From an uncultured Actinomycetes bacterium (GTDB lineage: Bacteria; Actinomycetota; UBA4738; HRBIN12), in NCBI GenBank assembly GCA_963821935.1, contig CAWGFM010000005.1, positions 453,129-517,128 on the forward strand: a stretch of DNA of 64,000 nt, in the 5' to 3' direction. The notes beneath the pieces were generated by a model. That model had not been told where the DNA came from, did not search any database, and saw nothing but the letters and a program-made list of their open reading frames with translations. The position numbers and the translations under genes were made by a program. How positions within the stretch are numbered: the stretch's first letter is position 1; every line of letters starts with the position of its first letter. Of the stretch, positions 1 to 64,000 are shown one piece after another.

Positions 1-379
1 CCTCCTGGTGGGCGCGCCTTGCGGCGTCCCTGCCCGGTGGCGGGCTCCCCGACCGGACTCGCCTTGCGGCGCTCCCGGCGGGGCGTCACCTCTGCCTTGC
101 GGCCTTCGGTGACTATCGGTGTCGGCTTCCGGTCTTGCGACCTTCCCCCGACCCCGGCACCTTCCTCGCCTCGCGGCGTCTCCGGCGCTTCATCCGGTCT
201 CCTCGCGTCGTTACTTCGACTGCTTGGAGCGAGGCGAACACTACGGGCGGAACGGCGATGGGGTCAACTTCGCGTTTCCGCAGGTCAGGACACATACGTG
301 CAGGTCAGAGGCTTGGAGGAAAAAGTGACAATTCTGAACGAGGCGTGACGAGAGTCACACCGCTACGTGAACGCGCAGG

Positions 380-1654
380 TCAGGAGCCATGACGGGCGGT
401 GTCCCCTCCGGCGTTGCCCGCGTCGAGGAGCTCGTCGTACACGGCATGGATGGCATCGGTGGTCGCGTCCCAGGTGAACCGGGGAGCGATCCGCGCGCCT
501 TCCGAGCCCATGCGGGACTGCAGATCCGGGTCGTTCAGCAGACGAAGCAGACGTTCAGCGTGGTCGCTCGGATCGTGCCCTTCCACCAAGAACCCCGTCC
601 GCCCGTCCAGCACGACGTAGCGGAGCCCACCGACCTCGGCGGCCACGACCGGCGTTCCGCACGCCTGAGCTTCCAGCGCGACCAGACCGAAGGATTCGCT
701 GCGAGACGGCACCAGCACCGCGTCCGCTGCCGTGTAGAAGTCCGCGAGGCTGGACTGGGGCATCGGCGGGAACATCATGACCCGTTCCGCCACTCCGAGG
801 GCCGTCGCCAGCTCCATGACGCGTGCCACCTCCGCGCCCTTCTCGGCACCGCTCGGTCCGCCGACGATCGCGAGCACCAGGTCGCGGGCCGCGTCGGGAT
901 CGCGGGCGATCGTCTCAGCCACCGTCCTGACCGCCACGTCCGGTCCCTTGTGCGGCTGCAATCTGCCAACGTAGACCGCCAGCCGCAAGCCCGACAGGTG
1001 CAACCGCTCCCTCGCTCGTCGCCGGTCTCCCGGCATGAAGAGGGTGTGGTCGACCCCGGGAGGCACGATCCGCAGGTGCTGCGGGTCGGCTCGGTAGAGC
1101 CCCACCAGTTGGGACGCCTCCGAGGGAGTGGGCGCCAGGATGCGATCGGCTTGGGCGATCACCGCCTGCTCACCCGCCAACCGCACGGGGGGCTCGGGCT
1201 CCTCGCCTCGCGCGAGCGAGTAGTTCTTCACCTTGCCCAGCGTGTGGAACGAAGCCACCAGCGGTGCCCGCCACGACTCGCTCACCGCTCGGCCCACCCA
1301 CCCCGACAACCAGTAGTGACTGTGCACGATGTCGAACCCGCGTCCGTCCTCGTGGGCGATGCGAAGGACGCCACCCAGGAACTCGGGCAAGAACCGGGGT
1401 AGGTCCGCCTTGGGAACCGGGATGCAGGGACCGGCCTTGACCGAAACGACGCGGATCCCCGGGCCCAACTCCTTGACCTCGTGATCCCGGCCGCCACGGC
1501 ACCGCGTGAACAGATCGACTTCGAGGCCCCGGCCTGCCAGACGCTCGGCGACCGCCCGGATGTAGACGTTCATGCCACCGGAGTCGCCGGTCCCGGGCTG
1601 ATCGAGAGGAGACGTGTGCACGGACAACACGGCAACGCGCGGCTTCGGGCTCAT
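380..1654 (-). CDS. mshA: D-inositol-3-phosphate glycosyltransferase MshA (mycothiol biosynthesis); start trimmed to internal Met (MSPKPRVAVLSVHTSP...)
   Basis: GT4 glycosyltransferase with a mycothiol-type N-terminus (VLSVHTSPLDQPGTGDSGGMNVY). The six-frame ORF extends 77 aa upstream without support, so the start was set at ATG 1654. Confidence 0.85.
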   Translation of the reverse strand: MSPKPRVAVLSVHTSPLDQPGTGDSGGMNVYIRAVAERLAGRGLEVDLFTRCRGGRDHEVKELGPGIRVVSVKAGPCIPVPKADLPRFLPEFLGGVLRIAHEDGRGFDIVHSHYWLSGWVGRAVSESWRAPLVASFHTLGKVKNYSLARGEEPEPPVRLAGEQAVIAQADRILAPTPSEASQLVGLYRADPQHLRIVPPGVDHTLFMPGDRRRARERLHLSGLRLAVYVGRLQPHKGPDVAVRTVAETIARDPDAARDLVLAIVGGPSGAEKGAEVARVMELATALGVAERVMMFPPMPQSSLADFYTAADAVLVPSRSESFGLVALEAQACGTPVVAAEVGGLRYVVLDGRTGFLVEGHDPSDHAERLLRLLNDPDLQSRMGSEGARIAPRFTWDATTDAIHAVYDELLDAGNAGGDTARHGS

Positions 1655-1665
1655 CACCCGAAAGG

Positions 1666-2658
1666 CTACCGTCGCCGCAAGCGAACGAGCGCTTCGAGGG
1701 AACCCACCGTGCGTCCACCACCCAGGACCCTCGGCCGTTCGAACGGGGACAGCTCTCGCGTCTGCGAGGCGCCGAGTGCGTCCAGCTGCTGCAGCACCGA
1801 GACCAGCGCCGGCGCATAGGCCCTGGAACCGCCGTCGGCCACCTTGATCGCGACGCCCAACCCCGAGGAGACGAGGGCCGCGCATACCAGCGCCTCGGCA
1901 CCCTCCTTCACCATGATCTGGCCGCTCGACGAGCGCATGACGGCCGTGTCGAGCCGGTCACGGCCGCCGACCAGGTAGGGCTCGGCCAGCATGGCGGCCG
2001 TCGCCCGCGAGGCGTCCTGTGCCAGCGCGCCCAGACGGCCGGGCCTGGCCAGCCGCGCGAACAGGGTGGCCATGGAGCGAAGCGGCACGCCGAACACCGG
2101 CGTTCCGCATCCGTCGACGCCCGTGGCCGGCCGATCGATGCTGGTGCTGGCCTGGACGGCCCGTTCGACGCGACGCTGCAACGGATGGGAACGGCGCCGG
2201 TAAGCGGCCGGATCCCACCCCGACCGGACGCAGGCCAGCAGCATGCCGGCGTGCTTGCCGGAACAGTTGTGGAACAGCGGTCGCGGCTGCTGGGCGCGTG
2301 CCATGGAGCCCGGATCGAGCGGATAGCCCGGCGGCGTCTGGAGGGCGTCGGAGCTCAATCCCGCACGGTGCAGCAGTGCGCGGACCGCCGCCAGGTGCAT
2401 GGGCTCACCATTGTGCGAGGCGCACATGACCGCGACCTCGCGATCGGGTTGCTCGGGGTGATCGAGATCGGGGCCGATCGCGTGCAGGGACACGGCGCCC
2501 TGGAGCGGCTTCAAGCACGAACGGGCGAACACGGTATGGGAGGCATCGCCCGCCCGAGCCACCACCGTGCCCTCCGCGTCGCAGACGGCAACGTGCCCCA
2601 CATGCACGGATTCTTCGAGGCCGGAACGAACCACGCGCGCCAACGGGACTGCTCTCAC
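1666..2658 (-). CDS. L-asparaginase II family protein
   Basis: Asparaginase_II-type sequence (HNCSGKHAGML). Same strand as mshA, 11 bp upstream of it, so probably co-transcribed. Confidence 0.7.
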   Translation of the reverse strand: MRAVPLARVVRSGLEESVHVGHVAVCDAEGTVVARAGDASHTVFARSCLKPLQGAVSLHAIGPDLDHPEQPDREVAVMCASHNGEPMHLAAVRALLHRAGLSSDALQTPPGYPLDPGSMARAQQPRPLFHNCSGKHAGMLLACVRSGWDPAAYRRRSHPLQRRVERAVQASTSIDRPATGVDGCGTPVFGVPLRSMATLFARLARPGRLGALAQDASRATAAMLAEPYLVGGRDRLDTAVMRSSSGQIMVKEGAEALVCAALVSSGLGVAIKVADGGSRAYAPALVSVLQQLDALGASQTRELSPFERPRVLGGGRTVGSLEALVRLRRR

Positions 2659-2721
2659 GGGCGCGACGATAGCGAGAACCGTGGACAGTGCGAAGAGCGA
2701 GGGCGACCGCTGATCCGGCGC

Positions 2722-3660
2722 TTAGACGGCCTCGGCGATCTGAGGTTCGGGGCTTCCGTGCAGGAGGTCGTGCTCCATCTCCAGCTCGCCGTCCTCGACC
2801 ATGTCGAAGAACGCGCCCACCACCGTGGGATCGAACTGCGACCCCGCCCCGGCCCGGACCTCCTCGAGCGCTTCTTCGAACGAGAGGGCCGCTCGATAGG
2901 GCCGGTCGCTGGTCATGGCGTCGAACGAATCGGCGATCGCGAACACCCTCGCCGCCAGCGGGATCTGCTCCCCCGCCAACCCGGCGGGGTACCCGGCGCC
3001 GTCCCACCGTTCGTGGTGGGTGCGCACGATCTCGACGGCGCCCTGCAGGAACCGGATGGGCTCCACGATCGCTGCCCCGATCGCGGGGTGGCCCCGCATG
3101 ACGTTCCATTCGTCGTCGGTGAGGGGGCCGGGCTTGCACAGTACCGATTCGGGGATGCCGACCTTGCCGATGTCGTGCAGGAAGAACCCGTAGGCAACCT
3201 CGGGTTGCGACGCCAACTGCGGATCGACCCGAGTGGCAAGGGCCAATCCGTAGCGCTGGGTGCGATCCAGGTGTCCGCGCGTGCCGCTGTCCTTCGCCTC
3301 GACGATCTGGGCGAGCGAGGTCATGGTCGAGACGTACATCTCGCGCACGTCCTCCAGGGCTGCTTCGAGCTCGCGGGTGCGGAGGCGTTCGGCTTTGTAC
3401 AGCCCGCTCAGCTCACGGGCGAACACGGTGAGCTGGGCGTGGATGGTGGGAAGTTCGGCGTCTCCGTGCGACCCCTCCCTGCCCGCCGGATGGGGAATGC
3501 CAGTGATGGTCACGTTCACCTCGGTCGGGAAAGTCCGCGTCACTTTGGCCTGTCGCGCCTCTGTGCACCATCGCCCGGGCGAGCGATTCCCGGCGGGTCG
3601 CGCGGCCCAGATGCGCATAGTCCGACCGGCCTCGGACAGCCCCATCATGGATGCCCCCAT
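2722..3660 (-). CDS. HD-GYP domain c-di-GMP phosphodiesterase
   Basis: HD motif (FLHDIGK) and canonical HHERWDGAGYP (HD-GYP signature). Exact start uncertain. Confidence 0.8.
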   Translation of the reverse strand: MGASMMGLSEAGRTMRIWAARPAGNRSPGRWCTEARQAKVTRTFPTEVNVTITGIPHPAGREGSHGDAELPTIHAQLTVFARELSGLYKAERLRTRELEAALEDVREMYVSTMTSLAQIVEAKDSGTRGHLDRTQRYGLALATRVDPQLASQPEVAYGFFLHDIGKVGIPESVLCKPGPLTDDEWNVMRGHPAIGAAIVEPIRFLQGAVEIVRTHHERWDGAGYPAGLAGEQIPLAARVFAIADSFDAMTSDRPYRAALSFEEALEEVRAGAGSQFDPTVVGAFFDMVEDGELEMEHDLLHGSPEPQIAEAV

Positions 3661-3711
3661 CCGGGGGACACGAACGCAACCCCTGCGGGCTGGGACGTGC
3701 CCCGGCCGCTG

Positions 3712-4254
3712 CTACCGCAACGCCAGCGAGGGGTCGTCCTTGTAGCGTCGCATCAGCTCGGCCTGCACGGTGTCGAGCGCATCGATCACCGCGCCACGTG
3801 CTTCGGAGACCGTGAGCTCTTCAGCGGTGAGCAGTTCCACGGCCGTTGCGAGCTGCTGGTCGTCGAGCGAACCGGGGTCGGAGATGCCGGCGTCGGCCAC
3901 GAGCCGCTCGACGCGCCGCCGCGCCAACAGGAGCTCGTCCTCGGGAACCCCCACACGGACCGCTTCGCCGCGGCTCGGCCCTTGTCGTTCTTCCGATCCG
4001 AGGATCTGGGTCAGCCGCTCCACCAATGGTCCGCGATCGATGTCGTCACCCCGAGACGTCAGCTCTGCTTGCAGGATCTCGGCTCGCCCTTGCACCAATC
4101 GCCGCAGCAGCGACAGGTACTCGCGCTCGGCGAGGCATTCGTCGCGACGCTCGCGGAGCTCGTCGAGGGGCAGGTCGGTCAGCCCCTCGATGAACGCGGA
4201 GTCGCGGACCCGGTCGATCCTGCGGTTGGCGGGGTGATTCAGCTCGTCGCTCAT
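3712..4254 (-). CDS. Coiled-coil protein, candidate RsiG-like c-di-GMP-binding anti-sigma factor (single-motif type)
   Basis: 180 aa, Glu/Arg-rich helical. Segment EREYLSLLRRLVQGRAE approximates the RsiG E-x3-S-x2-R-x3-Q-x3-D c-di-GMP motif (S-x2-R-x3-Q-x3-E present). Lies 51 bp upstream of the HD-GYP gene on the same strand. Confidence 0.35.
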   Translation of the reverse strand: MSDELNHPANRRIDRVRDSAFIEGLTDLPLDELRERRDECLAEREYLSLLRRLVQGRAEILQAELTSRGDDIDRGPLVERLTQILGSEERQGPSRGEAVRVGVPEDELLLARRRVERLVADAGISDPGSLDDQQLATAVELLTAEELTVSEARGAVIDALDTVQAELMRRYKDDPSLALR

Positions 4255-4314
4255 CGGGCGCCATCCTAGACGGTTGTTCGAAGTGATCTGAGGTGCCCGA
4301 CCAGATCGAGCGAG

Positions 4315-4743
4315 CTACCCGCGTTCGACGACCTCTTTGAGCCCGGTCAGCATCTTCTGCCAGTTGTCCCTCGAATGCTGGGCCTCTTCCTCGCTCGCGT
4401 TGTTGTCCTGGCTCAGCGAGACGCGAGTCTTCCCATCCTGCTGTTCGAGCTGATAGTCGAGCGTGTGGTAGTTGGCAGGGACGTCCTCTTGGCCGCTCAG
4501 TGGGCTGAAATGCGTCATCTTCAGGCGGCGCCCAGGCTCGATCTCGACGATCTCACCCTTGTCTTCGTAGCTCGTGCCCTCGTACTCGCCCTTCCACACG
4601 ATCGCGCTCCCTGGTTCCCAGTCGGTCACCACGTGGGAGCCGAACATGTACTTCTCGATCTGGTCCGGATCGGTCAACGCGGCCCAGACCTGTTCGGCTG
4701 AGGCACTGATCTCGGTTTCTGCGGTGGCGACGTGATCCGTCAT
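4315..4743 (-). CDS. SRPBCC/AHSA1 (activator of Hsp90 ATPase homolog)-like domain protein
   Basis: 142-aa ORF with the typical SRPBCC N-terminus (EISASAEQVWAALTDPDQIEKYMFGS). Confidence 0.6.
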   Translation of the reverse strand: MTDHVATAETEISASAEQVWAALTDPDQIEKYMFGSHVVTDWEPGSAIVWKGEYEGTSYEDKGEIVEIEPGRRLKMTHFSPLSGQEDVPANYHTLDYQLEQQDGKTRVSLSQDNNASEEEAQHSRDNWQKMLTGLKEVVERG

Positions 4744-4824
4744 GAGATCCTCGCTTTCCGTGCGACGTTGATCGACGTATACCCGGCCGTTATCAGCGCA
4801 ACACGTGTCGTGAGCCGCTGGCGG

Positions 4825-5913
4825 CTAGCACACGCCCAGGAGGCTGGAGTACGGGTTGATGGCGGCGCCGCCCCCCGGGTGGTACTCGAAATGCAGGTGG
4901 TAGACGGTGGTGCCCGTGTTGCCCACGTAGCCGATGACCTGGCCAGCGCCCACGTGCGCGCCCTCGCCGTAGGAACCGTAGCTGCTGAAGTGCGTGTAGA
5001 AGGTCCAGTCGGAGCTGCTGTCGTGGAACACGACGACACCCAGCCCGCCGATCGAGCTGCCCGTGTGATGCACCGTGCCACCGTGGACGGCTACGACCGG
5101 AGTACCTTGCGCCGCGATCATGTCGATACCCTGGTGCGAGCGCCCGCCCGACCGCGGGTCGCCGAACGAGTCCACGAACGAGTTGGCTCCGGCCACCGGG
5201 CAGGTCATGAGCCAGCCCGATCCGGTGATCGGTCCGCCGCCGCCCCCGCCCCCCGTATCGACGCCACCGCCGCTGGTCGACCCGCCGCCGGCATCATCGG
5301 TCGCGGCGCGGGCTGCTGCCGCCTGCTCGGCGGCGAGCTGGTCTTCGAGCTCTGCGACGCGGGCTTCGTACTCAGCGAGCTGGGCGTCGATCGCGTCCTG
5401 CTGGTTGCCCAGCTCGGTGAGCGCCTGTTGCTGTTCCTCGGCCGCTTCGGCCAGCTGTTCGCGTTGCCACGCCAGCTCCTGGGTCTGCGAATCGACCCGA
5501 GTGGCCAGGTCGGTGTCGCCCTGCGCCAAGGCCGAGGCGAACTCCAGCTGATCTGCCGCGTCCGTCAACGAGTCGGACGTCAGGATCGCCATCACCTGCG
5601 GGCTTCCTCCCGCGACATACAGCGACGCCGCACGCTCGTTGAGGCGAACCTGGATCGTGGCGAGCTCTGCCTCCAGTGCGTCGATGCGTTCGCGAGCCTG
5701 GGCCGCCTTGTCCTGCGACTGCGCCAGGGCCGCCTCGGCATCGAGCCACAACCGGTTCACCCGGTCGAGCTCCGCCCGGACGCTCGACAGCTCGCTCTCT
5801 GCACTGCTGAGATCGGATTCAGTGTCGGCGTAAGCGGGCACAGCGACAATGGCACCGGCAAGCAACGCCGAAGCCACGAGCACGCTGAGGAATGGTCGAG
5901 AGTGGATCGTCAC
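4825..5913 (-). CDS. Secreted M23 family metallopeptidase with N-terminal coiled-coil (EnvC/peptidoglycan DD-endopeptidase-like)
   Basis: Signal peptide, long coiled-coil, Gly-rich linker, and a C-terminal M23 core (HQGIDM...HLHFEYHPGGG). Confidence 0.8.
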   Translation of the reverse strand: MTIHSRPFLSVLVASALLAGAIVAVPAYADTESDLSSAESELSSVRAELDRVNRLWLDAEAALAQSQDKAAQARERIDALEAELATIQVRLNERAASLYVAGGSPQVMAILTSDSLTDAADQLEFASALAQGDTDLATRVDSQTQELAWQREQLAEAAEEQQQALTELGNQQDAIDAQLAEYEARVAELEDQLAAEQAAAARAATDDAGGGSTSGGGVDTGGGGGGGPITGSGWLMTCPVAGANSFVDSFGDPRSGGRSHQGIDMIAAQGTPVVAVHGGTVHHTGSSIGGLGVVVFHDSSSDWTFYTHFSSYGSYGEGAHVGAGQVIGYVGNTGTTVYHLHFEYHPGGGAAINPYSSLLGVC

Positions 5914-6003
5914 CTCCAGTGACGGCGGGACGTTCGCACGAGGCTACCAGCGAGAACGCACATGGTCGACCTGCAGGGCCGCGCTCACTCGCCGTGCTGG
6001 GCT

Positions 6004-6519
6004 TCACCCTTCGTCGTGGTTCCGGCCGATCTCCTCCTCGAGCGCTTCCAGATGCGCCAGCTGAGCGATGTCCTTGGTTCGTGCGCTTGCCCGCTTCATG
6101 CGCATCAGGTCGGACACCGACGCGACCATGATGACGATCCCGTCGGCGATCTCGAACCGCGTCGCGTCTGCCGCGAGGTCGTCGTAGCCGCGAGTACCGG
6201 TCGGCGTGCCGAGGATGTCGAACGGGCCGTGATCGGTCCGAAGGGTGAACCTGTCGCCGAGGGCGAGCGCCTGCGCGTCCAGCGGGAACGGGAACTCGCC
6301 TTCCTCTCGGGCTCCTCGAAGGGAGGCATGGATCGCACCCAAGACGGAAGCCATCCGCTCGAGGTTGGCTCGATCTCGGGAGTAGCACACGTCGAGATCA
6401 TGCGTGACGACGGGGGTGCCATGGATGTTGCCGGCAAGACCGCCGATCACGACGAACAGCACGTCGTGTTCGACCAGCGTGACCAGGAGCCGTTCGGGAT
6501 CGAAATCATCGGAGGTCAT
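6004..6519 (-). CDS. Minimal nucleotidyltransferase-fold protein (putative toxin/effector partner of the XRE regulator)
   Basis: G[ST]x(5-9)DxD-like motif (HGTPVVTHDLDV) within IGGLAGNIHG. Overlaps the upstream XRE gene by 4 bp. Confidence 0.45.
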   Translation of the reverse strand: MTSDDFDPERLLVTLVEHDVLFVVIGGLAGNIHGTPVVTHDLDVCYSRDRANLERMASVLGAIHASLRGAREEGEFPFPLDAQALALGDRFTLRTDHGPFDILGTPTGTRGYDDLAADATRFEIADGIVIMVASVSDLMRMKRASARTKDIAQLAHLEALEEEIGRNHDEG

Positions 6520-6842
6520 GCCACCACCTCGCGAGCGCGGAGCCTCATGGCTTCCAGCCGGCGCGCCGCAGCGACCGAGTAGCGAAGTCGCTCCGCCGGC
6601 GTTCGCCGGAGGGCTTCATGGATCAGCGTGCGGTCCACTCCTTCAGAGGTCTTCTCACTCACGATCAGGGACAAGCCGCAGGCGCTGATCAGCGGCTGGA
6701 GCGTGTCGAACGTGGGTGAAACGACGCGGTTCTCGATCCGCGAGATCGTGGCCTGTGGGATACCGGTGCGTCGGCTCAGCTCACGCTGGGACAGTCCCGC
6801 GCGCCGTCGCGCCATGCTGAGCATCTCGGCGGCATCCATCAT
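6516..6842 (-). CDS. XRE-family helix-turn-helix transcriptional regulator
   Basis: HTH_XRE signature (GLSQRELSRRTGIPQATISRIENRVVSP), 108 aa. Confidence 0.8.
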   Translation of the reverse strand: MMDAAEMLSMARRRAGLSQRELSRRTGIPQATISRIENRVVSPTFDTLQPLISACGLSLIVSEKTSEGVDRTLIHEALRRTPAERLRYSVAAARRLEAMRLRAREVVA

Positions 6843-6847
6843 CCCGA

Positions 6848-6874
6848 CTGATGATAGCGGATACGTATCATCAG
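6848..6874. promoter_or_regulatory. Perfect 9-bp inverted repeat CTGATGATA-N9-TATCATCAG with embedded GATACGTATC palindrome, immediately upstream of the XRE gene start
   Basis: Read directly from the sequence. A second ACGTATC half-site lies at 6885-6891. Likely autoregulatory operator. Confidence 0.5.
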
Positions 6875-6911
6875 TGATGCACTGACGTATCGCCCTTGGA
6901 GGGACGAGGTG

Positions 6912-8081
6912 TCAGCTTGCCGACATCGCAGCGATCAGGATGTCGGCGACCTCGGGCCTGGAGAACTCCTGGGGCGGACGCTCGCCGTTGCGGAGCATCT
7001 CGCGCACCTTGGTGCCGCTGAGCGAGACGCGGGTCTCCTCGCCGTGGGGACAGGTCTTCGGGGACGCCATCCCCTCGCACGCCTGGCACCAGAACGAGTG
7101 CTCGAAGTTGAGCGTCGTGATACCGAGCTCGCCCGGCTCGAACTCGGTGAAGATGGCCTGCGCGTCGTAGGTGCCGTAGTAGGTGCCGACGCCGGCGTGG
7201 TCGCGGCCCACGATGAAGTGGGTGCAGCCGTAGTTCTTGCGGCAGATCGCGTGCCAGATGGCCTCGCGAGGTCCCGCGTACCGCATGGCGGCCGGGAACA
7301 CGCTGACCATGGCGCGATCCTTGGGGTAGTAGCCCTCGAACAAGGCTTCGTAGCACCGCATGCGCACGTCCGGCGGCACATCGTCGGCCTTCGTGGCCCC
7401 CACCAGCGGGTGCACGAGCAGCCCGTCGACGATCTCCAGGGCGCACTTCTGGATGTACTCGTGGGCGCGATGGATCGGGTTCCGGGTCTGGAAGCCGACG
7501 ACGGTGTTCCATCCACGTTCGGCGAAGGCCGCGCGCGTCTGGGCCGGGGTCAGCCGGTACTGGGCGAAATCGTCGTGCACGGGCAGCGAGATGACCTCGA
7601 GGGTGCCCGCGATGCAGGTGTCACCCGCGTCGTAGACCGCCTTCACGCCGGGATGCTCGGCGTCGTCGGTGCGATAGACGCTGAGGGCCTCCTTCGCCTT
7701 ATCGCGCTTGAACGTGCCTTCGACCCGCAGGACTGCGAGCGGGTCGGCGCCGTCGGCCGGCAGCAGCGCCACGCTGCCCGCGCCGCCGATCTGATGCGCC
7801 TGATCGTCGGTCACGCTGAGCACGACGGGGATGGCCCACGGCAGGCCGTCGGCCAGGTGCATCGAGTCGAGTACCGAGTGGTAGTCGGCCTCCCCCTGGA
7901 AGCCGGTCAAGGGGCTGAGCGCCCCGACGGCGAGCATCTCCAGGTCGGACAGCTCGCGCTCACCGACGACGATCTTGGGCAGGTTCGCCGCCTCGGCGGT
8001 CAGGGCCGCGGCGGCGTCGGGTTCGGCGAGTAGGTTCACCAGGGTGCCGCCGTGCGGTGCGATCTGGTCGTGCTCGGACAT
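6912..8081 (-). CDS. sat: Sulfate adenylyltransferase (ATP sulfurylase, single-polypeptide Sat type)
   Basis: ATP-sulfurylase sequence ([11 protein letters not shown]..., GRDHAGVG). Start set at [12 protein letters not shown] (ATG 8081); the 656-aa ORF extension is unsupported. Confidence 0.85.
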
Positions 8082-8180
8082 GGGCGCTCTCTCCATTTCG
8101 GTTCCGGGGGTGGTTCGGGGCCTCGCGCAGCGGAGTGTACGCAAACGCGAGGGCCTGAGCCGCGGTATGCTCGCCCGCTC

Positions 8181-8930
8181 ATGCAGACGCTGCTCGCCGA
8201 CGAGGAACTCGTCGCACGCAATCAGGCGTTCGAGACGGCGCACCCACGCGAGATCCTGCAGTGGGCCCTGGACGCCGCACGGTTCCCCCGGGTGGCGCTG
8301 GCGTCGGCGTTCCAGGCGGAGGGAACGGCGACCATGCACATGGCCACCCAGATCCGGCCGGATGTGCCGATCCTGTTCCTGGAGACGGGCTACCAATTCG
8401 CCGAGACGCTGGCGTTCAAGGAGCAGATGACGGAGCGGCTGGGCCTGAACGTCGTCGATCTGTACGGGGAGTACACGGTCGAACGCCAGACGGCGGAGTT
8501 CGGGGCTCGGTTGTACGAACGCGACCCCGAGACGTGCTGTGACCTCAACAAGGTGCAGCCGATGTTCGAGGCGTTGCGCGGACTGGACGCGTGGATCACC
8601 GCGTTCCGCCGCGACTCGTCGCCGACCCGGGCCAACGCGCCGTTCGTGCAGCAGTACGAATTGGAGCCTGGGCGCTGGATCGTGAAGGTGAACCCCATGG
8701 CTGCCTGGACCCGCCAGCAGACCCGGGACTATCTGGCCGAGCACGACCTTCCGCACAACCCGCTGTACGACCTGGGCTACACCTCGATCGGTTGCGCTCC
8801 GTGCACCCGCATGCACCTGGAAGGCGAACCCGAGCGCGCTGGCCGCTGGGCGGGCCGCGCCAAGTGGGAGTGCGGCATCCACGAACGCGAAGCCGCCAAC
8901 CAGCCCACGATCACCGACCTCACCACGTAG
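8181..8930 (+). CDS. cysH: Phosphoadenosine phosphosulfate / adenylyl-sulfate reductase
   Basis: PAPS reductase family with C-terminal ...CGIH. Start [15 protein letters not shown] at ATG 8181. Divergent from sat. Confidence 0.8.
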
Positions 8931-8932
8931 GG

Positions 8933-8947
8933 CGGGGGCAAGCCCCG
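8933..8947. terminator. GC hairpin CGGGG-GCAAG-CCCCG (CUUG tetraloop on the opposite strand) between convergent cysH and the lipid kinase gene
   Basis: One member of the recurring hairpin family. Confidence 0.4.
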
Positions 8948-8962
8948 GCCCACGGTGGGGTC

Positions 8963-9877
8963 TTAGGCGACGACCCAGATGGCTTCGCGGGCGAGCTCGA
9001 TCTCCAGGTGGGTGCGGTCGCCCATGGAATCGCCGTCGACCTGCACGGGGAACGGCTCCGAGGCGGTGACCTCGACCTTCGACGCGTCGTGCACGTAGTC
9101 GATGTCACGGCCCTGCACGTGGCGGGCGGAGCCGAACACCTGCCACGCGATGCGGGGGATGCTCCGCCGCGCCAGCTTGCGAACGCTCAGCACGTCGAGG
9201 CCGCTGTCGAGCGAGGCCTGCGGCGTCATGCGGAGTCCTCGGTCCTTGTAATAGGTGTACGGATCGGTGCGTCCCACCATGACGGACAGCGACGGCGTCG
9301 CCTCCTGGCCGTCCACCGAGACCTGCAGGTCCGGTGCGCGACCCGCGTAGCCAACCAGCAACTCCCAGAACACCGAGCGGAACGCCACCCGATCGAACTT
9401 GGCCTTCGTCTTGGGGAACTTCGCGTCCATGCGAGCCATCGCGGCCGCGTCCACGCCGGCGCCGCAGTTGACGGCGAAGTACCTGCCGTCGGCGCGCCCC
9501 AGGTGCAGCTTGAACGCGTCGTCGTCGAGGGCACGCCCGATCAGCACCCCGGTGGCTTCCACCGGATCGGTGGGGATGCCCAGCGCACGAACCAAGATGT
9601 TGGTGGCGCCGCCGGGGATCACACCCAGCGCCACCTCCGAGCCGGCCAGCGCGTTGAGCACCTCGTTGATCGTGCCGTCGCCCGAGAACACCACGACCAG
9701 GTCCACACCCTCGGCCACGGCCTGGGCCGCGATCTCGTTCGCGTGGCCGCGCTCCTTGGTCTCGATGACCTCAAGCCGGAAGTCGGCCGACAGCGCCTTC
9801 TCGATGACGGCGAGCGTGGGCTTGGACACCGTTCGGGCGACGGGGTTGACGACGAGGAGGACCCGGTGCAGATGCAT
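8963..9877 (-). CDS. Diacylglycerol kinase-family lipid kinase (YegS/DagK-like)
   Basis: DAGK_cat motifs ([17 protein letters not shown]). Confidence 0.75.
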
Positions 9878-9914
9878 CGGCCGCCAGTATCGCAGGGACG
9901 GTGGAGATGTGTGC

Positions 9915-9931
9915 CGGGGGGCAAGCCCCCG
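9915..9931. terminator. GC hairpin GGGGG-(GCAAG)-CCCCC downstream of the moaD-like gene (CUUG loop in transcript orientation)
   Basis: Hairpin family member. Confidence 0.4.
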
Positions 9932-9932
9932 C

Positions 9933-10178
9933 CTACGGGGAGTCGCCTCCGCTGACCGGTGGCAGCAGCGCGACCTCGTCGCCGTCGGCGATCACCGTGT
10001 CACGGGTCGCGCGTTCGCCGTCCACGACGTAGGAGCCCACCGCCGCGATCTGCGCGAACCGGTCGCCGAAGCGAGCACCGAGTGCATCCACCACCTCACC
10101 CACCGTGCGCCCGTCTGCTTCCACGTGCGTGGCGCCCGCCTGTTCGCGGAGCGCGGCGAACAGCCTCACTCGGACCAC
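9933..10178 (-). CDS. MoaD/ThiS/CysO-family sulfur-carrier protein with 3-residue extension after the Gly-Gly (..VSGGDSP)
   Basis: 81-aa ubiquitin-like beta-grasp protein. The GG is followed by DSP before the stop. Confidence 0.65.
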   Translation of the reverse strand: MVRVRLFAALREQAGATHVEADGRTVGEVVDALGARFGDRFAQIAAVGSYVVDGERATRDTVIADGDEVALLPPVSGGDSP

Positions 10179-10966
10179 GGCAGGTCCAGCGTCTCGTGGA
10201 CGAGCCCCACCAGCTTGCGCGCGAATCCGGAACGCAGGCCGTCTTCGGCGTGACCGAACCCTTCGCCCAGCAGCAGCCGCTTGGGCTCCCCCGCGGCCTC
10301 GAACAGGCGCTTCGCATGCTCCACGGGGAACAACCGGTCGTCGGTGCCGTGCACGATCACGATGGGGACGGGCGCGATCTTGCCGATCACGTGTTCCGGC
10401 GAGTCGGGCGGATCCCAGTGATCGGGAAGTCGTACCCCATAGGCGCGCAGGGCCGCACGCCCCGCCGGCGTACCGATGCGCGCGTGCATGTGGCGTCGTT
10501 CCTTGGGATGCGCGTCACCGTGCCAGTCCCAGTACGCCAGCGACGAGATCCCCACGACCGCATCGGCGCCGCCGATCAACGCGCCGTGCCGGATCGTGGC
10601 GATGCCGCCCATGGACGCCCCAACGGTCACCACCAGGTCGTGTCCATCCGCGCGGGCCAGTCGGTGGACGGCCTCCACGTCGTACATCTCGTCGCCGCCG
10701 AAATCGCAGATGCCGGTGCTGCCCCCGTGCCCGCGCATGTCCATGGCGTAGACCGCGAACCAGGGCGTCAACCGCTCGGCGAACAGCGCGAACTTCGGCT
10801 TGCGATGCCACCCCATGAGCCCGTGTGACAGGACGACCGCGGGCAGCGCCTGGCCCGCCTCGCCGATACGGGTTCCTTGGATGCGCACGCCGTCCTCGGT
10901 GACGACTTCGAACGTGTGCGCCGGCACCCGCCAATGGTGGGAGGTGAACTCTTGAACCGACGTCAT
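10166..10966 (-). CDS. Alpha/beta hydrolase
   Basis: HGxxG oxyanion-hole motif (VVLSHGLMGW) and nucleophile elbow GASMGG. Confidence 0.7.
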   Translation of the reverse strand: MTSVQEFTSHHWRVPAHTFEVVTEDGVRIQGTRIGEAGQALPAVVLSHGLMGWHRKPKFALFAERLTPWFAVYAMDMRGHGGSTGICDFGGDEMYDVEAVHRLARADGHDLVVTVGASMGGIATIRHGALIGGADAVVGISSLAYWDWHGDAHPKERRHMHARIGTPAGRAALRAYGVRLPDHWDPPDSPEHVIGKIAPVPIVIVHGTDDRLFPVEHAKRLFEAAGEPKRLLLGEGFGHAEDGLRSGFARKLVGLVHETLDLPWSE

Positions 10967-11019
10967 CGCAGGTGAAGCCTACCGTCAGGGGAACCGAACC
11001 CGCTATCGTGGAAGCGCCG

Positions 11020-11679
11020 ATGGCCATCGTTGCACTGCTGTCCGATCGCGCTCCCCAGGTTGCCCTGCCCGCGCTCGGCGACCTGCTCCCCGACCTCAAG
11101 GTGGAGCCGCTGGCGGTCTCGTCGCTGGACCACCTGGTCGCGATCGAGCCGCAGGTCGTGCTGGCCGACGCGGGCGAGAACCCGGGACAGGCGTGGTCCG
11201 TGGTCCAGGCGCTCCGCGACCGTGGCGCGATCATGCCGGTGATGCTGATCGTCGAGCGCGATCAGCTGGAGCGATACCCCTGGGCCGAGCTCGCCGACGA
11301 GTTCGTCTACCCGGGGGCGCCGGCCGCCGAGCTCCGGGTCCGCCTCGCGATGCTCCGGCGCCGGGCCGGAGCTGGCGACGGTTCGGTGACCCGGCTCGGC
11401 CCGCTCGCGCTCGACACCGAGACCTACCGGGTCACGGCCGGCGGACGCGCGTTGGACCTGACGTTCAAGGAGTTCGAATTGCTGCGGTACCTGGCCACGC
11501 GTCCGGGGCGCGTGTTCACTCGGCCGACGCTGTTGCGCGAGGTCTGGGGGTATGACTTCTACGGCGGCACGCGCACGGTGGACGTGCACGTCCGGCGGCT
11601 ACGCGCGAAGCTCGGCCCCGAGCACGAGCACCTGATCGAGACGGTGCGCAGCGTGGGCTACCGGGCCGCCGAGGTCTGA
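11020..11679 (+). CDS. glnR: OmpR-family orphan response regulator GlnR (global nitrogen regulator)
   Basis: C-terminal winged helix LDLTFKEFELLRYLATRPGRVFTRPTLLREVWGYDFYGGTRTVDVHVRRLRAKLGPEHEHLIETVRSVGYR is near-identical to the actinobacterial GlnR DNA-binding domain as recalled. Atypical receiver with N-terminus ALPALGDLLP. Located beside glnA. Confidence 0.75.
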   Translation: MAIVALLSDRAPQVALPALGDLLPDLKVEPLAVSSLDHLVAIEPQVVLADAGENPGQAWSVVQALRDRGAIMPVMLIVERDQLERYPWAELADEFVYPGAPAAELRVRLAMLRRRAGAGDGSVTRLGPLALDTETYRVTAGGRALDLTFKEFELLRYLATRPGRVFTRPTLLREVWGYDFYGGTRTVDVHVRRLRAKLGPEHEHLIETVRSVGYRAAEV

Positions 11680-11930
11680 GCCGAACGGCGGGAGCCCGAA
11701 GACGTAGTCGGACCGGGCTATGCGAAATGGCTCGTTCGGGCTCTGCGCGCCGGAACGCTGTAGCGCCGATGACCTTCGCATGAACGAAGGGGTCCGAGAC
11801 CGCGTAGCCAGTCCCGCTCCCGGGACGCCATCCCCCTCGGTCCGCGATCAGAGGACCCCTCGTTCACCGTGAGGCCCCGTCCGATCACCCCCTCGATCGG
11901 TCGGGGCCTCGTTCGTTAGGCTCGCTCGCG

Positions 11931-12489
11931 GTGAAGATCGCGCGTCCAGACCCGGCGCTCTCGGACGGTGTGATCGTGCTGCGGCCATGGGGACCGGGCG
12001 ACGTGGGCGGACTGGTGGCTGCCATCGACGGCGACCCGGTGATCACCAGTTGGCTGGACCAGATCCCGCAACCGTTCACCACCGAGCACGGGACGCGCTT
12101 CATCGAGCGCTCGATGCGGTCGTGGGAAGCGGGCGAGCAGGCGTCGTTCGCCATGACCGACGCGCAGACCGGCGCGCTGCTGGGATCCGTCGGGCTGCAC
12201 CCGGTGGACGAAGGCCACGATGTCGTCGAGATCGACTACATGGTGGCCGCCGACGGCCGCGGCAAGGGCGCCGCGACACGGGCAACCATCCTCGTCACGG
12301 GCTGGGCGCTGGACACCCTCGGCGCCCAACGCGTCCAACTCCGTGCCGACGTCGACGAACGTCGGCTCATGTCGGGTGGCCGAGAAGGCAGGGTTCACCC
12401 GCGAAGGCGTGGTGCGCTCGATCCGCCGCAACGAGCGGCAGGGCGGGCGGCGGATCGACTGGGCCCTGTACTCCCTGCTGCGCGGGTGA
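11931..12489 (+). pseudogene. GNAT-family N-acetyltransferase (RimJ/RimL-like) interrupted by a single-base frameshift near 12357-12360
   Basis: The N-terminal 142 aa run in frame 0 to about 12358. The conserved C-terminal NVGSCRVAEKAGFTREGVVRSIRRNERQGGRRIDWALYSLL continues in frame +1 to 12489. Confidence 0.5.
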
Positions 12490-12493
12490 GCGC

Positions 12494-12521
12494 GTAACGC
12501 AGAGTTAACGGTCAGCGTAAC
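12494..12521. promoter_or_regulatory. Candidate GlnR box(es): GTAAC-N6-TTAAC-N7-GTAAC, 63-90 bp upstream of the glnA ATG
   Basis: Matches the gTnAc-N6-GnAAc GlnR a/b-site architecture. Directly upstream of glnA. Confidence 0.4.
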
Positions 12522-12583
12522 GCTCCCGGCACGCGGACGCTCGTAGGCTGGAACGACCGTCGAACGAACAAGGGGGAGCGCGC

Positions 12584-14005
12584 GTGGCAACGCCGAAAGA
12601 CGTCATCGCGATGGCGAAGGAGCACGAGGCCCAGATCGTCGATCTTCGGTTCACCGACCTGCCGGGTCAGGTCCAGCACCTCTCGGTGCCGGTGCACGAA
12701 CTGACCGAGCAGAAGCTGACCGAGGGCCAGCCGTTCGACGGGTCCAGCGTTCGCGGGTTCCAGGAGATCCAGGAGTCGGACATGTTGTTGATGCCCGACT
12801 GCGACTCGGCCTACATGGACCCGTTCACCAAGCACCCCACGCTCAACATCACGTGCTTCGTCAAGGACCCCGTGACCGGCGAGGACTACAGCCGTGACCC
12901 GCGCAACATCGCGAAGAAGGCGGAGCTGTACCTGAAGCAGACGGGCATCGCGGACCGCTCGTACTGGGGGCCCGAGGCCGAGTTCTACATCTTCGACTCG
13001 ATCCGCCACGACCAGAGCCAGTTCGAGGGCTACTACCACATCGATTCGGTGGCGGGGGCCTGGACCAGCGGCAAGGAGGAGGTCGGCGGCAACCTGGGGT
13101 ACAAGCCGCGCTACAAGGGCGGGTACTTCGCCCTGCCCCCCACCGACAAGTACCAGGACCTGCGCACCGACATGGTGCTCAACCTGGAGAAGGTCGGCCT
13201 GACGATCGAGGTGCACCACCACGAGGTGGGCACGGCCGGCCAGGCCGAGATCGACATGCGCTACGACACGCTGCTGACCACGGCCGACAACGTCATGAAG
13301 TACAAGTACGTCGTCAAGAACACGGCCTACCAGGCGGGCAAGACCGTGACGTTCATGCCGAAGCCGCTGTTCATGGACAACGGCTCGGGCATGCACACCC
13401 ACCAGTCGCTGTGGGACGGCGACGACAACCTCTTCTGGGACGAGGTGGGCTACGGCGGCATCAGCGACGCCGCTCGCTGGTACATCGGCGGGCTCATCGC
13501 GCACGCACCGGCCTTGCTGGCGTTCACCAACCCCACGACCAACAGCTACCGCCGGCTGGTGCCGGGCTACGAGGCGCCGATCAAGCTGGTCTACAGCCAG
13601 CGGAACCGCAGCGCCTGCGTCCGCATCCCGCTCGGGACCAAGGGCCCGGGTGCGAAGCGGCTGGAGTTCCGCACGCCCGATCCGTCGTGCAACCCGTACC
13701 TGGCGTTCAGCGCCATGCTCATGGCGGGCATCGACGGCATCAAGAACAAGATCGAGCCGCCCGACCCGATCGACAAGGATCTGTACGACCTGCCGCCGGA
13801 AGAGCACGCGGCCGTCAAGCAGGTGCCGGGGTCGCTCCTCGAGGTGCTGGGCGAGCTGGAGTCCGACCACCAGTGGCTGCTGGAAGGCGGGGTCTTCACC
13901 CAGGACGTCATCGACACCTGGATCGAGTACAAGCGCATCGAGGAGCACGACGCCGTCGCCCTGCGACCGCACCCGTTCGAGTTCGGCCTCTACTACGACG
14001 TGTAG
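12584..14005 (+). CDS. glnA: Glutamine synthetase type I (adenylylatable GSI-beta)
   Basis: 473 aa with full GSI motifs. Adenylylation-site Tyr in [10 protein letters not shown]. Confidence 0.95.
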
Positions 14006-14017
14006 TGCTCCACCGAC

Positions 14018-14044
14018 GGAGGCCGGGGCTTGCCCCCGGCCTCC
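14018..14044 (+). terminator. Intrinsic-type terminator hairpin GGAGGCCGGGG-CUUG-CCCC(C)GGCCUCC after glnA
   Basis: 11/12-bp GC stem with CUUG tetraloop, 13 nt after the glnA stop. Confidence 0.6.
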
Positions 14045-14053
14045 CTGTGTCGG

Positions 14054-14113
14054 TTTGACAGCACCTCCATACGTATGATCATACGTATGATTGTATCGAT
14101 ACATTGATACAAT
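14054..14113 (+). promoter_or_regulatory. AT-rich promoter/operator region: TTGACA box, then 2x CATACGTATG(AT) palindromic direct repeats and a TGTATCGATACA palindrome within larger IR CGATTGTATC-N8-GATACAATCG
   Basis: Read directly from the sequence. About 30% GC in a 70% GC genome, 20-80 bp upstream of the membrane-protein/GntR operon. Confidence 0.5.
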
Positions 14114-14134
14114 CGAACGGAGGAGGCGCGCCTG

Positions 14135-14986
14135 ATGGGTCCGACCGAGCTGATCGCCCTCGCGGTGCTGGTCGTGATCGTTGCGACGTGGATCGGCCGG
14201 CGTCCGCACGCCGATGACGCCGAACTGAGCCGGTGGGTCGATGCAACGGGTGTCGAGCTCTCCCCCGAGAGCTCACGGATCGTCCAACGCTCGCTCACAT
14301 GGGGCCGGCGTTGTCGTCGGATCGGTGCGCTGGTCGGCTTCCTCTCGCCGTGGCTCTTCTCCGGGATCTCGGGCAGGTCGATCGACGAGGGCGGCTGGGC
14401 TCTCTCCCTGATGCTCGTCGGATATCTGCTGGGTGCTCTCGTGGCCGAGGTCGCCGTCGACCGAGCCGGGGAACCTGGAACGGCTGCCGCAGTGCGACCT
14501 CGACGTCTCGTCGACTACCTGCCGATGTGGCTGCTCACGCTCCAGCGGGCACTGGGGGGCCTGGCGGTGTTCATGATCCTGCCCTACGCACTCGTGCAGC
14601 CGGGTGCCGACGTCGACCTGCCGGGCGTGGGCACCATCGCGCTGTTCGGCCTGGGCGGTGCATCGATCGCGTTGATCGTCGAGATGATCGAGCGGCGCAT
14701 CGTGGCGAGGCGTCAATCGGCGGCTGACATCGCCGACGTGGAGGTCGACGACGCGCTCCGATCCACCTCACTCCATGTGGTCGCCGGCGCGGGCCTGGCG
14801 CTGCTGATCCAGTTCGCGGGTCCTCTGGTCGCCATCACCCTCGCTGCCGCCATCCCCGGCGAGGCCGGTGGCATCGTCGCCGGCGTGCTGCTCGTGCTCC
14901 TGATGGTGCTCTCCCTGATGTGCTGGATCAACGTCGCGCACCCCGCTCGCTATCGGAGTCGAGGCCGGGTCCGGAGCCACGCATGA
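14135..14986 (+). CDS. Integral membrane protein of unknown function
   Basis: Multiple hydrophobic segments. RBS GGAGGAGG lies 9 nt upstream. Confidence 0.65.
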   Translation: MGPTELIALAVLVVIVATWIGRRPHADDAELSRWVDATGVELSPESSRIVQRSLTWGRRCRRIGALVGFLSPWLFSGISGRSIDEGGWALSLMLVGYLLGALVAEVAVDRAGEPGTAAAVRPRRLVDYLPMWLLTLQRALGGLAVFMILPYALVQPGADVDLPGVGTIALFGLGGASIALIVEMIERRIVARRQSAADIADVEVDDALRSTSLHVVAGAGLALLIQFAGPLVAITLAAAIPGEAGGIVAGVLLVLLMVLSLMCWINVAHPARYRSRGRVRSHA

Positions 14987-15372
14987 TCGTCCGGGTGGAA
15001 CCGTCCTCGCCCGTCCCCCCCTTCGAGCAGATCCGCATGCAGATCGCGACGATGATCAGCTCGGGTGTCCTCGAGGTCGGAGCACGGTTGCCCACGATCC
15101 GTCAGCTCGCGAAGGACCTGGGCCTGGCCGGGGGAACGGTCGCGCGCGCGTTCCGGGAGCTCGAGGCCGATGGGGTCATCGTGACGAGAGGGCGGCACGG
15201 ATCGTTCGTCGCCGAGCCGAGCCCTGCGGCCAGCGACGGTGCGACCACGGCGCTGCGCGAGGCGGCGGACTCCTTCGCGGTCAGGGCTCACCAGCTCGGT
15301 GCCGATCCCAAGGGAGCGTTGGAGCTCGCCCGCAAGGCGCTCGGCGAGCTGTCGATCTCCCGCCCCTCGTAG
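14983..15372 (+). CDS. GntR-family (YtrA-like, short) transcriptional regulator
   Basis: N-terminal wHTH (PFEQIRMQIATMISSGVLEVGARLPTIRQLAKDLGLAGGTVARAFRELEADGVIVTRGRHGSFV). ATGA overlap with the upstream membrane-protein gene. Confidence 0.75.
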   Translation: MIVRVEPSSPVPPFEQIRMQIATMISSGVLEVGARLPTIRQLAKDLGLAGGTVARAFRELEADGVIVTRGRHGSFVAEPSPAASDGATTALREAADSFAVRAHQLGADPKGALELARKALGELSISRPS

Positions 15373-15389
15373 CGGGGCTTGCCCCCGCG
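15373..15389 (+). terminator. GC hairpin GCGGGG-CUUG-CCCC(C)GC after the GntR gene
   Basis: Hairpin family member, 1 nt after the stop. Confidence 0.5.
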
Positions 15390-15461
15390 GCAGCCCCCCA
15401 TTTGCTCCGAACGGCCTCCGCGGGTGAGGATATGGCCCGTACCGACAGGAGGGGCATCGTG

Positions 15462-16838
15462 ATGAAACGGATGATCGCGGCCATCGCCGCTGCGCTGACG
15501 ATCCTGGTGTGCATGGCACCCGCGACGAGTGCCAGAGCGGTTCGGCCTCGAGCGCCGTACATCACATCGACCCCGCCGATGATCGTGGCGCTGCAGCCGG
15601 GGGTCGACATCCTGCCGATCCTGACGGCGGGCGACGTGATCGGTGGCCGCGTGAGCGGGTTCCAGTTCACGGGTGTCCCCGACGGGATCGGCGTCTACCA
15701 GAGCGGGCCGGACAACCTCGAGGTCTACACGAACCACGAGCTCTCCTATCGGTACGGAGACCCGGCGTGGTCGCGTGTCTCCCATCTGACGCTGAACTCC
15801 GGCGCCGAGGTGACCGCCGCCAGCTACGTCGTCGACGGCACCGAGCGCTACGAGTACTTCTGCTCCTCGACCCTGGACGTGCTCGACGGCGTGCCGTGGT
15901 ACCTGACCGGCGAGGAATGGTTCGCGTCGCCCAAGGGCGGCATGTCGGTCGCGATCAACGTCCTGACCGGTCGTCTCCGCGAGACGCCCCAGTTCGGCGC
16001 CCTCAACCATGAGAACGTCGTGCCGATCCACGGCATGTCCCGCGCCGTGATGTACCTGTCCGAGGACTCCTTCCGCTTGCGCTCGCAGGCGTACAACTAC
16101 TTCGCCGACAGCTTCACCAAGGCGATCAAGGGCAACGGCAAGTTCGCGGTGTGGGTGCCCGACGACCAGGGCGACGGCGACCCTTCGGCCGACGACATCT
16201 CCGTCGGCGACACCATGACGGGACGATTCCGGACGATCCGGCACGTGGAGCGGTACAACGGGAAGGAGCTGAACGAGCGCGCCGAACGCCTGGGCTCGTT
16301 CAACTTCGTGCGCATCGAGGACGCCGCCACCGACCCGTCGAACCCAGGCGTCGTCTACATCTCCGAGACGGGCCACAACGCTGCCGAGACCAGGAACGGC
16401 CGGCTGTACCGGATGACCTACGACGTGGCCCACCCGCGCCAGGCGACCCTGGAGGTCGTGCTCGACGGTGATGCCGGCGACGACATCGTCAACCCCGACA
16501 ACTTGGGCATCAACTCCACGTCGCTGGTGATCCAGGAGGACCGCAACAAGGCGAAGTCGGGATACGCCCGCATCCACGTGTACGACTTGTCCGCCGAGAC
16601 ACTGACGACCGTGGCCCGCTTGGATCCGGGCCAACGCGCCATCGAGAACGGCGGCGGCCCCGGTGTCTGGGAATCCAGCGGAGCCGTCGACGTCAGCGAC
16701 TTCTTCGGCCCCAGCACCTGGCTGGTCGACGTCCAAGCCCACGCAACCTCGATCCGACAACAAGGCATCAACCTGAAGATCGACTCAGCGAAGGGTCAGC
16801 GGGGTCAACTGCTGTTGCTCACGATCCCGGGGACGTAG
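15462..16838 (+). CDS. Secreted protein of unknown function (possible beta-propeller/phytase- or PhoX-like fold)
   Basis: Signal peptide (MKRMIAAIAAALTILVCMAPATSARA). The function guess is weak. Confidence 0.6.
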   Translation: MKRMIAAIAAALTILVCMAPATSARAVRPRAPYITSTPPMIVALQPGVDILPILTAGDVIGGRVSGFQFTGVPDGIGVYQSGPDNLEVYTNHELSYRYGDPAWSRVSHLTLNSGAEVTAASYVVDGTERYEYFCSSTLDVLDGVPWYLTGEEWFASPKGGMSVAINVLTGRLRETPQFGALNHENVVPIHGMSRAVMYLSEDSFRLRSQAYNYFADSFTKAIKGNGKFAVWVPDDQGDGDPSADDISVGDTMTGRFRTIRHVERYNGKELNERAERLGSFNFVRIEDAATDPSNPGVVYISETGHNAAETRNGRLYRMTYDVAHPRQATLEVVLDGDAGDDIVNPDNLGINSTSLVIQEDRNKAKSGYARIHVYDLSAETLTTVARLDPGQRAIENGGGPGVWESSGAVDVSDFFGPSTWLVDVQAHATSIRQQGINLKIDSAKGQRGQLLLLTIPGT

Positions 16839-16915
16839 CGAGGCCAATTTCTCCAAGCGCCGAAGGTTGCACCAACTGACAGCGAGGAGTCTGCCCGGGG
16901 TCAGTCGCTGGCTCC

Positions 16916-18289
16916 TTGCGTGACCGATCGGCGATGCGCGATGCTTCTGTGGTGCAGCCGACACATGCTTCCCGACTTATCCGCTTCGGTCAGAAGCTCT
17001 GGAAACCCTCAGAAAATATGCGGGACCCGGAATGGAACGGGTTTCCAAACTTCTGGACGATGACCGACGCCGCCAATGGCACACACATCCGGCAATCTGC
17101 GGGCATCAATCCCATCGCTCGTCCCGTGGGACAGGAGCGGCGACCAGCTGTCGTGATCTTTCTGACACCCGCCGGGGAGAGACACCGTTTGCCCTGGCTC
17201 GATGAGGTAGATCTCGAGTCGGGATTCGTCCGTTACTTCGGTGACAACAAGTCTGAACTCGAGCTAACCGCGGAGAACTCTCCAGGGAATCGGGTTCTGC
17301 TTGCTGAGATGGATCGCTACTCATCGTCCGATCCTGACACACGCGCTTTGGCGGCTCCGCTGATGTTCTTCAGGAACCTGGGTAACCAGGGCGGTGGCCC
17401 CTTAACCGAGTTTCTGGGCTTCGGTGTGATTCGTGAGGCACACAGGATGACTCAGCTACACAAAGGCAAGTCGTTCTCGAACTATGCCTTTGACTGCATC
17501 TTGTTCCGCGGAGACGAAACGAGGGAAGGGGCCGAGTTCATCAGCATTGACTGGATCGATGAACGGAGGGATAGATCCATCGCCGATGGCGCGGCGAATC
17601 GCAATGCTCCACGGGCTTGGAAACGGTGGGTTACAAGTGGGCTTGAAGGTCTGGACTCGCCAGGCGTCCGTCGAACGGTCATCACTGAAGACGTCCTGCC
17701 TTACGAGGAACAAGTGCCGCCCCGCGATAGCCCGCTTGGGGGAACCCTCAGCCAAATCTATGAACACTACGAGGGAAGCTACAAGCATGGATTTCAAGCC
17801 TTGGCTGCGCTATCCACTCAACTGGTACTGGAAAGCCCCGGCACTACCTATTACCCGGGCTGGGTTACTCCCGTTGGCCCAGATGGAGGGGTCGACTTCG
17901 TCCAACGCATGGACCTCGGCCAAGGCTTTTCGTCAACCAAGCTGGTGATTCTTGGCCAGGCCAAATGCCGCAAGCCATGGCCAAGAGGCTCAAGCGTTAC
18001 AGCCGAGGATTTGGCGCGGGTCGTCGCCAGGCTGCGCCGAGGTTGGATCGGCGCGTATGTGACGACGTCCGCGTTCTCCGACGCGGCTCAGAAGGAACTC
18101 ATCGTCGACGAGTATCCAATTGTCCTTATCAACGGCTGGCGTCTAGCCCAGGCAGCTGAACAGCTTCGTGACGCTTTGGGACACGCGACCATGCACGAGC
18201 TACTTGTCTGGGTTGACAGCGCATACCTCAGACTCATGAGTGCAGCCCGGCCCAAGCCAGCAGATATCGCTCGAGAGATGCCACTCTAG
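16916..18289 (+). CDS. MspJI-family-like modification-dependent (Type IV) restriction endonuclease: N-terminal ~300-aa putative modified-base-sensing domain plus C-terminal Mrr/PD-(D/E)xK nuclease core
   Basis: C-terminus GGVDFVQRMD...KLVILGQAKCRK...GAYVTTSAFSDAAQKEL gives D-x20-Q-x-K, matching the unusual D-x20-Q-x-K catalytic motif recalled for MspJI. Length of 457 aa is close to MspJI. Start codon uncertain (several in-frame Met up to about 17015). Confidence 0.55.
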   Translation: MRDRSAMRDASVVQPTHASRLIRFGQKLWKPSENMRDPEWNGFPNFWTMTDAANGTHIRQSAGINPIARPVGQERRPAVVIFLTPAGERHRLPWLDEVDLESGFVRYFGDNKSELELTAENSPGNRVLLAEMDRYSSSDPDTRALAAPLMFFRNLGNQGGGPLTEFLGFGVIREAHRMTQLHKGKSFSNYAFDCILFRGDETREGAEFISIDWIDERRDRSIADGAANRNAPRAWKRWVTSGLEGLDSPGVRRTVITEDVLPYEEQVPPRDSPLGGTLSQIYEHYEGSYKHGFQALAALSTQLVLESPGTTYYPGWVTPVGPDGGVDFVQRMDLGQGFSSTKLVILGQAKCRKPWPRGSSVTAEDLARVVARLRRGWIGAYVTTSAFSDAAQKELIVDEYPIVLINGWRLAQAAEQLRDALGHATMHELLVWVDSAYLRLMSAARPKPADIAREMPL

Positions 18290-18657
18290 CTTGAGTCACG
18301 CGCCATTGATCGCCGATGGATCCACAGGCCCGGGATGGTCTTGCCGCTTCGGTTGTCGGGATCGTCCCCCGCGGTGCCGGTCCAGACCACTGATTTCAAG
18401 CAGATCTTGCAGAACGCGCCTTGGTCTGGGAACCAGTGCACGGGGTACGCCTCGTGCCGTCGATCAACCTCGGAGATCTCGAAGTTGTATTCCGACCAGA
18501 TGGTCTCGAAGGCGAAGACTCCGCCCTCCATGAACTCGCGATCGGCTGCTTCCCAAGCCTCATCTCGAGAAGCACCACTCACGTAGATCGTGGCTTCGTC
18601 CAAGGTTTCCCTGACGATGTTGACCTCCCAGCGTTGGTTCGCCTTCCGCTTGCTCAT
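18286..18657 (-). CDS. Hypothetical protein (123 aa), convergent with and 4 bp overlapping the nuclease gene
   Basis: Strong RBS AGGAGGA upstream of ATG 18657. Lies in the low-GC islet. No recognisable domain. Confidence 0.5.
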   Translation of the reverse strand: MSKRKANQRWEVNIVRETLDEATIYVSGASRDEAWEAADREFMEGGVFAFETIWSEYNFEISEVDRRHEAYPVHWFPDQGAFCKICLKSVVWTGTAGDDPDNRSGKTIPGLWIHRRSMARDSS

Positions 18658-18818
18658 GCGTCCTCCTTGATCGGCGACGCTCCTGAGATTGATCCGATCG
18701 GCCTTCGATTGCCTGTGATGTGCGCACATTCTCCCCAGATCCCCGCGGACCTGTTGCATGTCAGACCCTTGAATCACACTAGTGTAACTCCCTCTCCCGA
18801 CCCCATCGGGAGGTACAC

Positions 18819-19049
18819 ATGCAGGACGCTCGTAGGTTCAGGGATGCGCGGGACGCCGCCGAGCTTTCGCTCGGCGGCGCCGTCGCGAACATCCGAGCGG
18901 CACGCCAACAGCTCGACCGGCTCGCCGAGCTCGTCCCCGACCGGTCCGAGGTGGACGGGCTGCGTGGCATCGCCACGATGATCGCCTACTCGATCGAGGG
19001 GCTGGTCGTGGCCGTCGGCCGGATCACGCCCGACGGGTCCCGGTCCTAG
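18819..19049 (+). CDS. Hypothetical small protein (76 aa)
   Basis: ORF only. Confidence 0.3.
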   Translation: MQDARRFRDARDAAELSLGGAVANIRAARQQLDRLAELVPDRSEVDGLRGIATMIAYSIEGLVVAVGRITPDGSRS

Positions 19050-19231
19050 GCGCTCGGCTCGTACTCCTGGGCGTGCTCGTCACGGTCGATGGCGACGGTG
19101 CGCTCCATGATGTCGAGCGTCTCCGCCACCGACTGACCGTTCTCGTCGGCCGCGGCCTTCACGTCCTCGTACCGGATGTTGTGCTCGCCCATCTGCAGGT
19201 GAGCCTTCATGCATCCACAGGTCAGGCACAT
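19046..19231 (-). CDS. Small Cys-rich protein (MCLTCGCMKAH..., 61 aa), putative metal-binding
   Basis: CxxCGC N-terminus. Confidence 0.4.
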   Translation of the reverse strand: MCLTCGCMKAHLQMGEHNIRYEDVKAAADENGQSVAETLDIMERTVAIDRDEHAQEYEPSA

Positions 19232-19291
19232 GATCGTCTCCTTCCGTCGACCGAAGTGTCGATCGAGTTCATCGTGAACGGTGGGCGTCGG

Positions 19292-19738
19292 TCAAGCCGC
19301 TGCTTCGCGCCGCGAGATGCCGGTCGCCAGGCGAGCGAGCGCCAGAGCGGCCAGTGCCAGCCCGAAGTCGCGCAGGGCGATGTCGTAGAAGCGCGGTGGG
19401 TCGACCGTGAGCAGGTTGACGATGATGCCGCCGAGCCACGCCGCCACCAGGTAGCCGCCGAACACCGGCCGCACCGCCACCACGATGCCCGCCAGGATCT
19501 CGATCACGCCGACCGCGTACATGAACGCCTGGGCGTCGCCTGGGACGATCCGGTCGAGCCACGGCGCCAGGTAGACGGGCCAGTCCACCATGACGTTGAA
19601 GAACTTGTCCAAGCCGAACAGGATCGGCGCGACCGTGAACCCCGTCCGCAGGATCCAGAACGCCTGGTCCACCGGATCGGCCGTGCGCATCGCACTCCCC
19701 GCCCTCGCATGACTCGTCGTCTCTGTGACCGCCATCAC
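19292..19738 (-). CDS. DoxX-family membrane protein
   Basis: Four TM segments with a DoxX-like pattern. Paired with the following HTH regulator, as is common. Confidence 0.55.
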   Translation of the reverse strand: MMAVTETTSHARAGSAMRTADPVDQAFWILRTGFTVAPILFGLDKFFNVMVDWPVYLAPWLDRIVPGDAQAFMYAVGVIEILAGIVVAVRPVFGGYLVAAWLGGIIVNLLTVDPPRFYDIALRDFGLALAALALARLATGISRREAAA

Positions 19739-19902
19739 GATCCCCTCCTTCTAAGACTCATCTCTGTTGGTCTTAGACTGAGATTGATACACCTCACATG
19801 GCGTCGGCGTCAAGGATATTTCGCTAGGAAGTTTGAGCGTTAGATACCGTTGGCATGCGCATCGTCTCATTCCACCTATAGATCTTGGTGTAGTTTGAGA
19901 CC

Positions 19903-20619
19903 ATGCTCGAGAGACTCGAACGAGACGTCGCGCCGGTAGCAGCGCTCGATGACGACCTGCGGCGGCGGATGTATCTGTTCATCCGAGAGCATGGACGGCC
20001 GGCGTCGCGCGAGGAGGTCGCTTCGGTGGTCGGCATCTCCAGGAAGCTCGCCGCTTTCCATCTGGACAAGCTGGTGGAACGCGGCCTCTTGGTCGCCACC
20101 TACGCCCGTCCCCCCGGACGCTCGGGGCGCGGGGCAGGACGCAGCGCCAAGTACTACGAGCCCTCCGATAGGCAGCTCGACATCTCGATCCCCGAACGCA
20201 ACTACGACGTCATCGGCTCGATCCTGGTCGACGCGATCGCGGAGCAGCAGCCGGGCGAGCCTGCCGACTCGGCGGCACGGCGCGTAGCCCACGACACCGG
20301 CACGCGGATCGGGCACGACGAGCGAGAGCGACTCCGCCTGCCGCCTCCCGGCACCGAGCGAGCGATGTCGGTCATCGCGCACCTGCTCGCCGCATATGGG
20401 TACGAGCCCGCGATCGACGACGATGGATCGATGGCCCTGCGGAGCTGTCCGTTCGACGCTCTCGCGCAGCAGAACCGAGACATCGTCTGCGGCCTCAACC
20501 GTGAGCTCGTCGCCGGGGTGGTGGACGGCATCGGGAACCGGACCCTGGAGACGGTGCTCGCACCGACCCCGGACCGGTGCTGCGTGCAACTGCGCCCGAC
20601 GTCCCGGGCGACGGAGTAG
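19903..20619 (+). CDS. Winged-helix (ArsR/MarR-like) transcriptional regulator
   Basis: N-terminal wHTH (RRRMYLFIREHGRPASREEVASVVGISRKLAAFHLDKLVERGLL). Confidence 0.65.
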   Translation: MLERLERDVAPVAALDDDLRRRMYLFIREHGRPASREEVASVVGISRKLAAFHLDKLVERGLLVATYARPPGRSGRGAGRSAKYYEPSDRQLDISIPERNYDVIGSILVDAIAEQQPGEPADSAARRVAHDTGTRIGHDERERLRLPPPGTERAMSVIAHLLAAYGYEPAIDDDGSMALRSCPFDALAQQNRDIVCGLNRELVAGVVDGIGNRTLETVLAPTPDRCCVQLRPTSRATE

Positions 20620-20783
20620 CGTTCTCGAAGCTCACCCTTACCTCCTGGCGGGCTCGCGCGCGACGCCGACCCTCGACCGCATGCGGGAGTGGCTCGTCAC
20701 GAAGGCCACGACCCTCATCGCGGGCCTGTTCGCCGTGTTGGGTCTGATCCTGCTCGCCGACGGGATCTCGACCGTGCTCTGAG

Positions 20784-21167
20784 TCAGGGCCGGTCGAGCA
20801 CGGACAGGATGTTGCCGGCTGGGTCCTTGAACCAAGCGATCGTGGGGCCGCCGCCGCCGCTGGCGATGCCCTTCTCGTCCTGGTCGAAGCCCTCGTAGCG
20901 CTCGAACACGACGCCTCGAGCCGTGAGCTCGTCGACGGTGGCCTCCACATCCTCGACCGGGAAGTTCAAGATCGTGTAGGTGGCGGGCTCGAAGTCGGGC
21001 TTGGGATACACGAAGGTGTCGCGGTCCCCCGCCAGGTGCAGCGTGAGCAGACCGTCCGTGACGTCGTGCAAGGTCGTGCGCAGGCCGAGCGTCTGGGCGT
21101 AGAACTCGTTCGCCTTCTGCAGGTCGTCGACCGCGAACCCGCTGAATGCCTTCGAATCGGTCAGCAT
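20784..21167 (-). CDS. VOC/glyoxalase-family protein
   Basis: 127-aa protein, start trimmed to MLTDSKAFSGF with an RBS. Glyoxalase-like fold signature. Confidence 0.6.
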   Translation of the reverse strand: MLTDSKAFSGFAVDDLQKANEFYAQTLGLRTTLHDVTDGLLTLHLAGDRDTFVYPKPDFEPATYTILNFPVEDVEATVDELTARGVVFERYEGFDQDEKGIASGGGGPTIAWFKDPAGNILSVLDRP

Positions 21168-21442
21168 CGTCTTCTCCTCTCGTCGTGTCATCCTTCCCCT
21201 AGGACGGAACCGAACGCCTGAACTCATCGGTCGGTCCGGCTTGCACCTATCCGAGACGTTCGCTAGCGTGGAGTCAAGGCGCCTGTTCCGCGCCCAACCC
21301 TCGGTTCCGGCGCTCACGCCGCCGGCCATGCGGGGGCAAAGGGGACCTCGAGCCCTCGGAGCGGCCGGTCGACGTGCTGCCCTATCCGGTGGGGGCATCG
21401 TGAGCGTGAGTCGCGACGCCGCCGCCATGATGGGAGCACGAG

Positions 21443-22114
21443 ATGACCAAGCAGAAGTCCTTCAAGCTCCTCGTCCGTTCACGCATGGCCAAGACGGGTG
21501 AGAGCTACACCTCGGCGCGCGCCGCCTTGTTGAACGGAGCGGGCACGCCCGCCACCGACGACGTCAAGCCACCGCTCCCCGTCTCGGACGAGTCGATCCG
21601 TGAACGCACCGGCAGAGGGTGGGAGGAGTGGTTCGACGCGCTCGACGAGTGGGGCGCTCCGGACCGCCCGCGGCGCGACATCGCGAGATGGATCGCCGAG
21701 CAACTCACGATCGAGCCGTTGGGTTGGAACGCCCAGGCGATCACCATGAGCTACGAGCGGGCCCGACGCGGCCGCGCGGTCGGCGAGCACCCAGACGGCT
21801 TCCGCGCCGGTGTCACGAAGACCGTTGCGGTGCCGGTCGATCGGCTGTTCGACGCGTTCGTCGACGCCGCCGAGCGCACGCGATGGATCGCGGACGGACA
21901 ACTTCGGGAACGCACCGCGACCAGGCCCAAGACCGCACATTTCGACTGGGACGATGGCCCTTCCCGTGTCCACGTCACGTTCGTCGCCAGGGACGCGGAG
22001 AAGAGCACCGCGACCATCTCCCACGAGCGTCTCACCGACGCGAAGGAGCGCGATCGCATGAAGCGATACTGGAACGAGCGAACCAACGCCCTACAGAAGG
22101 AGCTAGAACGATGA
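21443..22114 (+). CDS. Hypothetical protein
   Basis: 223 aa. N-terminus KQKSFKLLVRSRMAKTGESYTSARAALL resembles a conserved actinobacterial family. No confident function. Confidence 0.5.
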   Translation: MTKQKSFKLLVRSRMAKTGESYTSARAALLNGAGTPATDDVKPPLPVSDESIRERTGRGWEEWFDALDEWGAPDRPRRDIARWIAEQLTIEPLGWNAQAITMSYERARRGRAVGEHPDGFRAGVTKTVAVPVDRLFDAFVDAAERTRWIADGQLRERTATRPKTAHFDWDDGPSRVHVTFVARDAEKSTATISHERLTDAKERDRMKRYWNERTNALQKELER

Positions 22115-22494
22115 CCGAAGCCGCGAGCACGACCCGCATCACCCACATCGGCACCGTGGTCCTTCCCGTCGCCGACCAAGACCGAGCCCTCAAGTTCTAC
22201 GTGGGTACGCTCGGTTTCGAAACGAGGATGGACGGCTCCTTCGGCGAAGGACAGCGGTGGATCGAGGTGGCGCCGCCCGGAGCGCAGACCACGATCGCAT
22301 TGGTCCCGCAGGGATCGTCCAGCGGCATCGAGGTGAGCTTCGCCACCGCGGACGCCGAGGCGGACCATGCGACGCTGCGTGCCGGGGACGTCGATGCCGA
22401 TGCAGAGCTGATCCGCATGGGCGAGTATGTGCCGCCGATGTTCACGTTCCGCGACCCCGACGGCACCCCGTTCCGCGTGGTCGAACGCGACTGA
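22111..22494 (+). CDS. VOC/glyoxalase-family protein
   Basis: ITHIGTVVLPVADQDRALKFYVGTLGFE is a glyoxalase-type N-terminus. ATGA overlap with the upstream gene. Confidence 0.65.
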   Translation: MTEAASTTRITHIGTVVLPVADQDRALKFYVGTLGFETRMDGSFGEGQRWIEVAPPGAQTTIALVPQGSSSGIEVSFATADAEADHATLRAGDVDADAELIRMGEYVPPMFTFRDPDGTPFRVVERD

Positions 22495-22502
22495 GGAGCG
22501 AC

Positions 22503-23702
22503 GTGCCTGAGAGCTGGATCGACCTGGGGCTGATGACGGGCTCCCCGCCTGATCCGGCGAAGGTCGTGACGTTCGCGAACTGGGACAAGGGGCCGCACCA
22601 GCGCTGGTCGTTCCTCCACATCCGCGAACTCGCGCCGACCGCCCGGGTGGCCCGTGGAGATCGCGTGTCGCCGCTGCCACGAGCCATCCGAGATCTGTCG
22701 GGGTTTGCGTTCCGCCACCGCGGTCGAGATCACACCCTCGGCGGGATGATGGAGGAGACCTACGTCGACGGCCTCATGGTCGTGCGGGATAGCCAGGTGG
22801 TGTTCGAGCACTACGTCGACGGCATGACTCCGTCGACGACACACATCCTGCAGTCGGTCTCCAAGTCCTTGACGGCGACGCTGACCGGCGTGCTGGTGGA
22901 CCAGGGGCGCTTCGACCTGCATACGACCGTGCCGGACCACATCGAGGAGCTCCGCGGCACCTGTTGGGACGGCTGCACGATGCAGCACCTGTTGGACATG
23001 CGTGCCGGCACGGCGTTCGACGAGTCCGACTACGAGGATGAAGGATCGGAGTCCTTCCGTGGTTTCCGGATCCTTGGGTGGCTCCCCCGGCGGCCGGACG
23101 ATCCCACGCCGCACGGCTACATCGCGCAGATGCAGAACGACAGCGAACACGGAGGCGACTTCGAGTACCGCTCGATCCTGACCGACATGCTGGGCTGGTG
23201 CATGGAGCGCGCGACCGGGCGAGCCCTCGCGGAACTGTTCTCCGACGAAGTGTGGGCGCCGATGGGTGCCGCCCAGGACGCCGACTTCATGGTCGGACCG
23301 GCCGGCTTCCCCCTTGCCGATGGCGGCTTCTGCGTGACGCTGCAGGACCTGGCTCGGTTCGGCCAGATGTACCTGCAAGGGGGGGAGATCGACGGCCGGC
23401 AGGTGGTGCCAGCACGCTGGGTCGGCAGGTTGCGAAGCACCGATGAGGAACTCGTGAGCGCGTTCGCCTCCTCGCCGGAGGCCCCCGGCTTCCCGAAGGG
23501 CGCGTTCTATCACGACCAGTGGTGGGTGCGGGATGCCGAGGCGGGCGTCTATTCCGGCTACGGCATCAATGGGCAGCAGGTCCTGGTGCACCACCCGTCG
23601 CGAACGGTCATCGCGCGCCTCTCCAGCTGGCCGCGTCCCTGGATCGACGAGTATGCCGAACTCGCCGACGCGGGGCTGCTCGCCCTGTGTGAGTGGCTGT
23701 GA
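22503..23702 (+). CDS. Serine hydrolase, beta-lactamase/transpeptidase-like (class C beta-lactamase-related)
   Basis: SxxK motif (SVSKS) and overall family resemblance. Start uncertain (GTG 22503 or ATG 22543). Confidence 0.65.
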   Translation: MPESWIDLGLMTGSPPDPAKVVTFANWDKGPHQRWSFLHIRELAPTARVARGDRVSPLPRAIRDLSGFAFRHRGRDHTLGGMMEETYVDGLMVVRDSQVVFEHYVDGMTPSTTHILQSVSKSLTATLTGVLVDQGRFDLHTTVPDHIEELRGTCWDGCTMQHLLDMRAGTAFDESDYEDEGSESFRGFRILGWLPRRPDDPTPHGYIAQMQNDSEHGGDFEYRSILTDMLGWCMERATGRALAELFSDEVWAPMGAAQDADFMVGPAGFPLADGGFCVTLQDLARFGQMYLQGGEIDGRQVVPARWVGRLRSTDEELVSAFASSPEAPGFPKGAFYHDQWWVRDAEAGVYSGYGINGQQVLVHHPSRTVIARLSSWPRPWIDEYAELADAGLLALCEWL

Positions 23703-24733
23703 CGCGCTGGATCTTCCACGTCGACATGGACGAGTTCATCGCCGCAGTGGAGGTACTGCGGCGCCCTGAGCTGCGCGGGAAGCCGGTGATCGTGGGCGGG
23801 GACGGCGACCCCACGAAACGCGGCGTCGTCTCCACGGCGTCCTACGAGGCTCGGGAGTTCGGCGTGCGATCGGGCATGCCGCTGCGAACGGCGCTGAAGC
23901 GATGTCCCGACGGCGTGTTCCTGGCGGTCGACGCCGACCACTATCTGGAGGCGAGCGGGCGCGTGATGGAGACACTGCGATCGTTCCCGGCGGTCGTGCA
24001 GACGCTCGGGTGGGACGAGGCGTTCATGGCGGTCGAGACCGACGACCCCGAGGCGCTGGCAGCCGACGTGCAACGATCTGTGCTCGAGCGGACCGACCTG
24101 TGGTGCTCGATCGGGGTCGGCGACTCGAAGCATCGTGCCAAGCTCGCGAGCGCGTTCGCGAAGCCACGAGGGGTGTTCCGCCTGACACGCGACGAGTGGC
24201 CGGCGCTCATGGGACCGCGTCCCGTCGAGGCGCTGTGGGGCATCGGCGCCAAGACCGCCGCCAAGCTCAACGAGCTCGGCATCGATACGGTCGAGGAGCT
24301 CGAGCACGCCGACGACGAGGTGCTCGCCGCGCGCTTCGGGCCCAACACGGGCCCGTGGATACGGAGTCTCGGGACGGGAGAGGACGACGGCCGGATCAGT
24401 GCCGAGCCCTACGTGCCGCGTGGCCGCAGCCACGAGCGGACGTTCCAGCAGGACCTGACCGACCCCGACCACATCCGGAGCGAAACCGAACGCATCGCGC
24501 GAGAGCTCGTGGCCGACCTCCCCCAGGGTCGAGCGGTCGTGAGGGTCACCGTGAAGGTGCGGTTCGCGCCGTTCTTCACCTCCACCCACGGGATGAAGCT
24601 GGCAGAGGCCACCACCGACACGGAGCGCATCATCGAGGCCACGCTCGTCGCCCTCGGCCGCTTCGAGATGGATCGCCCGGTCCGGCTGCTCGGCGTGCGA
24701 GCCGAGTTCGACCCGGCCGATCAGACCACGTAG
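23693..24733 (+). CDS. dinB: DNA polymerase IV (Y-family, DinB)
   Basis: IFHVDMDEFIAAVE N-terminus, and YEAREFGV...GIGAKTAAKLNELGIDTV. GTG start overlaps the upstream stop. Confidence 0.85.
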   Translation: MAVTRWIFHVDMDEFIAAVEVLRRPELRGKPVIVGGDGDPTKRGVVSTASYEAREFGVRSGMPLRTALKRCPDGVFLAVDADHYLEASGRVMETLRSFPAVVQTLGWDEAFMAVETDDPEALAADVQRSVLERTDLWCSIGVGDSKHRAKLASAFAKPRGVFRLTRDEWPALMGPRPVEALWGIGAKTAAKLNELGIDTVEELEHADDEVLAARFGPNTGPWIRSLGTGEDDGRISAEPYVPRGRSHERTFQQDLTDPDHIRSETERIARELVADLPQGRAVVRVTVKVRFAPFFTSTHGMKLAEATTDTERIIEATLVALGRFEMDRPVRLLGVRAEFDPADQTT

Positions 24734-25011
24734 ACGCAGCCGTTCCAGAGCGCGGCGACACGCCTCCGGATGCGGCCTCGAACCTGCAGGGTCAGCGTCT
24801 TCGGCAGCCGCATCGCCGTCGGGACGAACACCAAGAAGCCGTAGCTTTCGATGCGTCGCCAGTCCAGAGCATCGTCGGGAGGATCGGTGGTGGTCTCGAG
24901 CATCGTCACGCCGCCACCGGGCCAGGCCGCCGAACGACGGGCACGCACGAAGAGCAATCCACCCCGCTCACGGATGAAGGATCTGACCTCCGGCGCTGCT
25001 TCGATCTCCAT
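24721..25011 (-). CDS. Hypothetical protein (96 aa)
   Basis: ORF only. Confidence 0.3.
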   Translation of the reverse strand: MEIEAAPEVRSFIRERGGLLFVRARRSAAWPGGGVTMLETTTDPPDDALDWRRIESYGFLVFVPTAMRLPKTLTLQVRGRIRRRVAALWNGCVYVV

Positions 25012-25135
25012 GTAACACCATCTTCGGCAAGGACTTGAGCTTCGAGAACCCCCGCACCCGGTTTGCCCAGCTTCAGACGCGATCCTGGGCGCCCACGAGG
25101 GGCAAGGACCAGCGAGGAGCCACGGCCAAGGACCG

Positions 25136-25516
25136 TCAGCGCTCGACCAGGGAATCGCGGATCTCGGTGAGGAGTTGGATCTCGGTCACGGCCGGAGCTT
25201 CCTCTTCGGCTTCCTTCTTCGCGATCACGCGGTTGGCGGCCTTCACGATGAGGAACAGCACGAACGCGACCAGCAGGAAGTTCACGAGGGCGGTGATGAC
25301 CGTGCCGATGAGGATGTCGGTGGCGTCCGGACCGCTGCCGATCGTCCACACGATGTCGTCGAACGTGGGCTCGCCCACGATGGCCGCGATCAGTGGCATC
25401 ACGAGGCCGTTGATGAACGCGTTCACGAGCGCGGTGAACGCCAACGCGAGCACCAGCCCCACCGCGATCTCGAGCAGATTGCCCTTGAGCGCGAACTCCT
25501 TGAACTCCTTCAGCAT
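25136..25516 (-). CDS. mscL: Large-conductance mechanosensitive channel
   Basis: MLKEFKEFALKGNLLEIAVGLVLALAFTALVNAF is the canonical MscL N-terminus. 126 aa. Confidence 0.9.
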   Translation of the reverse strand: MLKEFKEFALKGNLLEIAVGLVLALAFTALVNAFINGLVMPLIAAIVGEPTFDDIVWTIGSGPDATDILIGTVITALVNFLLVAFVLFLIVKAANRVIAKKEAEEEAPAVTEIQLLTEIRDSLVER

Positions 25517-25528
25517 CTGTGGTCCCCC

Positions 25529-26386
25529 TCAGTCGACCCTGCGTTGGGCGTTGCCGGCGATCTTGGTGGACATGGTCCGAGGCATGAGCCGGCTGCCCAG
25601 CACGAACACCTTGCTGGTGGTGCCGGTCACCAGGTACGGGCGCCCCTTCTTCATGGCGGCATAGCCCGCGTCGACGACGTCCTCGGCAGAGTCCAGTCCC
25701 GATCGGATGAGGGCGGAATCCATCATGTCGGCCCGAGTCTGGAACCCGGTGGCAGTGGGTCCCGGGCACAGCGTCGTGACGGTGACACCGGTGCCCTGCA
25801 CCTCCTGGTGCAACGCCAAGCCCAGCGACAGCACGTACGCTTTGGTCGCGGCGTAGGCAGCCGTCATGGGGGCCGCCGCGAACGAGCCCACGGAGCCCAG
25901 GAGCAGCAACCGGCCCCACCGGCGTTCGATCATGGGAGGAAGGCACGCGCGCGCCAGCTCGGTCATGGCCACCACGTTCACCATGAGCATCATGGTCGTG
26001 GTCGCCTCGTCGGTCTCGGCGAACGGCCCGTAGGTGGAGAAGCCGGCGTTGTTCACCAGCGCGTCGACCGTGAGGCTGCGCTCTGCCAACTCCCCCATCA
26101 GCGATGCGGCCGATCCCGGCGCCGATAGGTCGTGAGCGATCACGGTGGCGGTCACGTTGCTCCGCGTGCGGATGCGTTCGGCGATGCGTTCCATGGGCTC
26201 GACGCTTCGTGCGGCGAGCACCACGTCGAACCCCTCACCCGCGAACCGTTCCGCGAACAACTCCCCGAATCCGCTGGACGCGCCGGTGATCAGCGCGGTC
26301 CGGCGAGTGGTGGATCCGGGGGCAAGCCCCGGCCCACGTTGGGGGGCCGTGGACGAGGCCCGGCCGACATCGGAGTCTTCGGTCAT
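25529..26386 (-). CDS. SDR-family oxidoreductase
   Basis: Rossmann motif ALITGASSGFG. Start trimmed to ATG 26386 (MTEDSD...), which overlaps the glnE stop (ATGA). Carries a 25-aa low-complexity N-terminal leader. Confidence 0.7.
   Translation of the reverse strand: MTEDSDVGRASSTAPQRGPGLAPGSTTRRTALITGASSGFGELFAERFAGEGFDVVLAARSVEPMERIAERIRTRSNVTATVIAHDLSAPGSAASLMGELAERSLTVDALVNNAGFSTYGPFAETDEATTTMMLMVNVVAMTELARACLPPMIERRWGRLLLLGSVGSFAAAPMTAAYAATKAYVLSLGLALHQEVQGTGVTVTTLCPGPTATGFQTRADMMDSALIRSGLDSAEDVVDAGYAAMKKGRPYLVTGTTSKVFVLGSRLMPRTMSTKIAGNAQRRVD
26316..26332. terminator. GC hairpin CCGGGG-GCAAG-CCCCGG (CUUG loop on the glnE transcript strand) about 50 nt downstream of the glnE stop, inside the annotated 5' end of the SDR gene
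   Basis: Hairpin family member. Confidence 0.35.
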
Positions 26387-29118
26387 GGGGGTGGGTCCTC
26401 CTCGAGTGTGAACACCCGCTCCATGGCGCGGCGCGCCCGGCGAGTGACGCGCAGGTAGTCGTCGATGAAGCTCTGTCGAGGGTACTCCTGGTAGCCGAGC
26501 CGCCTCGCCAACGCGGTCTGCTCCTGCGGGGAATGGGGCACGGCCTCGACATGGATGCGGCGGTCCATCTCGAGCGCGTTCTTGACGTCGGACAGGAACA
26601 CGAACGCCTCGCCCAGATCGCGCGCCACGCTGCCTTCGATGAACCGAGCTTCGGCCAGCAGGTCGATCGCTTCCAAGGTGCGACGGCTGCGGATCTCGGG
26701 GCGGGCGCCGCCGAAACGCATCAACGACAGCTCCACGGCGAACTGCACGTCGGCGAGCGACCCGACCCCCAGCTTGAAGTGGAACTTGGCCGCTTCGGGC
26801 GGCTTCACGCGTTCGTGTTCGATGCGCTCGCGCATGTGCCGGATCTGCGCGACCCGATCGTGTGTGAGCCCGTCGGGCGGGTAGGCGAAGTCGGCCGCGT
26901 TCGACTCGAAGCGGCGCCCCAGGTCGGCGTCGCCCGCCACCGCGCGCGCACGCAGCAGCGCCTGGAACTCCCACGTCTCGGCGTAGCGCTCCCAGTACTC
27001 CAGGTAGGCGGCGATCGAGCGGGCGAGCGGGCCATTGCGGCCTTCCGGGCGAAGATCGGCGTCGGGCTCCCAGCCCTGGTCGCGCATGGCTCGCATCGCG
27101 CGCTCTGCGGCAGCCCCCGCGAGGCTGAGCGTGTCCGCGCCCTCGCCCTCGTACACGAAGAGCAGATCCAGGTCGCTCGCTACGTTCAGCTCACCCGCGC
27201 CGAACTTGCCCATCGCGACCACCGCGAGGTCGACGTCGGGCTCGGCGGCAGCGAGCGCTTCGCGCACCACGCGCTCGGCGACCTCGGTCAAGGCATCACC
27301 CGTCTGGTGAGGAAGGATCTCGCGTGAGGCAGCGCGCGCGATGGCGCCTGCCAGGTCGCCGCGCGCGTCGGTCGCCGGGACCAGGCCCCGGCCCACTGGG
27401 AGGGTGGCCGGCTCGCTCAGGGCGACCAATCGAGTGGGGTCGCTCGCGAGCAGGTCGGTGGCGAAGGAGCTGGCCCCCGCCACGGCGGCGAGCCGTCGGG
27501 CGGCGGCAGGGTCCGCCGCCAGGATGTCGGCGGGGCCGTGACGGTCCCCCACCGCGTCCGCGATCCGTTCCAGTCGCATCAGCGCGCCGTCGGGGTCCGC
27601 CGACAACGCCAGCTGCGGCGCCATCACCGGGAAGACGTTGGTGAGGACCTTGCCCATGCGGGTCGCCGGGTCGACCAGGCGCCGCAGCACCTCGTAGGAA
27701 CGGGCAGGCTCCGCGAACCCCAACCCGCCGAGCAGCTCCTGGGTCGCGGTCCGGTCGACGCCCGGCGAGGGCACCGCCGGACCGGCGAACCCCTCCAACA
27801 GCGGCCGGTAGAAGAGCCGTTCGTGGATGGTTCGGACCTCGCCGGTGGTGTCGTCGTAGGTGCGCTGCAGCTCGGCGGCATCGGCCATGCCCAGCGAGCG
27901 CGCCAGGGTGGTGCGTGCGTGCCCATCCGCTGGCAGGTCGTGGGTCTGCAGGTCTCGCACGATCTGCAGCCGGTGCTCCAACGTCCGCAGGAACCGGTAG
28001 GCCCGCGCCAGGGCCTCGGCATCGTCGTCGGCCACGAAGCCCTGCTGTGCGAGTGCAGCGAGCGCCCGCAGCGTGTTGGGCTCGCGTAACGCAGCGTCGC
28101 GACGCCCGTGCACGATCTGCAGCAGCTGCACTGCGAACTCCACGTCGCGGATCCCTCCGCGACCGCGCTTGACCTCGGTGAGCTCCTTGCCACGCTGGCG
28201 GATGTACTCCTCCAGTCGAACCTTGGTGCGCCGGACCTCGTCGATGGCTGCCGGTTCCAGGTGGGCGGGATACACGAACGGTGCCAGACCCTCCACGAAG
28301 GCCGAGCCCAGCCACGGGTCACCCGCTACGCCGCGAGCCTTGATCATGGCCTGGCGTTCCCAGGTGGCCGAGCGCGACTCGTAGTACGCCAAGGTGGCGT
28401 CCAGGGTCAGGCACAGCGAGCCGCCACGCCCGCCCGGCCGCAACGTCGGGTCGACGCGCAGGGCGATGCCTTCGGCGCTGGGCTCGGCGAGCAGAGCGAT
28501 CAGCCGGGCCACCGCGCGATCGGCCTGTTCGGCATCCACGTCTTCGGAGATGAACAACAGGTCGACATCGCTGGCGTAGTTGAGCTCGGCGCCACCCAGC
28601 TTCCCCAGACCGATCACCGCCAGGCGAGCACCGTCGGCCGCCTCCCGACACGCCAGCTCGAGGCATGACTCCGCGATCGCGGTGATCTCGGCGACGATGT
28701 CCTCCACCGTCGCCTCGCCGAGGTCCCGGGCAGCGACGCGCATCATGGCGCGGCGCCGGAAGAGCCGCAGACCGTCGACCGACCCGCGGTGGGCCACGTC
28801 CTCGGCGAGCTCCGCGTCGAGCCGAGCTCGCGAGCGGGGGGACACGTCCTCGAGGGCGGCCGCCTCACCGGGGTGGCGCACCAACAGATCGGCGGCCGCC
28901 GTCGAGAACCCCAGCAGCCGGGCCGCCACCGGCATGATCTCGGGACGAGCGAGCTGGGTGCGAGCGACCGCGTCGTCCCCCACTCGCGAGAACGCGACAC
29001 GCGCGAGCTCGGGATCAGGTGCGTCCGCGAACGTACGGCCGAGGATCTCCGGGCTCAGCACCCCGGCATCGTACGCGCGGCCGGCGCGGATCTCGGCCCA
29101 CGACGCGGCCGTAGACAC
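26383..29118 (-). CDS. glnE: Glutamine synthetase adenylyltransferase/adenylyl-removing enzyme
   Basis: Two GlnE nucleotidyltransferase domains (GKLGGAELNYASDVDLLFI and GKFGAGELNVASDLDLLFV). Start set at GTG 29118; the ORF N-terminal extension overlapping glnA2 was rejected. Confidence 0.85.
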   Translation of the reverse strand: MSTAASWAEIRAGRAYDAGVLSPEILGRTFADAPDPELARVAFSRVGDDAVARTQLARPEIMPVAARLLGFSTAAADLLVRHPGEAAALEDVSPRSRARLDAELAEDVAHRGSVDGLRLFRRRAMMRVAARDLGEATVEDIVAEITAIAESCLELACREAADGARLAVIGLGKLGGAELNYASDVDLLFISEDVDAEQADRAVARLIALLAEPSAEGIALRVDPTLRPGGRGGSLCLTLDATLAYYESRSATWERQAMIKARGVAGDPWLGSAFVEGLAPFVYPAHLEPAAIDEVRRTKVRLEEYIRQRGKELTEVKRGRGGIRDVEFAVQLLQIVHGRRDAALREPNTLRALAALAQQGFVADDDAEALARAYRFLRTLEHRLQIVRDLQTHDLPADGHARTTLARSLGMADAAELQRTYDDTTGEVRTIHERLFYRPLLEGFAGPAVPSPGVDRTATQELLGGLGFAEPARSYEVLRRLVDPATRMGKVLTNVFPVMAPQLALSADPDGALMRLERIADAVGDRHGPADILAADPAAARRLAAVAGASSFATDLLASDPTRLVALSEPATLPVGRGLVPATDARGDLAGAIARAASREILPHQTGDALTEVAERVVREALAAAEPDVDLAVVAMGKFGAGELNVASDLDLLFVYEGEGADTLSLAGAAAERAMRAMRDQGWEPDADLRPEGRNGPLARSIAAYLEYWERYAETWEFQALLRARAVAGDADLGRRFESNAADFAYPPDGLTHDRVAQIRHMRERIEHERVKPPEAAKFHFKLGVGSLADVQFAVELSLMRFGGARPEIRSRRTLEAIDLLAEARFIEGSVARDLGEAFVFLSDVKNALEMDRRIHVEAVPHSPQEQTALARRLGYQEYPRQSFIDDYLRVTRRARRAMERVFTLEEDPPP

Positions 29119-29145
29119 GCCCCGCCTGCGCTGCGAGTTGGAGAG

Positions 29146-29161
29146 TTCACATGGTCGTAAC
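29146..29161. promoter_or_regulatory. Candidate GlnR box TTCAC-N6-GTAAC in the glnE-glnA2 divergent intergenic region, about 34 bp upstream of the glnA2 ATG
   Basis: gTnAc-N6-GnAAc pattern. Confidence 0.3.
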
Positions 29162-29194
29162 CGTTGCGGCGCACCGCGCCCGTACGCTGGGTCC

Positions 29195-30523
29195 ATGGTG
29201 CTCTCCGCGGAAGCCGAGTACGTCCTGCGCACGGTCGAGGAGCGGGGCATCCGGTTCGTGCGGCTGTGGTTCACCGACGTGCTCGGCTTCTTGAAGTCGT
29301 TCACGATCACGACCCAGGAGCTGGAGGGCGCGCTCGCCGAAGGCATGGGGTTCGACGGCTCGTCGATCGAGGGGTTCAGCCGGATCCAGGAATCCGACAT
29401 GGTGGCGATCCCCGACCCCGCCACGTTCCAGGTGATCCCATGGAAGCTCGAAGCGCCGGTCGCGCGCATGTTCTGCGACGTGTACAACCCCGACGGCACG
29501 CCGTTCGACGGTGACCCGCGCGGGGTGCTGAAACGGCAGCTGCAGCGCGCCGCCGACCTCGGCTTCACCTTCTACGTCGGTCCCGAGCTGGAGTTCTTCT
29601 ACTTCCGATCGTCGGATGATCCCTCGTTCCTGGATCGGGGCGGATACTTCGACGAGACGCCGCTGGACGTGGCCACCGACTACCGCAAGCGCACGGTGCA
29701 GTACCTGGAATCGATGGGCATCCCGGTCGAGTACGTGCACCACGAGGTGGCGCCCAGCCAGCACGAGATCGACCTGCGGTACACCGACGCGCTGACGATG
29801 GCCGACAACGTCATGGCCTACCGCCTGACCGTGAAGGAGGTGGCGCAGGAGTTCGGCATCTACGCCACGTTCATGCCCAAGCCGGTCGCCGGGGTCAATG
29901 GCAGCGGCATGCACACCCACCAATCGTTGTTCGAGGGTGACCGCAACGCGTTCTTCGACGCCGCCGACGAGTACCACCTGTCCAAGACGGCGAAGGGCTA
30001 CATCGCCGGCATGCTGCGCCACGCGCCCGAGATCACGTTGGTGACCAACCAGTGGGTCAACAGCTACAAGCGGCTCGTGCCGGGCTTCGAAGCGCCGGTG
30101 TATGTGTGCTGGGCGCGTCGCAACCGCAGCGCGCTGGTTCGCGTGCCCATGTACAAGCCGGGCAAGGAAGGGGCCACCCGCATCGAGTACCGCAGTCCTG
30201 ACCCCGCCTGCAATCCGTACCTGGCCTTCGCCACGATGCTGGCCGCAGGCCTGGCCGGCATCGACGGCGAGTACGACCTGGCCCCCGAGGCCAGCAACAA
30301 CATCTACGAGATGACCGACGATGAACGTCAGGCGGCCGGCATCCGCTCGTTGCCCGAGGACCTGATCGAGGCGATCCACCTCGCCGAACGATCCGATGTG
30401 CTGCGCGAAGCGCTCGGCGACCACGTGCACGAGTACCTCATCCGCAACAAGCGCGAGGAATGGGATGCCTTCAAGGCGTACGTGAGCCCGTTCGAGCTGG
30501 ACCGCTACTTGCCAGTCCTCTAG
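29195..30523 (+). CDS. glnA2: Glutamine synthetase GlnA2-type (GSI-alpha-like, 442 aa)
   Basis: GS catalytic motifs. Size and context fit actinobacterial GlnA2. Confidence 0.85.
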   Translation: MVLSAEAEYVLRTVEERGIRFVRLWFTDVLGFLKSFTITTQELEGALAEGMGFDGSSIEGFSRIQESDMVAIPDPATFQVIPWKLEAPVARMFCDVYNPDGTPFDGDPRGVLKRQLQRAADLGFTFYVGPELEFFYFRSSDDPSFLDRGGYFDETPLDVATDYRKRTVQYLESMGIPVEYVHHEVAPSQHEIDLRYTDALTMADNVMAYRLTVKEVAQEFGIYATFMPKPVAGVNGSGMHTHQSLFEGDRNAFFDAADEYHLSKTAKGYIAGMLRHAPEITLVTNQWVNSYKRLVPGFEAPVYVCWARRNRSALVRVPMYKPGKEGATRIEYRSPDPACNPYLAFATMLAAGLAGIDGEYDLAPEASNNIYEMTDDERQAAGIRSLPEDLIEAIHLAERSDVLREALGDHVHEYLIRNKREEWDAFKAYVSPFELDRYLPVL

Positions 30524-30647
30524 GCCAGTCCTTTCGGCCCGCCTCGATGGTGCACCTGGGGGTTGACAACCGCTGAACGGTCAACCCAAGCTGGGTCTCC
30601 GCGCGCGGTCAGCCGATCGGCCGCGCATTCCGGAAGGGGAGGGCGCG

Positions 30648-31295
30648 ATGACCGTTCGATCCAGGGATGTGGATGGCACCGTCCGCTCGCGCGGTTCCCG
30701 ACTGCTCGGCGTCGCGACGTTGGCGTTGCCGGTTTTCCTCCTCGCCGGGCTGCTAGTGCTGCCCGCCGCGACCGCCGGGGAGTCGCCACCCGGGTTCGAG
30801 AGCGCCAGCGGGTTCGTGGATCCGGGCGATTCGATCACGACGAAGGATGGTCCGTTGGACGCGGCTGACCCCTTCGCGGTGGCGCTCAAGAACGTCGGGA
30901 ACCAAACCCTCTTCGTCACGATCGAAGAGGAACCCTGCACCGGGACACAGGGCGGTCTGTGCAGCGTCCCACGGGTCGGTGGCGTCGCGGGCGACTTCAT
31001 GTTCGAACCGTCCGAAGGAACCGAACTCCGCGCGTCGAGCGAGGCCTCGCCCGTCGTCGTGGCTAGATTGCTCTACGACAAGTCCGTGCTCCACGGTGTT
31101 GAGGGTTTCCGGATCTTCTGGCAGAAGACGCCCGAAAGCCCTGTGCTACGACTCCCGCGGTGTGGGGATGGTGGTGACGACGACTACCGGAGAACCGGCC
31201 GCAGGACCGAGTGTTTCACGGGCAAGAAGCTGGCGAACGGCGATGAGATCGTTCGCATACCGCTCAGCTTCGACCCGAAGTTCACGAGGGGGTAG
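30648..31295 (+). CDS. Secreted protein of unknown function
   Basis: Signal peptide/TM near the N-terminus (LLGVATLALPVFLLAGLLVLPAATAGE). Confidence 0.5.
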   Translation: MTVRSRDVDGTVRSRGSRLLGVATLALPVFLLAGLLVLPAATAGESPPGFESASGFVDPGDSITTKDGPLDAADPFAVALKNVGNQTLFVTIEEEPCTGTQGGLCSVPRVGGVAGDFMFEPSEGTELRASSEASPVVVARLLYDKSVLHGVEGFRIFWQKTPESPVLRLPRCGDGGDDDYRRTGRRTECFTGKKLANGDEIVRIPLSFDPKFTRG

Positions 31296-34200
31296 CAGCC
31301 CCTCCTTCGACGACTCCCCGGGGTGGTCTGGCGATACGGATGACGCCGAGGCTCGCGAACAGAGCCTCGGCGTCTTCGCGTGCGGCCGGTGCCTCGGGAT
31401 CGTCGGGCCAGATCTCTGCGAGCGCTGTCATCGTGCACGCTCGCTCGAAGGCCGAGCCCTCGTCGTCGGCCAGGCGCAGGCTCTCCCGCATGGCGGTGCG
31501 CGCGCCCGACTCGTCGCCCAGCGCCGCGAGGCCGACGCCTCGCACCCGTTGCAGGAGCGCGGCGCTGGCGCCCTCGGCCGCCACGAGCGAGCCAGCGGAA
31601 TCGAGTGCCTCCTGCCACCGGCCGTCGAAGACCGCCGCCTCGGCGAGCCACGAGCCGATCTGCTCGACCTCGCGATCCGCGCCCTGGCTCACGAAGAACG
31701 CCCTGGCCTCCGAGAGCAGGGCCTCCGCCTCGCGAGGTCGGCCGGCCCGGCCCACGACGCGACCGACGTAGGCCGTGGCGTATGCGACCAGGAGCTCTTC
31801 CCTGGCGCCACGAGCCACCCGGAGCACGGTCCGCAGCCGGTCCTCCGCCTCCTCCCACAGGCCCTGGTCCGACAGCACCTCGGCCACGTTCAGGGTTCCG
31901 TTGGCGGCGTGGACCGGGTCCCCCAGCCGTTGCTTGGCCTCCACCATGCGTTCGTAGAGCTCGATCGCGTCGTGCCAGCGCCCTTGGAAGTAGGCGACGG
32001 CGCCCAATGCGTTGTAGGCCGATGCCCCGGAGTGGACGTCACCCAGATCCTCGTAGATCTCGATCGCCCGCTGGAGATGCGTGGCCTCCTCCATCCGCCC
32101 GAGCTCCAGCAGCGACCAGTCCATGACGACGAAGGCGTCCGCCAGCGCCTTGCGATCGCCGGCGGCCTCCGCCTGCTCGACGGCTTCGCCACTGAGCCGG
32201 ACGGCCTCCGCCGCGCGGCCCTGGATCTGTCGCGCCGCGGCCATGGATACCGTGGCGTTGGCGCGGAGCTCGGCCGCCGCCTGCGACTGGACGTCCTGCA
32301 GCTCCGACAGCGCCCGCCGGGCCCGACGCACGACCAGGTCCGAACGACCCACGCGCTCGGCGATGTATGCCTCGCGCAGCAGCAAGCGGGCTCGCGCCGG
32401 TGGATCGTCGTTCCGCAGCCTGCGCGCCGCGGCGAACGCATCGGGGGCGGCGCCGAGCTCCCCAGCTCGGACGAGCGCCTCACCGAGCCCTTCGGTCACC
32501 TCGGCGATCTCGACGCTCGGGACGACGCCGGCACCGCTCCTGCGCGCGGCGTCGAGCGCCCGCCGGTAGAACCGCGCTGCTTCCGAGGGCGCCGACTTGT
32601 CTCGCGCCAGGTCACCGGCGAGACGGCCGTAGCGCCACGCCTTGTCGTAGGAGCCTGCGAGGAACATGTGGATCGACAGCGCCGCGGTATGGTCCTCTCC
32701 TCCGCTGGCGACGGCCTCGAGTCGTGCCCCCACGACCGCATGCAACGAACGGCGCGAACGGAACGGCAGCCCTTCGTACGCCGCGTCGCGCACCAGCGCA
32801 CGCCGGAACCGGAAGTACCCCTCGCCCTCGGGCTCGAAGAACTCCCCGAGCCTGTCCCACGTCTGCGCGTCGGGCAGCGGGGTGCCCTCATCGAGCACCC
32901 ACGCCAAGGAGGTCGGATCGAGCATGAGGCCCAGGACCGAGGCCCTTCGCACGAGCTGTCGGTCCTGTGGCGAGAGGCTGTCGATGCGGGCCATCGCCGC
33001 CGACTCCATGGAATCGGGCAGGCCCTCTGCCCCGCCGCGCTCGGCGGCGACCAGCACCAGGTCCTGCACGAACTGTGGGTTGCCCCCCGATCGGTCCGCG
33101 ACCGTCGCGAGCACGTGCGGAGGGAGGGGCCGGCGCTCGGCGGCGACCTCGGCGAGCCGAAGCGCGTCATCGGGCCGAAGCGGGCCGGGCTCGATCACGA
33201 CGGTCCAGGGCGTGCCGGGAGCCACGAACCCGCGGGTCTCGGGCCTCCGCGTCACACAGAACAGCCACGGCGCGCCGTCCAGGTGGTCCGCGAGGTAGCG
33301 CAACAGATCGGCAGAGGCATCGTCCATGTGGTGCGCGTCCTCGATCTCGATCAGGGCCGGGTCCGGCAGCACCAGCTGGAGGAACCGCGTGAACACCTCG
33401 TGGAGCTTCGGCTGCACGAACTCCTCACCCAGCATCTCGACCTCGAGCGTCGCCGGGATCTCGACATCGAACGGCAGGGCGATCAGCGGGAGCCAATCCA
33501 GCAGGTCCGGATCGGAGGCCGACACGATGGAATACAGCCGCTCCAAGACGACGTCGTCGGGTTCCTCCCATCGCAGATCGAGCAGCTCACGCAGCAGTTC
33601 ACGCCACGCGATGTACGGCGTGGACGCCGTGTACGCCTCGCAGGTCGCGCGCAACAAGATCAGGCCTTCGGAGCCTGCCCGGATCTCTTCCAACAACCGG
33701 GTCTTGCCGATGCCCGGTTCCCCCACAACCTCCACGAGACGGCCGTCGCCGGCGGTCACCGCGTCCAACGCGTTGCTCAGGGCTCGCATCTCCTCGTCCC
33801 TGCCGAGCAACACGGAGCGCTCCGTCGTCACGTCCCGCGAGCGTGACCCGACGGCGCTGCCCAGGGACCATGCCGTGACCAGTTCCTTCTTGCCCTTCAC
33901 GGCGAAGGGCTCGATCTCCGTCACCTCGAAGCGCGTTCCCGAATTCTCGATCACGGCGGACGTGGCATAGATCTCGCGTGAGCCCGCGTGCGACATCAGA
34001 CGAGCGGCGAGATTCACGTCGTCGCCCATGACCGTGTACGTGCGTCGGTACCAAGGCCCGATGTCCCCCGCGAACACGGCCCCCCGATGCACTCCGATCC
34101 CGAACGGGATCGCGAGGTCGGTATCCGCGATCCTGCGCAGGGCGAGCAGCATGCGCTCGTCGTCGCTCCCGGTGTTGACCGGCGCGCCGGAGGTGAGGAT

Positions 34201-35139
34201 CAGCTTCCCGCCGTTGGCATCGACGTCGGAGCCCAGGAAGCACACCCCTTGCTCGTCGGCGGCATGCTGCACGCCCGATACGAGTGCATGCAGCGCATCG
34301 GCCATGGACTCGGGGCCCTCCCCCTCGATCACCGCGTCGGTCCCACCGAACCGCAGGAACGCCGTCACCACCGGCCGATGCTCGGGAGCGCCTCCACCTG
34401 CCGCGACGTGCCTGCGGATCAACGCCGAGAGGCACCCGGCGATCGTCTCCCCCGGCAGCGATGGAGGCGATCCGATCGGGCGTTCCTCGACCGGGCCCGG
34501 TTCTCGAAGGAGGAGCGCGCCCGGGCCCTCGGTCGGTCCCAGCGCGCGCTCGGGCAGGTGGGAGGCCATCGCCTGGCTCACCCGGATCTGACCGGCCACC
34601 GCTTCGTGCTCCATCTGGACCGTGCTGGTCCAGGCGGGCCCGGTGACCAGCAACTCGCGGTGGGACTCGCCCACCAAGAAGAAATGGAACGAGCCGCTGT
34701 GCGCACCGACGGACATACGCAACTGCACTTTGGCTCCCGGCACGGTGATCTTGCCGACGCTCCGCAGCGCCGTGCGCATGCCGACCGCTGCCGCCGCAGC
34801 CCGGACCTGGTGATCGTCGCCATCGAAGAACAGGAGCAACGCGTCCCCCCCGAACTTCAGCAGTCCTCCGCCGTTGGCGTAGGCCACCGAGAGGAGCTCG
34901 GTGAAACAGGCTTCGATCGCCTCAGTGACCAGTTCGGCACCCTCCTTGCCCTTGCGGGCCAGCCGTTCGGAGAGCGTGGTGAATCCGGAGATGTCCACGA
35001 ACACGACGGATCCATCGAGGGTCCACGTGCGGGCGCCCGGGTCAGTGGCCAGGTGGCTCATGACCAGCCTGGGGACGTACGGGAGCACGAGCTCTCGCGC
35101 GATCGGCGGTCCCTCAGGGGCGGGGTCGTGCGTGGTCAC
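31282..35139 (-). CDS. Multidomain signalling protein: tandem class III adenylate/guanylate cyclase domains + STAND/AAA NTPase (GEPGIGKTRL) + TPR repeats, no C-terminal HTH
   Basis: CHD-1 carries the metal-binding Asps (VVFVDISGFT, KFGGDALL). CHD-2 carries the transition-state Asn/Arg (MGDDVNLAARL). P-loop and Walker B follow, with a TPR-rich C-terminal half. Confidence 0.8.
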   Translation of the reverse strand: MTTHDPAPEGPPIARELVLPYVPRLVMSHLATDPGARTWTLDGSVVFVDISGFTTLSERLARKGKEGAELVTEAIEACFTELLSVAYANGGGLLKFGGDALLLFFDGDDHQVRAAAAAVGMRTALRSVGKITVPGAKVQLRMSVGAHSGSFHFFLVGESHRELLVTGPAWTSTVQMEHEAVAGQIRVSQAMASHLPERALGPTEGPGALLLREPGPVEERPIGSPPSLPGETIAGCLSALIRRHVAAGGGAPEHRPVVTAFLRFGGTDAVIEGEGPESMADALHALVSGVQHAADEQGVCFLGSDVDANGGKLILTSGAPVNTGSDDERMLLALRRIADTDLAIPFGIGVHRGAVFAGDIGPWYRRTYTVMGDDVNLAARLMSHAGSREIYATSAVIENSGTRFEVTEIEPFAVKGKKELVTAWSLGSAVGSRSRDVTTERSVLLGRDEEMRALSNALDAVTAGDGRLVEVVGEPGIGKTRLLEEIRAGSEGLILLRATCEAYTASTPYIAWRELLRELLDLRWEEPDDVVLERLYSIVSASDPDLLDWLPLIALPFDVEIPATLEVEMLGEEFVQPKLHEVFTRFLQLVLPDPALIEIEDAHHMDDASADLLRYLADHLDGAPWLFCVTRRPETRGFVAPGTPWTVVIEPGPLRPDDALRLAEVAAERRPLPPHVLATVADRSGGNPQFVQDLVLVAAERGGAEGLPDSMESAAMARIDSLSPQDRQLVRRASVLGLMLDPTSLAWVLDEGTPLPDAQTWDRLGEFFEPEGEGYFRFRRALVRDAAYEGLPFRSRRSLHAVVGARLEAVASGGEDHTAALSIHMFLAGSYDKAWRYGRLAGDLARDKSAPSEAARFYRRALDAARRSGAGVVPSVEIAEVTEGLGEALVRAGELGAAPDAFAAARRLRNDDPPARARLLLREAYIAERVGRSDLVVRRARRALSELQDVQSQAAAELRANATVSMAAARQIQGRAAEAVRLSGEAVEQAEAAGDRKALADAFVVMDWSLLELGRMEEATHLQRAIEIYEDLGDVHSGASAYNALGAVAYFQGRWHDAIELYERMVEAKQRLGDPVHAANGTLNVAEVLSDQGLWEEAEDRLRTVLRVARGAREELLVAYATAYVGRVVGRAGRPREAEALLSEARAFFVSQGADREVEQIGSWLAEAAVFDGRWQEALDSAGSLVAAEGASAALLQRVRGVGLAALGDESGARTAMRESLRLADDEGSAFERACTMTALAEIWPDDPEAPAAREDAEALFASLGVIRIARPPRGVVEGGAATPS

Positions 35140-35181
35140 GCCCTGACGTTACGGCGAACGCCAAGGGGAACCAAGCGAAGC

Positions 35182-35538
35182 TCAGCGTGCGACGACGACC
35201 TTGCCGCACATGCCCACGCACCTGCCGCCATCCAGCGAGCCATGGATCGTGCAGTAGAAGCGGAAGGTGCCTCGTGCGTTGAACACCCTGCGCACCGACT
35301 CGCCCTGCCGGATGGTCCGGCGGTACGACCAGTTGCTCCCGAGGGACTTCACCACGTGACCACGGACCACGGCCCTCCACCGCACGGCTTCGCCCCGGCT
35401 CACCGATGCCGACGCAGGACTCCAGCGCGTGCCCTCTCCGCGGATCACCTGCACCGCTGCGGCGGGGGTCGCGATCGCGAGCAGAGCGACCACCGTGACC
35501 ATGACCAGGACGTTTCGCCCCGTGCGCGCGATCGACAT
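35182..35538 (-). CDS. Secreted cupredoxin (plastocyanin/azurin-like blue copper protein)
   Basis: Signal peptide. Type-1 Cu ligands YCTIHGSL...MCGKVVV. Confidence 0.7.
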   Translation of the reverse strand: MSIARTGRNVLVMVTVVALLAIATPAAAVQVIRGEGTRWSPASASVSRGEAVRWRAVVRGHVVKSLGSNWSYRRTIRQGESVRRVFNARGTFRFYCTIHGSLDGGRCVGMCGKVVVAR

Positions 35539-35644
35539 GGACAGGACCTCCCTCGGGCGGCAGCGATCGGTTCCGTTGACGGTAGTACGGGTGGGCCGCC
35601 CGGTCAGCTTGCAGACAACGTTCGCCCTCGGCTAGCGTGCGCGG

Positions 35645-36115
35645 ATGGCCGCTGACGATGAACTGACGCCCGCGCTCTCCGAGGCTCGGCAGCGGCGCGC
35701 GACCCTGCACGACGCACTCGTGCATCTGGAGATCGCGATCTCCTCGCCCGCCGCCGGCCGCATCCCGGCGTGGACCGAGCTGGTCACCAAGGAGGTGGTC
35801 GGCGTCCGCGACGCCTTCGAGCAGCATGTGCTGGTGACGGAGAAGCCCGGCGGTCTCTACGAGGAGATCATCACGCGCGCGCCCCGCTTGGACGGCACGA
35901 TCCGCAAGCTCAAGGACGAGCATCCCGAGATCTCCGAGAAGGTCGATGTGATGGTCATGCGCCTCAACGAGGCGGAGATCGGCTCCCCCGCCTGGCCCTT
36001 GGAAGACGCCCGCGACGACCTGCAACGGTTCATCGGCACCGTGATCCGTCATCGACAGAAGGGCGCCGACCTTGTCTGGGAGGCCTACAACGTCGACATC
36101 GGCGGCACGGAGTAG
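35645..36115 (+). CDS. Hypothetical protein (156 aa)
   Basis: ORF with high-GC codon usage. No recognisable domain. Confidence 0.45.
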   Translation: MAADDELTPALSEARQRRATLHDALVHLEIAISSPAAGRIPAWTELVTKEVVGVRDAFEQHVLVTEKPGGLYEEIITRAPRLDGTIRKLKDEHPEISEKVDVMVMRLNEAEIGSPAWPLEDARDDLQRFIGTVIRHRQKGADLVWEAYNVDIGGTE

Positions 36116-36170
36116 CCCCACCCCCCCGTAGGTCGGGGCGTGCCCCCGGGCCACCGGTAGGCTTCCACCC

Positions 36171-37790
36171 GTGGCTCGCATCGCGCTCGGCCAGCTGAAC
36201 CTCACCGTCGGAGACCTCGCCGGCAACGTTGCGCGCATGGCTGAGGCCACGGAACGCGCCACCGAAGCCGGAGCCGATCTGATCGCGTTCCCCGAACTGG
36301 CGATCACCGGCTATCCACCCGAGGATCTCGTCCTGCGCGGCGAGTTCGTCAGCGAGAACCTGGACGCTCTGCAGGAGCTCGCCAACCGTACCGCGAGCGG
36401 CTGCGACGTCGTGACCGGCTTCGTCGATCGGACCGACGAAGGGATCCACAACGCTGCCGCCCTCCTTCGAGGAGGGGGCGTCGCGGCTCGCTATCACAAG
36501 ATGCAGCTCCCCAACTTCGGGGTGTTCGACGAGCGGCGCTACTTCACAGCCGGCACCGACGGCACCACCGTGGAGATCGGCGGAGAACGGGTCGGTCTCT
36601 CGGTGTGCGAAGACGCCTGGCACGATGGGTTGCCGTTCGCGAGGTACGCCGGACTCGGGATCATCGTGAACATCAACGGATCGCCGTATCACCGAGGCAA
36701 GACGGGCGAACGCGCCGACATCCTGGCTGCGCGTGCCCGGCAGACGGGCGCGTGGATCGTGTACGTGAACATGGTCGGCGGTCAGGACGAGCTGGTCTTC
36801 GACGGCGGGTCCATGGTGGTCTCACCCGACGGCGGGGTGCGGCATCGGGCCGCCATGTTCGACGAGGATGTGCTGCTGGTCGATCTGCACGGCAGCGCAT
36901 CGTTCGCCGATGACCGGCCGGCCTGGCCCACCGACGCCGCCGAGACCTACGGCGCGTTGCGACTGGGATTGCGCGACTACGTGCGCAAGAACGGGTTCAG
37001 CGATGTGGTGCTGGGACTGAGTGGAGGCATCGACTCAGCCCTGACGGCTACGCTGGCCGTGGACGCCCTCGGGCAGGATGCGGTCCGCGTGGTGGCGATG
37101 CCCTCGCCGTACTCATCGCCCGAGAGCGTGGAGGACGCGGTCGATTGCGCCGAACGGCTGGGCATCCGCCTCGACACGGTGCCGATCGAGAAGGTGTTCG
37201 ACGCATACCGATACGCCCTCGCCGAGCTCTTCGTCGGGCGTTCCGATGATGTCACCGAGGAGAACCTGCAGGCGAGGGTCCGCGGGAACCTGCTGATGGC
37301 GCTCTCCAACAAGTTCGGCTCGATCGTGCTCGCTCCCGGCAACAAGTCCGAGTACGCGGTGGGCTACTCGACGCTCTACGGCGACATGGCGGGGGGGTTC
37401 GCGCCGATCAAGGACGTGCCGAAGACGCTCGTCTACGAGCTGGCCGCCTGGCGCAACGGGAAGGCCGTCGCGGACGGCGACGCCCAGCCCATCCCCGAAC
37501 GCACGATGACGAAGCCCCCGAGCGCCGAGCTCCGGCCCGACCAGCAGGACACCGACTCGCTGCCCCCGTACGACGTACTCGACCCCGTGATCGAGGCGTA
37601 CGTGGAGGACGACCTGGGCATCGACGACATGGTGGCTCGCGGGATCGAACGCGCCCTCGCCGAACGCATCGTGGCCATGATCGACCGCAACGAATACAAG
37701 CGCCGCCAGGCGGCCCCCGGCGTGAAGATCACGCCCAAAGCTTTCGGGCGCGACCGGCGCATGCCCATCACGAATCATTACCCGGGCTGA
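36171..37790 (+). CDS. nadE: Glutamine-dependent NAD+ synthetase (N-terminal CN-hydrolase + C-terminal NAD synthetase)
   Basis: Nitrilase-type domain (FPELAITGY). PP-loop SGGIDS. Confidence 0.9.
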   Translation: MARIALGQLNLTVGDLAGNVARMAEATERATEAGADLIAFPELAITGYPPEDLVLRGEFVSENLDALQELANRTASGCDVVTGFVDRTDEGIHNAAALLRGGGVAARYHKMQLPNFGVFDERRYFTAGTDGTTVEIGGERVGLSVCEDAWHDGLPFARYAGLGIIVNINGSPYHRGKTGERADILAARARQTGAWIVYVNMVGGQDELVFDGGSMVVSPDGGVRHRAAMFDEDVLLVDLHGSASFADDRPAWPTDAAETYGALRLGLRDYVRKNGFSDVVLGLSGGIDSALTATLAVDALGQDAVRVVAMPSPYSSPESVEDAVDCAERLGIRLDTVPIEKVFDAYRYALAELFVGRSDDVTEENLQARVRGNLLMALSNKFGSIVLAPGNKSEYAVGYSTLYGDMAGGFAPIKDVPKTLVYELAAWRNGKAVADGDAQPIPERTMTKPPSAELRPDQQDTDSLPPYDVLDPVIEAYVEDDLGIDDMVARGIERALAERIVAMIDRNEYKRRQAAPGVKITPKAFGRDRRMPITNHYPG

Positions 37791-37818
37791 GGTGTCTGAC
37801 ACAATCCCGGGGCCGATC

Positions 37819-37893
37819 GGGCCCGTAGCTCAGCCAGGTTAGAGCAGGGGGCTTTTAACCCTCGTGTCGCAGGTTCGAATCCTGCCGGGCCCA
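37819..37893 (+). tRNA. tRNA-Lys (anticodon UUU)
   Basis: Cloverleaf folded by hand: acceptor GGGCCCG/CGGGCCC, D-arm GCTC..GAGC, anticodon stem GGGGG/CCCTC with loop CTTTTAA, T-loop TTCGAAT, discriminator A. Confidence 0.9.
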
Positions 37894-37941
37894 CCGACCC
37901 GATCCGAGCTGGTCGGAAGGACAGGACGATACATTGGCTGC

Positions 37942-39561
37942 ATGCCGAGGCAGTCCCACTCCGAAGACGTCATCGGCGATCCGTGGTGGCGTGGCGGGGT
38001 GCTCTATCAGATCTATCCGCGCTCATTCGCCGACGCGAGCGGCGACGGGATCGGTGACCTTCAAGGCGTGGTCGACCATCTGGACCATCTGTCGTGGCTC
38101 GGGGTCGACGGGATCTGGCTGAATCCGATTACCCCGTCACCGAACGCGGATTGGGGTTACGACGTCGCCGAATACACCGGGGTGGCTCCCGAATTCGGGG
38201 ACCTCGAGACCCTCGATCGCCTCGTGGATGAGGCCGGGGTCCGTGGGATCAAGGTGCTCCTGGACCTGGTCCCCAACCACACGAGCGACCGGCATCCGTG
38301 GTTCGTCGACAGCCGCTCGGACCGTTCGTCCGTTCATCGTGACTGGTACGTGTGGGCCGACGCCCAGCCGGGAGGAGGCCCGCCGAACAACTGGCGTTCG
38401 ATCTTCGGCGGCTCTGCATGGACCCTGGACGATCGCACCGGCCAGTACTACCTCCACAACTTCCTGCCCGAGCAACCCGACCTGAACTGGTGGCACCGGG
38501 ACGTGCGCGACGCGTTCGACTCGATCCTTCGATTCTGGCTCGATCGCGGGGTCGCAGGGTTCCGCATCGACGTGGCCCACGGCCTGGTCAAGGATGCCGA
38601 GCTCAGGGACAACCCTCCCGTCACCGACGATGACCCCCTCGAGATCCGCAACCAGGGGCCATTCCGGCCCGTGTACAACATGAACCGGCCGGAGGTGCAC
38701 GACGTTTTTCGCCGCTGGCGATCCCTCGCGAACCAGTACGACCCCCCGGGCGTGCTGATCGGCGAAACGTGGGTCCACGACCTCGATTCGCTCATGCGCT
38801 TCTACGGGAGCGATGACGAGTTGCAGCTGACGTTGAACGTCGCCTTCCTGTTCGCCGAGTTGGGGCCGGATATCCGAACGGTCGTGGAGACCGCCGAGGC
38901 GGCGCTCCCCGCGGGGGCCTGGCCGATGTGGAACGGGTCGAACCACGACGCGGGTCGGTTCCCCACCAGGTGGTGCGACGGTGACGAACGGCGCATCCGT
39001 GCGGCGCTCATGATGCTCCTGACGTTGCGTGGCACGCCCCTCCTGTACTTCGGAGACGAGGTCGGGATGGTGCAGATCGCCGTGCCCCTCGACCGATGGC
39101 GGGACCCGGTGGGACTGCGAGGTGAGCGCGGAGAACGGGGGCGGGACGGCGCACGGACGCCGATGCCGTGGACCGGCGGTCCGAACGGGGCATTCTCGCC
39201 TCCCGGCGTCGAGCCTTGGTTGCCGATCGGTGATCCAGGCGAGCTCAACGTCGAGTACCAGCGCGCAGACTCCGGATCGATCCTCCATCTGTGCCGCGAT
39301 CTGATCGCGCTGCGACGGGGGCGCGACGACCTGCGATCCGGAGGCTACGCCGCCGTCGACGTGTCCGGAGACGCCTGGGTGTTCGGACGGGGAGCCGAGA
39401 CGATCGTCGCACTCAACCTTTCGGAGGAAACCACGGTCGTGACGCTCGACCCAGGCCGGATCCTAGTCGGCACGGATCGCGGCCGCGATGGTGCATCCGT
39501 CGGATCGGACACCGCACTCGGAGCGTGGGAGGCCGTCGTCATGGAGCGAACCGGTTCCTGA
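37942..39561 (+). CDS. GH13 alpha-amylase-family glycoside hydrolase (alpha-glucosidase/oligo-1,6-glucosidase/trehalose-synthase-like)
   Basis: GH13 regions (DLVPNHTS, GFRIDVAHG, and a GETW-like block). Start trimmed to ATG 37942 so it does not overlap the tRNA. Confidence 0.8.
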   Translation: MPRQSHSEDVIGDPWWRGGVLYQIYPRSFADASGDGIGDLQGVVDHLDHLSWLGVDGIWLNPITPSPNADWGYDVAEYTGVAPEFGDLETLDRLVDEAGVRGIKVLLDLVPNHTSDRHPWFVDSRSDRSSVHRDWYVWADAQPGGGPPNNWRSIFGGSAWTLDDRTGQYYLHNFLPEQPDLNWWHRDVRDAFDSILRFWLDRGVAGFRIDVAHGLVKDAELRDNPPVTDDDPLEIRNQGPFRPVYNMNRPEVHDVFRRWRSLANQYDPPGVLIGETWVHDLDSLMRFYGSDDELQLTLNVAFLFAELGPDIRTVVETAEAALPAGAWPMWNGSNHDAGRFPTRWCDGDERRIRAALMMLLTLRGTPLLYFGDEVGMVQIAVPLDRWRDPVGLRGERGERGRDGARTPMPWTGGPNGAFSPPGVEPWLPIGDPGELNVEYQRADSGSILHLCRDLIALRRGRDDLRSGGYAAVDVSGDAWVFGRGAETIVALNLSEETTVVTLDPGRILVGTDRGRDGASVGSDTALGAWEAVVMERTGS

Positions 39562-39583
39562 GGCACCCGATCTCGCCGCCACC

Positions 39584-40159
39584 GTGAGCGGGACCCTCCT
39601 CGGACACCCCGCGGTGCACTCGGTCACGCTCGTGGGCTCGCGCGCTCGCGGTGATCCGTCCCCGCTCTCGGACTGGGACTTCTTGATCGCCACCGACGAC
39701 GCCCCTGCCGTGATCTCGGCGCTGCCGGCCCTCGTGATACCGCTCGATCCGATCGCTCAGCAGTGGGACCGGCTCGGCCCGACGACCTACCGGTGTTACA
39801 TGCTGATGCTGCGAGGTCCCATGAAGATCGACTTGATCCTTCCCGATGTGCCACACCGGCCCGCGCCCCGCTGGATCGCCACAGCCGAGGACCTCGAGGC
39901 GATCGACCACCACTTCTGGGACTGGATCCTGTGGATGGCGGCCAAGGAGCAGGGAGGCAAGCACGAGGTGGTCCATGAGCAGCTCGCCCTGATGAGCGAC
40001 CATCTGTTGCGTCCCATCGGCGTCGACGACGTTCCTCCGACGATCGCGCACGCGGTCGACGACTACATCGCGGCGCGGGATCGGCTGGCAGAGCGATACG
40101 GTGTTCGCGTGTCGCACCGGATCCAAGATGAGGTCAGGCCTGTCCTGCCCCGGACATGA
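39584..40159 (+). CDS. Nucleotidyltransferase-domain protein (minimal NTase, GS-x9-DxD)
   Basis: LVGSRARGDPSPLSDWDFLI. Start uncertain. Confidence 0.55.
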   Translation: MSGTLLGHPAVHSVTLVGSRARGDPSPLSDWDFLIATDDAPAVISALPALVIPLDPIAQQWDRLGPTTYRCYMLMLRGPMKIDLILPDVPHRPAPRWIATAEDLEAIDHHFWDWILWMAAKEQGGKHEVVHEQLALMSDHLLRPIGVDDVPPTIAHAVDDYIAARDRLAERYGVRVSHRIQDEVRPVLPRT

Positions 40160-40222
40160 TCGACTCGACCGCGGGACCGTTCCTAGAGTTGAATGTGGAG
40201 ATGCATCGCTGAGGAGGGGCCC

Positions 40223-41443
40223 GTGGCTGAGATCGTGATGGATGAAGTCTCCAAGGTGTTCGCCGATGGGACGAGGGCCGTTTCCGACCTCGAGCTGGAG
40301 ATCGACGACGGCGAGTTCATCGTCCTGGTGGGGCCATCCGGCTGCGGCAAGACGACGGCGCTGCGCATGGTCGCGGGCCTGGAAGCCATCAGCCAGGGCA
40401 CGATCCGGATCGGCGATCGCGTCGTGAACGACGTGCCCCCGAAGGAGCGGGACATCGCGATGGTCTTCCAGAACTACGCCTTGTATCCGCACATGTCGGT
40501 GTACGACAACATGGCGTTCGGCTTGAAGCTGCGGAAGCTGTCCAAGCAGGAGATCGACCGACGGGTCCGACGCGCCGCCGACATCCTCGGGCTCGACGAG
40601 CTCCTCGAGCGCAAGCCGAAGGCCCTGTCGGGTGGACAGCGGCAGCGTGTCGCGATGGGCAGGGCAATCGTTCGGGAGCCGAAGGCGTTCCTGATGGACG
40701 AGCCGCTGTCGAACCTCGACGCGAAGCTACGCGTGCAGATGCGCACGGAGATCGCGCGGATTCAACACGATCTGGCGGTCACGACGATCTACGTCACGCA
40801 CGATCAGGTCGAGGCGATGACGATGGGTGATCGGGTGGCCGTGATCCGCAAGGGGGTATTGCAGCAGGTCGACACCCCACAGTTCCTGTACGACCACCCC
40901 AAGAACCTGTTCGTCGCCGGGTTCATCGGCTCTCCAGCGATGAACATGGTGGAGGCCACCTTCACGCGGTCGAACGGGTCCGCGTTCGTCGAGTTCGGCG
41001 GCACCCACCTCGCGGTCCCACGCGAGGTCCTCGACGAACGACCGGACCTCGGGGAGTTCGATGGAAGGCAGGTGATCGTGGGGCTGCGGCCCGAAGACAT
41101 CGAGGACGCTTCCATCGCTACGGACGCGGGACCGGATCGAACGATCCGATCCGAGGTGGCGCTCAGCGAGGCCCTCGGAGCCGATGTCCTCGTGCATTTC
41201 TTCGTGCAGGCGCCCACCGTGATGACCGACGACGTGAGAGAGCTCGCTCATGATGTCGGTCAGGAGGCGTTGGACGCCGTCGAGCTCGGGGCCCGATCGG
41301 GGCAGTCGAAGTTCGTCGCACGTCTGAACCCGCGTACCAACGCCGCCAAGGGCCAGCCGATCGAACTCGTGGTCGATGCCCGCCGCCTCCATTTCTTCGA
41401 TCCCGACTCCGGGATGGCGGTCTACGGGGGCGAGCGGAGCTGA
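40223..41443 (+). CDS. Sugar ABC transporter ATP-binding protein (MsiK/MalK/UgpC family)
   Basis: Walker [10 protein letters not shown], signature LSGGQRQR, Walker [12 protein letters not shown], plus a C-terminal TOBE regulatory domain. Confidence 0.9.
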
Positions 41444-41484
41444 GTGCCACGGGGGGAGCCGGGTCCTCATTCCCCAGCGGGTTC

Positions 41485-42822
41485 TTGTGGGGCACCGCGA
41501 CGTCGGCTTACCAGGTCGAAGGTGCGGTCAACGAGGACGGGCGAGGCCCGTCGATCTGGGACACGTTCTGTCGGAGGCCGGGCGCGATCCGCGATGGGAG
41601 CACCGGCGATGTCGCGTGCGACCAGTACCACCGGTTCCAGAACGACATCGCGTTGATGAGCGAGCTCGGCATCGGCGCGTACCGATTCTCCGTGTCATGG
41701 CCGCGGGTCCAACCCCAGGGGCGCGGCCCGGCCGAGCAACGGGGGCTCGACCACTACCGGAAGCTGGTCGACGCCCTCCTTTCCCACGGCATCACCCCGG
41801 TTCCCACGCTCTTCCATTGGGACCTTCCGCAAGCCCTGGAGGACGCGGGAGGGTGGCCGGCCCGGCGCACCGCCGACCGGTTCGCCGACTACGCGGCGAT
41901 CGTCGGCGAGGCGCTGGGCGACGTGATGCCGATGTGGCTCACGATCAATGAACCGATGGTGGCCGCCTGGCTCGGCTACGCGCACGGGGTCCACGCGCCG
42001 GGACGCCGAGACGAACGTGCAGCACTCGCGGCCACCCATCACCTGCTCCTGGCCCATGGCCGAGCGGTCGAGGCGCTTCGGTCCGTGGCGACGGGACCGA
42101 TCGGGCTCGCGCTGAACCTCTACCCGTGCCGGCCGGCCAGCGACTCGCCCGAAGATGAGCGGGCCGCCGATCTGGCCGACCAGCAGCTCAACCGCCTCTA
42201 CCTCGATCCGATCTTCGGCCGGGGCTATCCGCCCGGACCCCTCCAGGGAGCCGAGCTCCTGTTCCTCCGCGACGGCGACCTGGATGAGATCGCGCGACCG
42301 GTCGACTTCCTGGGCGTGAACTACTACTCGGTCCACACGATCACCGGAAGCCCCCCAACGAGATCACGTCCGAGCGAGCTGCCCGATTCACTCGACGCCT
42401 GGGTCGTGACGCCTCCCGGGACCGACGTCACGATGCTCGGATGGCCGATCGAGCCCGACGGTCTCACCGAGATGCTCGTGCGGGTCCACCGAGAGTACGG
42501 ACCCGAGCGGCTCTACGTCACGGAGAACGGCGCCGCGTTCCACGATCCGCCGCCGGTCGACGGAACCATCCACGACGATGCTCGGATCGCGTACATCGAT
42601 GCGCACGTCGAGGCGATGCGGGCGGCGATCGATGCCGACGTTCCACTGGCCGGGTATCTGGTCTGGTCGTTGCTGGACAACTTCGAGTGGGCGGAAGGCT
42701 ATGAAACTCGCTTCGGCCTCGTCCACGTGGACTTCCAGACGCAAAAGCGAACGTGCAAGGACAGCGCTCGATGGTACGGCGACCTGATCCGCGCGAACGG
42801 CGCTCGCGTCCCCGCCGGCTGA
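41485..42822 (+). CDS. GH1 beta-glucosidase
   Basis: TATSAYQVEG, TINEP (acid/base Glu) and YVTENG (nucleophile Glu). The conserved FPSGFLWG lies upstream of the first canonical start (TTG 41485), so the true start may be CTG 41440. Confidence 0.8.
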   Translation: MWGTATSAYQVEGAVNEDGRGPSIWDTFCRRPGAIRDGSTGDVACDQYHRFQNDIALMSELGIGAYRFSVSWPRVQPQGRGPAEQRGLDHYRKLVDALLSHGITPVPTLFHWDLPQALEDAGGWPARRTADRFADYAAIVGEALGDVMPMWLTINEPMVAAWLGYAHGVHAPGRRDERAALAATHHLLLAHGRAVEALRSVATGPIGLALNLYPCRPASDSPEDERAADLADQQLNRLYLDPIFGRGYPPGPLQGAELLFLRDGDLDEIARPVDFLGVNYYSVHTITGSPPTRSRPSELPDSLDAWVVTPPGTDVTMLGWPIEPDGLTEMLVRVHREYGPERLYVTENGAAFHDPPPVDGTIHDDARIAYIDAHVEAMRAAIDADVPLAGYLVWSLLDNFEWAEGYETRFGLVHVDFQTQKRTCKDSARWYGDLIRANGARVPAG

Positions 42823-42913
42823 TCCGGCCACTCCCACCTGCCTTGACAGGCTCCCGAGGGTCTGACTAGGTTCGCTCCGAAAACGTTTCCGGAATCCCGG
42901 AGGAGGGCGCGCC

Positions 42914-43960
42914 ATCGCGACGATCCGAGACCTCGCCGAGCAGCTCGGGGTGTCCGTCGCCACGGTCTCTCGGGTCCTGAACGACTACCCCGACGTCGCT
43001 CCGCACACGAGGGCTCGCGTCCTCGCGGGCATCCGCGAGCACGACTTCGCGCCGGCTCGTGCCGCGAGAACCTTGGTGACCGGTCGCACCGAGCTGATCG
43101 GCGTGATCCTGGAGACGGGAGTGGGGCACCCCGACCTGCAGCACCCGTTCTTCCAGGAGGTGCTCGTCGGCCTCAAGCACACGGTCGGCGACGTCGGCTA
43201 CGACCTGCTGCTCTTCAGTGTCGAGTCCGCGCACAACGGGGGCGGCGCCCACCGATACCTCGCCCGGGCGCGACAGCACCGTGTCGACGGCATGATCGTG
43301 ATGGGAGCCGACCGGCACGACCCGCAGGTAGTGGAGCTGGCCGCCTCCGGGATCCCGACGATCGCTGTCGATCTCGACCTCGAGGGCAGCCGGTGTGGGT
43401 GCGTGACCTCCGACAACGCACACGGTGCGGCGCTCGCCGTGTGTCACCTCGCGGAGCTCGGGCACCGGCGGATCGCCATGATCGGCGGACCGGAGGAGAC
43501 CAAGGCCGGGTTCGATCGCACGAGCGGATACCGACTCGGGCTCGAGCGCGCCGGCCTCGAACGCCGGGCCGAGTACGAGCGGGTGGGGGACTTCTACCCC
43601 GAGAGCGCCCGGACCCAGATGGCGGAGCTGCTCGACCTGCCCGAGCCGCCCACCGCGGTCTTCGCGGCGGCCGACCTCATGGCCGTCGGTGCGATCCAGG
43701 CGCTCTGGGACCGCGGCTTGAGCTGTCCCGACGATCTTTCGGTGGTCGGGTTCGACGACGTCCAGATCGCGCGGCTGCTCCGTCCGACGATCAGCACCAT
43801 CCGGCAGGACAAGACCGCGCTGGGCGCGACGGCGGGCGACGCACTCGTTCGGATGATCGTCGATCCGGAGTTCGCGCCACTGACGGAGATCGTGCCCGTC
43901 GATCTGGTGGTGAGGGAGTCATCAGGTCGATGCGATGTCGTTGCAGGGCCGCAGTCATGA
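42914..43960 (+). CDS. LacI-family transcriptional regulator
   Basis: [25 protein letters not shown] plus a periplasmic-binding-like sugar domain. No canonical start covers the HTH. RBS GGAGGAG sits 9 nt before an in-frame ATC at 42914; the first canonical start is GTG 42950, inside the HTH. Confidence 0.7.
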
Positions 43961-44053
43961 AGGCCGTCGGCGAGGGAGGGAGGAGCTTGTTGAGTTGACC
44001 GGAACCGGAACCTGTGGAAGGAATAGAGGATCGGAAGAGAGGGAGGGACGAAG

Positions 44054-45382
44054 ATGAGTCGACTCCGGATGATCGTGCCTGTCATCGTGTTCGTCATGGT
44101 CGCGGCGGCCTGCGCCGGGGAAGATGAGCCCGACTCGACCGAGACCGACGCGCCCAGCGCGAGCGGTCAATTGGAGGACACGGGCAACGTGAACCTCCTC
44201 AGTGCGGGTGAACCGGAAGAGGTAGCGGCGTATCAAGAGATCTTCGACGAGCTGATCAACGCGGATGCTGACTACAACGCCGAAGTCGAGTCTTCGGGCA
44301 ACTTCGAGGAGCAGTTCCAGATCCGGGCCGAAGGCGGGACCCTCGACCTGGCGGCGGTGCCCCAGCCCGGCGCCATCCCCGCGCTGGTCGACGCCGGCTC
44401 TCTGACCTCGCTCGAGGACATGGGATTCGACATCGCCGAGCTGAACTCGCTGCTCGGTGAGTCGTTCGTGGAGCTCGGTGAGTACCAAGGCGAGCACTAC
44501 GGCCTGCCCACGAACATCAACCTGAAGAGCATGGTCTGGTATCCGAAGGACGACTTCGACAAGGCCGGGTACGAGGTCCCCACCACGTGGGACGAGATGA
44601 TCGCGCTCAGCGACCAGATCGTGGCGGACGGGGGCACGCCATGGTGTGTCGGCTTCAAGAGCGAAGGTTCCACGGGTTGGCCGGCCACTGACTGGATGGA
44701 AGACATCATGCTCAGGACGGCCGGCCCTGACGTATATGACCAGTGGTATGCGCATGAGATCCCCTTCAATGACCCGGCAGTGCTGAACGCCGCCCAGACG
44801 TTCGGCGACGTGTTGTTCAAGGAGGGGTACGTGCTGGGTGGGGCCGACGCGACCTCGGATATCGAATTCGGTGACGCGCCGCTGCCGATGTTCGAGAACC
44901 CGCCGAAGTGCTGGCTACACCGCCAGGCGAGCTTCATCAACGCCTTCTTCCCCGAGAACACGGTCGCCGGCGAGGACTACGACTGGTTCCCGCTCCCGCC
45001 GATCGATCAGGAGGGGACCCTCTACGCGGGTGAGCTGACGGTGGTGGGCACGAACGGGAACCGGCCCGAGGTCAAGGACTTCCTCGACCAGTTCGTCGAC
45101 CAGGAGGTCCAATGCGCGATGGGCGGCGTCCAGCTGTCGTCCCGGATCTCGCCGAACGTCAACGTCGGACCAGACTGCTACGTGAACGACATCCTCGCCG
45201 ACGCATCGGTGATCCTCACCGAGTCGCTCACGTCGGGGACGGGGCGATTCGACGCCTCGGACCTGATGCCGGCGGAGGTCGGAAGCGGCTCGTTCTGGAA
45301 CGGCATGGTGCAATACACGGAGGAGGGGCCGGACAGCGCACAGGACGTCCTCGACGAGATCGAGTCCAGCTGGCCAGCCTGA
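44054..45382 (+). CDS. Sugar ABC transporter substrate-binding lipoprotein
   Basis: Signal peptide plus lipobox (VAAACAG). SBP family 1 sugar-binding fold. Confidence 0.8.
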
Positions 45383-45475
45383 GAGCCGGCGACTACGCTC
45401 GGATGACATGTCGGAAGGGGCGGCCGTCAGGCGGCCGCTCCTTCGCCTCGACGACGACCGGAGGGTGTCGATCGC

Positions 45476-46621
45476 GTGAGTGATCCGGCCGCGGGCCCAA
45501 CTGCTGGCGCCCCTGCCCTCCCGCCGGCCTCGGTGCCCCACGTCATCGGGAGCTGGGTGCTGCGGGTCGCCGCAGCGCTCGCGATCCCGGTCGTCGCGTT
45601 CTTCCTCCTGTCCGCCACGTTCCAGTTCCTCCGCGACGAGGACGCGAACCGCGGCCTCGTTGTCCTCGTCGCGATCCTCGTCGGGGTCGTGGGAGTCTTC
45701 GCGCTGTACTGGGCGACGAACAAAGTCGCGGATCTACTTCCCGGTCGGTTCCGCGAGGGCGTGCGTCCGTGGATCTTCGTAGGGCCCGCCCTGGTCATCC
45801 TGAGCGTCTTCCTCGTGTACCCCCTGATCAACACCGTCATGCTCAGCCTGCAGGACGCCCAAGGCCAAGAGTTCGTGGGGCTCGACAACTTCAGTTTCGT
45901 CTTCTCCGACGAGCACATGCTGCGGTCCCTCCGCAACACGGCGGGGTGGGTCATCCTCGTACCGCTGTTCGCGGTGAGCATCGGTCTCTCGTTCGCGACG
46001 CTGGCCGATCGGCTCCGTCGGGGTGAGGGTGTCGCGAAGTCGATGATCTTCCTGCCGATGGCGATCTCGTTCGTCGGCGCGGCCGTCACCTGGCGACTCA
46101 TCTACAGCTTCCGGCCGGAGGGGTTCGGCACGAACATCGGGCTCTTGAATGGCATCATGCAGGGGCTCGGTCAGGAACCCGTGTCCTGGCTCGGCCTGCA
46201 GCCGTGGAACAACCTCTTCCTGATGGTGATCATGGTGTGGATCCAGACGGGGTTCGCGATGGTGGTCTTGTCCGCCGCCATCAAGTCGATCCCCGACGAG
46301 ATCGTGGAGGCGGCGCGCATCGACGGGGCCTCCGAGTGGCAGGTGTTCCGGCGGATCCTCGTGCCCAGCATCTGGCCCACGATCGTCGTCGTGACGACGT
46401 ACATGGTCATCAACTCGCTGAAGATCTTCGACATCGTCTTCGTGATGGGCAACGCCGAGAACGACGGCACGGAGGTCATCGCGCAGCAGATGATCCGGTG
46501 GTTCTTCCTCCTCAACAACAACGGCCATGCGGCGGCCATCGCCGTCGTGCTGTTCATCGCCATCATCCCCGTCATGGTGTGGAACATCCGACGCTTCCGC
46601 GAAGAGGAGGCGCTCCGATGA
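45476..46621 (+). CDS. Sugar ABC transporter permease (MalF/UgpA-like)
   Basis: Six TM segments. EAA-loop region (IDGASEWQVFRRILVP). Confidence 0.8.
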   Translation: MSDPAAGPTAGAPALPPASVPHVIGSWVLRVAAALAIPVVAFFLLSATFQFLRDEDANRGLVVLVAILVGVVGVFALYWATNKVADLLPGRFREGVRPWIFVGPALVILSVFLVYPLINTVMLSLQDAQGQEFVGLDNFSFVFSDEHMLRSLRNTAGWVILVPLFAVSIGLSFATLADRLRRGEGVAKSMIFLPMAISFVGAAVTWRLIYSFRPEGFGTNIGLLNGIMQGLGQEPVSWLGLQPWNNLFLMVIMVWIQTGFAMVVLSAAIKSIPDEIVEAARIDGASEWQVFRRILVPSIWPTIVVVTTYMVINSLKIFDIVFVMGNAENDGTEVIAQQMIRWFFLLNNNGHAAAIAVVLFIAIIPVMVWNIRRFREEEALR

Positions 46622-47565
46622 GCTCGTCGGAGGTCACGGGGTCCTCGCCGGCCGTGCGACCGGCGGGAGGAGCCACCGTGAAGGAGGGGCGCCGCGGGAG
46701 CTGGTTCGTCCGCATCACGGTGCTCGTCATCGTCCTCCTGTGGCTGATCCCTACCGTCGGCGTGCTCATCACCTCGTTCCGACCCGAGGACCTCGTGGAA
46801 TCCACGGGCTGGTGGACGGTGCTCGCGCACCCGTTCCAGGACGCGGCGTGGACCCTGGAGAACTACCGGACGGCGCTTTCGGCGGAAGGGTTCGGGAACG
46901 CCTTCCTCAACAGCCTGGCGGTGACGATCCCCGCCACGGTGATCCCCATCACCATCGCGGCGTTCGCCGCCTACGCCTTCTGCTGGATGGAGTTCAGGGG
47001 ACGGTACGTGCTCTTCGTGGTCGTGGTGGGACTCCTGGTCGTGCCGTTGCAGATGTCACTGATCCCGATCCTGCGTCTCTACGTCGAAGGGGCCGAGCTG
47101 GGCCCGTTCCAACTCTTCCCGGATCTCGATCTGAACGGCACGTTCCTGGGGATCTGGCTCGCCCACGCCGGGTTCGGCCTCCCGTTGGCGATCTACCTGC
47201 TTGCGAACTACATGCGATCACTGCCGTCGTCGATCATCGAGTCGGCGAAGATCGATGGAGCCGACCACTTCACGATCTTCCGGCGGCTCGTGGTCCCGCT
47301 GTCGGTTCCCGCGCTGGCAGCCTTCGCGATCTTCCAGTTCCTGTGGGTCTGGAACGACCTCCTGGTCGCGTACGTGCTCCTTGGTGGAACGCGGGAGACC
47401 AGGGTCCTGACGATCGCGCTCCAGAACCTCGTGGGGTCCCGCGGCGAGAGCTGGCACCTGCTGACCTCGGCCGCGTTCATCACGATGCTGCTGCCGCTCG
47501 TGGTGTTCTTCTCGCTCCAGAAGTACTTCGTGCGGGGGCTCACCGCCGGCTCGGTGAAGGGCTGA
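46618..47565 (+). CDS. Sugar ABC transporter permease (MalG/UgpE-like)
   Basis: ATGA overlap with the upstream permease. EAA loop (IDGADHFTIFRRLVVP). Confidence 0.8.
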   Translation: MSSSEVTGSSPAVRPAGGATVKEGRRGSWFVRITVLVIVLLWLIPTVGVLITSFRPEDLVESTGWWTVLAHPFQDAAWTLENYRTALSAEGFGNAFLNSLAVTIPATVIPITIAAFAAYAFCWMEFRGRYVLFVVVVGLLVVPLQMSLIPILRLYVEGAELGPFQLFPDLDLNGTFLGIWLAHAGFGLPLAIYLLANYMRSLPSSIIESAKIDGADHFTIFRRLVVPLSVPALAAFAIFQFLWVWNDLLVAYVLLGGTRETRVLTIALQNLVGSRGESWHLLTSAAFITMLLPLVVFFSLQKYFVRGLTAGSVKG

Positions 47566-47568
47566 TCG

Positions 47569-48144
47569 GTGGAACGGCTTCGGCGCCGACCGTCCGCGGG
47601 TCTGCAGCCGATCACGCCTCGCGTGAAGTGGCGGGCGATCCTCCTCGCCACCCTGCTGCTGCTTCCCGCCTATTGGTCGGTGCTCGCCGGCGTGGTGGCC
47701 GTGGCCTCCGACGACGACGTCGGACGTGTCCCCGGCCCGCTGATCGCCTTCGGGCTCTGCCTCGTACCGTTCATCTTCATCGTGCTCGCCATGGGGTCGC
47801 AGCACCCTCGGGTACCAAGCGCGGTGCTGAAGGCCATGGTCTTGACGCTCGTCGTCGGGATCCCGGTCTCGGCGCTGGCGGCGGACGCGGCGACTGGCCT
47901 GGTCGCCGGCATCGGAGCGGGGGGCATCGTCGCGCTCCGTTCGGATCTCCATCACCCTACGAGGGCGCGGGTCGTCGCCGTGCTCGTCGTCACCGTGTGG
48001 GTGTTCGTCACGCTCCGCCTCGTGCCCGAGGCGGCCCTGATCATCGCCCCCATCCTCCCCTTCACGACACTCGGGGTCGCGGATCACGTGTCCGAACGGA
48101 AGGCGGAGCTGCGTGAGTCGGACGCGACCCGACAGAACCTTTAG
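47569..48144 (+). CDS. Hypothetical membrane protein
   Basis: Five to six hydrophobic helices. GTG start. Confidence 0.45.
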   Translation: MERLRRRPSAGLQPITPRVKWRAILLATLLLLPAYWSVLAGVVAVASDDDVGRVPGPLIAFGLCLVPFIFIVLAMGSQHPRVPSAVLKAMVLTLVVGIPVSALAADAATGLVAGIGAGGIVALRSDLHHPTRARVVAVLVVTVWVFVTLRLVPEAALIIAPILPFTTLGVADHVSERKAELRESDATRQNL

Positions 48145-48584
48145 AGGTTCCTAATTCGTGTGCGGACGCCCGCGTTGCCCGACGAAGGGTCGCCCGCATG
48201 AGTTCGTTCCTGTATCGGCTCGGCCCATCGGCTGCTCGCCGCCGCTGGCTCACCCTCGGGATCTGTTCGTCGCCGTCTTCGCGATCCCGCCGTCGGCAAC
48301 GCGCTCGGTGGTAGCCCGCCGACGATTTCAAATGCCGAACTCTGGTCATCGCGATGTGCATCATCCGCACCGCGGCCTAACGTCGCGCACACCTCGCAGG
48401 TACTCTCGCGTCCGTGTCGTCGACGACGCCCGGGAGCCGCCACTCCCGTGTCGAGCCCACCCTGTGTCGACCGAGAATCGCTCTCGTTTCGTCCCGCATC
48501 GGTCCCGCGTCGCCCTGAGAAACGCTGCGAAACGTCGGGTTGTGTCAAGTGTGCGAACGCGCAGGTCAGGAGGGTACAGCCTCT

Positions 48585-48623
48585 TGGCCTCGTCGCAGGT
48601 TCGAATCCCTGCCCGGGCCCACA
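48585..48623 (+). pseudogene. tRNA-Lys 3'-half remnant (variable loop/T-arm/acceptor 3' strand; putative attR)
   Basis: About 85% identical to the 3' 38 nt of the intact tRNA-Lys. T-loop expanded to 8 nt. No complementary 5' acceptor strand exists upstream. Confidence 0.6.
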
Positions 48624-48724
48624 AAGGAGAGGGACCAGGGCCATCGTGGGGCGATGTTCAACATCGACGTCGCTTCCGGTGCCCTCCTCGTCAGGCCGCC
48701 GAGAACCCCGCTGATGAGTCAGGG

Positions 48725-48901
48725 TTAGCGCCTTCGGCGCAGGAGCACGAAGATCACCACGACGACGATCGCGACGATCACGACCGCCGAGAAGCCCGTC
48801 AACAAGCTGTCGTTGTTGCCCTCACCGTCGTTGCCGCACGCAGACAGCAGGAGCCCCGTCGCGGCCATGGACGCGAAGGTCAGGCGTTTCCGAACGTTCA
48901 T
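48725..48901 (-). CDS. Mini-protein (58 aa): lipobox-like N-terminus (LSACGN) and C-terminal hydrophobic anchor + RRRR tail
   Basis: ORF MNVRKRLTFASMAATGLLLSACGNDGEGNNDSLLTGFSAVVIVAIVVVVIFVLLRRRR. Could be spurious. Confidence 0.3.
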   Translation of the reverse strand: MNVRKRLTFASMAATGLLLSACGNDGEGNNDSLLTGFSAVVIVAIVVVVIFVLLRRRR

Positions 48902-49044
48902 TTCCGAACTCCACTTCCTCGACGACCGGTAGCGACATCGTTCGACATCGTCACATTCCCTGCTACCCAGCACCTCACGACCGAAACCCGAATTGTCTCG
49001 CCTGATAGGAGGCCTCCTTCCCTCGCCGGTAGAGTGGGCCGGAC

Positions 49045-49503
49045 ATGGCGACGACGGTCACGATCGAAGGACAGGGCTACCGCAAGCGCGAGCCACTAGG
49101 CGTGCTGGGCCTGTCGTTCATCACGCTGGGGATCTACTTCCTCTACTGGTACTACAAGATCAACGACGAGATCAGGCGTTTCGAGCACGACGATTCGATC
49201 AGTCCTAGTCGCTCGCTCATGGCCTTGCTGTTCGGCTGGATCATCATCGTGCCGCCGTTCATCGCGATGTACAACACGGCCAAACACGTCCGCACGATCG
49301 AGGAGCGCATGGGGATCACGTCTCAGCTCGAGCCAGCGCTGGTGATCGTGATCATGGTGCTGGTCACCATCGGCAACGGGCTCTACATCCAGGAACACCT
49401 GAACGGGGTCTGGGATCGGTCCACGACAGTTGCTCCCGCTCCTCCGTTGCTTCCCTCGGCAGGAACGGTCCCGCCACCGATGCCGACCCCGCCTGCCAGC
49501 TAG
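49045..49503 (+). CDS. DUF4234-family membrane protein
   Basis: GYRKREPLGVLGLSFITLGIYFLYWYYKIN signature. Lower-GC neighbourhood. Confidence 0.6.
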   Translation: MATTVTIEGQGYRKREPLGVLGLSFITLGIYFLYWYYKINDEIRRFEHDDSISPSRSLMALLFGWIIIVPPFIAMYNTAKHVRTIEERMGITSQLEPALVIVIMVLVTIGNGLYIQEHLNGVWDRSTTVAPAPPLLPSAGTVPPPMPTPPAS

Positions 49504-49552
49504 TCCTCCTTCACGATCCCCGTCCGTCGGTGGGGGCCGGTAGCCTGCGTCC

Positions 49553-49894
49553 GTGCGAACGGCACGCTTCGAGGGACCACGCGGTTCGGATTGGACACTC
49601 GACGTGCCGACCTCCCGCCGAGAACGCGTCCGGGGACTCCGCGACCATCGAGTGCTCACACCCTGCCGCGGCATGCTCTTCTTGCGATGCCGATCCGTGC
49701 ACACGTTCGGGATGACCATGGAGATCTCGGTGGTGATGCTCGACGACGACCTCACCGTGCGAGGGGTGCGGGCGATGCCGCCTAAGCGTGTGCTGGTGCC
49801 GCGCCTGGGAACCAGACACCTGGTGGAGTGCGCCCCCGATCAGCGGATCGTCATCGGCGACCGGTTCGTGCCTCGTGATGGAAGCGAGGTGTGA
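49553..49894 (+). CDS. DUF192-family protein
   Basis: TPCRGMLFLRCRSVHTFGM resembles the DUF192/COG1430 core. Confidence 0.5.
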   Translation: MRTARFEGPRGSDWTLDVPTSRRERVRGLRDHRVLTPCRGMLFLRCRSVHTFGMTMEISVVMLDDDLTVRGVRAMPPKRVLVPRLGTRHLVECAPDQRIVIGDRFVPRDGSEV

Positions 49895-49925
49895 GGGACA
49901 CCGGGGGGAAGCCGCCGGCGGCGGC

Positions 49926-50093
49926 TCAGACCATCGCGGCGATGAGCACGCGCAGGGCCACTCCCAGCGCCGTCGTCGTGAGGGCGATGATCGCCGCCAC
50001 GACGTAGGGCGCCCATGCGGGCACGGCGACTGGCTCCTTGCGAGCCGGGTCCGGACCCACCAGACCGAGCAACTCCAACATCGTGCGCATCAT
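49926..50093 (-). CDS. Small membrane protein (55 aa), hypothetical
   Basis: Start trimmed to clear tRNA-Glu. Single TM helix. Confidence 0.3.
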   Translation of the reverse strand: MMRTMLELLGLVGPDPARKEPVAVPAWAPYVVAAIIALTTTALGVALRVLIAAMV

Positions 50094-50183
50094 GCCCTGT
50101 GTTCGGCCTCGAACCCGCTCCGGTTGAGCCCCATCGCTATACTCTGTCGGCTGCCCCTGGTGGCCGGTACGCTGCGGGCGCAC

Positions 50184-50256
50184 GCCCCCATCGTCTAGCG
50201 GCCTAGGACGCCGCCCTTTCAAGGCGGAAGCACGGGTTCGAATCCCGTTGGGGGCA
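50184..50256 (+). tRNA. tRNA-Glu (anticodon UUC)
   Basis: Acceptor GCCCCCA/TGGGGGC, anticodon stem CCGCC/GGCGG with loop CTTTCAA, T-loop TTCGAAT, short variable loop. Confidence 0.9.
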
Positions 50257-50294
50257 CGGCACCGACGCACCATCGGATCCACGACATAGCACGT

Positions 50295-50373
50295 GCGCCC
50301 GTAGAGGAGTCCGGCCGTCCTCACCTCCCTGTCAAGGAGGAGATCGCGGGATCGAAGCCCGTCGGGCGCGCCA
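50295..50373 (+). tRNA. tRNA-Asp (anticodon GUC) with encoded CCA, unusual 11-nt D-loop and non-canonical T-loop ATCGAAG
   Basis: Acceptor GCGCCCG/CGGGCGC, anticodon stem CCTCC/GGAGG with loop CTGTCAA, discriminator G followed by CCA. Confidence 0.65.
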
Positions 50374-50399
50374 TCACAGCACCAGCCCTATCCTGAGGG

Positions 50400-51146
50400 A
50401 TGGTCGAGGTCAGCGACGCCCACGACGAACTCACGGCGAAGCGGTTCATCGAGCGGCTGACGCCGCTGGGTTCGCCCGAGAGCGTGAAAGCAGCGAAGCG
50501 CTATCTCACGGCCGGTGCCACAGCGCGAGCGGATCTCGACATCGCCATCGGCGCTCGCATGCGCGACGTCTTCGGGCTGGCGAAGGAATGCACCGACATG
50601 CCACTGGGCCAGGTGTCGATCCTGCTGGAGAGCCCGGTGCACGAGGTGCGTGTCGGCGCGGTGAGCATCATGGACTTCCAAGCGCGCCGCACGAAGACCC
50701 CAGCGAAGCGGCGCAAGGAGCTGTTCGACCTCTACATCGGTCGCCACGACCGGATCAACACCTGGGATCTGGTGGATCGAAGCGCTCCGTACGTGGTCGG
50801 GGGGTACCTCTTCGACAAGCCACGCACGATCCTCTACGAGCTGGCCCGATCCCCGGTCATGTGCGAGCGCAGGACCGCGATCGTCGCGACCTACTACTTC
50901 ATCCGGCACGACGACACCGCCGACACGTTCAGGATCGCGGAGTTGCTCGTCGATGACGACGAGGACCTCATCCACAAGGCTGTCGGTGGATGGGTGCGTG
51001 AGGCCGGAAAGCGAGACCCTGACGGACTGCTCGACTTCCTGAACCGTTTCGCCGCGACGATGCCGCGGACGGCCCTTCGCTATGCCGTCGAGCATCTCGA
51101 CCAGGCCCAGCGTGCCCACTACATGGGTTTGCGCGCCGCGACCTAG
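50400..51146 (+). CDS. DNA alkylation repair protein (AlkD/AlkC-like HEAT-repeat glycosylase family)
   Basis: Family resemblance (KRFIERLTPLGSPESVKAAKRY..., WDLVDRSAPYVVG, HKAVGGWVREAG). Confidence 0.65.
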   Translation: MVEVSDAHDELTAKRFIERLTPLGSPESVKAAKRYLTAGATARADLDIAIGARMRDVFGLAKECTDMPLGQVSILLESPVHEVRVGAVSIMDFQARRTKTPAKRRKELFDLYIGRHDRINTWDLVDRSAPYVVGGYLFDKPRTILYELARSPVMCERRTAIVATYYFIRHDDTADTFRIAELLVDDDEDLIHKAVGGWVREAGKRDPDGLLDFLNRFAATMPRTALRYAVEHLDQAQRAHYMGLRAAT

Positions 51147-51217
51147 GATCCTTCGTGGGTACCATGTTCGCGTCATCGACCCCGGCGGGACTGGGTCGCT
51201 ACACTCAGACGTGGCAG

Positions 51218-51290
51218 GGCCAGGTAGCTCAGTTGGTAGAGCACGCGGCTGAAAACCGCGGTGTCGGCAGTTCGATCCTGCCCCTGGCCA
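51218..51290 (+). tRNA. tRNA-Phe (anticodon GAA)
   Basis: Acceptor GGCCAGG/CCTGGCC, D-arm GCTCAGTTGGTAGAGC, anticodon loop CTGAAAA, T-loop TTCGATC. Confidence 0.9.
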
Positions 51291-51293
51291 CCG

Positions 51294-52100
51294 TCAGTTG
51301 AAGATCTCGCGGCTGCGGACCTCGGCCCACCGGCTCAGCACGCCTTGATACACCTCGGCCGCTTGCGGATACTCGTGTCGCTCCAACGCGGTCAGCGCCT
51401 CCGCCACGTCTCGTGCGCTGTGGTCGTCGTCCATCTCGTCCCACGTCAGGAACGAGCACAGCTCGCCGTAATCCAGCTCCAGGAGCGACCCCTGTTCGAA
51501 GGCCGACATCCACTGATGCAGATCTACGATCAAGTCGCTGATGGGTCCGAGCTCGGAGCGCCGCAACGGCACGACCGCCTGTTCGGCTCGCCGGATCGCC
51601 CTGCGCGTGCTGGTGCGATAGGAGAGGCGCGAGCCCCCCACGCCGTCGTCGGTGAGCCGGCGTTCCTCATCCCGGAACAGCACGAACCACCGGATCGGCA
51701 CGTGCCACGGGCTCTGGTGACAGAACGAGACGGCGCTCGGGTCGTGGCGGCGGAAGCGGCGCAGGTCGCGCGCAGCTCGTTTCGCGTCTCGCTTGGGCAC
51801 GAACTGGTCCCAGAGCTCCATGGGCTCGGCCTCGCGGAACGAGAGCATCGCGCCCAACACCCGCAGTCGCATCCGCCACGGGCTGACGAACGTGCGACCG
51901 TCGATGACGCGGATCTCGGCATGCTCGCCTTCGGCCGGCGCGAGCAGGCCCAGCGAACCCACGGTGTGATGGTCGGCGTACTTGGGGCGGATCGACGGAG
52001 GCGGCCCGCCGTCCAGCAAGTAGCGCTCCCAGTGCAGCTGCTCCTCACGTTCGAACGCGTCGAGCGGCTGGTACACGCGGAGGTATGCGCTTGGCACCAT
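51294..52100 (-). CDS. Hypothetical protein (269 aa)
   Basis: Start trimmed to MVPSAYLRVYQP. Divergent from the dehydrogenase operon. Confidence 0.45.
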   Translation of the reverse strand: MVPSAYLRVYQPLDAFEREEQLHWERYLLDGGPPPSIRPKYADHHTVGSLGLLAPAEGEHAEIRVIDGRTFVSPWRMRLRVLGAMLSFREAEPMELWDQFVPKRDAKRAARDLRRFRRHDPSAVSFCHQSPWHVPIRWFVLFRDEERRLTDDGVGGSRLSYRTSTRRAIRRAEQAVVPLRRSELGPISDLIVDLHQWMSAFEQGSLLELDYGELCSFLTWDEMDDDHSARDVAEALTALERHEYPQAAEVYQGVLSRWAEVRSREIFN

Positions 52101-52224
52101 GGTGGTCTCCGAGTCTACGTCGGACCGGCCGGGGCGGGCCCCGGCCCACCTGTTGACCGGAGCGAGGCCAAGGCCCGCCTCGGCCTCTTCCGTATGCTCT
52201 CGGCGTCCGAGCGGAGGAACTCGA

Positions 52225-53289
52225 GTGGACCCGACACCCGAACATTGGCACGGCACCGAACCCGTGCGGATCCTGGCCCCGGACGGTTCCCTCACGGGCG
52301 ATCCGGACGTGGGTCTGGACGAGGACGAGCTCCGGATGTTGCTGCGCTGGATGCTGTTGGCGCGCCGGTTGGATCGGGAATGCATCGCGTTGCAGCGCCA
52401 GGGGGAGCTGACCGTCTACCCGGGGTTCGAGGGCCAGGAGGCCGCGCAGATCGGCAGCGCCGCGGCCTTGGGCTCCGAGGACTTCATCTTCCCGACCTTC
52501 CGGGAGCTGGCGGCGGCCCTGGTCCGCGGGGTCGATCCCGTCGCCTATCTGGCGTATCACCGCGGGACCTGGCACGGAGGGCCATACGACCCCATCGCCA
52601 CGAGGTTCGGTCCGATCTGCATCCCCGTGGCGACCCAGATCGCGCACGGGGTGGGGCACGCGATGGGCCAGCGGCTGGACGGCCTGGATGCCTGCACTCT
52701 GGCCTACTTCGGCGACGGCAGCGCCAGCGAGGGCGACTTCCACGAGGCGGCCAACCTGGCCGGCGTGTTCGGCTCCCCCGTGATCCTGTTCTGTCAGAAC
52801 AACGGGTGGGCCATCAGCGTGCCCGCCGCACAGCAGACCGCGGGCGAGATCTGGAAGCGAGCAGAGGGCTACGGGTTCCCCGGGGTTCGCGTGGACGGGA
52901 ACGACGTGCTGGCGGTGTACCGGGTCACGAAGGAGGCCGCCGAGCGCGCGCGCACGGGCCACGGTCCCACCCTGATCGAAGCCATGACCTATCGCATCGG
53001 GGCGCATTCCACCGCCGACGACGCGGGCCGATACCGCGACGATGCCGACGTGGAGTTGGCACGGACGTTCGACCCGATCTCGCGGTTCCGCACCTGGCTC
53101 CTGGAGCAGGGCACGGTCGAGCACGACCTGCTCGCCACCTGGGACGAGGAGATCGCAGCCGAGGTCTCCGAGATCCGCGAGGGCGTGATCGGCCAGGAAG
53201 CGCCACCCGTCGAGGCGATGTTCGACCATACGTTCGCGGCACCGACACCGCAGTTCGAGCGCATGCGGGCAGGGGCGCTCGGTGGCTGA
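52225..53289 (+). CDS. 2-oxoacid (branched-chain alpha-keto acid/pyruvate) dehydrogenase E1 component alpha subunit, TPP-dependent
   Basis: TPP-binding region GDGSASEGDFHEAANLA... with context. RBS GGAGGA precedes GTG 52225. Confidence 0.85.
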   Translation: MDPTPEHWHGTEPVRILAPDGSLTGDPDVGLDEDELRMLLRWMLLARRLDRECIALQRQGELTVYPGFEGQEAAQIGSAAALGSEDFIFPTFRELAAALVRGVDPVAYLAYHRGTWHGGPYDPIATRFGPICIPVATQIAHGVGHAMGQRLDGLDACTLAYFGDGSASEGDFHEAANLAGVFGSPVILFCQNNGWAISVPAAQQTAGEIWKRAEGYGFPGVRVDGNDVLAVYRVTKEAAERARTGHGPTLIEAMTYRIGAHSTADDAGRYRDDADVELARTFDPISRFRTWLLEQGTVEHDLLATWDEEIAAEVSEIREGVIGQEAPPVEAMFDHTFAAPTPQFERMRAGALGG

Positions 53290-54256
53290 GATCACGATGT
53301 CGGGTGCGCTCAACGCCGCGTTGCGTGACGCGCTACGCGATGATCCGCGCATCCTGGTCTTCGGCGAGGACGTTGGACGCTCGGGCGGTGTCTTCCGCGT
53401 CACCGACGGCCTGCAGGCGGAGTTCGGCGCCGATCGGGTGTTCGACACACCGATCAGCGAGGCAGGCATCGTGGGTGCGGCCGTGGGGCTTGCGTTCGCA
53501 GGGTGGCGAAGTGTGGTCGAGATGCAGTTCGACGCGTTCAGCTATCCGGCTCTGGAACAGATCGTGGACCACGTGGCGAAGATGCGCGAGCGAACCCGCG
53601 GCGCCGTGGGCATACCGATCGTGATCCGTATGCCGGCGTTCGGTGGCATCCGGGGCAAGGAGCACCACGGCGAGAGCCCCGAGACGTTCTACGTGCATAC
53701 GGCCGGGCTCAAGGTGGTCGCGCCGTCCAGCGCCCTCGACGCCTACCGGTTGTTGCGCCTCGCGATCGCCGACCCCGATCCGGTGATCGTGTTGGAGCCG
53801 AAGGCTCGCTACTGGTCGAAGGAGACCGGCGATCTCACCGTCGACGGACCCGGCATCGGCGAGGGTCGCGTCCTGCGCTCCGGCGATGGCTGCGCGGTGT
53901 TCGCGTACGGCGCGATGGTCGCGCGCGCGAAGGAAGCCGCCGATGCTGCTGCGGCCGACGGGATCGAGGCGCGCGTGATCGATCTGCGAACCCTGTCCCC
54001 ACTGGACGTCGACCTGATCGCGACCAGTGTGCGCGAGACGGGACGAGCCGTGGTCGTCCATGAGGCGCCACGGACGCTGGGATTGGGAGCCGAGGTGACC
54101 GCGCTCATCGTGGAGCACGCGTTCGACTTCCTGGAGGCCCCGGTTGCCCGCGTGACCGGGTGGGACATCCCGTATCCGCCCGCAGCGCTGGAGCACCATT
54201 ACCTGCCCAGCGCCGAACGCATCGCCGAGGCGATCACGGAGACGGTGAAGTACTGA
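53282..54256 (+). CDS. 2-oxoacid dehydrogenase E1 component beta subunit
   Basis: Transketolase-like pyrimidine-binding and C-terminal domains. Start overlaps the alpha-subunit stop. Confidence 0.85.
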   Translation: MAEITMSGALNAALRDALRDDPRILVFGEDVGRSGGVFRVTDGLQAEFGADRVFDTPISEAGIVGAAVGLAFAGWRSVVEMQFDAFSYPALEQIVDHVAKMRERTRGAVGIPIVIRMPAFGGIRGKEHHGESPETFYVHTAGLKVVAPSSALDAYRLLRLAIADPDPVIVLEPKARYWSKETGDLTVDGPGIGEGRVLRSGDGCAVFAYGAMVARAKEAADAAAADGIEARVIDLRTLSPLDVDLIATSVRETGRAVVVHEAPRTLGLGAEVTALIVEHAFDFLEAPVARVTGWDIPYPPAALEHHYLPSAERIAEAITETVKY

Positions 54257-55356
54257 TGGCGGACCGGGTGTTCGCCATGCCGGACCTGGGTGAGGGCCTC
54301 GAGGAAGGCGAGATCACCGCCTGGCTCGTGGCCGCCGGCGACGCCGTCGCCCTGAACCAACCGATGGTCGAGGTCGAGACCGCGAAGGCCACCGTCGAGA
54401 TCCCGTCACCGTTCGCGGGCACGGTGATGCGTCTCCACGGGGACGTGGGCGACGCGGTCCCCGTCGGCGAACCGCTCGTGACGTTCGATGTGAACGACGG
54501 GGTCGTGGCCGAGGATGCGGCCCCCGGGGGCCGGGTCGCGGCCACCCCGCCCGTCCGGAAGCTGGCGCGAGAGCTCTCCGTGACACTGGACACCTTGACC
54601 GGAACCGGACCGGGCGGCCGCATCATGGCTGACGACGTGCGGACGGCAGCGGCCGGTGACGCGCAGCCCGCCGACGACCCTGTTGCGCCGACCGCCGACG
54701 TCGTCCCGTTGTCTCCCACCCGCCGAGCGATCGCCGAGAACCTGACGCGCCAGGCCGCGATCCCCCAGGTCACGACGTTCCGAACCGTCGATTGCAGCGC
54801 GCTCGAATCGTTCCGTCGCGACCTGCACGTCTCTCCGCTGCCGGTCGTGATCGCTGCGCTCACGCGCACGATCGAGGACCACCCTGGCCTCAACGCCGCG
54901 TGGCACGCGGGGGGCATCGCCACCCCGTCCTCGGTCGCCGTCGGCGTCGCCACCGACACCGACCGTGGGTTGGTCGTCCCCGTGCTCCACGACACGCGCG
55001 GGCGCGGGATCGCGGAGCTTCGGGAGGAGATCCGCAGCCTCGCCGAACGGGCCCGGGCGGGCGAGCTCTCGCCCGAGGAGCGCACTGGCGCCACGATCGC
55101 GGTGAGCAACACGGGCAGCTACGGCAGCGAGGCCGGCACCCCCATCCTGTCGCCGGGGACAGCCGTCACGCTCGCGATCGGCGTGATCGAGCCGCGCGCC
55201 CTGGTGGTCGAGGGCACCGTGGTCGCGAGGCCCGCGTGCACGTTGAGCTGCACGTTCGACCACCGGGTGCTGGACGGCGCCACCGTGGGACGCGCGCTCA
55301 CCGACCTGGTCGAGCTGCTGGAAGATCCCGATGGCCTGGGAGGATTGCCACGATGA
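54256..55356 (+). CDS. Dihydrolipoamide acyltransferase E2 (single lipoyl domain, catalytic DHRVLDG)
   Basis: Lipoyl-Lys region VEVETAKATVEIPSP, E3-binding domain, catalytic His/Asp motif FDHRVLDGA. Confidence 0.85.
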   Translation: MADRVFAMPDLGEGLEEGEITAWLVAAGDAVALNQPMVEVETAKATVEIPSPFAGTVMRLHGDVGDAVPVGEPLVTFDVNDGVVAEDAAPGGRVAATPPVRKLARELSVTLDTLTGTGPGGRIMADDVRTAAAGDAQPADDPVAPTADVVPLSPTRRAIAENLTRQAAIPQVTTFRTVDCSALESFRRDLHVSPLPVVIAALTRTIEDHPGLNAAWHAGGIATPSSVAVGVATDTDRGLVVPVLHDTRGRGIAELREEIRSLAERARAGELSPEERTGATIAVSNTGSYGSEAGTPILSPGTAVTLAIGVIEPRALVVEGTVVARPACTLSCTFDHRVLDGATVGRALTDLVELLEDPDGLGGLPR

Positions 55357-56267
55357 AGATCGTGTCCTTGTTGCCGTCGGCCACCGAGATCGTCTACGCG
55401 CTCGGCCTCGGGGATGCACTGGTGGGTGTCACCGACGAGTGCGACTTCCCCGCAGATGCCGTGACCAAGCCGGTGGTGTCGCGCAGCGCCCTGCCGCAGG
55501 GCCGTCCGCTGGCCTCGCGCGAGATCGACTCGGCCGTTCGCGAGCGGATGCAGGCGGAGCAGCCGCTCTATGTGCTCGACACCGATCTGCTCCGCCGGGA
55601 GCAACCCGACGTGATCCTCACCCAGGACCTGTGCCGCGTGTGCGCGGTTCCCACGGGGCACGTCGAGGAGGCGCTGCAACGACTGGGTGTGGCCGATGAC
55701 ACGAAGGTGGTCTCGCTCGACCCCAGCACGCTGGACGACGTGATCGCCCAGCTCGAGATCGTCGGCTCCATGCTCGGAGCCGAGGAGCGTGGCCGCGAGC
55801 TCGCCGGCAGTCTGCGCGATCGCGTGACCACGGTCACCCAGAAGGCGGCGCGCCTCCCATCGGTGAGCGTGTTCTGCCTCGACTGGGCCGAGCCGCCGTT
55901 CGTCGCCGGCCACTGGATCCCCCAGATGGTCGAAGCCGTGGGAGCGATCAACCTCCTCAACGTCAAGGGCGAGCCTTCGCGGACCGTCACGCACCGCGAG
56001 ATCCGAGACGCCACGCCCGAGGTGCTGGTCTTCATGCCGTGCGGCTACTACCTGGAGGAGGCCGAAGAGGAAGGCGCGCAGCTCGTGGCCCATCCCGAGA
56101 TCGCCGATACGCCGGCGGCGCGCAACGGCAACGTCTTCGCGGTCGACGCCACGTCGTTCTTCTCACGGCCGGGCCCCCGGATCGTGGACGGGCTCGAGAT
56201 CTTGGCCTGGGCCGCTCATCCGGAGGCCTACCCGCAACCGCCTGACGGCACCATCGCCCGGCTGTAG
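55353..56267 (+). CDS. Periplasmic-binding-protein class 8 (BtuF/FecB-like, cobalamin/iron-siderophore-binding fold) protein WITHOUT signal peptide, translationally coupled to E2
   Basis: [33 protein letters not shown] resembles the mature N-terminus of BtuF-like SBPs. The ATG overlaps the E2 stop (ATGA). RBS GGAGGA present. Confidence 0.7.
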   Translation: [304 protein letters not shown]

Positions 56268-56409
56268 AGCGCCCGACGCGACCCGCCGTCTCGTGCCCGA
56301 ACCTATGCATGAATCCGCGCGGTCGATCCGGTGCCGTGACCTGGCCTAACCCGTATCACCAAGGCCGGGTCGAGGGGATCCGGCCGAAAGGCAACAGGGA
56401 GGGATAGCC

Positions 56410-57117
56410 ATGCGCAGAACGCGTACGGCAACTCGGGCGGTGATCGTCGCATTCCTGGCGATCGGCCTCATGGCCACCACCGCCGTCGCAGGCCAGCGAA
56501 GCCAGTCGCAGGTCAAGAAGCATCAGCCGGCGAAGGTCACGCTGGTCCATGGGATCGACGGCAAGCACGATTTCCCCGTCGACATCTCGTTGTGGCGGCT
56601 GGGTGGCAAGATCACTCGGTTCGAAGACGTCACCTACGGCACGGTCGCCGGTCCGATCGACGTCAAGCCCGGCATCTATCGGGTCTCGGTCCGCGCAGCC
56701 GGTTCGCCGATCTACTCCAAGCCGCTGCTCAAGCGGTGGGTGTGGTTGTGGCCCGGCACGAACAAGTCGGTGGTAGCGCATCTGCGTTCGAACGGTTCGC
56801 CGACGCTGTCGGCCTACCGTAACGACGTTAGCAACTCTCACCCGGGGGCTCGCGTGACGGTCCGTCACAACGCCGCGGTGGGACCGGTGAACGTCTATGC
56901 CGACGGCACGAAGGTGATCAACCGCCTCAAGAACCCTCATGAGGCGGTCCTGGACATCCCGGACACCACCTTGAACATCGAGGTGCAGGTGGCAGGCGGA
57001 CCGACGGTGTTCGATGCCGATGTCTCGTTCGCGGAGGACACCAACACGATCATCTACGCGACCCTGGACGCACAGGGGAACTTCAACCCGCTGCTGCAGG
57101 TGTTGCCGACGGCCTGA
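56410..57117 (+). CDS. Secreted protein (DUF4397-like)
   Basis: Signal peptide MRRTRTATRAVIVAFLAIGLMATTAVAG. Followed by a hairpin terminator at 57141-57170. Confidence 0.55.
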   Translation: MRRTRTATRAVIVAFLAIGLMATTAVAGQRSQSQVKKHQPAKVTLVHGIDGKHDFPVDISLWRLGGKITRFEDVTYGTVAGPIDVKPGIYRVSVRAAGSPIYSKPLLKRWVWLWPGTNKSVVAHLRSNGSPTLSAYRNDVSNSHPGARVTVRHNAAVGPVNVYADGTKVINRLKNPHEAVLDIPDTTLNIEVQVAGGPTVFDADVSFAEDTNTIIYATLDAQGNFNPLLQVLPTA

Positions 57118-57140
57118 CCAGGCCATCACGCGAGTCGAAC

Positions 57141-57170
57141 GGAGAGCCGGCCGCCTCGCGCGGCCGGCTC
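57141..57170 (+). terminator. Hairpin GAGCCGGCCGC-ctcgc-GCGGCCGGCTC downstream of the DUF4397 gene
   Basis: 11-bp perfect GC stem. Confidence 0.55.
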
Positions 57171-57223
57171 TCCTCGTCTCGAGCCCCGATCCGCTCGGGT
57201 TGACCCGGTAGGATGGAGACCTC

Positions 57224-58639
57224 GTGGGGGCCGAATCACCGAAGGACGAGTGCGGGCTCTTCGGCGTCTGGGCACCGGGTGACGACGTCGCTCGGCTCAC
57301 CTACTTCGGGTTGTTCGCCCAGCAGCACCGGGGGCAGGAATCCGCCGGGATCGCCGTCAGCGACGACCACACGATCCTGGTCTACAAGGACCTCGGGCTG
57401 GTCAGCCAGGTCTTCAACGAGGCGACCCTCACCACCCTGCACGGCGACCTGGCGATCGGCCACACGCGCTACTCCACCACCGGATCGACCACGTGGGACA
57501 ACGCGCAGCCGGTGTTCAAGACCGACGGCATCCACGCGCTGGCCCTCGGCCACAACGGCAACCTGGTCAACACCTCCGATCTGGCGGAGCGCGTGGGCAA
57601 AGCCGGCGCCGCGACGACCGATTCCGACCTGGTCACCACGCTCCTGGCCAACGAGATGACCGTGACCGGCGGCCTCGAGCCGGCGGCCATGGGGGTGCTC
57701 CCGACGCTTCGCGGGGCGTACTGCTTCGTGATGATGGACGAGCGCAGCGTGTACGCAGCCCGCGACCCCTACGGGGTGCGCCCGCTCTCGATCGGCCGAC
57801 TGCCGAACGGGTTCGTCGTGGCGTCGGAAACGTGCGCGCTGGACATCGTCGGGGCGGTCTTCCTGCGCGACGTCGAGCCCGGCGAGCTGGTCCGGTTCGA
57901 CGACCGGGGGCTGCACTCGGTGCGATTCGCCGAGTCGCCGCGGCGCGCACTGTGCGTCTTCGAATCCGTCTACCTCGCCCGTCCCGACTCACGGCTGGGA
58001 GGCACAAGCGTGCACGAATCCCGTCGCGAGATGGGGCGCATCCTGGCGCGCGAACACCGCGTCGAGGCGGACATGGTGATCGCGGTGCCCACGACCGGGC
58101 ACAGCGCGGCGCAGGGCTACAGCGAGGTCAGCGGCCTGCCGTACGGCGACGGCCTCTACAAGAACAACTACGTGGGACGCACGTTCATCCAGCCGTCCCA
58201 GGCGCTGCGTGATCGCGGCGTCAAGCTGAAGCTCAACCCGCTCCCCGACTCGATCCGCGGCAAGCGATTGGTGGTGATCGACGACTCCATCGTGCGCGGC
58301 ACCACGACGAAGCAGGTCGTGGCGGCGCTGCGCGAATCCGGTGCCACCGAGGTGCACCTGCGCATCACCTGCCCGCCGCTGAAGTGGCCGTGCTTCTACG
58401 GCATCGACATGCCCACGCGACAGGAACTGATCGGCGCCGATCTCACGGTGGAGGAGATCCAGGCATACGTCGGGGCCGACTCGCTGGGCTACCTGTCACT
58501 CGAGGGCATGGTCCAGGCCGCCGGCGGTGAGCAGGACACGTTCTGCCGGGCGTGCTTCGACGGGGAGTATCCGATCCCCATCCCCGATGCGGCGGGCAAG
58601 TTCGTGCTGGAGGATCAACTCCGGCTTCCCACGTCGTGA
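57224..58639 (+). CDS. purF: Amidophosphoribosyltransferase
   Basis: N-terminal nucleophile ECGLFGVW (class II GATase). PRTase motif GKRLVVIDDSIVRGTT. Confidence 0.9.
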   Translation: MGAESPKDECGLFGVWAPGDDVARLTYFGLFAQQHRGQESAGIAVSDDHTILVYKDLGLVSQVFNEATLTTLHGDLAIGHTRYSTTGSTTWDNAQPVFKTDGIHALALGHNGNLVNTSDLAERVGKAGAATTDSDLVTTLLANEMTVTGGLEPAAMGVLPTLRGAYCFVMMDERSVYAARDPYGVRPLSIGRLPNGFVVASETCALDIVGAVFLRDVEPGELVRFDDRGLHSVRFAESPRRALCVFESVYLARPDSRLGGTSVHESRREMGRILAREHRVEADMVIAVPTTGHSAAQGYSEVSGLPYGDGLYKNNYVGRTFIQPSQALRDRGVKLKLNPLPDSIRGKRLVVIDDSIVRGTTTKQVVAALRESGATEVHLRITCPPLKWPCFYGIDMPTRQELIGADLTVEEIQAYVGADSLGYLSLEGMVQAAGGEQDTFCRACFDGEYPIPIPDAAGKFVLEDQLRLPTS

Positions 58640-59649
58640 CGTCCTACCGCGACGCCGGCGTCGACCTCGAGGCCGCCGCGAAGGCGGTGACGCTGATCAG
58701 CGATCTCGCCGCCCGGACCCGACGGCCGGAGGTCGCCGACGGGCTCGGTGGCTTCGCGGGCTTGTTCCGGATCGGACACGATCAGCTGCTGTCGGCGGCC
58801 ACCGACGGCGTCGGCACCAAGCTCGACATCGCCCGCATGACGGGTCGTCTGGACACCGTCGGCATCGATCTGGTCGCCATGTGCGCCGACGACGTCGTGT
58901 GCACCGGAGCGGAGCCGCTCTTCTTCCTCGACTACCTGGCGGTCGGCTCGGTCGTGCCCGAACGGGTCGCCGCGCTCGTCGAAGGCGTGGCCGAAGGGTG
59001 CCGCCGCGCGGGATGCGCGTTGCTGGGCGGCGAGACCGCCGAGCACCCGGGCATCATGCCCGAGGACCAGTTCGACATGGCGGGGTTCTGCGTGGGTCTC
59101 GTGAACGAGGCAGACCTGCTCGGACCGCACCGCGTGCACGAGGGCGACGTGCTGATCGGGCTCACGTCGACGGGCTTGCATGCCAACGGCTACTCGCTGG
59201 TGCGCTCGGCGCTGCTCCCCGGGTTCGACCTTGCCGAGACGCCCGACGGACTGTCGCGCCCACTGGGGGACGAGCTCCTCGAGCCGTGCAGGATCGATGC
59301 GCCCATCGTCATGGAACTGAGCCGGGACGGACTGGTGCACGCCGCCGCGCACATCACCGGCGGCGGCTTCTTCGAGAACATCCCGCGCGCGCTGCCGCCG
59401 GGCCTTGGGGCCACCGTCGAGCGCGGTGCCTGGCCCGAGCCCGCGATCTTCTCGCTCGTACAGAGGGCAGCGGGGGCATCCGATGACGAGATGTTCTCCA
59501 CGTTCAACATGGGGATCGGCATGGTGCTGGTTGTCGATCCCCAACATGCACAGGAAGTGATGCACCGCAACGATGAACGGGCTTTTCGGGTCGGCACGGT
59601 CACCCCTGGCTCGGGCGTGCGGATCTCGAGTGCCACTGGCCACCCGTGA
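58636..59649 (+). CDS. purM: Phosphoribosylformylglycinamidine cyclo-ligase (AIR synthetase)
   Basis: PurM family (GLGGFAGLF, ATDGVGTK). GTGA overlap with purF. Confidence 0.9.
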   Translation: MTSYRDAGVDLEAAAKAVTLISDLAARTRRPEVADGLGGFAGLFRIGHDQLLSAATDGVGTKLDIARMTGRLDTVGIDLVAMCADDVVCTGAEPLFFLDYLAVGSVVPERVAALVEGVAEGCRRAGCALLGGETAEHPGIMPEDQFDMAGFCVGLVNEADLLGPHRVHEGDVLIGLTSTGLHANGYSLVRSALLPGFDLAETPDGLSRPLGDELLEPCRIDAPIVMELSRDGLVHAAAHITGGGFFENIPRALPPGLGATVERGAWPEPAIFSLVQRAAGASDDEMFSTFNMGIGMVLVVDPQHAQEVMHRNDERAFRVGTVTPGSGVRISSATGHP

Positions 59650-59771
59650 CTAGTCCCATTCCCCGCGATACCCACGACCAACGGCCATCGACCCAGTCCG
59701 AAGTCGGCATCCAGAATTCCCCGCGCGACCGATTCAGTCCTCTCGGTGTCAGGCCGTAACCTCCGGTAACG

Positions 59772-60161
59772 ATGGAAAACGGCACCACGCCCGCTAGCAG
59801 CGTCCTCGTCGTCGACGACGAGCCCCAGGTCGTCTGGGTGCTCCAGTTCAGCCTGGAGGCGGAGGGCTACACGACCTTCGCCGCGAACAACGGCATCGAC
59901 GCCATGGCCGAGATCGCGCTCCACAGTCCCGACCTGATGGTGCTCGACATCATGATGCCCACCATGGACGGCTGGGCGGTGCTGGAGGCCATGACCGAAC
60001 TCCCCCGTGAACAGCGACCTCGAGTCGTGATCGTGTCGGCGCTCGCCACGCTCAGCGACCGCGCGAAGGCCGCCGAACTCGGCGCCGACGCCTACGTGCC
60101 CAAGCCGTTCAACGTGGAAGACCTCCTCGAGGTGCTCCAAGACCTCGAGCAAGCCAGCTGA
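59772..60161 (+). CDS. Single-domain (CheY-like) response regulator receiver protein
   Basis: VLVVDDE...DLMVLDIMMPTMDG...KPF receiver motifs. 129 aa with no output domain. Confidence 0.8.
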   Translation: MENGTTPASSVLVVDDEPQVVWVLQFSLEAEGYTTFAANNGIDAMAEIALHSPDLMVLDIMMPTMDGWAVLEAMTELPREQRPRVVIVSALATLSDRAKAAELGADAYVPKPFNVEDLLEVLQDLEQAS

Positions 60162-60174
60162 TACCGACCACCCA

Positions 60175-60573
60175 CTAGTGGTCGAAGCGCTGGTGCTCCT
60201 TCGGGACCACCGTGGTGCCCACCGCCGTGCAGGTGAGGACCGGCTCGTCGAGGAACTCCGCTGCGCTGTCGCTGATATCGGTCCGAGCGGCACCGACCTT
60301 GTAGACCTCGAACTCGCACCGTCTGCTGGAAGCGCCCACGCTCACGATCCGTCCTCGCGCCTCGATCCAGTCGCCCGCGTACAGCGGCGCCAGGAACTCG
60401 ACCGACTCGTACGCGCGGAACAACCCCTCGTCGCCGTCGTAGCGCATCGCCAGCTCGGTGATGAGATCGCCGATCACCTTCAGTTGCGTGGCGCCAGCCA
60501 CCAGGTTGCCACCGTAGTGGGCATCCTCCTGCCCCAACCGGAATCGGATCGACGCGGTCGGCAGGTCGGACAT
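60175..60573 (-). CDS. Hotdog-fold protein (3-aminobutyryl-CoA ammonia-lyase/thioesterase-like)
   Basis: 132 aa. Start trimmed to [11 protein letters not shown]. Confidence 0.45.
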
Positions 60574-60592
60574 GACGAGCCTCCTGGACGGA

Positions 60593-60850
60593 TCAGGTGA
60601 TGTACGGGCTCTGTGGCGCGGGGCGAGCGCCTGCGGGCGGCGCATCGGGGATGACCTTGCCGTGGTTGACGCCGCGAGCCGGGACCCGGACCTCGGTGCC
60701 GTCCTTCGTGCGCACGAAGTAGGTCTGGGCATCGTCGTCCCATCGCTCGAAGATCCCAACCGCCTCACTGATGTACCCGTTGGGCAGCTCGAACTGGAAC
60801 GTGACCCGCTTGCCCAGATCGGCGGCGGTGACCAGGTTCTGACCCTTCAT
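60593..60850 (-). CDS. Hypothetical protein (85 aa)
   Basis: ORF in the operon with the flanking minus-strand genes. Confidence 0.4.
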
Positions 60851-61680
60851 GGCGGCGGAATCCTACTCGACGTCGCCCCGCCCGGGGGAACGGCGAGCGG
60901 CGTCGGTGGCAAGCGAAGCACGGACTCCGCGGCCAGCCGGAACAACGTCTCGCGTCCGGAGGTGTGCTGATCCCACGCCCGCTGGTCCCAGGCTTCACCC
61001 GACAGGTCATCGCCCGCGTACAACAGCTGGCCGAACGAGACGCCTCGGAAGGCCGCCACCGCGAAGAACGCCGCGGCTTCCATCTCGACGGTGAGACAGC
61101 CCTCGTGCACACGGCGGGCCACCTTGTCGCGCGTCTCCCGGTAGAGGGCGTCGGTCGTCCACGTCGTGCCCGTGACGTACGGGACGCGATGCTCGGTCAA
61201 CGTCTCCTCGATCGCGGCGACCGCCGGCGACGACGGGTGGGAATGCCGTCCCGCCTCCAGGTAGTGGTAGGACGTCCCCTCATCGCGGATCGCCGAGGTC
61301 GGCACGATGACATGGCCCAGCGCGACATCGGGCACCAGGACGCCGGCGCCGCCGCACGCAACGAACGCCCGGCATCCCCGCGCGATGAGCTCCTCCAGGA
61401 AGCCCGCCGCCAGCGGTGCGCCCACCCCTGGATGCACCACCGTGAGCCGTTGCCCGGCCAGGACGACCTCGTAGATCGGGTTGCGACCGATCTCGCTCAC
61501 CACGTGATCGACCACGCGACCGTCCAACTCGTCCACGACGGTCGCGATGACGTCCTGGAAGAAGCACAGGACGGCGTGGGGCGCGACGTCGATCGGTTCG
61601 ATGACCTCGCCGGGCTCGATCACCGCCGTGGGCGACGGGTCGAACTCCAGGATCGGAGGTCCGTCGTCGTTGGACCTCAC
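60847..61680 (-). CDS. Nucleoside phosphorylase (PNP/UDP phosphorylase family)
   Basis: PNP_UDP_1-type core (VVHPGVGAPLAA, EMEAAAFFAVA). GTG start overlaps the EamA stop (GTGA). Confidence 0.7.
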   Translation of the reverse strand: MRSNDDGPPILEFDPSPTAVIEPGEVIEPIDVAPHAVLCFFQDVIATVVDELDGRVVDHVVSEIGRNPIYEVVLAGQRLTVVHPGVGAPLAAGFLEELIARGCRAFVACGGAGVLVPDVALGHVIVPTSAIRDEGTSYHYLEAGRHSHPSSPAVAAIEETLTEHRVPYVTGTTWTTDALYRETRDKVARRVHEGCLTVEMEAAAFFAVAAFRGVSFGQLLYAGDDLSGEAWDQRAWDQHTSGRETLFRLAAESVLRLPPTPLAVPPGGATSSRIPPP

Positions 61681-62615
61681 GCCGCGGTGTCCTTGCGAGA
61701 TGCCAGCACCGCACCGGCGATCACCAGGCCGATCCCCAACAGCGAGAGCGCCCGGACCTTCTCGTCCAGGAAGACGGCACCCAGCAGGACCGCCACCACC
61801 GGGACCAGGTAGATCGCGAACGACGCGCGCGAGGACCCCACCCTGGACACGAGCCGGCCCATGATCACGAACGCGATGCCGGTGCCCACGGCTCCCAGCG
61901 CCATCATGGCCGCGAACGGTCCCCAGGCGAAGGAGGAGCCGGCCGCGCCCACAGCGCCGAACGGGGCCGTCCAGATCGCAGCCAGGCCCAGCATGCGTGC
62001 CATGACCGGCAGCGCTCCGTACCGCTGGGTGAGGGGAGCGGAGATGTTGATGGCGAACCCGTAGCAGATGACCGCCACCAGCAGCAGCACCACGCCCAGG
62101 GCCTCGGTGGAGCCCGCCGTGAGCGAGGGTGCCGCGATCGCGGTCACTCCCGCGAACCCCACAGCCAGGCCCATCGCTTGCGCCCGGCCCGGTGCTCGCC
62201 GGAGCATCAGGGAACCGATCGCGGTCGCGAAGATGGGCAGGGCGCCGTTCAGCAGGCCGGTCAGCCCCGACGTGATCCACTGCTGCGCCAGCGGGAACAG
62301 GGTGAACGGGATGGCGACCCACAGGACCGAGATCGCCACGAGACGGGCGCGATCGTCCCGCGCGACCGGTGCCCGGGCCGCGGGCACCAGCCACAGCACC
62401 GCGGCGCCGAATGCGATGCGGAGCCATGTGATCAAGCCGGGCTCGAAGACCTCCAGACCGAGCTCGATGAACAGGAACGACGACCCCCAGATCATGCCGA
62501 TGCCGGCGAACAACGCCCAATCGAGCGGCGTGAACGCTCCGCCGTGCGTGCCCACGCTGGTCGACAGGACACTGCGCCGCACCGGCGTACCCGCGCGCTG
62601 CGAGGAAGCGCTCAC
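61677..62615 (-). CDS. EamA/DMT-family transporter
   Basis: Ten TM helices with two EamA repeats. GTG start overlaps the ogt stop (GTGA). Confidence 0.7.
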
Positions 62616-63223
62616 AGCAGCGAACCCTCGAGGCGGAGCAGGATTTCCTTGCGTTCCAGACCACCGGCGTAGCCGGTGAGGGTGCCGCTCGCCCCCACCA
62701 CGCGGTGACACGGGATCACGATCGGGATGGGGTTGGAGCCCAGCGCCCGGCCCACGGCGCGGGCCGCCGTGGGCCGGTCGATGCGGGCGGCGATCTGGCC
62801 ATAGGTCGCGAGCCGGCCGAACCCAACCCGGCGCGTCGCCTTCAAGACATCCCAAGCGAACGGCCCGATCAAGCGCCGGTCGATCGGCAGCTCGAACCGC
62901 TCACGCGTCCGGCCGAAGTACTGCTCCAGCTCTCGGCGAGCCTCGTCGGTCGGGGCGGCCGCCAGCATCACGCGGGGTGACAGCTCACGAGCCCACCGCT
63001 CGATCGCCGCGTCGTGGTCTTCATCCTGGAAGGAGATGGCGGCGAGACCACGAGGTGTGACCGCCACCGTGAGCTCGCCGATCGGGGAATCCATGGTGGC
63101 GACGGCCACGTCGACGAGCCCCTCGGCCACGGCCACGTCGGCGAACCCGGTGGCGGCGTGACGGGCCGTGCGATCGGCGACGGCGCTGGGCGCCAGCCGC
63201 TTCAAGTCCCTGTGCAGCGTCAT
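62612..63223 (-). CDS. ogt: Methylated-DNA--protein-cysteine methyltransferase
   Basis: Active site IPCHRVV. N-terminal Ada-like domain. Confidence 0.85.
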
Positions 63224-63684
63224 GTCATCAACTCCCTGAGTCGTTTCGTTCCCTGGTACACGTTTGCCCGAGCCGCCTGCTCGGTGCTGTCCATCATCTC
63301 GGCGATCTCAGCGTAGGACCGATCGAGCACGTGGCGATGCACCACCGCCACCCGCTGACGAGCCGGCAGGGCACGCACCGCCGTCCACATCGGATCGTCG
63401 CGATCCACCGGCTCGTGGTCCTCGATCGCCCGTTCGGGCACCTGGGCCACAGGTATCGCGCGGCGCCCGCGGGCCCGATGATGATCGAGGGCCTTCCGGG
63501 ACGCGATCGTCAGGACCCATCGATCCAGCTTGGACCCGTCCGTGAGCTTCGGGTACGCACGCAGGGCCGCCAGGAACGTCTCCTGGAACGCATCGTCAGC
63601 GTCCTGGGGCCCCACGGCAACCGTCAGGAACCGGTAGACGGTGCTGCGGTGCGCATCCAAGAAGGTCTGGAACGGTGGTAGCAC
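63220..63684 (-). CDS. ECF (sigma-70 family group IV) RNA polymerase sigma factor
   Basis: Region 2 ([15 protein letters not shown]) and region 4 ([46 protein letters not shown]). ATGA overlap with ogt. Confidence 0.8.
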
Positions 63685-63755
63685 CTTCTCCCCTTTCGAT
63701 CACCTACTGAAGGGAACAACGACGGACGCCGCGTCCGCGTGAAAGCGGGCGCTCA

Positions 63756-64000
63756 CGAGAGGCCGAGCAGAGCGGGGATGCGTCGGTGATCGTCCGTGAC
63801 GTGGTCGGCCTCGGACGCTCCCTCCGCCCGCACGTCCCGGAACGCGGTGTAGCGGATCGTCGTCATGCCCAGGGCGCGAGCCCCGGCCACGTCCGTCCTC
63901 GGATTGTCCCCCACATGGGCGGCCCGCGACGGGTCGTCGACCCCGAGGGCATGCAGGGTGGGAAGGAACGCGTCGGCCGCCGGTTTGAACCAGCCAGACT
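63756..64000 (-). CDS. HAD-family hydrolase, C-terminal fragment (gene continues beyond the window)
   Basis: Motif III HVGDNPRTDVAGARALGMTTI. Confidence 0.5.

What the first reader, a model, noticed from the sequence alone, without database searches (positions are those of the whole stretch)
16860..18800. Low-GC islet carrying an MspJI-like modification-dependent (Type IV) restriction endonuclease
Between the secreted-protein gene (ends 16838) and the next high-GC genes, GC drops from about 70% to about 55% over roughly 1.9 kb. The 457-aa ORF (16916-18289) ends in an Mrr/PD-(D/E)xK nuclease core, GGVDFVQRMDLGQGFSSTKLVILGQAKCRK...GAYVTTSAFSD. Counting residues gives D-x20-Q-x-K, the unusual Gln-for-Glu catalytic triad I recall for MspJI (D334/Q355/K357), and MspJI is a 456-aa enzyme. 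The ~300-aa N-terminal domain matches no domain I recognise and would be the modified-cytosine (SRA-like) sensor if the analogy holds. A 123-aa orphan ORF with a strong RBS lies convergent and overlapping by 4 bp. The islet is closed by two perfect palindromes (TGTGCGCACA, ACACTAGTGT) at 18690-18790. No methyltransferase is present, consistent with a solitary Type IV enzyme.
Basis: partly seen in the sequence, partly recalled or inferred. Interest (0 to 1): 0.7.

Follow-up and report, generated by a model that had tools for sequence, protein, structure and literature searches.

The report
MspJI-family methylcytosine-dependent restriction enzyme islet
The low-GC stretch encodes an intact relative of MspJI, a well-studied enzyme that cuts DNA carrying methylated cytosine; it is an ordinary new member of a known family, sitting in a small swap-prone defence slot of an uncultured soil actinobacterium.

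Summary
ORF 16916-18289 (probable start ATG 16934) is a full-length homolog of MspJI: PDB 4f0p E=9.5e-76, 40% identity, Pfam RE_AspBHI_N + Mrr_cat, PADLOC mREase_II 3e-108. It keeps the catalytic D-X20-Q-A-K motif (D327/Q348/K350) and the 5mC pocket (W94/D96/Y107). Its AlphaFold model hits MspJI, AspBHI and LpnPI first, then plant SRA domains. The residues MspJI uses to read sequence context are not conserved, so the target context is unknown.

The GC dip (0.58 against 0.68; GC3 0.64 against 0.82-0.96) is the deepest in the window.

The islet is not a recent insertion. Near-identical strains (flanks ~98%) carry an HNH-nuclease cassette in exactly this slot, and diverged relatives carry orthologous low-GC REases near glnA.

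The 123-aa convergent ORF is a real gene (dN/dS 0.15-0.25). It belongs to a very rare family with phage relatives and a possible H/CxxC/H zinc site; its function is unknown.

The two palindromes are not significant. One is a mutated copy of a conserved TGTGA-N6-TCACA (CRP-like) site.

Verdict: a new member of a known kind, of low-to-moderate interest.

The parts
16839..18775 (.). Divergent low-GC islet (REase, small ORF and the small ORF's upstream region)
   Evidence: Against L002/L003 the flanks are 97-100% identical. Homology stops exactly after the stop codon of the secreted-protein gene (16838) and resumes at 18322. Identity is only 78-93% over 18322-18771 and returns to about 100% from about 18772. 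This is the GC minimum of the window.
16916..18289 (+). MspJI-family modification-dependent restriction endonuclease gene. The longest ORF is 457 aa from TTG 16916; the probable start is ATG 16934 (451 aa).
   Evidence: The ORF is intact and aligns to MspJI residues 16-441.
17084..17641 (+). N-terminal SRA-like DNA-recognition domain (Pfam RE_AspBHI_N, residues 57-242)
   Evidence: Pfam E=7.9e-19. Foldseek hits to the LpnPI and AspBHI N-domains (TMt 0.64-0.66) and to plant SRA domains.
17195..17236 (+). Predicted 5mC-binding pocket residues W94 (17195-17197), D96 (17201-17203) and Y107 (17234-17236)
   Evidence: They align to MspJI W101, D103 and Y114. The roles of those MspJI residues come from PMC4231741. 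All three are invariant in 25 homologs.
17861..18151 (+). C-terminal Mrr_cat / PD-(D/E)xK-type nuclease domain (residues 316-412)
   Evidence: Pfam Mrr_cat E=2.2e-6. 45% identity to MspJI over the C-terminal part of the alignment (MspJI residues 266-441).
17894..17965 (+). Catalytic motif D327-X20-Q348-A349-K350 (DX20QAK)
   Evidence: Aligns to MspJI D334/Q355/A356/K357. Invariant in alignment A1.
18286..18657 (-). 123-aa conserved protein of unknown function, with a conserved H68...C83-x2-C86...PGxWxH114 motif (possible zinc site). It is convergent with the REase, and the stop codons overlap by 4 bp.
   Evidence: 14 close homologs and 30 representatives in 1.84 billion proteins. dN/dS 0.15-0.25. 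No Pfam, NCBIfam, PADLOC or PHROG hit. The AF2 model has pLDDT 68 and gave no informative fold match.
18658..18735 (-).
   Evidence: An alignment of 8 loci shows about 75 nt conserved even where the protein is only 36% identical. TGTGA-N6-TCACA is perfect or has 1 mismatch in L001-L010, and is mutated in the window by a C>G change plus a 1-nt deletion. There is no significant RNA structure and no Rfam hit.
18776..18785 (.). Second palindrome ACACTAGTGT, near the right edge of the divergent segment
   Evidence: Present in the window but imperfect in L001, L002, L004 and L005. Its palindrome density is at chance level. No function is assigned.

Best explanation

By homology, the enzyme works as follows. 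[quoted passage not shown] There W94 and Y107 stack on the base, and D96 hydrogen-bonds N3/N4. The C-terminal Mrr-type PD-(D/E)xK-variant domain (D327-X20-Q348-A-K350, Mg2+-dependent) then cuts both strands at a fixed distance on the 3' side of the modified base, probably as a homotetramer.

Its biological role is to destroy incoming phage or plasmid DNA that carries cytosine-5 modification. This requires that the host does not itself make that modification in the recognised context.

What is shown here: homology, domain architecture, conservation of the catalytic and pocket residues, an intact reading frame, purifying selection, atypical composition, and the cassette-type organisation of the locus. 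What is inferred: activity, modification specificity, cut distance, oligomeric state and the defence role. The flanking-sequence preference cannot be predicted, because MspJI's context-reading residues are not conserved.
For: - Sequence: phmmer against PDB sequences gives MspJI 4f0p at E=9.5e-76 over query residues 15-437, and AspBHI 4oc8 at 3.6e-11. Identity to MspJI is 40% over 413 aligned positions.
- Domains: Pfam RE_AspBHI_N 7.9e-19 + Mrr_cat 2.2e-6; PADLOC mREase_II 3.2e-108.
- Key residues: MspJI W101, D103, Y114, F115, D117, K119 and D334/Q355/A356/K357 map to identical residues. Their roles are described in PMC4231741. All are invariant or nearly so across 25 homologs.
- Structure: the AF2 model has pLDDT 85. 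Foldseek gives MspJI 5.6e-42, AspBHI 6.3e-21, LpnPI N-domain 2.1e-9, and SUVH6/SUVH9/KRYPTONITE SRA domains at about 8e-4.
- Selection: against orthologs dN is 0.19-0.34 with saturated dS.
- Family size: over 1000 homologs, and 190 confirmed loci among GTDB species representatives.
Against: - No biochemical data exist for this protein.
- MspJI's context readers are not conserved: Q33 becomes P31, E65 becomes S61, K173 falls in a 4-residue deletion, and W92 becomes A86. Specificity may therefore differ.
- Several related loci carry split or fragmentary copies (L004, L005/L010, L014-L016), so this gene is often lost in the lineage.
- Only 64 kb of the host genome is visible, so a conflicting host methyltransferase cannot be excluded.
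Confidence: 0.9

Rival explanations
1. The REase and the 123-aa convergent gene form a functional two-gene module. The small, possibly zinc-binding protein, whose distant relatives are phage-encoded, would modulate the nuclease. It could be an inhibitor or immunity factor, a controller, or a sensor, perhaps under a CRP-family regulator.
For: - In all 10 chromosomal loci found, the small ORF lies directly beside a modification-dependent-type nuclease cassette, either MspJI-like or HNH_2.
- It belongs to the divergent low-GC segment and not to the conserved backbone.
- It is under purifying selection.
- P0140 fuses or joins it to a second accessory family ('acc'), which also neighbours MspJI-like genes in L004, L011, L012 and L013.
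- A conserved TGTGA-N6-TCACA site precedes it.
Against: - All 10 loci are syntenic copies from one lineage, so they are not independent.
- About 70 other MspJI-family loci lack the small ORF.
- Phage-borne relatives sit in arrays of small unannotated ORFs; the ten largest neighbours scanned against PHROGs gave no nuclease annotation.
- Recombinant MspJI is active on its own (PMC2938202).
- The 4-bp overlap is not conserved: there is a gap of about 25 nt in L008.
- No fold or family match suggests a mechanism.
Confidence: 0.15
2. The gene is an MspJI-family member that senses a different modification from 5mC/5hmC, or has lost modification dependence.
For: The sequence-context loops differ from MspJI, and W92 is replaced by A86. 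Specificities already vary within the family (Table 4 of PMC3874153).
Against: - The residues that make the pocket cytosine- and 5-substituent-specific are all conserved: D96, the F108 main chain and the D110 C-alpha position, together with the W94/Y107 stacking pair.
- Every characterised family member is 5mC/5hmC-dependent.
Confidence: 0.07
3. The gene is an inactive remnant on its way to decay, like the split copies in related genomes.
For: Split or fragmentary copies occur in L004, L005/L010, L014, L015 and L016. In near-identical strains (L002/L003) the gene is replaced altogether.
Against: - The window copy is full length with every catalytic and pocket residue intact.
- L001 carries the same gene at 99.8% identity.
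- dN is far below the saturated dS.
- From my own knowledge, some of the frameshifts in relatives may be long-read assembly errors.
Confidence: 0.05

Closest known systems
MspJI (Mycobacterium sp. JLS; PDB 4F0P/4F0Q/4R28)
   Same: - Same length class (451-457 aa against 456 aa) and the same two-domain architecture.
- 40% identity over 413 residues.
- Identical DX20QAK catalytic motif.
- Identical 5mC pocket residues (W, D, Y, F, D, K).
- Best sequence and structure match.
   Different: - Context-reading residues differ: Q33 becomes P, E65 becomes S, the K173 loop is shortened by 4 residues, and W92 becomes A. The mCNNR specificity and the N12/N16 cut distance cannot be assumed.
- MspJI is encoded next to a DNA methyltransferase and a helicase (PMC2938202). 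This gene has neither.
AspBHI, LpnPI, FspEI, SgeI and other characterised MspJI-family enzymes
   Same: Same Pfam domains (RE_AspBHI_N + Mrr_cat). Structural matches to AspBHI (E=6.3e-21) and to the LpnPI N-domain (2.1e-9).
   Different: These are much more distant in sequence: AspBHI at E=3.6e-11, and LpnPI not significant by sequence. Each has its own sequence context.
Eukaryotic SRA (YDG) domains (UHRF1, SUVH5/6/9, KRYPTONITE)
   Same: The N-terminal domain model matches SUVH6, SUVH9 and KRYPTONITE SRA domains at Foldseek E of about 8e-4, probability 1.00. They share the same base-flipping logic, with an Asp reading the flipped cytosine (PMC4231741).
   Different: There is no detectable sequence similarity. 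The SRA domains are fused to chromatin-modifying domains and not to a nuclease.
E. coli Mrr and SRA-HNH enzymes (TagI, ScoA3IV)
   Same: Mrr shares the Mrr_cat nuclease fold. The SRA-HNH enzymes share an SRA-type sensor and 5mC dependence.
   Different: Mrr has a different N-terminal domain and is about 300 aa long. The SRA-HNH enzymes use an HNH nuclease. Neither family's defining domain combination is present here.
Defence hotspots with interchangeable cassettes between conserved core genes (concept known from E. coli and Pseudomonas pan-genomes; my own knowledge)
   Same: The flanks are identical while the content differs. The window and L001 carry an MspJI-like gene. L002, L003, L006 and L007 carry an HNH_2 nuclease cassette in the same slot.
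   Different: The slot is very small (1.5-2.2 kb). No integrase, transposase or tRNA lies nearby. Exchange appears to run through homology in the secreted-protein gene and the small ORF.

Membership tests
MspJI family (Type IIM / Type IV modification-dependent REases) | Full-length sequence homology to characterised members | tested here: met
   MspJI E=9.5e-76 covering query 15-437 and MspJI 16-441, at 40% identity. AspBHI E=3.6e-11. PADLOC mREase_II 3.2e-108.
MspJI family (Type IIM / Type IV modification-dependent REases) | Two-domain architecture: N-terminal SRA-like recognition domain plus C-terminal Mrr_cat nuclease | tested here: met
   Pfam PF18062 (residues 57-242) + PF04471 (residues 316-412). 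The AF2 model hits MspJI, AspBHI and LpnPI, then SRA domains.
MspJI family (Type IIM / Type IV modification-dependent REases) | Catalytic D-X20-Q-A-K variant of PD-(D/E)xK | tested here: met
   D327, Q348, A349 and K350 align to MspJI D334/Q355/A356/K357. Invariant in 25 homologs.
MspJI family (Type IIM / Type IV modification-dependent REases) | 5mC-binding pocket: aromatic sandwich (W101/Y114) and Asp103 reading N3/N4 | tested here: met
   W94, Y107 and D96 are conserved, as are F108, D110 and K112.
MspJI family (Type IIM / Type IV modification-dependent REases) | Cleavage only of 5mC/5hmC DNA, at a fixed distance 3' of the modified base | not testable with these tools
   This needs purified protein and methylated substrates.
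MspJI family (Type IIM / Type IV modification-dependent REases) | Homotetrameric assembly | not tested
   Only a monomer was modelled. The tetramer is inferred from the MspJI and AspBHI crystal structures (abstracts).
MspJI isospecificity (mCNNR) | Context-reading residues Q33, E65 and K173 | tested here: not met
   They map to P31, S61 and a 4-residue deletion. The enzyme should not be assumed to be an MspJI isoschizomer.
E. coli Mrr-type Type IV enzymes | Mrr_N winged-helix N-terminal domain plus Mrr_cat, about 300 aa | tested here: not met
   No Mrr_N hit; the N-terminus is RE_AspBHI_N and the length is 451-457 aa.
SRA-HNH modification-dependent REases (TagI/ScoA3IV) | HNH nuclease domain | tested here: not met
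   The nuclease domain is Mrr_cat, with no HNH hit. An HNH_2 nuclease does occur, but in the alternative cassette of L002 and L007.
Classical R-M system | Cognate methyltransferase adjacent to the endonuclease | tested here: not met
   There is no methyltransferase among the Pfam-annotated neighbours, and no C5 or N6 MTase motif ORF anywhere in the 64-kb window by a crude regex screen.

The most novel reading that the evidence does not exclude
The 123-aa H/CxxC/H protein, together with the ~160-aa 'acc' protein to which it is fused or joined in P0140, is an undescribed accessory module that travels with modification-dependent nucleases (MspJI-like or HNH). It is controlled through a conserved CRP-type operator. 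It modulates the nucleases, for example as a built-in inhibitor or immunity factor related to phage anti-restriction proteins, or as a signal-dependent switch that couples restriction to cAMP or nutritional state.
Probability: 0.12. Interest if true: 0.6.

Novelty: new member of a known kind. Interest (0 to 1): 0.25.

Why it matters
As it stands, this adds one more intact MspJI-family enzyme, about 40% identical to MspJI and with altered context-reading loops, from an uncultured soil actinomycete. Such enzymes are useful epigenomics reagents, and a new sequence-context specificity would have modest practical value.

The locus is also a clean natural example of allelic replacement of one modification-dependent nuclease by another between ~98%-identical backbones. 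It points to two small uncharacterised protein families, one with phage relatives, that recur beside these nucleases. None of this changes current understanding of restriction systems.

Tried and rejected
- The single-protein scan of GTDB genomes found no confirmed relative. It was repeated with an alignment.
- Foldseek against afdb50 was unavailable.
- For the 123-aa protein, Pfam, NCBIfam, PADLOC and PHROGs gave nothing.
- BFVD gave nothing below E=0.1, and a profile search against PDB sequences gave nothing.
- tblastn of the 123-aa protein and of its distant relative P0148 against 50,697 annotated phage genomes gave no match.
- Rfam found no RNA family in 16000-20000.
- The sigma-70 promoter scan found none, and the three terminator-like sites lie inside the REase coding sequence at chance level.
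- The conserved leader of the small ORF and the hairpin over the RBS of the 76-aa ORF are no more stable than shuffled sequence, with z of 0.05 and -1.09. An RNA-structure explanation was therefore dropped in favour of a DNA operator or promoter.
- P0146, a 1017-aa protein with 12 matched stretches, is a cysteine-rich HYR-like repeat protein and was judged a spurious hit.
- I looked for direct repeats or att-like sites at the islet borders and found none; the repeat families around the islet are short chance-level matches.
- The palindromes as islet boundaries were rejected on frequency, and because they are absent from L001.
Full report
**Observation.**
- The longest ORF on the + strand runs 16916-18289 (457 aa from TTG). 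The gene caller used for the near-identical locus L001 starts at the in-frame ATG six codons later (window 16934, 451 aa).
- A sliding GC profile drops from about 0.66-0.72 in the flanks to 0.56-0.61 between about 16800 and 18750.
- The lowest 1500-bp GC value of the whole 64-kb window is here: 0.582 at 17201, against a window mean of 0.677 with sd 0.024.
- Third-position GC is 0.635 for the REase and 0.766 for the small ORF, against 0.82-0.96 in ten neighbouring genes.
- The 123-aa ORF (18286-18657, minus strand) has AAGGAGG 6 nt before its ATG, and its stop codon overlaps the REase stop by 4 bp.
- Both palindromes exist, at 18719-18728 and 18776-18785.

**Identity of the 457-aa protein.**
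- Pfam finds RE_AspBHI_N (residues 57-242, E=7.9e-19) and Mrr_cat (316-412, E=2.2e-6).
- PADLOC's mREase_II model matches at 3.2e-108 over nearly the full length.
- Against PDB sequences the best hit is MspJI (4f0p/4f0q/4r28, 456 aa) at E=9.5e-76, aligning query 15-437 to MspJI 16-441. AspBHI follows at 3.6e-11.
- Parsing that alignment gives 40% identity over 413 positions: 37% over the N-terminal part of the alignment (MspJI residues 16-265) and 45% over the C-terminal part (266-441).
- An AlphaFold2 model built on 25 homologs has mean pLDDT 85.
- Its Foldseek hits in the PDB are MspJI (5.6e-42), AspBHI (6.3e-21), the LpnPI recognition domain (2.1e-9, TMt 0.66), and then the SRA domains of SUVH6, SUVH9 and KRYPTONITE (about 8e-4, probability 1.00).
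- The whole-chain TM-score of about 0.5 with a large rmsd most likely reflects a different relative orientation of the two domains. The fold itself matches.

**Functional residues.** The MspJI-DNA structure paper (PMC4231741) gives the roles of the key residues.
- The flipped 5mC is sandwiched by Trp101 and Tyr114.
- It is read by Asp103 (N3 and N4) and by the main chains of Ser90 and Phe115. The methyl group contacts Asp117.
- The catalytic motif is DX20QAK (Asp334, Gln355, Ala356, Lys357).
- In the window protein these positions are W94, Y107, D96, T84, F108, D110 and D327/Q348/A349/K350. I confirmed the codons in the DNA. All are invariant or nearly so in an alignment of 25 homologs spanning 38-75% identity.
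- By contrast, the residues that read flanking bases in MspJI (Gln33, Glu65, Lys173) correspond to P31, S61 and a four-residue deletion, and Trp92 corresponds to A86. Characterised family members already differ in context preference (Table 4 of PMC3874153), so the recognition context of this enzyme cannot be predicted.

**Mechanism (inferred by homology).** The SRA-like domain flips 5mC or 5hmC into the conserved pocket. The Mrr-type nuclease domain, probably within a tetramer, then cuts both strands at a fixed distance 3' of the modified base. The host must lack the corresponding methylation.
- MspJI itself sharply lowers transformation of dcm+ E. coli (PMC2938202), which is the obvious functional test.
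- REBASE files MspJI under Type IIM.
- No methyltransferase lies next to the gene or is detectable by motif in the window.
- The 2010 paper notes that about half of the subfamily, MspJI included, does sit beside a 5mC methyltransferase. The solitary state is therefore common but not diagnostic.

**Is the gene alive?** It is full length and keeps all key residues. L001, a second assembly with 97.9% DNA identity over the shared 8.7 kb, encodes the same protein at 99.8%.
- Against orthologs in L008, L009, L013, L012 and L011, dN is 0.19-0.34 while synonymous sites are saturated. This indicates purifying selection.
- Several related loci have split or fragmentary copies: L005/L010, L014, L015, L016 and L004. 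The gene is evidently often lost. From my own knowledge, these 'MFD' MAGs are probably long-read assemblies in which frameshift errors occur, so some of these splits may be artefacts.

**Genomic setting.** The closest genomes are MAGs labelled 'uncultured Actinomycetes bacterium', with MFD isolate names. The window's own species is not among the GTDB representatives carrying the gene.
- The locus lies a few kb from glnA in all relatives.
- The most informative comparison is with L002 and L003. Their flanks are 97-100% identical to the window, but homology stops exactly after the stop codon of the upstream secreted-protein gene (window 16838) and resumes at 18322, twelve codons before the end of the small ORF.
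- In between, the window has the 1.48-kb REase gene. L002 and L003 instead have 2.2 kb encoding a ~205-aa protein, a ~160-aa protein ('acc') and an HNH_2 nuclease.
- That HNH nuclease is intact at 306 aa in L007. Its HNH region resembles NCBIfam's phosphorothioate-DNA restriction endonuclease model at 4e-22, which is below that model's cut-off.
- The small ORF and its upstream region (18322-18771) are only 78-93% identical between the window and L002, and the small ORF's dS is 0.36, against roughly 2% backbone divergence. The divergent islet therefore spans about 16839-18775 and includes the small ORF.
- No integrase, transposase, tRNA or flanking direct repeat is associated with it. Exchange by homologous recombination through the flanks is the simplest reading.
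- Orthologous REases in more diverged relatives have the same low GC (0.58-0.61 against flanks of 0.69-0.72). The atypical composition is thus a stable property of this gene pool and not evidence of a recent insertion into this genome.

**The 123-aa ORF.** It is a real gene. Its dN/dS is 0.15-0.25 in six comparisons and it has 14 close homologs.
- An exhaustive profile search of 1.84 billion representatives found only 30 members.
- Conserved positions include H68, C83-x2-C86, W92-T-G and T107-I-P-G-x-W-x-H114. This looks like a zinc site, but that is inference only.
- Distant members (P0148, P0141) lie in long arrays of tiny same-strand ORFs. One such contig (L090) carries PHROG families at E down to 1.7e-44, so those relatives are phage-borne.
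- P0140 joins the small-ORF domain (E=2e-22) to the 'acc' domain (E=1e-32) in one reading frame. It comes from a single 1.3-kb contig, so a true fusion and a merged pair of adjacent genes cannot be told apart.
- 'acc' also neighbours MspJI-like genes in L004, L011, L012 and L013.
- These links make a functional connection with the nucleases conceivable. However, all chromosomal occurrences come from one syntenic lineage, about 70 other MspJI-family loci lack the gene, and MspJI works alone in vitro. I give the two-gene reading about 15%.

**The palindromes.** With 150 perfect 10-nt palindromes in the window and 37 neighbouring pairs within 100 nt, two such palindromes are unremarkable.
- An alignment of eight loci shows about 75 nt of conserved non-coding DNA upstream of the small ORF. 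It is conserved even in L009, where the protein is only 36% identical.
- That region contains TGTGA-N6-TCACA (perfect, or with one mismatch as CGTGA) in L001-L010. Further copies lie upstream of 'acc' in L006 and L011.
- From my own knowledge this is the CRP/GlxR-family operator consensus.
- In the window the site carries a C>G change and a 1-nt deletion (TGTGATGTGCGCACAT).
- L001, with the same REase, has the intact site and lacks both perfect palindromes.
- Neither leader folds better than shuffled controls, and Rfam finds nothing.

**Verdict.** The modestly interesting extras are the precise allelic swap of two modification-dependent-type nucleases between near-identical strains, and the two small uncharacterised accessory families with a conserved CRP-like operator.

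Noticed in passing
window 16839-18321 versus L002 10334-12532 (also L003, L006, L007): Near-identical strains (flanks 97-100% identical) carry, in exactly this slot, a 2.2-kb cassette in place of the MspJI-like gene. The cassette encodes a ~205-aa protein, a ~160-aa protein ('acc') and an HNH_2 nuclease (306 aa, intact in L007). This is a clean allelic swap of two modification-dependent-type nucleases, with no mobility genes nearby.
   Followed up: yes
L002 10999-11502(-); L007 5095-5553(-); L013 7712-8464(-); L011 ~5915-6367(-); L012 5371-5865(+); L004 ~10399-10767(+); absent from the window: An uncharacterised ~150-170-aa protein family ('acc', motif ...PPE[LI]Y...RW...DG.PDPEA...EEAYAVA) recurs beside both the HNH cassette and MspJI-like genes. 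In P0140 (375 aa, a single 1.3-kb metagenomic contig) it is fused, or merged by assembly, with the 123-aa family. It has no Pfam, PADLOC or PHROG match.
   Followed up: partly
window 18714-18729; L001/L002/L003/L004 9929-9944; L007 4027-4042; L006 9828-9843 and 11490-11505; L011 6421-6436: A TGTGA-N6-TCACA inverted repeat (the CRP/GlxR-type operator consensus, from my own knowledge) is conserved about 60 nt upstream of the small ORF in all relatives. It also occurs upstream of 'acc' in two loci. The window's copy is mutated by a C>G change plus a 1-nt deletion.
   Followed up: partly
L090 6001-6303, L091, L092 (P0148); L089 374-733 (P0141): Distant relatives of the 123-aa protein sit in long arrays of tightly packed small same-strand ORFs. 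These contigs carry PHROG families (E down to 1.7e-44), so they are phage genomes. None matched the 50,697 annotated phage records by tblastn.
   Followed up: partly
L005/L010 (~6224-6231), L014, L015, L016, L004 11668-12021; L002/L003 11939-11948: Many related loci have split or fragmentary copies of the MspJI-like gene, and L002/L003 have a split HNH gene. This could be real decay of the nuclease genes or long-read frameshift errors; the two were not distinguished.
   Followed up: no
window 18794-18821 and ORF 18819-19049(+): A 76-aa high-GC ORF of unknown function is divergently oriented from the small ORF. Its GGGAGG ribosome-binding site sits in a CTCCCG-N7-CGGGAG hairpin. The hairpin is no more stable than shuffled sequence (z=-1.09). 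The ORF is conserved in L001-L005.
   Followed up: partly
window 19724-19739: A second CRP-like site with one mismatch (TGTGACCGCCATCACG) lies at the 5' end of the 148-aa ORF (19292-19738, minus strand). It is conserved in L001-L003. Window-wide, the number of such 1-mismatch sites is at chance level (2 found, 1.4 expected).
   Followed up: no
window 18658-18775 versus L001: The intergenic region between the small ORF and the 76-aa ORF differs markedly between the window and L001, even though these two share the same REase (99.8%). In this stretch L001 resembles L002 instead. This suggests a mosaic recombination history within the islet's right edge.
   Followed up: no

Follow-up and report, generated by a model that had tools for sequence, protein, structure and literature searches.

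Directly after an intact tRNA-Lys(UUU) gene, the window (the whole stretch of DNA analysed here, 64,000 nucleotides) holds a 10.7-kb sugar-uptake operon of nine genes, which is followed by a decayed copy of the 3' part of the same tRNA. The features of the locus are collected in Table 1.

Table 1. Features at the tRNA-Lys locus, in window coordinates.
Feature	Position	Strand	Evidence or remark
Intact tRNA-Lys(UUU)	37819..37895	+	ARAGORN; Rfam 37819-37893, 69.5 bits; with the junction would play the attL role
Left direct-repeat copy (tRNA positions ~40-74)	37859..37894	+	Alignment to remnant
Left junction and operon leader	37896..37941	+	Homology to empty site stops at 37897; homology to the L167 operon copy begins at 37903
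GH13 alpha-glucosidase-type hydrolase, 539 aa	37942..39561	+	Pfam Alpha-amylase 9e-111 and DUF3459; gene call in L084
NTase-like protein, 191 aa	39584..40159	+	Weak NTP_transf_2 / Polbeta matches; MntA-like 2.7e-4, below cut-off
MsiK/UgpC/MalK-type ABC ATPase, 406 aa	40223..41443	+	ABC_tran and OB_MalK; UgpC subfamily 470 bits, cut-off 432
GH1 beta-glucosidase, 445 aa	41485..42822	+	Pfam 9e-151; TIGR03356 equivalog 578 bits, cut-off 478.5
LacI-family regulator	42950..43960	+	Pfam LacI and Peripla_BP_3
Sugar ABC solute-binding protein (SBP)	44054..45382	+	SBP_bac_1 and SBP_bac_8
ABC permease 1	45476..46621	+	BPD_transp_1
ABC permease 2	46618..47565	+	BPD_transp_1; gene call in L084/L085
Conserved uncharacterised membrane protein	47569..48144	+	Always the last gene, after permease 2
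Intergenic region and MMPL-family 5' stub	48163..48342	+	ATG at 48198; MSSFLYRLGPSAARRRWLTLGI...; ends after about 50 codons
Non-coding DNA adjoining the remnant	48343..48587	.	Short local repeats; attR P-arm side under an integration model
Degenerate 3' fragment of tRNA-Lys(UUU), right direct-repeat copy, attR-like	48588..48622	+	Alignment
Original flank downstream of the tRNA	48623..48724	+	Homologous, with indels, to the 35 nt after tRNA-Lys in the empty site
Small hydrophobic ORF, 58-82 aa	48725..48973	-	GC3 0.83; called in L081, L084, L085; in occupied and empty sites
DUF4234 protein, conserved right-flank marker	49045..49503	+	Pfam 2.8e-13; 97% aa identity in L081
tRNA-Glu(UUC) 50184-50257 and tRNA-Asp(GUC) 50295-50370	50184..50373	+	ARAGORN, Rfam; right end of the variable interval
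tRNA-Phe	51218-51292		Confirmed by ARAGORN, Rfam

Searches with Pfam and NCBIfam recover the same gene content between the tRNA and its remnant that had originally been read from the sequence. The gene set of a Ceb/MsiK-type beta-glucoside ABC uptake operon is complete, comprising LacI, SBP, two permeases, GH1 and a MalK-type ATPase, and from its gene families the operon is predicted to serve the uptake and hydrolysis of a glucoside. For the GH13 protein, all NCBIfam matches lie below the equivalog cut-offs. The NTase-like gene is conserved in the operon (L082, L087, L098, L099, L108 and others), and so is the membrane protein, for which no Pfam or NCBIfam family was matched: it has 785 homologues and shows 48 invariant columns in a 22-sequence alignment. 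In composition, the segment has a GC content of 0.64-0.69 compared with 0.67-0.73 in the flanks, and a GC3 of 0.83-0.92 compared with 0.84-0.87; plasmid matches to it go no further than the generic ABC ATPase. The cargo is not foreign, being a conserved chromosomal operon of an uncultured soil lineage of Actinomycetota with native codon composition, and the segment displays neither the atypical composition nor the mobility genes by which horizontal islands are generally recognised.

The remnant is 35 nt long and reads CCTC--GTCGCAGGTTCGAAT(C)CCTG(C)CCGGGCCCAC. It lies in the same orientation as the tRNA and differs from its positions ~40-74 by three indels and zero substitutions, with a local alignment score of 26 against a maximum of 16 among 20,000 random 65-mers from the window (mean 7.2, sd 1.45). 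The degenerate same-orientation 3' copy first placed at 48585-48623 is thereby confirmed to within 1-3 nt. The left copy of the repeat opens with the 3' strand of the anticodon stem and closes with the discriminator and one additional C. The remnant likewise starts directly 3' of the anticodon loop and extends to the discriminator and one C, boundaries which fit the canonical anticodon-centred crossover sublocation defined by Islander. The suspicion that the fragment might better resemble another isoacceptor did not hold, as it is of the UUU type, unlike the tRNA-Lys(CUU) of relatives. The intact tRNA-Lys(UUU) is 100% identical across L081, L084 and L085, and one SNP separates the remnant of the window from that of L084/L085. 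All three differences between remnant and tRNA are indels, an odd pattern for simple neutral decay and one that counts against an integration origin.

Could the remnant instead be what decay has left of a second, once complete tRNA-Lys(UUU) gene that arose by tandem or segmental duplication, so that the operon lies between two former genes? The 32 nt upstream of it show a weak collinear likeness to tRNA positions 1-41, with 17 of 22 positions matching over the D-arm (positions 6-27). This likeness is insignificant, since an alignment of positions 1-41 anchored there is equalled or beaten at 8.5% of random genomic positions (p about 0.085); a convincing 5' half upstream of the remnant is absent, as had been claimed. 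Zero substitutions in the 3' part would moreover stand beside a supposed 5' half of about 65% identity, unlike the uniform decay of a pseudogene. The remnant was expected to score as a pseudo or partial tRNA, yet ARAGORN leaves it uncalled and so does Rfam at E<=10; the two halves that define a full-length pseudogene are not both present. A second tRNA-Lys(UUU) at the locus was found in none of the relatives compared. Such a duplicate gene is a very improbable source of the fragment.

The spacer in front of the remnant (48145-48584), which had originally been suggested as a place that may harbour a decayed integrase, contains no such relic. Its first part is the MMPL stub: positions 48163-48342 match L168 10626-10809 at 76.8% in blastn and over 18/22 aa in tblastn (8e-8), and in L168 the matching MMPL gene comes after the operon. 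The adjoining 48343-48587 has no homologue in any fetched locus and no phage match, the spacer shows no coding periodicity, and six-frame Pfam and PHROGs scans of 48145-48724 came back empty. The statement that no integrase is left in the segment holds, with every ORF falling to another family or to none (Pfam, NCBIfam). Integrase, excisionase, replication and transfer genes are missing from the segment and from roughly 10 kb to its left and right. Elements with a matching attP did not turn up, the viral scan giving only unrelated tRNA-Met genes.

An exact empty site is provided by L081, a metagenomic genome whose NadE is 99% identical in amino acids and whose flanks are 96-98% identical to the window in nucleotides. 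Window positions 26205-37897 align to L081 1-11727 and positions 48713-58595 to L081 11749-21620; in L081 the tRNA-Lys is joined directly to what lies beyond the remnant in the window, and the breakpoints fall at the remnant and no more than 2-4 nt from the tRNA end. Synteny has thus borne out the predicted insertion polymorphism, in which a direct repeat bounds a strain-variable segment. The accompanying idea of an island that split a Lys-Glu-Asp tRNA cluster is right about the polymorphism but overstates the splitting: even without the block, 1,491 bp separate tRNA-Lys from tRNA-Glu in L081, a stretch that contains the 58-aa ORF and DUF4234. The sequence AAAGGAGAGGGACC that follows the remnant matches CGAAGGAGATCTGGACC, which follows the tRNA of the empty site, and a 40-nt alignment at 90% (E 3e-5) extends beyond the tRNA end. 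Because of this match, the remnant can be taken for the original 3' end, now displaced. The flank adjoining it diverges from L081 far more than the 96-98% backbone, with indels of 11, 15 and 35 nt.

The occupied arrangement recurs in L084 and L085, two long-read assemblies from different samples at 99.5-99.7% identity. Two short-read Logan contigs, represented by gene calls only and no DNA, show the same order of membrane-protein gene, spacer ORF, 58-aa ORF and cut 71-aa ORF, and keep the 583-bp spacing of the window across the right junction. These observations bear on the suspicion of a metagenomic assembly artefact or a fortuitous 35-nt similarity, which is fed by the source being a long-read metagenome assembly and by the many frameshifts in the related contigs L082, L086 and L087. 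Against it stand the identical junctions in the window, L084 and L085, the agreement of the Logan gene calls, an alignment score far above the random maximum, and the flank homology to the empty site as independent support. A mis-join or a chance match is so improbable as to be effectively refuted.

Further relatives reveal that the interval from tRNA-Lys to tRNA-Glu behaves as a hotspot: it holds different cargo in L083, and in L082/L168 the same operon in a different order. This more distant relative, used as the outgroup, is arranged tRNA-Lys / DUF4234 / operon / MMPL / X / tRNA-Glu, where X is homologous to window 49552-49956; DUF4234 thus lies left of the operon in L082 and on the right in the window. 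At a distance of about 94 kb, the genome of L081 has an operon copy of its own (locus L167, 93% nt). No tRNA-like sequence is present at either end of this copy, from which it follows that the operon has no attP of its own. On the left, the operon unit ends at the same place to within 5-7 nt in the window, L167 and contig L086, whose first base is the equivalent of 37896. The copies in the window and L167 are equidistant from L168, and the divergence of the window from L082 is similar in the operon (about 73-87%) and in the flanks (79-84%).

Such a distribution can also be explained if the operon and MMPL were ancestrally located between tRNA-Lys and tRNA-Glu, the repeat arose without an integrase, and L081 represents a later deletion. 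The repeat might then stem from a tandem duplication that had its left breakpoint within the tRNA gene and from subsequent deletions; or else a circularised piece of chromosome that started inside the tRNA might have entered by homologous integration of the Campbell type. The deletion in L081 would have occurred by recombination between the repeat copies, and the second operon copy of that genome would have made it tolerable. Since operon and MMPL share the interval in L082/L168 and the copies are equidistant, parsimony favours ancestral presence with a deletion in L081; the MMPL stub kept in the window, the similar divergence of operon and flanks, the other copy in the genome of L081 and the absence of mobility genes point in the same direction. 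The cost is about three events for the passage of DUF4234 to the other side and the creation of the repeat. Nor does this account tell why the anticodon stem-loop is the exact starting point of the repeat, or why homology on the attL side stops where the tRNA does, at its 3' end, and the strong divergence of the remnant flank from L081 implies that any deletion was not recent. On balance, we regard ancestral presence as rather unlikely.

We tentatively prefer to read tRNA-Lys(UUU) and the 35-nt fragment as the attL- and attR-like junctions of an old site-specific recombination at the tRNA gene. The layout is that of an element integrated into a tRNA gene at its 3' end, with the crossover centred on the anticodon loop, and we infer an integrase as the maker of the repeat and an insertion, rather than the reverse, as the event. 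Among Islander islands, the attP site is anticodon-centred in 2083 of 3919, and 3760 of 3919 have their displaced 3' fragment on the downstream side, oriented like the tRNA (PMC4383910). The significance of the repeat and its boundaries (tRNA ~40 to 74) therefore correspond to the commonest tDNA-island layout and support integration. The exact empty site of L081, the matching flanks and the UUU type of the remnant count in the same direction, as do the sequence of L084/L085, the Logan gene calls, the hotspot character of the interval and the shared left end. Entry into tRNA 3' ends via short identity segments is known from AICEs and other actinobacterial elements (PMC2440964). What counts against integration is the lack of mobility genes, the native composition, the lineage-wide occurrence of the operon, the missing attP in the L167 copy and the failure of any element with a matching attP to turn up.

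If integration did take place, a circular DNA bearing a copy of the tRNA sequence from the anticodon loop onwards would have recombined with the chromosomal gene. This would have restored a working tRNA beside the incoming DNA and displaced the original 3' part, together with its original downstream flank, by 10.7 kb. The most likely recombinase would be an anticodon-centred tyrosine integrase, whose gene lay either on DNA that has since been deleted or elsewhere in the cell. The displaced fragment would later have decayed through its three indels and, with no recombinase present, the segment would now be fixed. As the cargo consists of a native operon with the stub of its MMPL neighbour and has no mobile-element backbone, it may be chromosomal DNA from a related strain. 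L081 would then show the unoccupied or restored site, while keeping its own, more diverged operon copy about 94 kb off. The operon might alternatively be a discrete integrase-less cassette, similar to the cis-mobilisable elements (CIMEs), that is moved between chromosomal sites and between strains by a recombinase supplied in trans and has the tRNA-Lys(UUU) 3' end as one of its landing sites. Three observations would fit such a cassette, which we nevertheless consider improbable: the left terminus is the same in three contexts, the copies have diverged further than the backbones of their hosts, and one of the sites has an att-like repeat.

Taken as it stands, the locus is a relic tRNA-flanked islet without integrase, of a known kind, strain-variable and fairly ordinary. 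It presents a precisely mapped core-type sugar operon whose position differs between genomes with 96-98% identical flanks, and one of these positions bears a classic tRNA attL/attR scar yet no mobility genes. For island finders this implies caution: the signature of a tRNA plus fragment can enclose native-looking cargo without an integrase, and an "empty" site need not mean a strain without the genes. The main value lies in a correct annotation and in a seed for the population-level study of operon relocation; no long-standing question is opened.

Several known systems share parts of this architecture. The tDNA islands of Islander (Hudson, Lau & Williams 2015, PMC4383910) likewise consist of a strain-variable segment bounded by an intact tRNA and a displaced same-orientation 3' fragment, which extends from the anticodon to the 3' end (site A type), with an empty attB in a close relative. 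Of the features by which Islander recognises them, the tRNA, the fragment, the boundaries and the polymorphism with an intact attB are found here; the tyrosine integrase, a required filter, is missing, as are phage and conjugation genes. The cargo also sets the locus apart, as a housekeeping-type catabolic operon of native composition with the stub of a chromosomal neighbour, and the attR is degenerate. AICEs (2008, PMC2440964) resemble it in their actinobacterial hosts, their size of 10-20 kb and their entry at tRNA 3' ends via an identity segment that keeps the tRNA functional. In contrast, no int/xis, replication, FtsK-like Tra or Kor/Pra modules were detected here with Pfam and NCBIfam, even as relics, whereas those AICE remnants that could be sized still keep their integrase.

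CIMEs, described in streptococci, are att-flanked segments without recombination or conjugation genes; their att sites are intact and they are mobilised by a cognate ICE. The locus is similar in that attL/attR-like repeats flank a segment without its own integrase or transfer genes, and different in the three indels of its attR and in having no known cognate element. In the concept of Oliveira et al. 2017, hotspots of horizontal transfer in the chromosome reportedly lie beside tRNA genes, many of them without mobile-element genes. The interval between nadE/tRNA-Lys and tRNA-Glu/Asp fits this concept, with different gene sets in the window, L081, L082 and L083, whereas homologous recombination in the flanks alone makes no duplicated tRNA 3' fragment. 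Regarding the operon itself, the closest comparison is the cebR-cebEFG-bglC cellobiose system of Streptomyces, which uses the shared ATPase MsiK. Both have a LacI regulator, an SBP, two permeases, a GH1 beta-glucosidase and a MalK/MsiK-type ATPase; unlike in Streptomyces, the operon described here includes the ATPase gene, and adds to it the GH13, NTase-like and conserved membrane proteins.

Downstream of the intact tRNA-Lys(UUU) gene, reading and aligning the DNA reveals tRNA-Lys positions ~40-74 copied on the same strand at 48588-48622, as CCTC--GTCGCAGGTTCGAAT(C)CCTG(C)CCGGGCCCAC. This remnant differs from tRNA-Lys(UUU) by three indels and no substitutions, and its local alignment score of 26 compares with a best of 16 among 20,000 random 65-mers of the window (mean 7.2, sd 1.45). 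The original prediction of an intact gene with a degenerate 3' copy in the same orientation, followed by tRNA-Glu, tRNA-Asp and tRNA-Phe, is thus borne out by the alignment and by the four tRNA genes that ARAGORN calls in the window, with their Rfam matches. The predicted lack of a 5' half before the remnant held as well: none is credible, as the anchored alignment is equalled at 8.5% of random positions. A tRNA scan had been expected to score the remnant as a pseudo or partial tRNA; neither ARAGORN nor Rfam (E<=10) makes a call there. Both results speak against the idea that the remnant is a complete second tRNA-Lys gene in decay, which we consider distinctly improbable. A structured RNA was rejected for the remnant region (fold z-score -0.97, no Rfam match), and no partial copies of the other tRNAs in the window were found.

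Genes for tRNAs and for the sugar-uptake/glucoside operon, with positions in the window and the basis of each assignment
Feature	Position	Basis
tRNA-Lys(UUU)	37819-37895	ARAGORN; Rfam 67-70 bits
GH13	37942-39561	Pfam/NCBIfam
NTase-like protein, 191 aa	39584-40159	weak NTP_transf_2 and MntA-like N-terminal matches only
UgpC/MalK/MsiK-type ATPase	40223-41443	Pfam/NCBIfam
GH1 beta-glucosidase	41485-42822	NCBIfam above equivalog cut-off
LacI	42950-43960	Pfam/NCBIfam
Solute-binding protein (SBP)	44054-45382	Pfam/NCBIfam
Permease 1	45476-46621	Pfam/NCBIfam
Permease 2	46618-47565	Pfam/NCBIfam
Membrane protein, ~190 aa	47569-48144	no Pfam or NCBIfam family
tRNA-Glu(UUC)	50184-50257	ARAGORN; Rfam 67-70 bits
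tRNA-Asp(GUC)	50295-50373	ARAGORN, 79 nt; Rfam 50 bits in local scan
tRNA-Phe(GAA)	51218-51292	ARAGORN; Rfam 67-70 bits

The tRNA-Asp gene has an unusual T-loop (GGGAUCGAAGCCC in place of GGUUCGAAUCC) and an enlarged D-loop; it was missed by the whole-window Rfam scan with its gathering threshold. ARAGORN calls a gene of the same length at the corresponding position in three related contigs (L081, L084, L085).

The host belongs to a lineage of uncultured Actinomycetota known only from metagenomes (NadE protein search), and among the matches listed in a genome-collection scan with NadE, relatives appear only at 67% identity or less; the DNA-alkylation-repair protein encoded in the window had no exact match on record. 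Contigs of relatives were fetched by selected NadE homologues and later by homologues of the operon's membrane protein. One of them, L081 (an ENA contig of 1.31 Mb, NadE 99% identical), has an empty site: nadE, tRNA-Lys, a 58-aa ORF on the minus strand, DUF4234, tRNA-Glu, tRNA-Asp, an alkylation-repair gene and tRNA-Phe follow one another, the sugar genes are absent and the flanks are 96-98% identical in nucleotides to the window. This is the arrangement that the proposed synteny test had looked for. By BLAST, window 26205-37897 corresponds to L081 1-11727 and window 48713-58595 to L081 11749-21620, so that the window carries 10.8 kb extra. The left breakpoint lies 2-4 nt beyond the end of tRNA-Lys. 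On the right, the bases following the remnant (CAAAGGAGAGGGACC...) are homologous to those following the tRNA in L081 (CCGAAGGAGATCTGGACC...), in a 40-nt alignment (90%, E 3e-5) that spans the tRNA end. The remnant and its flank therefore appear to be the gene's original 3' end with its original downstream DNA, and their layout is that expected of an attR. The idea that a Lys-Glu-Asp tRNA cluster was split goes too far: 1,491 bp already separate tRNA-Lys from tRNA-Glu where the site is empty, and no tight cluster was broken.

Could the occupied arrangement be an artefact? It recurs at 99.5-99.7% identity in two further assemblies (L084, L085), and gene calls on two short-read Logan contigs agree with the window in gene order and in the 583-bp spacing at the right junction. 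Such recurrence makes an artefact a nearly negligible explanation.

The spacer between operon and remnant, which had been proposed to hold decayed integrase remains, begins with something else. In L168, which continues the contig of a more distant relative (L082, NadE 83% identical to that of the window), an MMPL-family gene trails the operon, intact at 10661-12837 though split by a probable frameshift. Homology between the window and L168 runs beyond the membrane-protein stop codon to 48342, and window 48198-48263 encodes MSSFLYRLGPSAARRRWLTLGI, which agrees with the N-terminus of MMPL at 18 of 22 residues (tblastn 8e-8). Over its first ~200 bp the spacer thus consists of an intergenic region and a truncated 5' stub of the MMPL-family transporter gene (MSSFLYRLGPSAARRRWLTLGI..., 48198-48342). 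For the other ~245 bp (48343-48587), none of the fetched loci offers a homologue, and there is no coding periodicity, no phage match and no hit in six-frame Pfam and PHROGs scans. Small local repeats occur within 48412-48534 (CCGTGTCG twice, CTGTGTCG once; a tandem 11-mer GTCCCGC(A/G)TCG and a tandem 10-mer CTG(A/C)GAAACG, each twice), and the motif CGTGTCG recurs in the tRNA-Lys variable loop; counted over the whole window, the repeats do not exceed chance. A cluster of GTGTCG-type motifs was considered as possible integrase arm sites and dismissed, since CCNGTGTCG is present five times in the window where 7.6 copies would be expected.

The duplicated segment runs from the exact 3' edge of the anticodon loop to the end of the tRNA, and it is the distal copy that retains the original flank. 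Tyrosine integrases typically leave this product when they recombine the chromosomal gene with an attP that carries the 3' part of the tRNA. The site is anticodon-centred in 2083 of 3919 Islander islands, and in 3760 of them the 3' fragment is displaced downstream (PMC4383910); actinobacterial AICEs integrate in the same way (PMC2440964). On the strength of the repeat boundaries, the flank and these precedents, an old integrase-type event is rated the most likely origin of the repeat, a reading held tentatively and at slightly less than an even chance. The incoming DNA would have carried an attP with CCTCGTGTCGCAGGTTCGAATCCTGCCGGGCCCACC lacking the 5' half of tRNA-Lys(UUU), and the recombinase would later have been deleted, with which the truncation of the MMPL gene and the orphan 245 bp agree; alternatively, a recombinase may have acted in trans. 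When viral contigs were scanned for an attP with the 29-nt tRNA 3' end, the matches were all tRNA-Met(CAU) genes or, in a few cases, fragments on unrelated low-GC contigs. In about half of 22 unrelated IMG/VR contigs (L172-L193), tRNA-Met(CAU) genes share this 29-nt T-arm and acceptor 3' strand without a difference; in most of the others it lies outside any ARAGORN-called tRNA but among phage tRNA arrays, and in L175, L177 and L189 no tRNA is called within 3 kb.

A different history is suggested by L082/L168, where tRNA-Lys, DUF4234, the operon, MMPL, X (a stretch homologous to window 49552-49956) and tRNA-Glu follow one another; the window reads tRNA-Lys, operon, MMPL stub, remnant, 58-aa ORF, DUF4234, X and tRNA-Glu. 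Judged from gene order, the common interval and MMPL neighbour would argue for a long residence of the operon at this locus, or for a donor that was already so arranged. Parsimony on this relative favours a scenario in which the operon already stood in the interval, the repeat arose by duplication or a Campbell-type homologous event, and L081 reflects a repeat-mediated deletion. More steps are required, and the repeat boundaries are left unexplained. We regard this course, the main rival of an integrase-type event, as possible but rather unlikely. A minor share of probability goes to mechanisms beyond those named.

The interval from tRNA-Lys to tRNA-Glu is a variable hotspot. It holds six unrelated genes in L083 (NadE 81%), and in L169 (NadE 84%) no tRNA-Lys follows nadE. 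Upstream of nadE, window 31282-35139 (-) encodes a large (~1,260-1,285 aa) Guanylate_cyc / AAA_16 / TPR signalling protein that is conserved in L081, L082 and L169 (precomputed Pfam annotation).

The genome with the empty site also harbours the operon: on L081's contig, ~94 kb from the tRNA-Lys locus, all nine genes (L167 273-10502) sit between a methyltransferase and a Peptidase_S51 gene, 93% identical to the window copy over window 37903-48124, with no tRNA-like sequence at either end. At 90% clustering the RibD_C protein encoded immediately after it groups with no other, which suggests that the L167 region is variable too. A further locus examined for comparison, L171, proved to be paralogous in context and not syntenic. 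Gene by gene the two operons are 84-99% identical, so that their divergence is two- to four-fold that of the backbones (96-98%), and both are equally distant from L168. The two copies therefore split before the two host genomes did. Either the operon was exchanged laterally with a sister lineage, or old paralogues were lost reciprocally. Recent recombination as the source of the mosaic identity of the transporter genes was rejected, the same genes being the most conserved in every pairwise comparison, distant ones included.

A 10.3-kb contig (L086 1-10322; ENA ERZ25039576 contig_103280) starts exactly at the equivalent of 37896, the base immediately following tRNA-Lys-CC, and agrees with the window junction over its first 7 nt. 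Yet the operon it carries is of the L167 type (98%), as is the right flank formed by its 68-bp tail; a match of the tail to the 58-aa ORF region of the window was discarded, local alignment being no better than shuffles. The contig is probably an assembly-graph branch, that is, the operon in two contexts in that sample. Many operon genes (GH1, LacI, SBP, MsiK, MMPL) are split or frameshifted in L082, L086, L087 and L168, which most likely reflects errors of long-read assembly at low coverage and not true pseudogenes.

Pfam and NCBIfam confirm the predicted list of sugar genes between tRNA-Lys and the remnant. The membrane protein has 785 homologues, always directly after the second permease of this ABC operon, and 48 invariant columns in a 22-sequence alignment, including KWRAI, IAFGL, HP, DA.TG.VAG.GAGG and LPF...G..DH. 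Possibly the transporter has in it an accessory subunit not characterised before. Across 79 JGI metagenome loci and L087 the core order of ATPase, GH1, (LacI), SBP, two permeases and membrane protein is kept, the placement of the GH13 and NTase-like genes varies and the genomic contexts are unrelated. The NTase-like protein is kept in the operon across the lineage (L082, L087, L098, L099, L108, L113, L120, L143, L163). tRNA genes recur as operon neighbours: within 50-90 bp of the last gene lies an intact tRNA-Lys(CUU) in distant relatives L116 (1263-1339) and L128 (2735-2811), and tRNA-Ala(GGC) in L115 (10609-10682). The tRNA-Lys(CUU) was rejected as source of the remnant, since its T-arm differs (GCAGGTTCGAATCCTGC vs CGGGGTTCAAGTCCCCG).

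GC3 is 0.83-0.92 in the nine operon genes, the same as in NadE, DUF4234 and the alkylation-repair gene at 0.84-0.87, and the GC dip over the operon is slight. Among known plasmids the segment has nothing similar beyond a generic ATPase. The segment between tRNA-Lys and remnant is not a mobile-element backbone. Of the relic integrative island originally proposed, the intact tRNA, the displaced co-oriented 3' fragment and the empty site stand; the composition is not foreign, and the operon is native to the lineage.

How does the locus compare with known systems? It resembles an Islander tDNA island in its intact tRNA, displaced co-oriented 3' fragment, canonical sublocation and a relative's empty site, and differs in a composition that is not foreign and in its lack of an integrase, as had been predicted for the segment. 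None of the modules of an AICE is present at the locus. It resembles a CIME-like relic flanked by att sites and lacking an integrase, but its attR is degenerate. That the operon is a catabolic cassette with no integrase of its own, mobilised in trans and with a fixed left terminus, seems improbable. A tRNA-flanked relic is a known kind; mildly unusual are two things: a lineage-native catabolic operon as cargo, and the same operon at different loci in genomes whose flanks are 96-98% identical.
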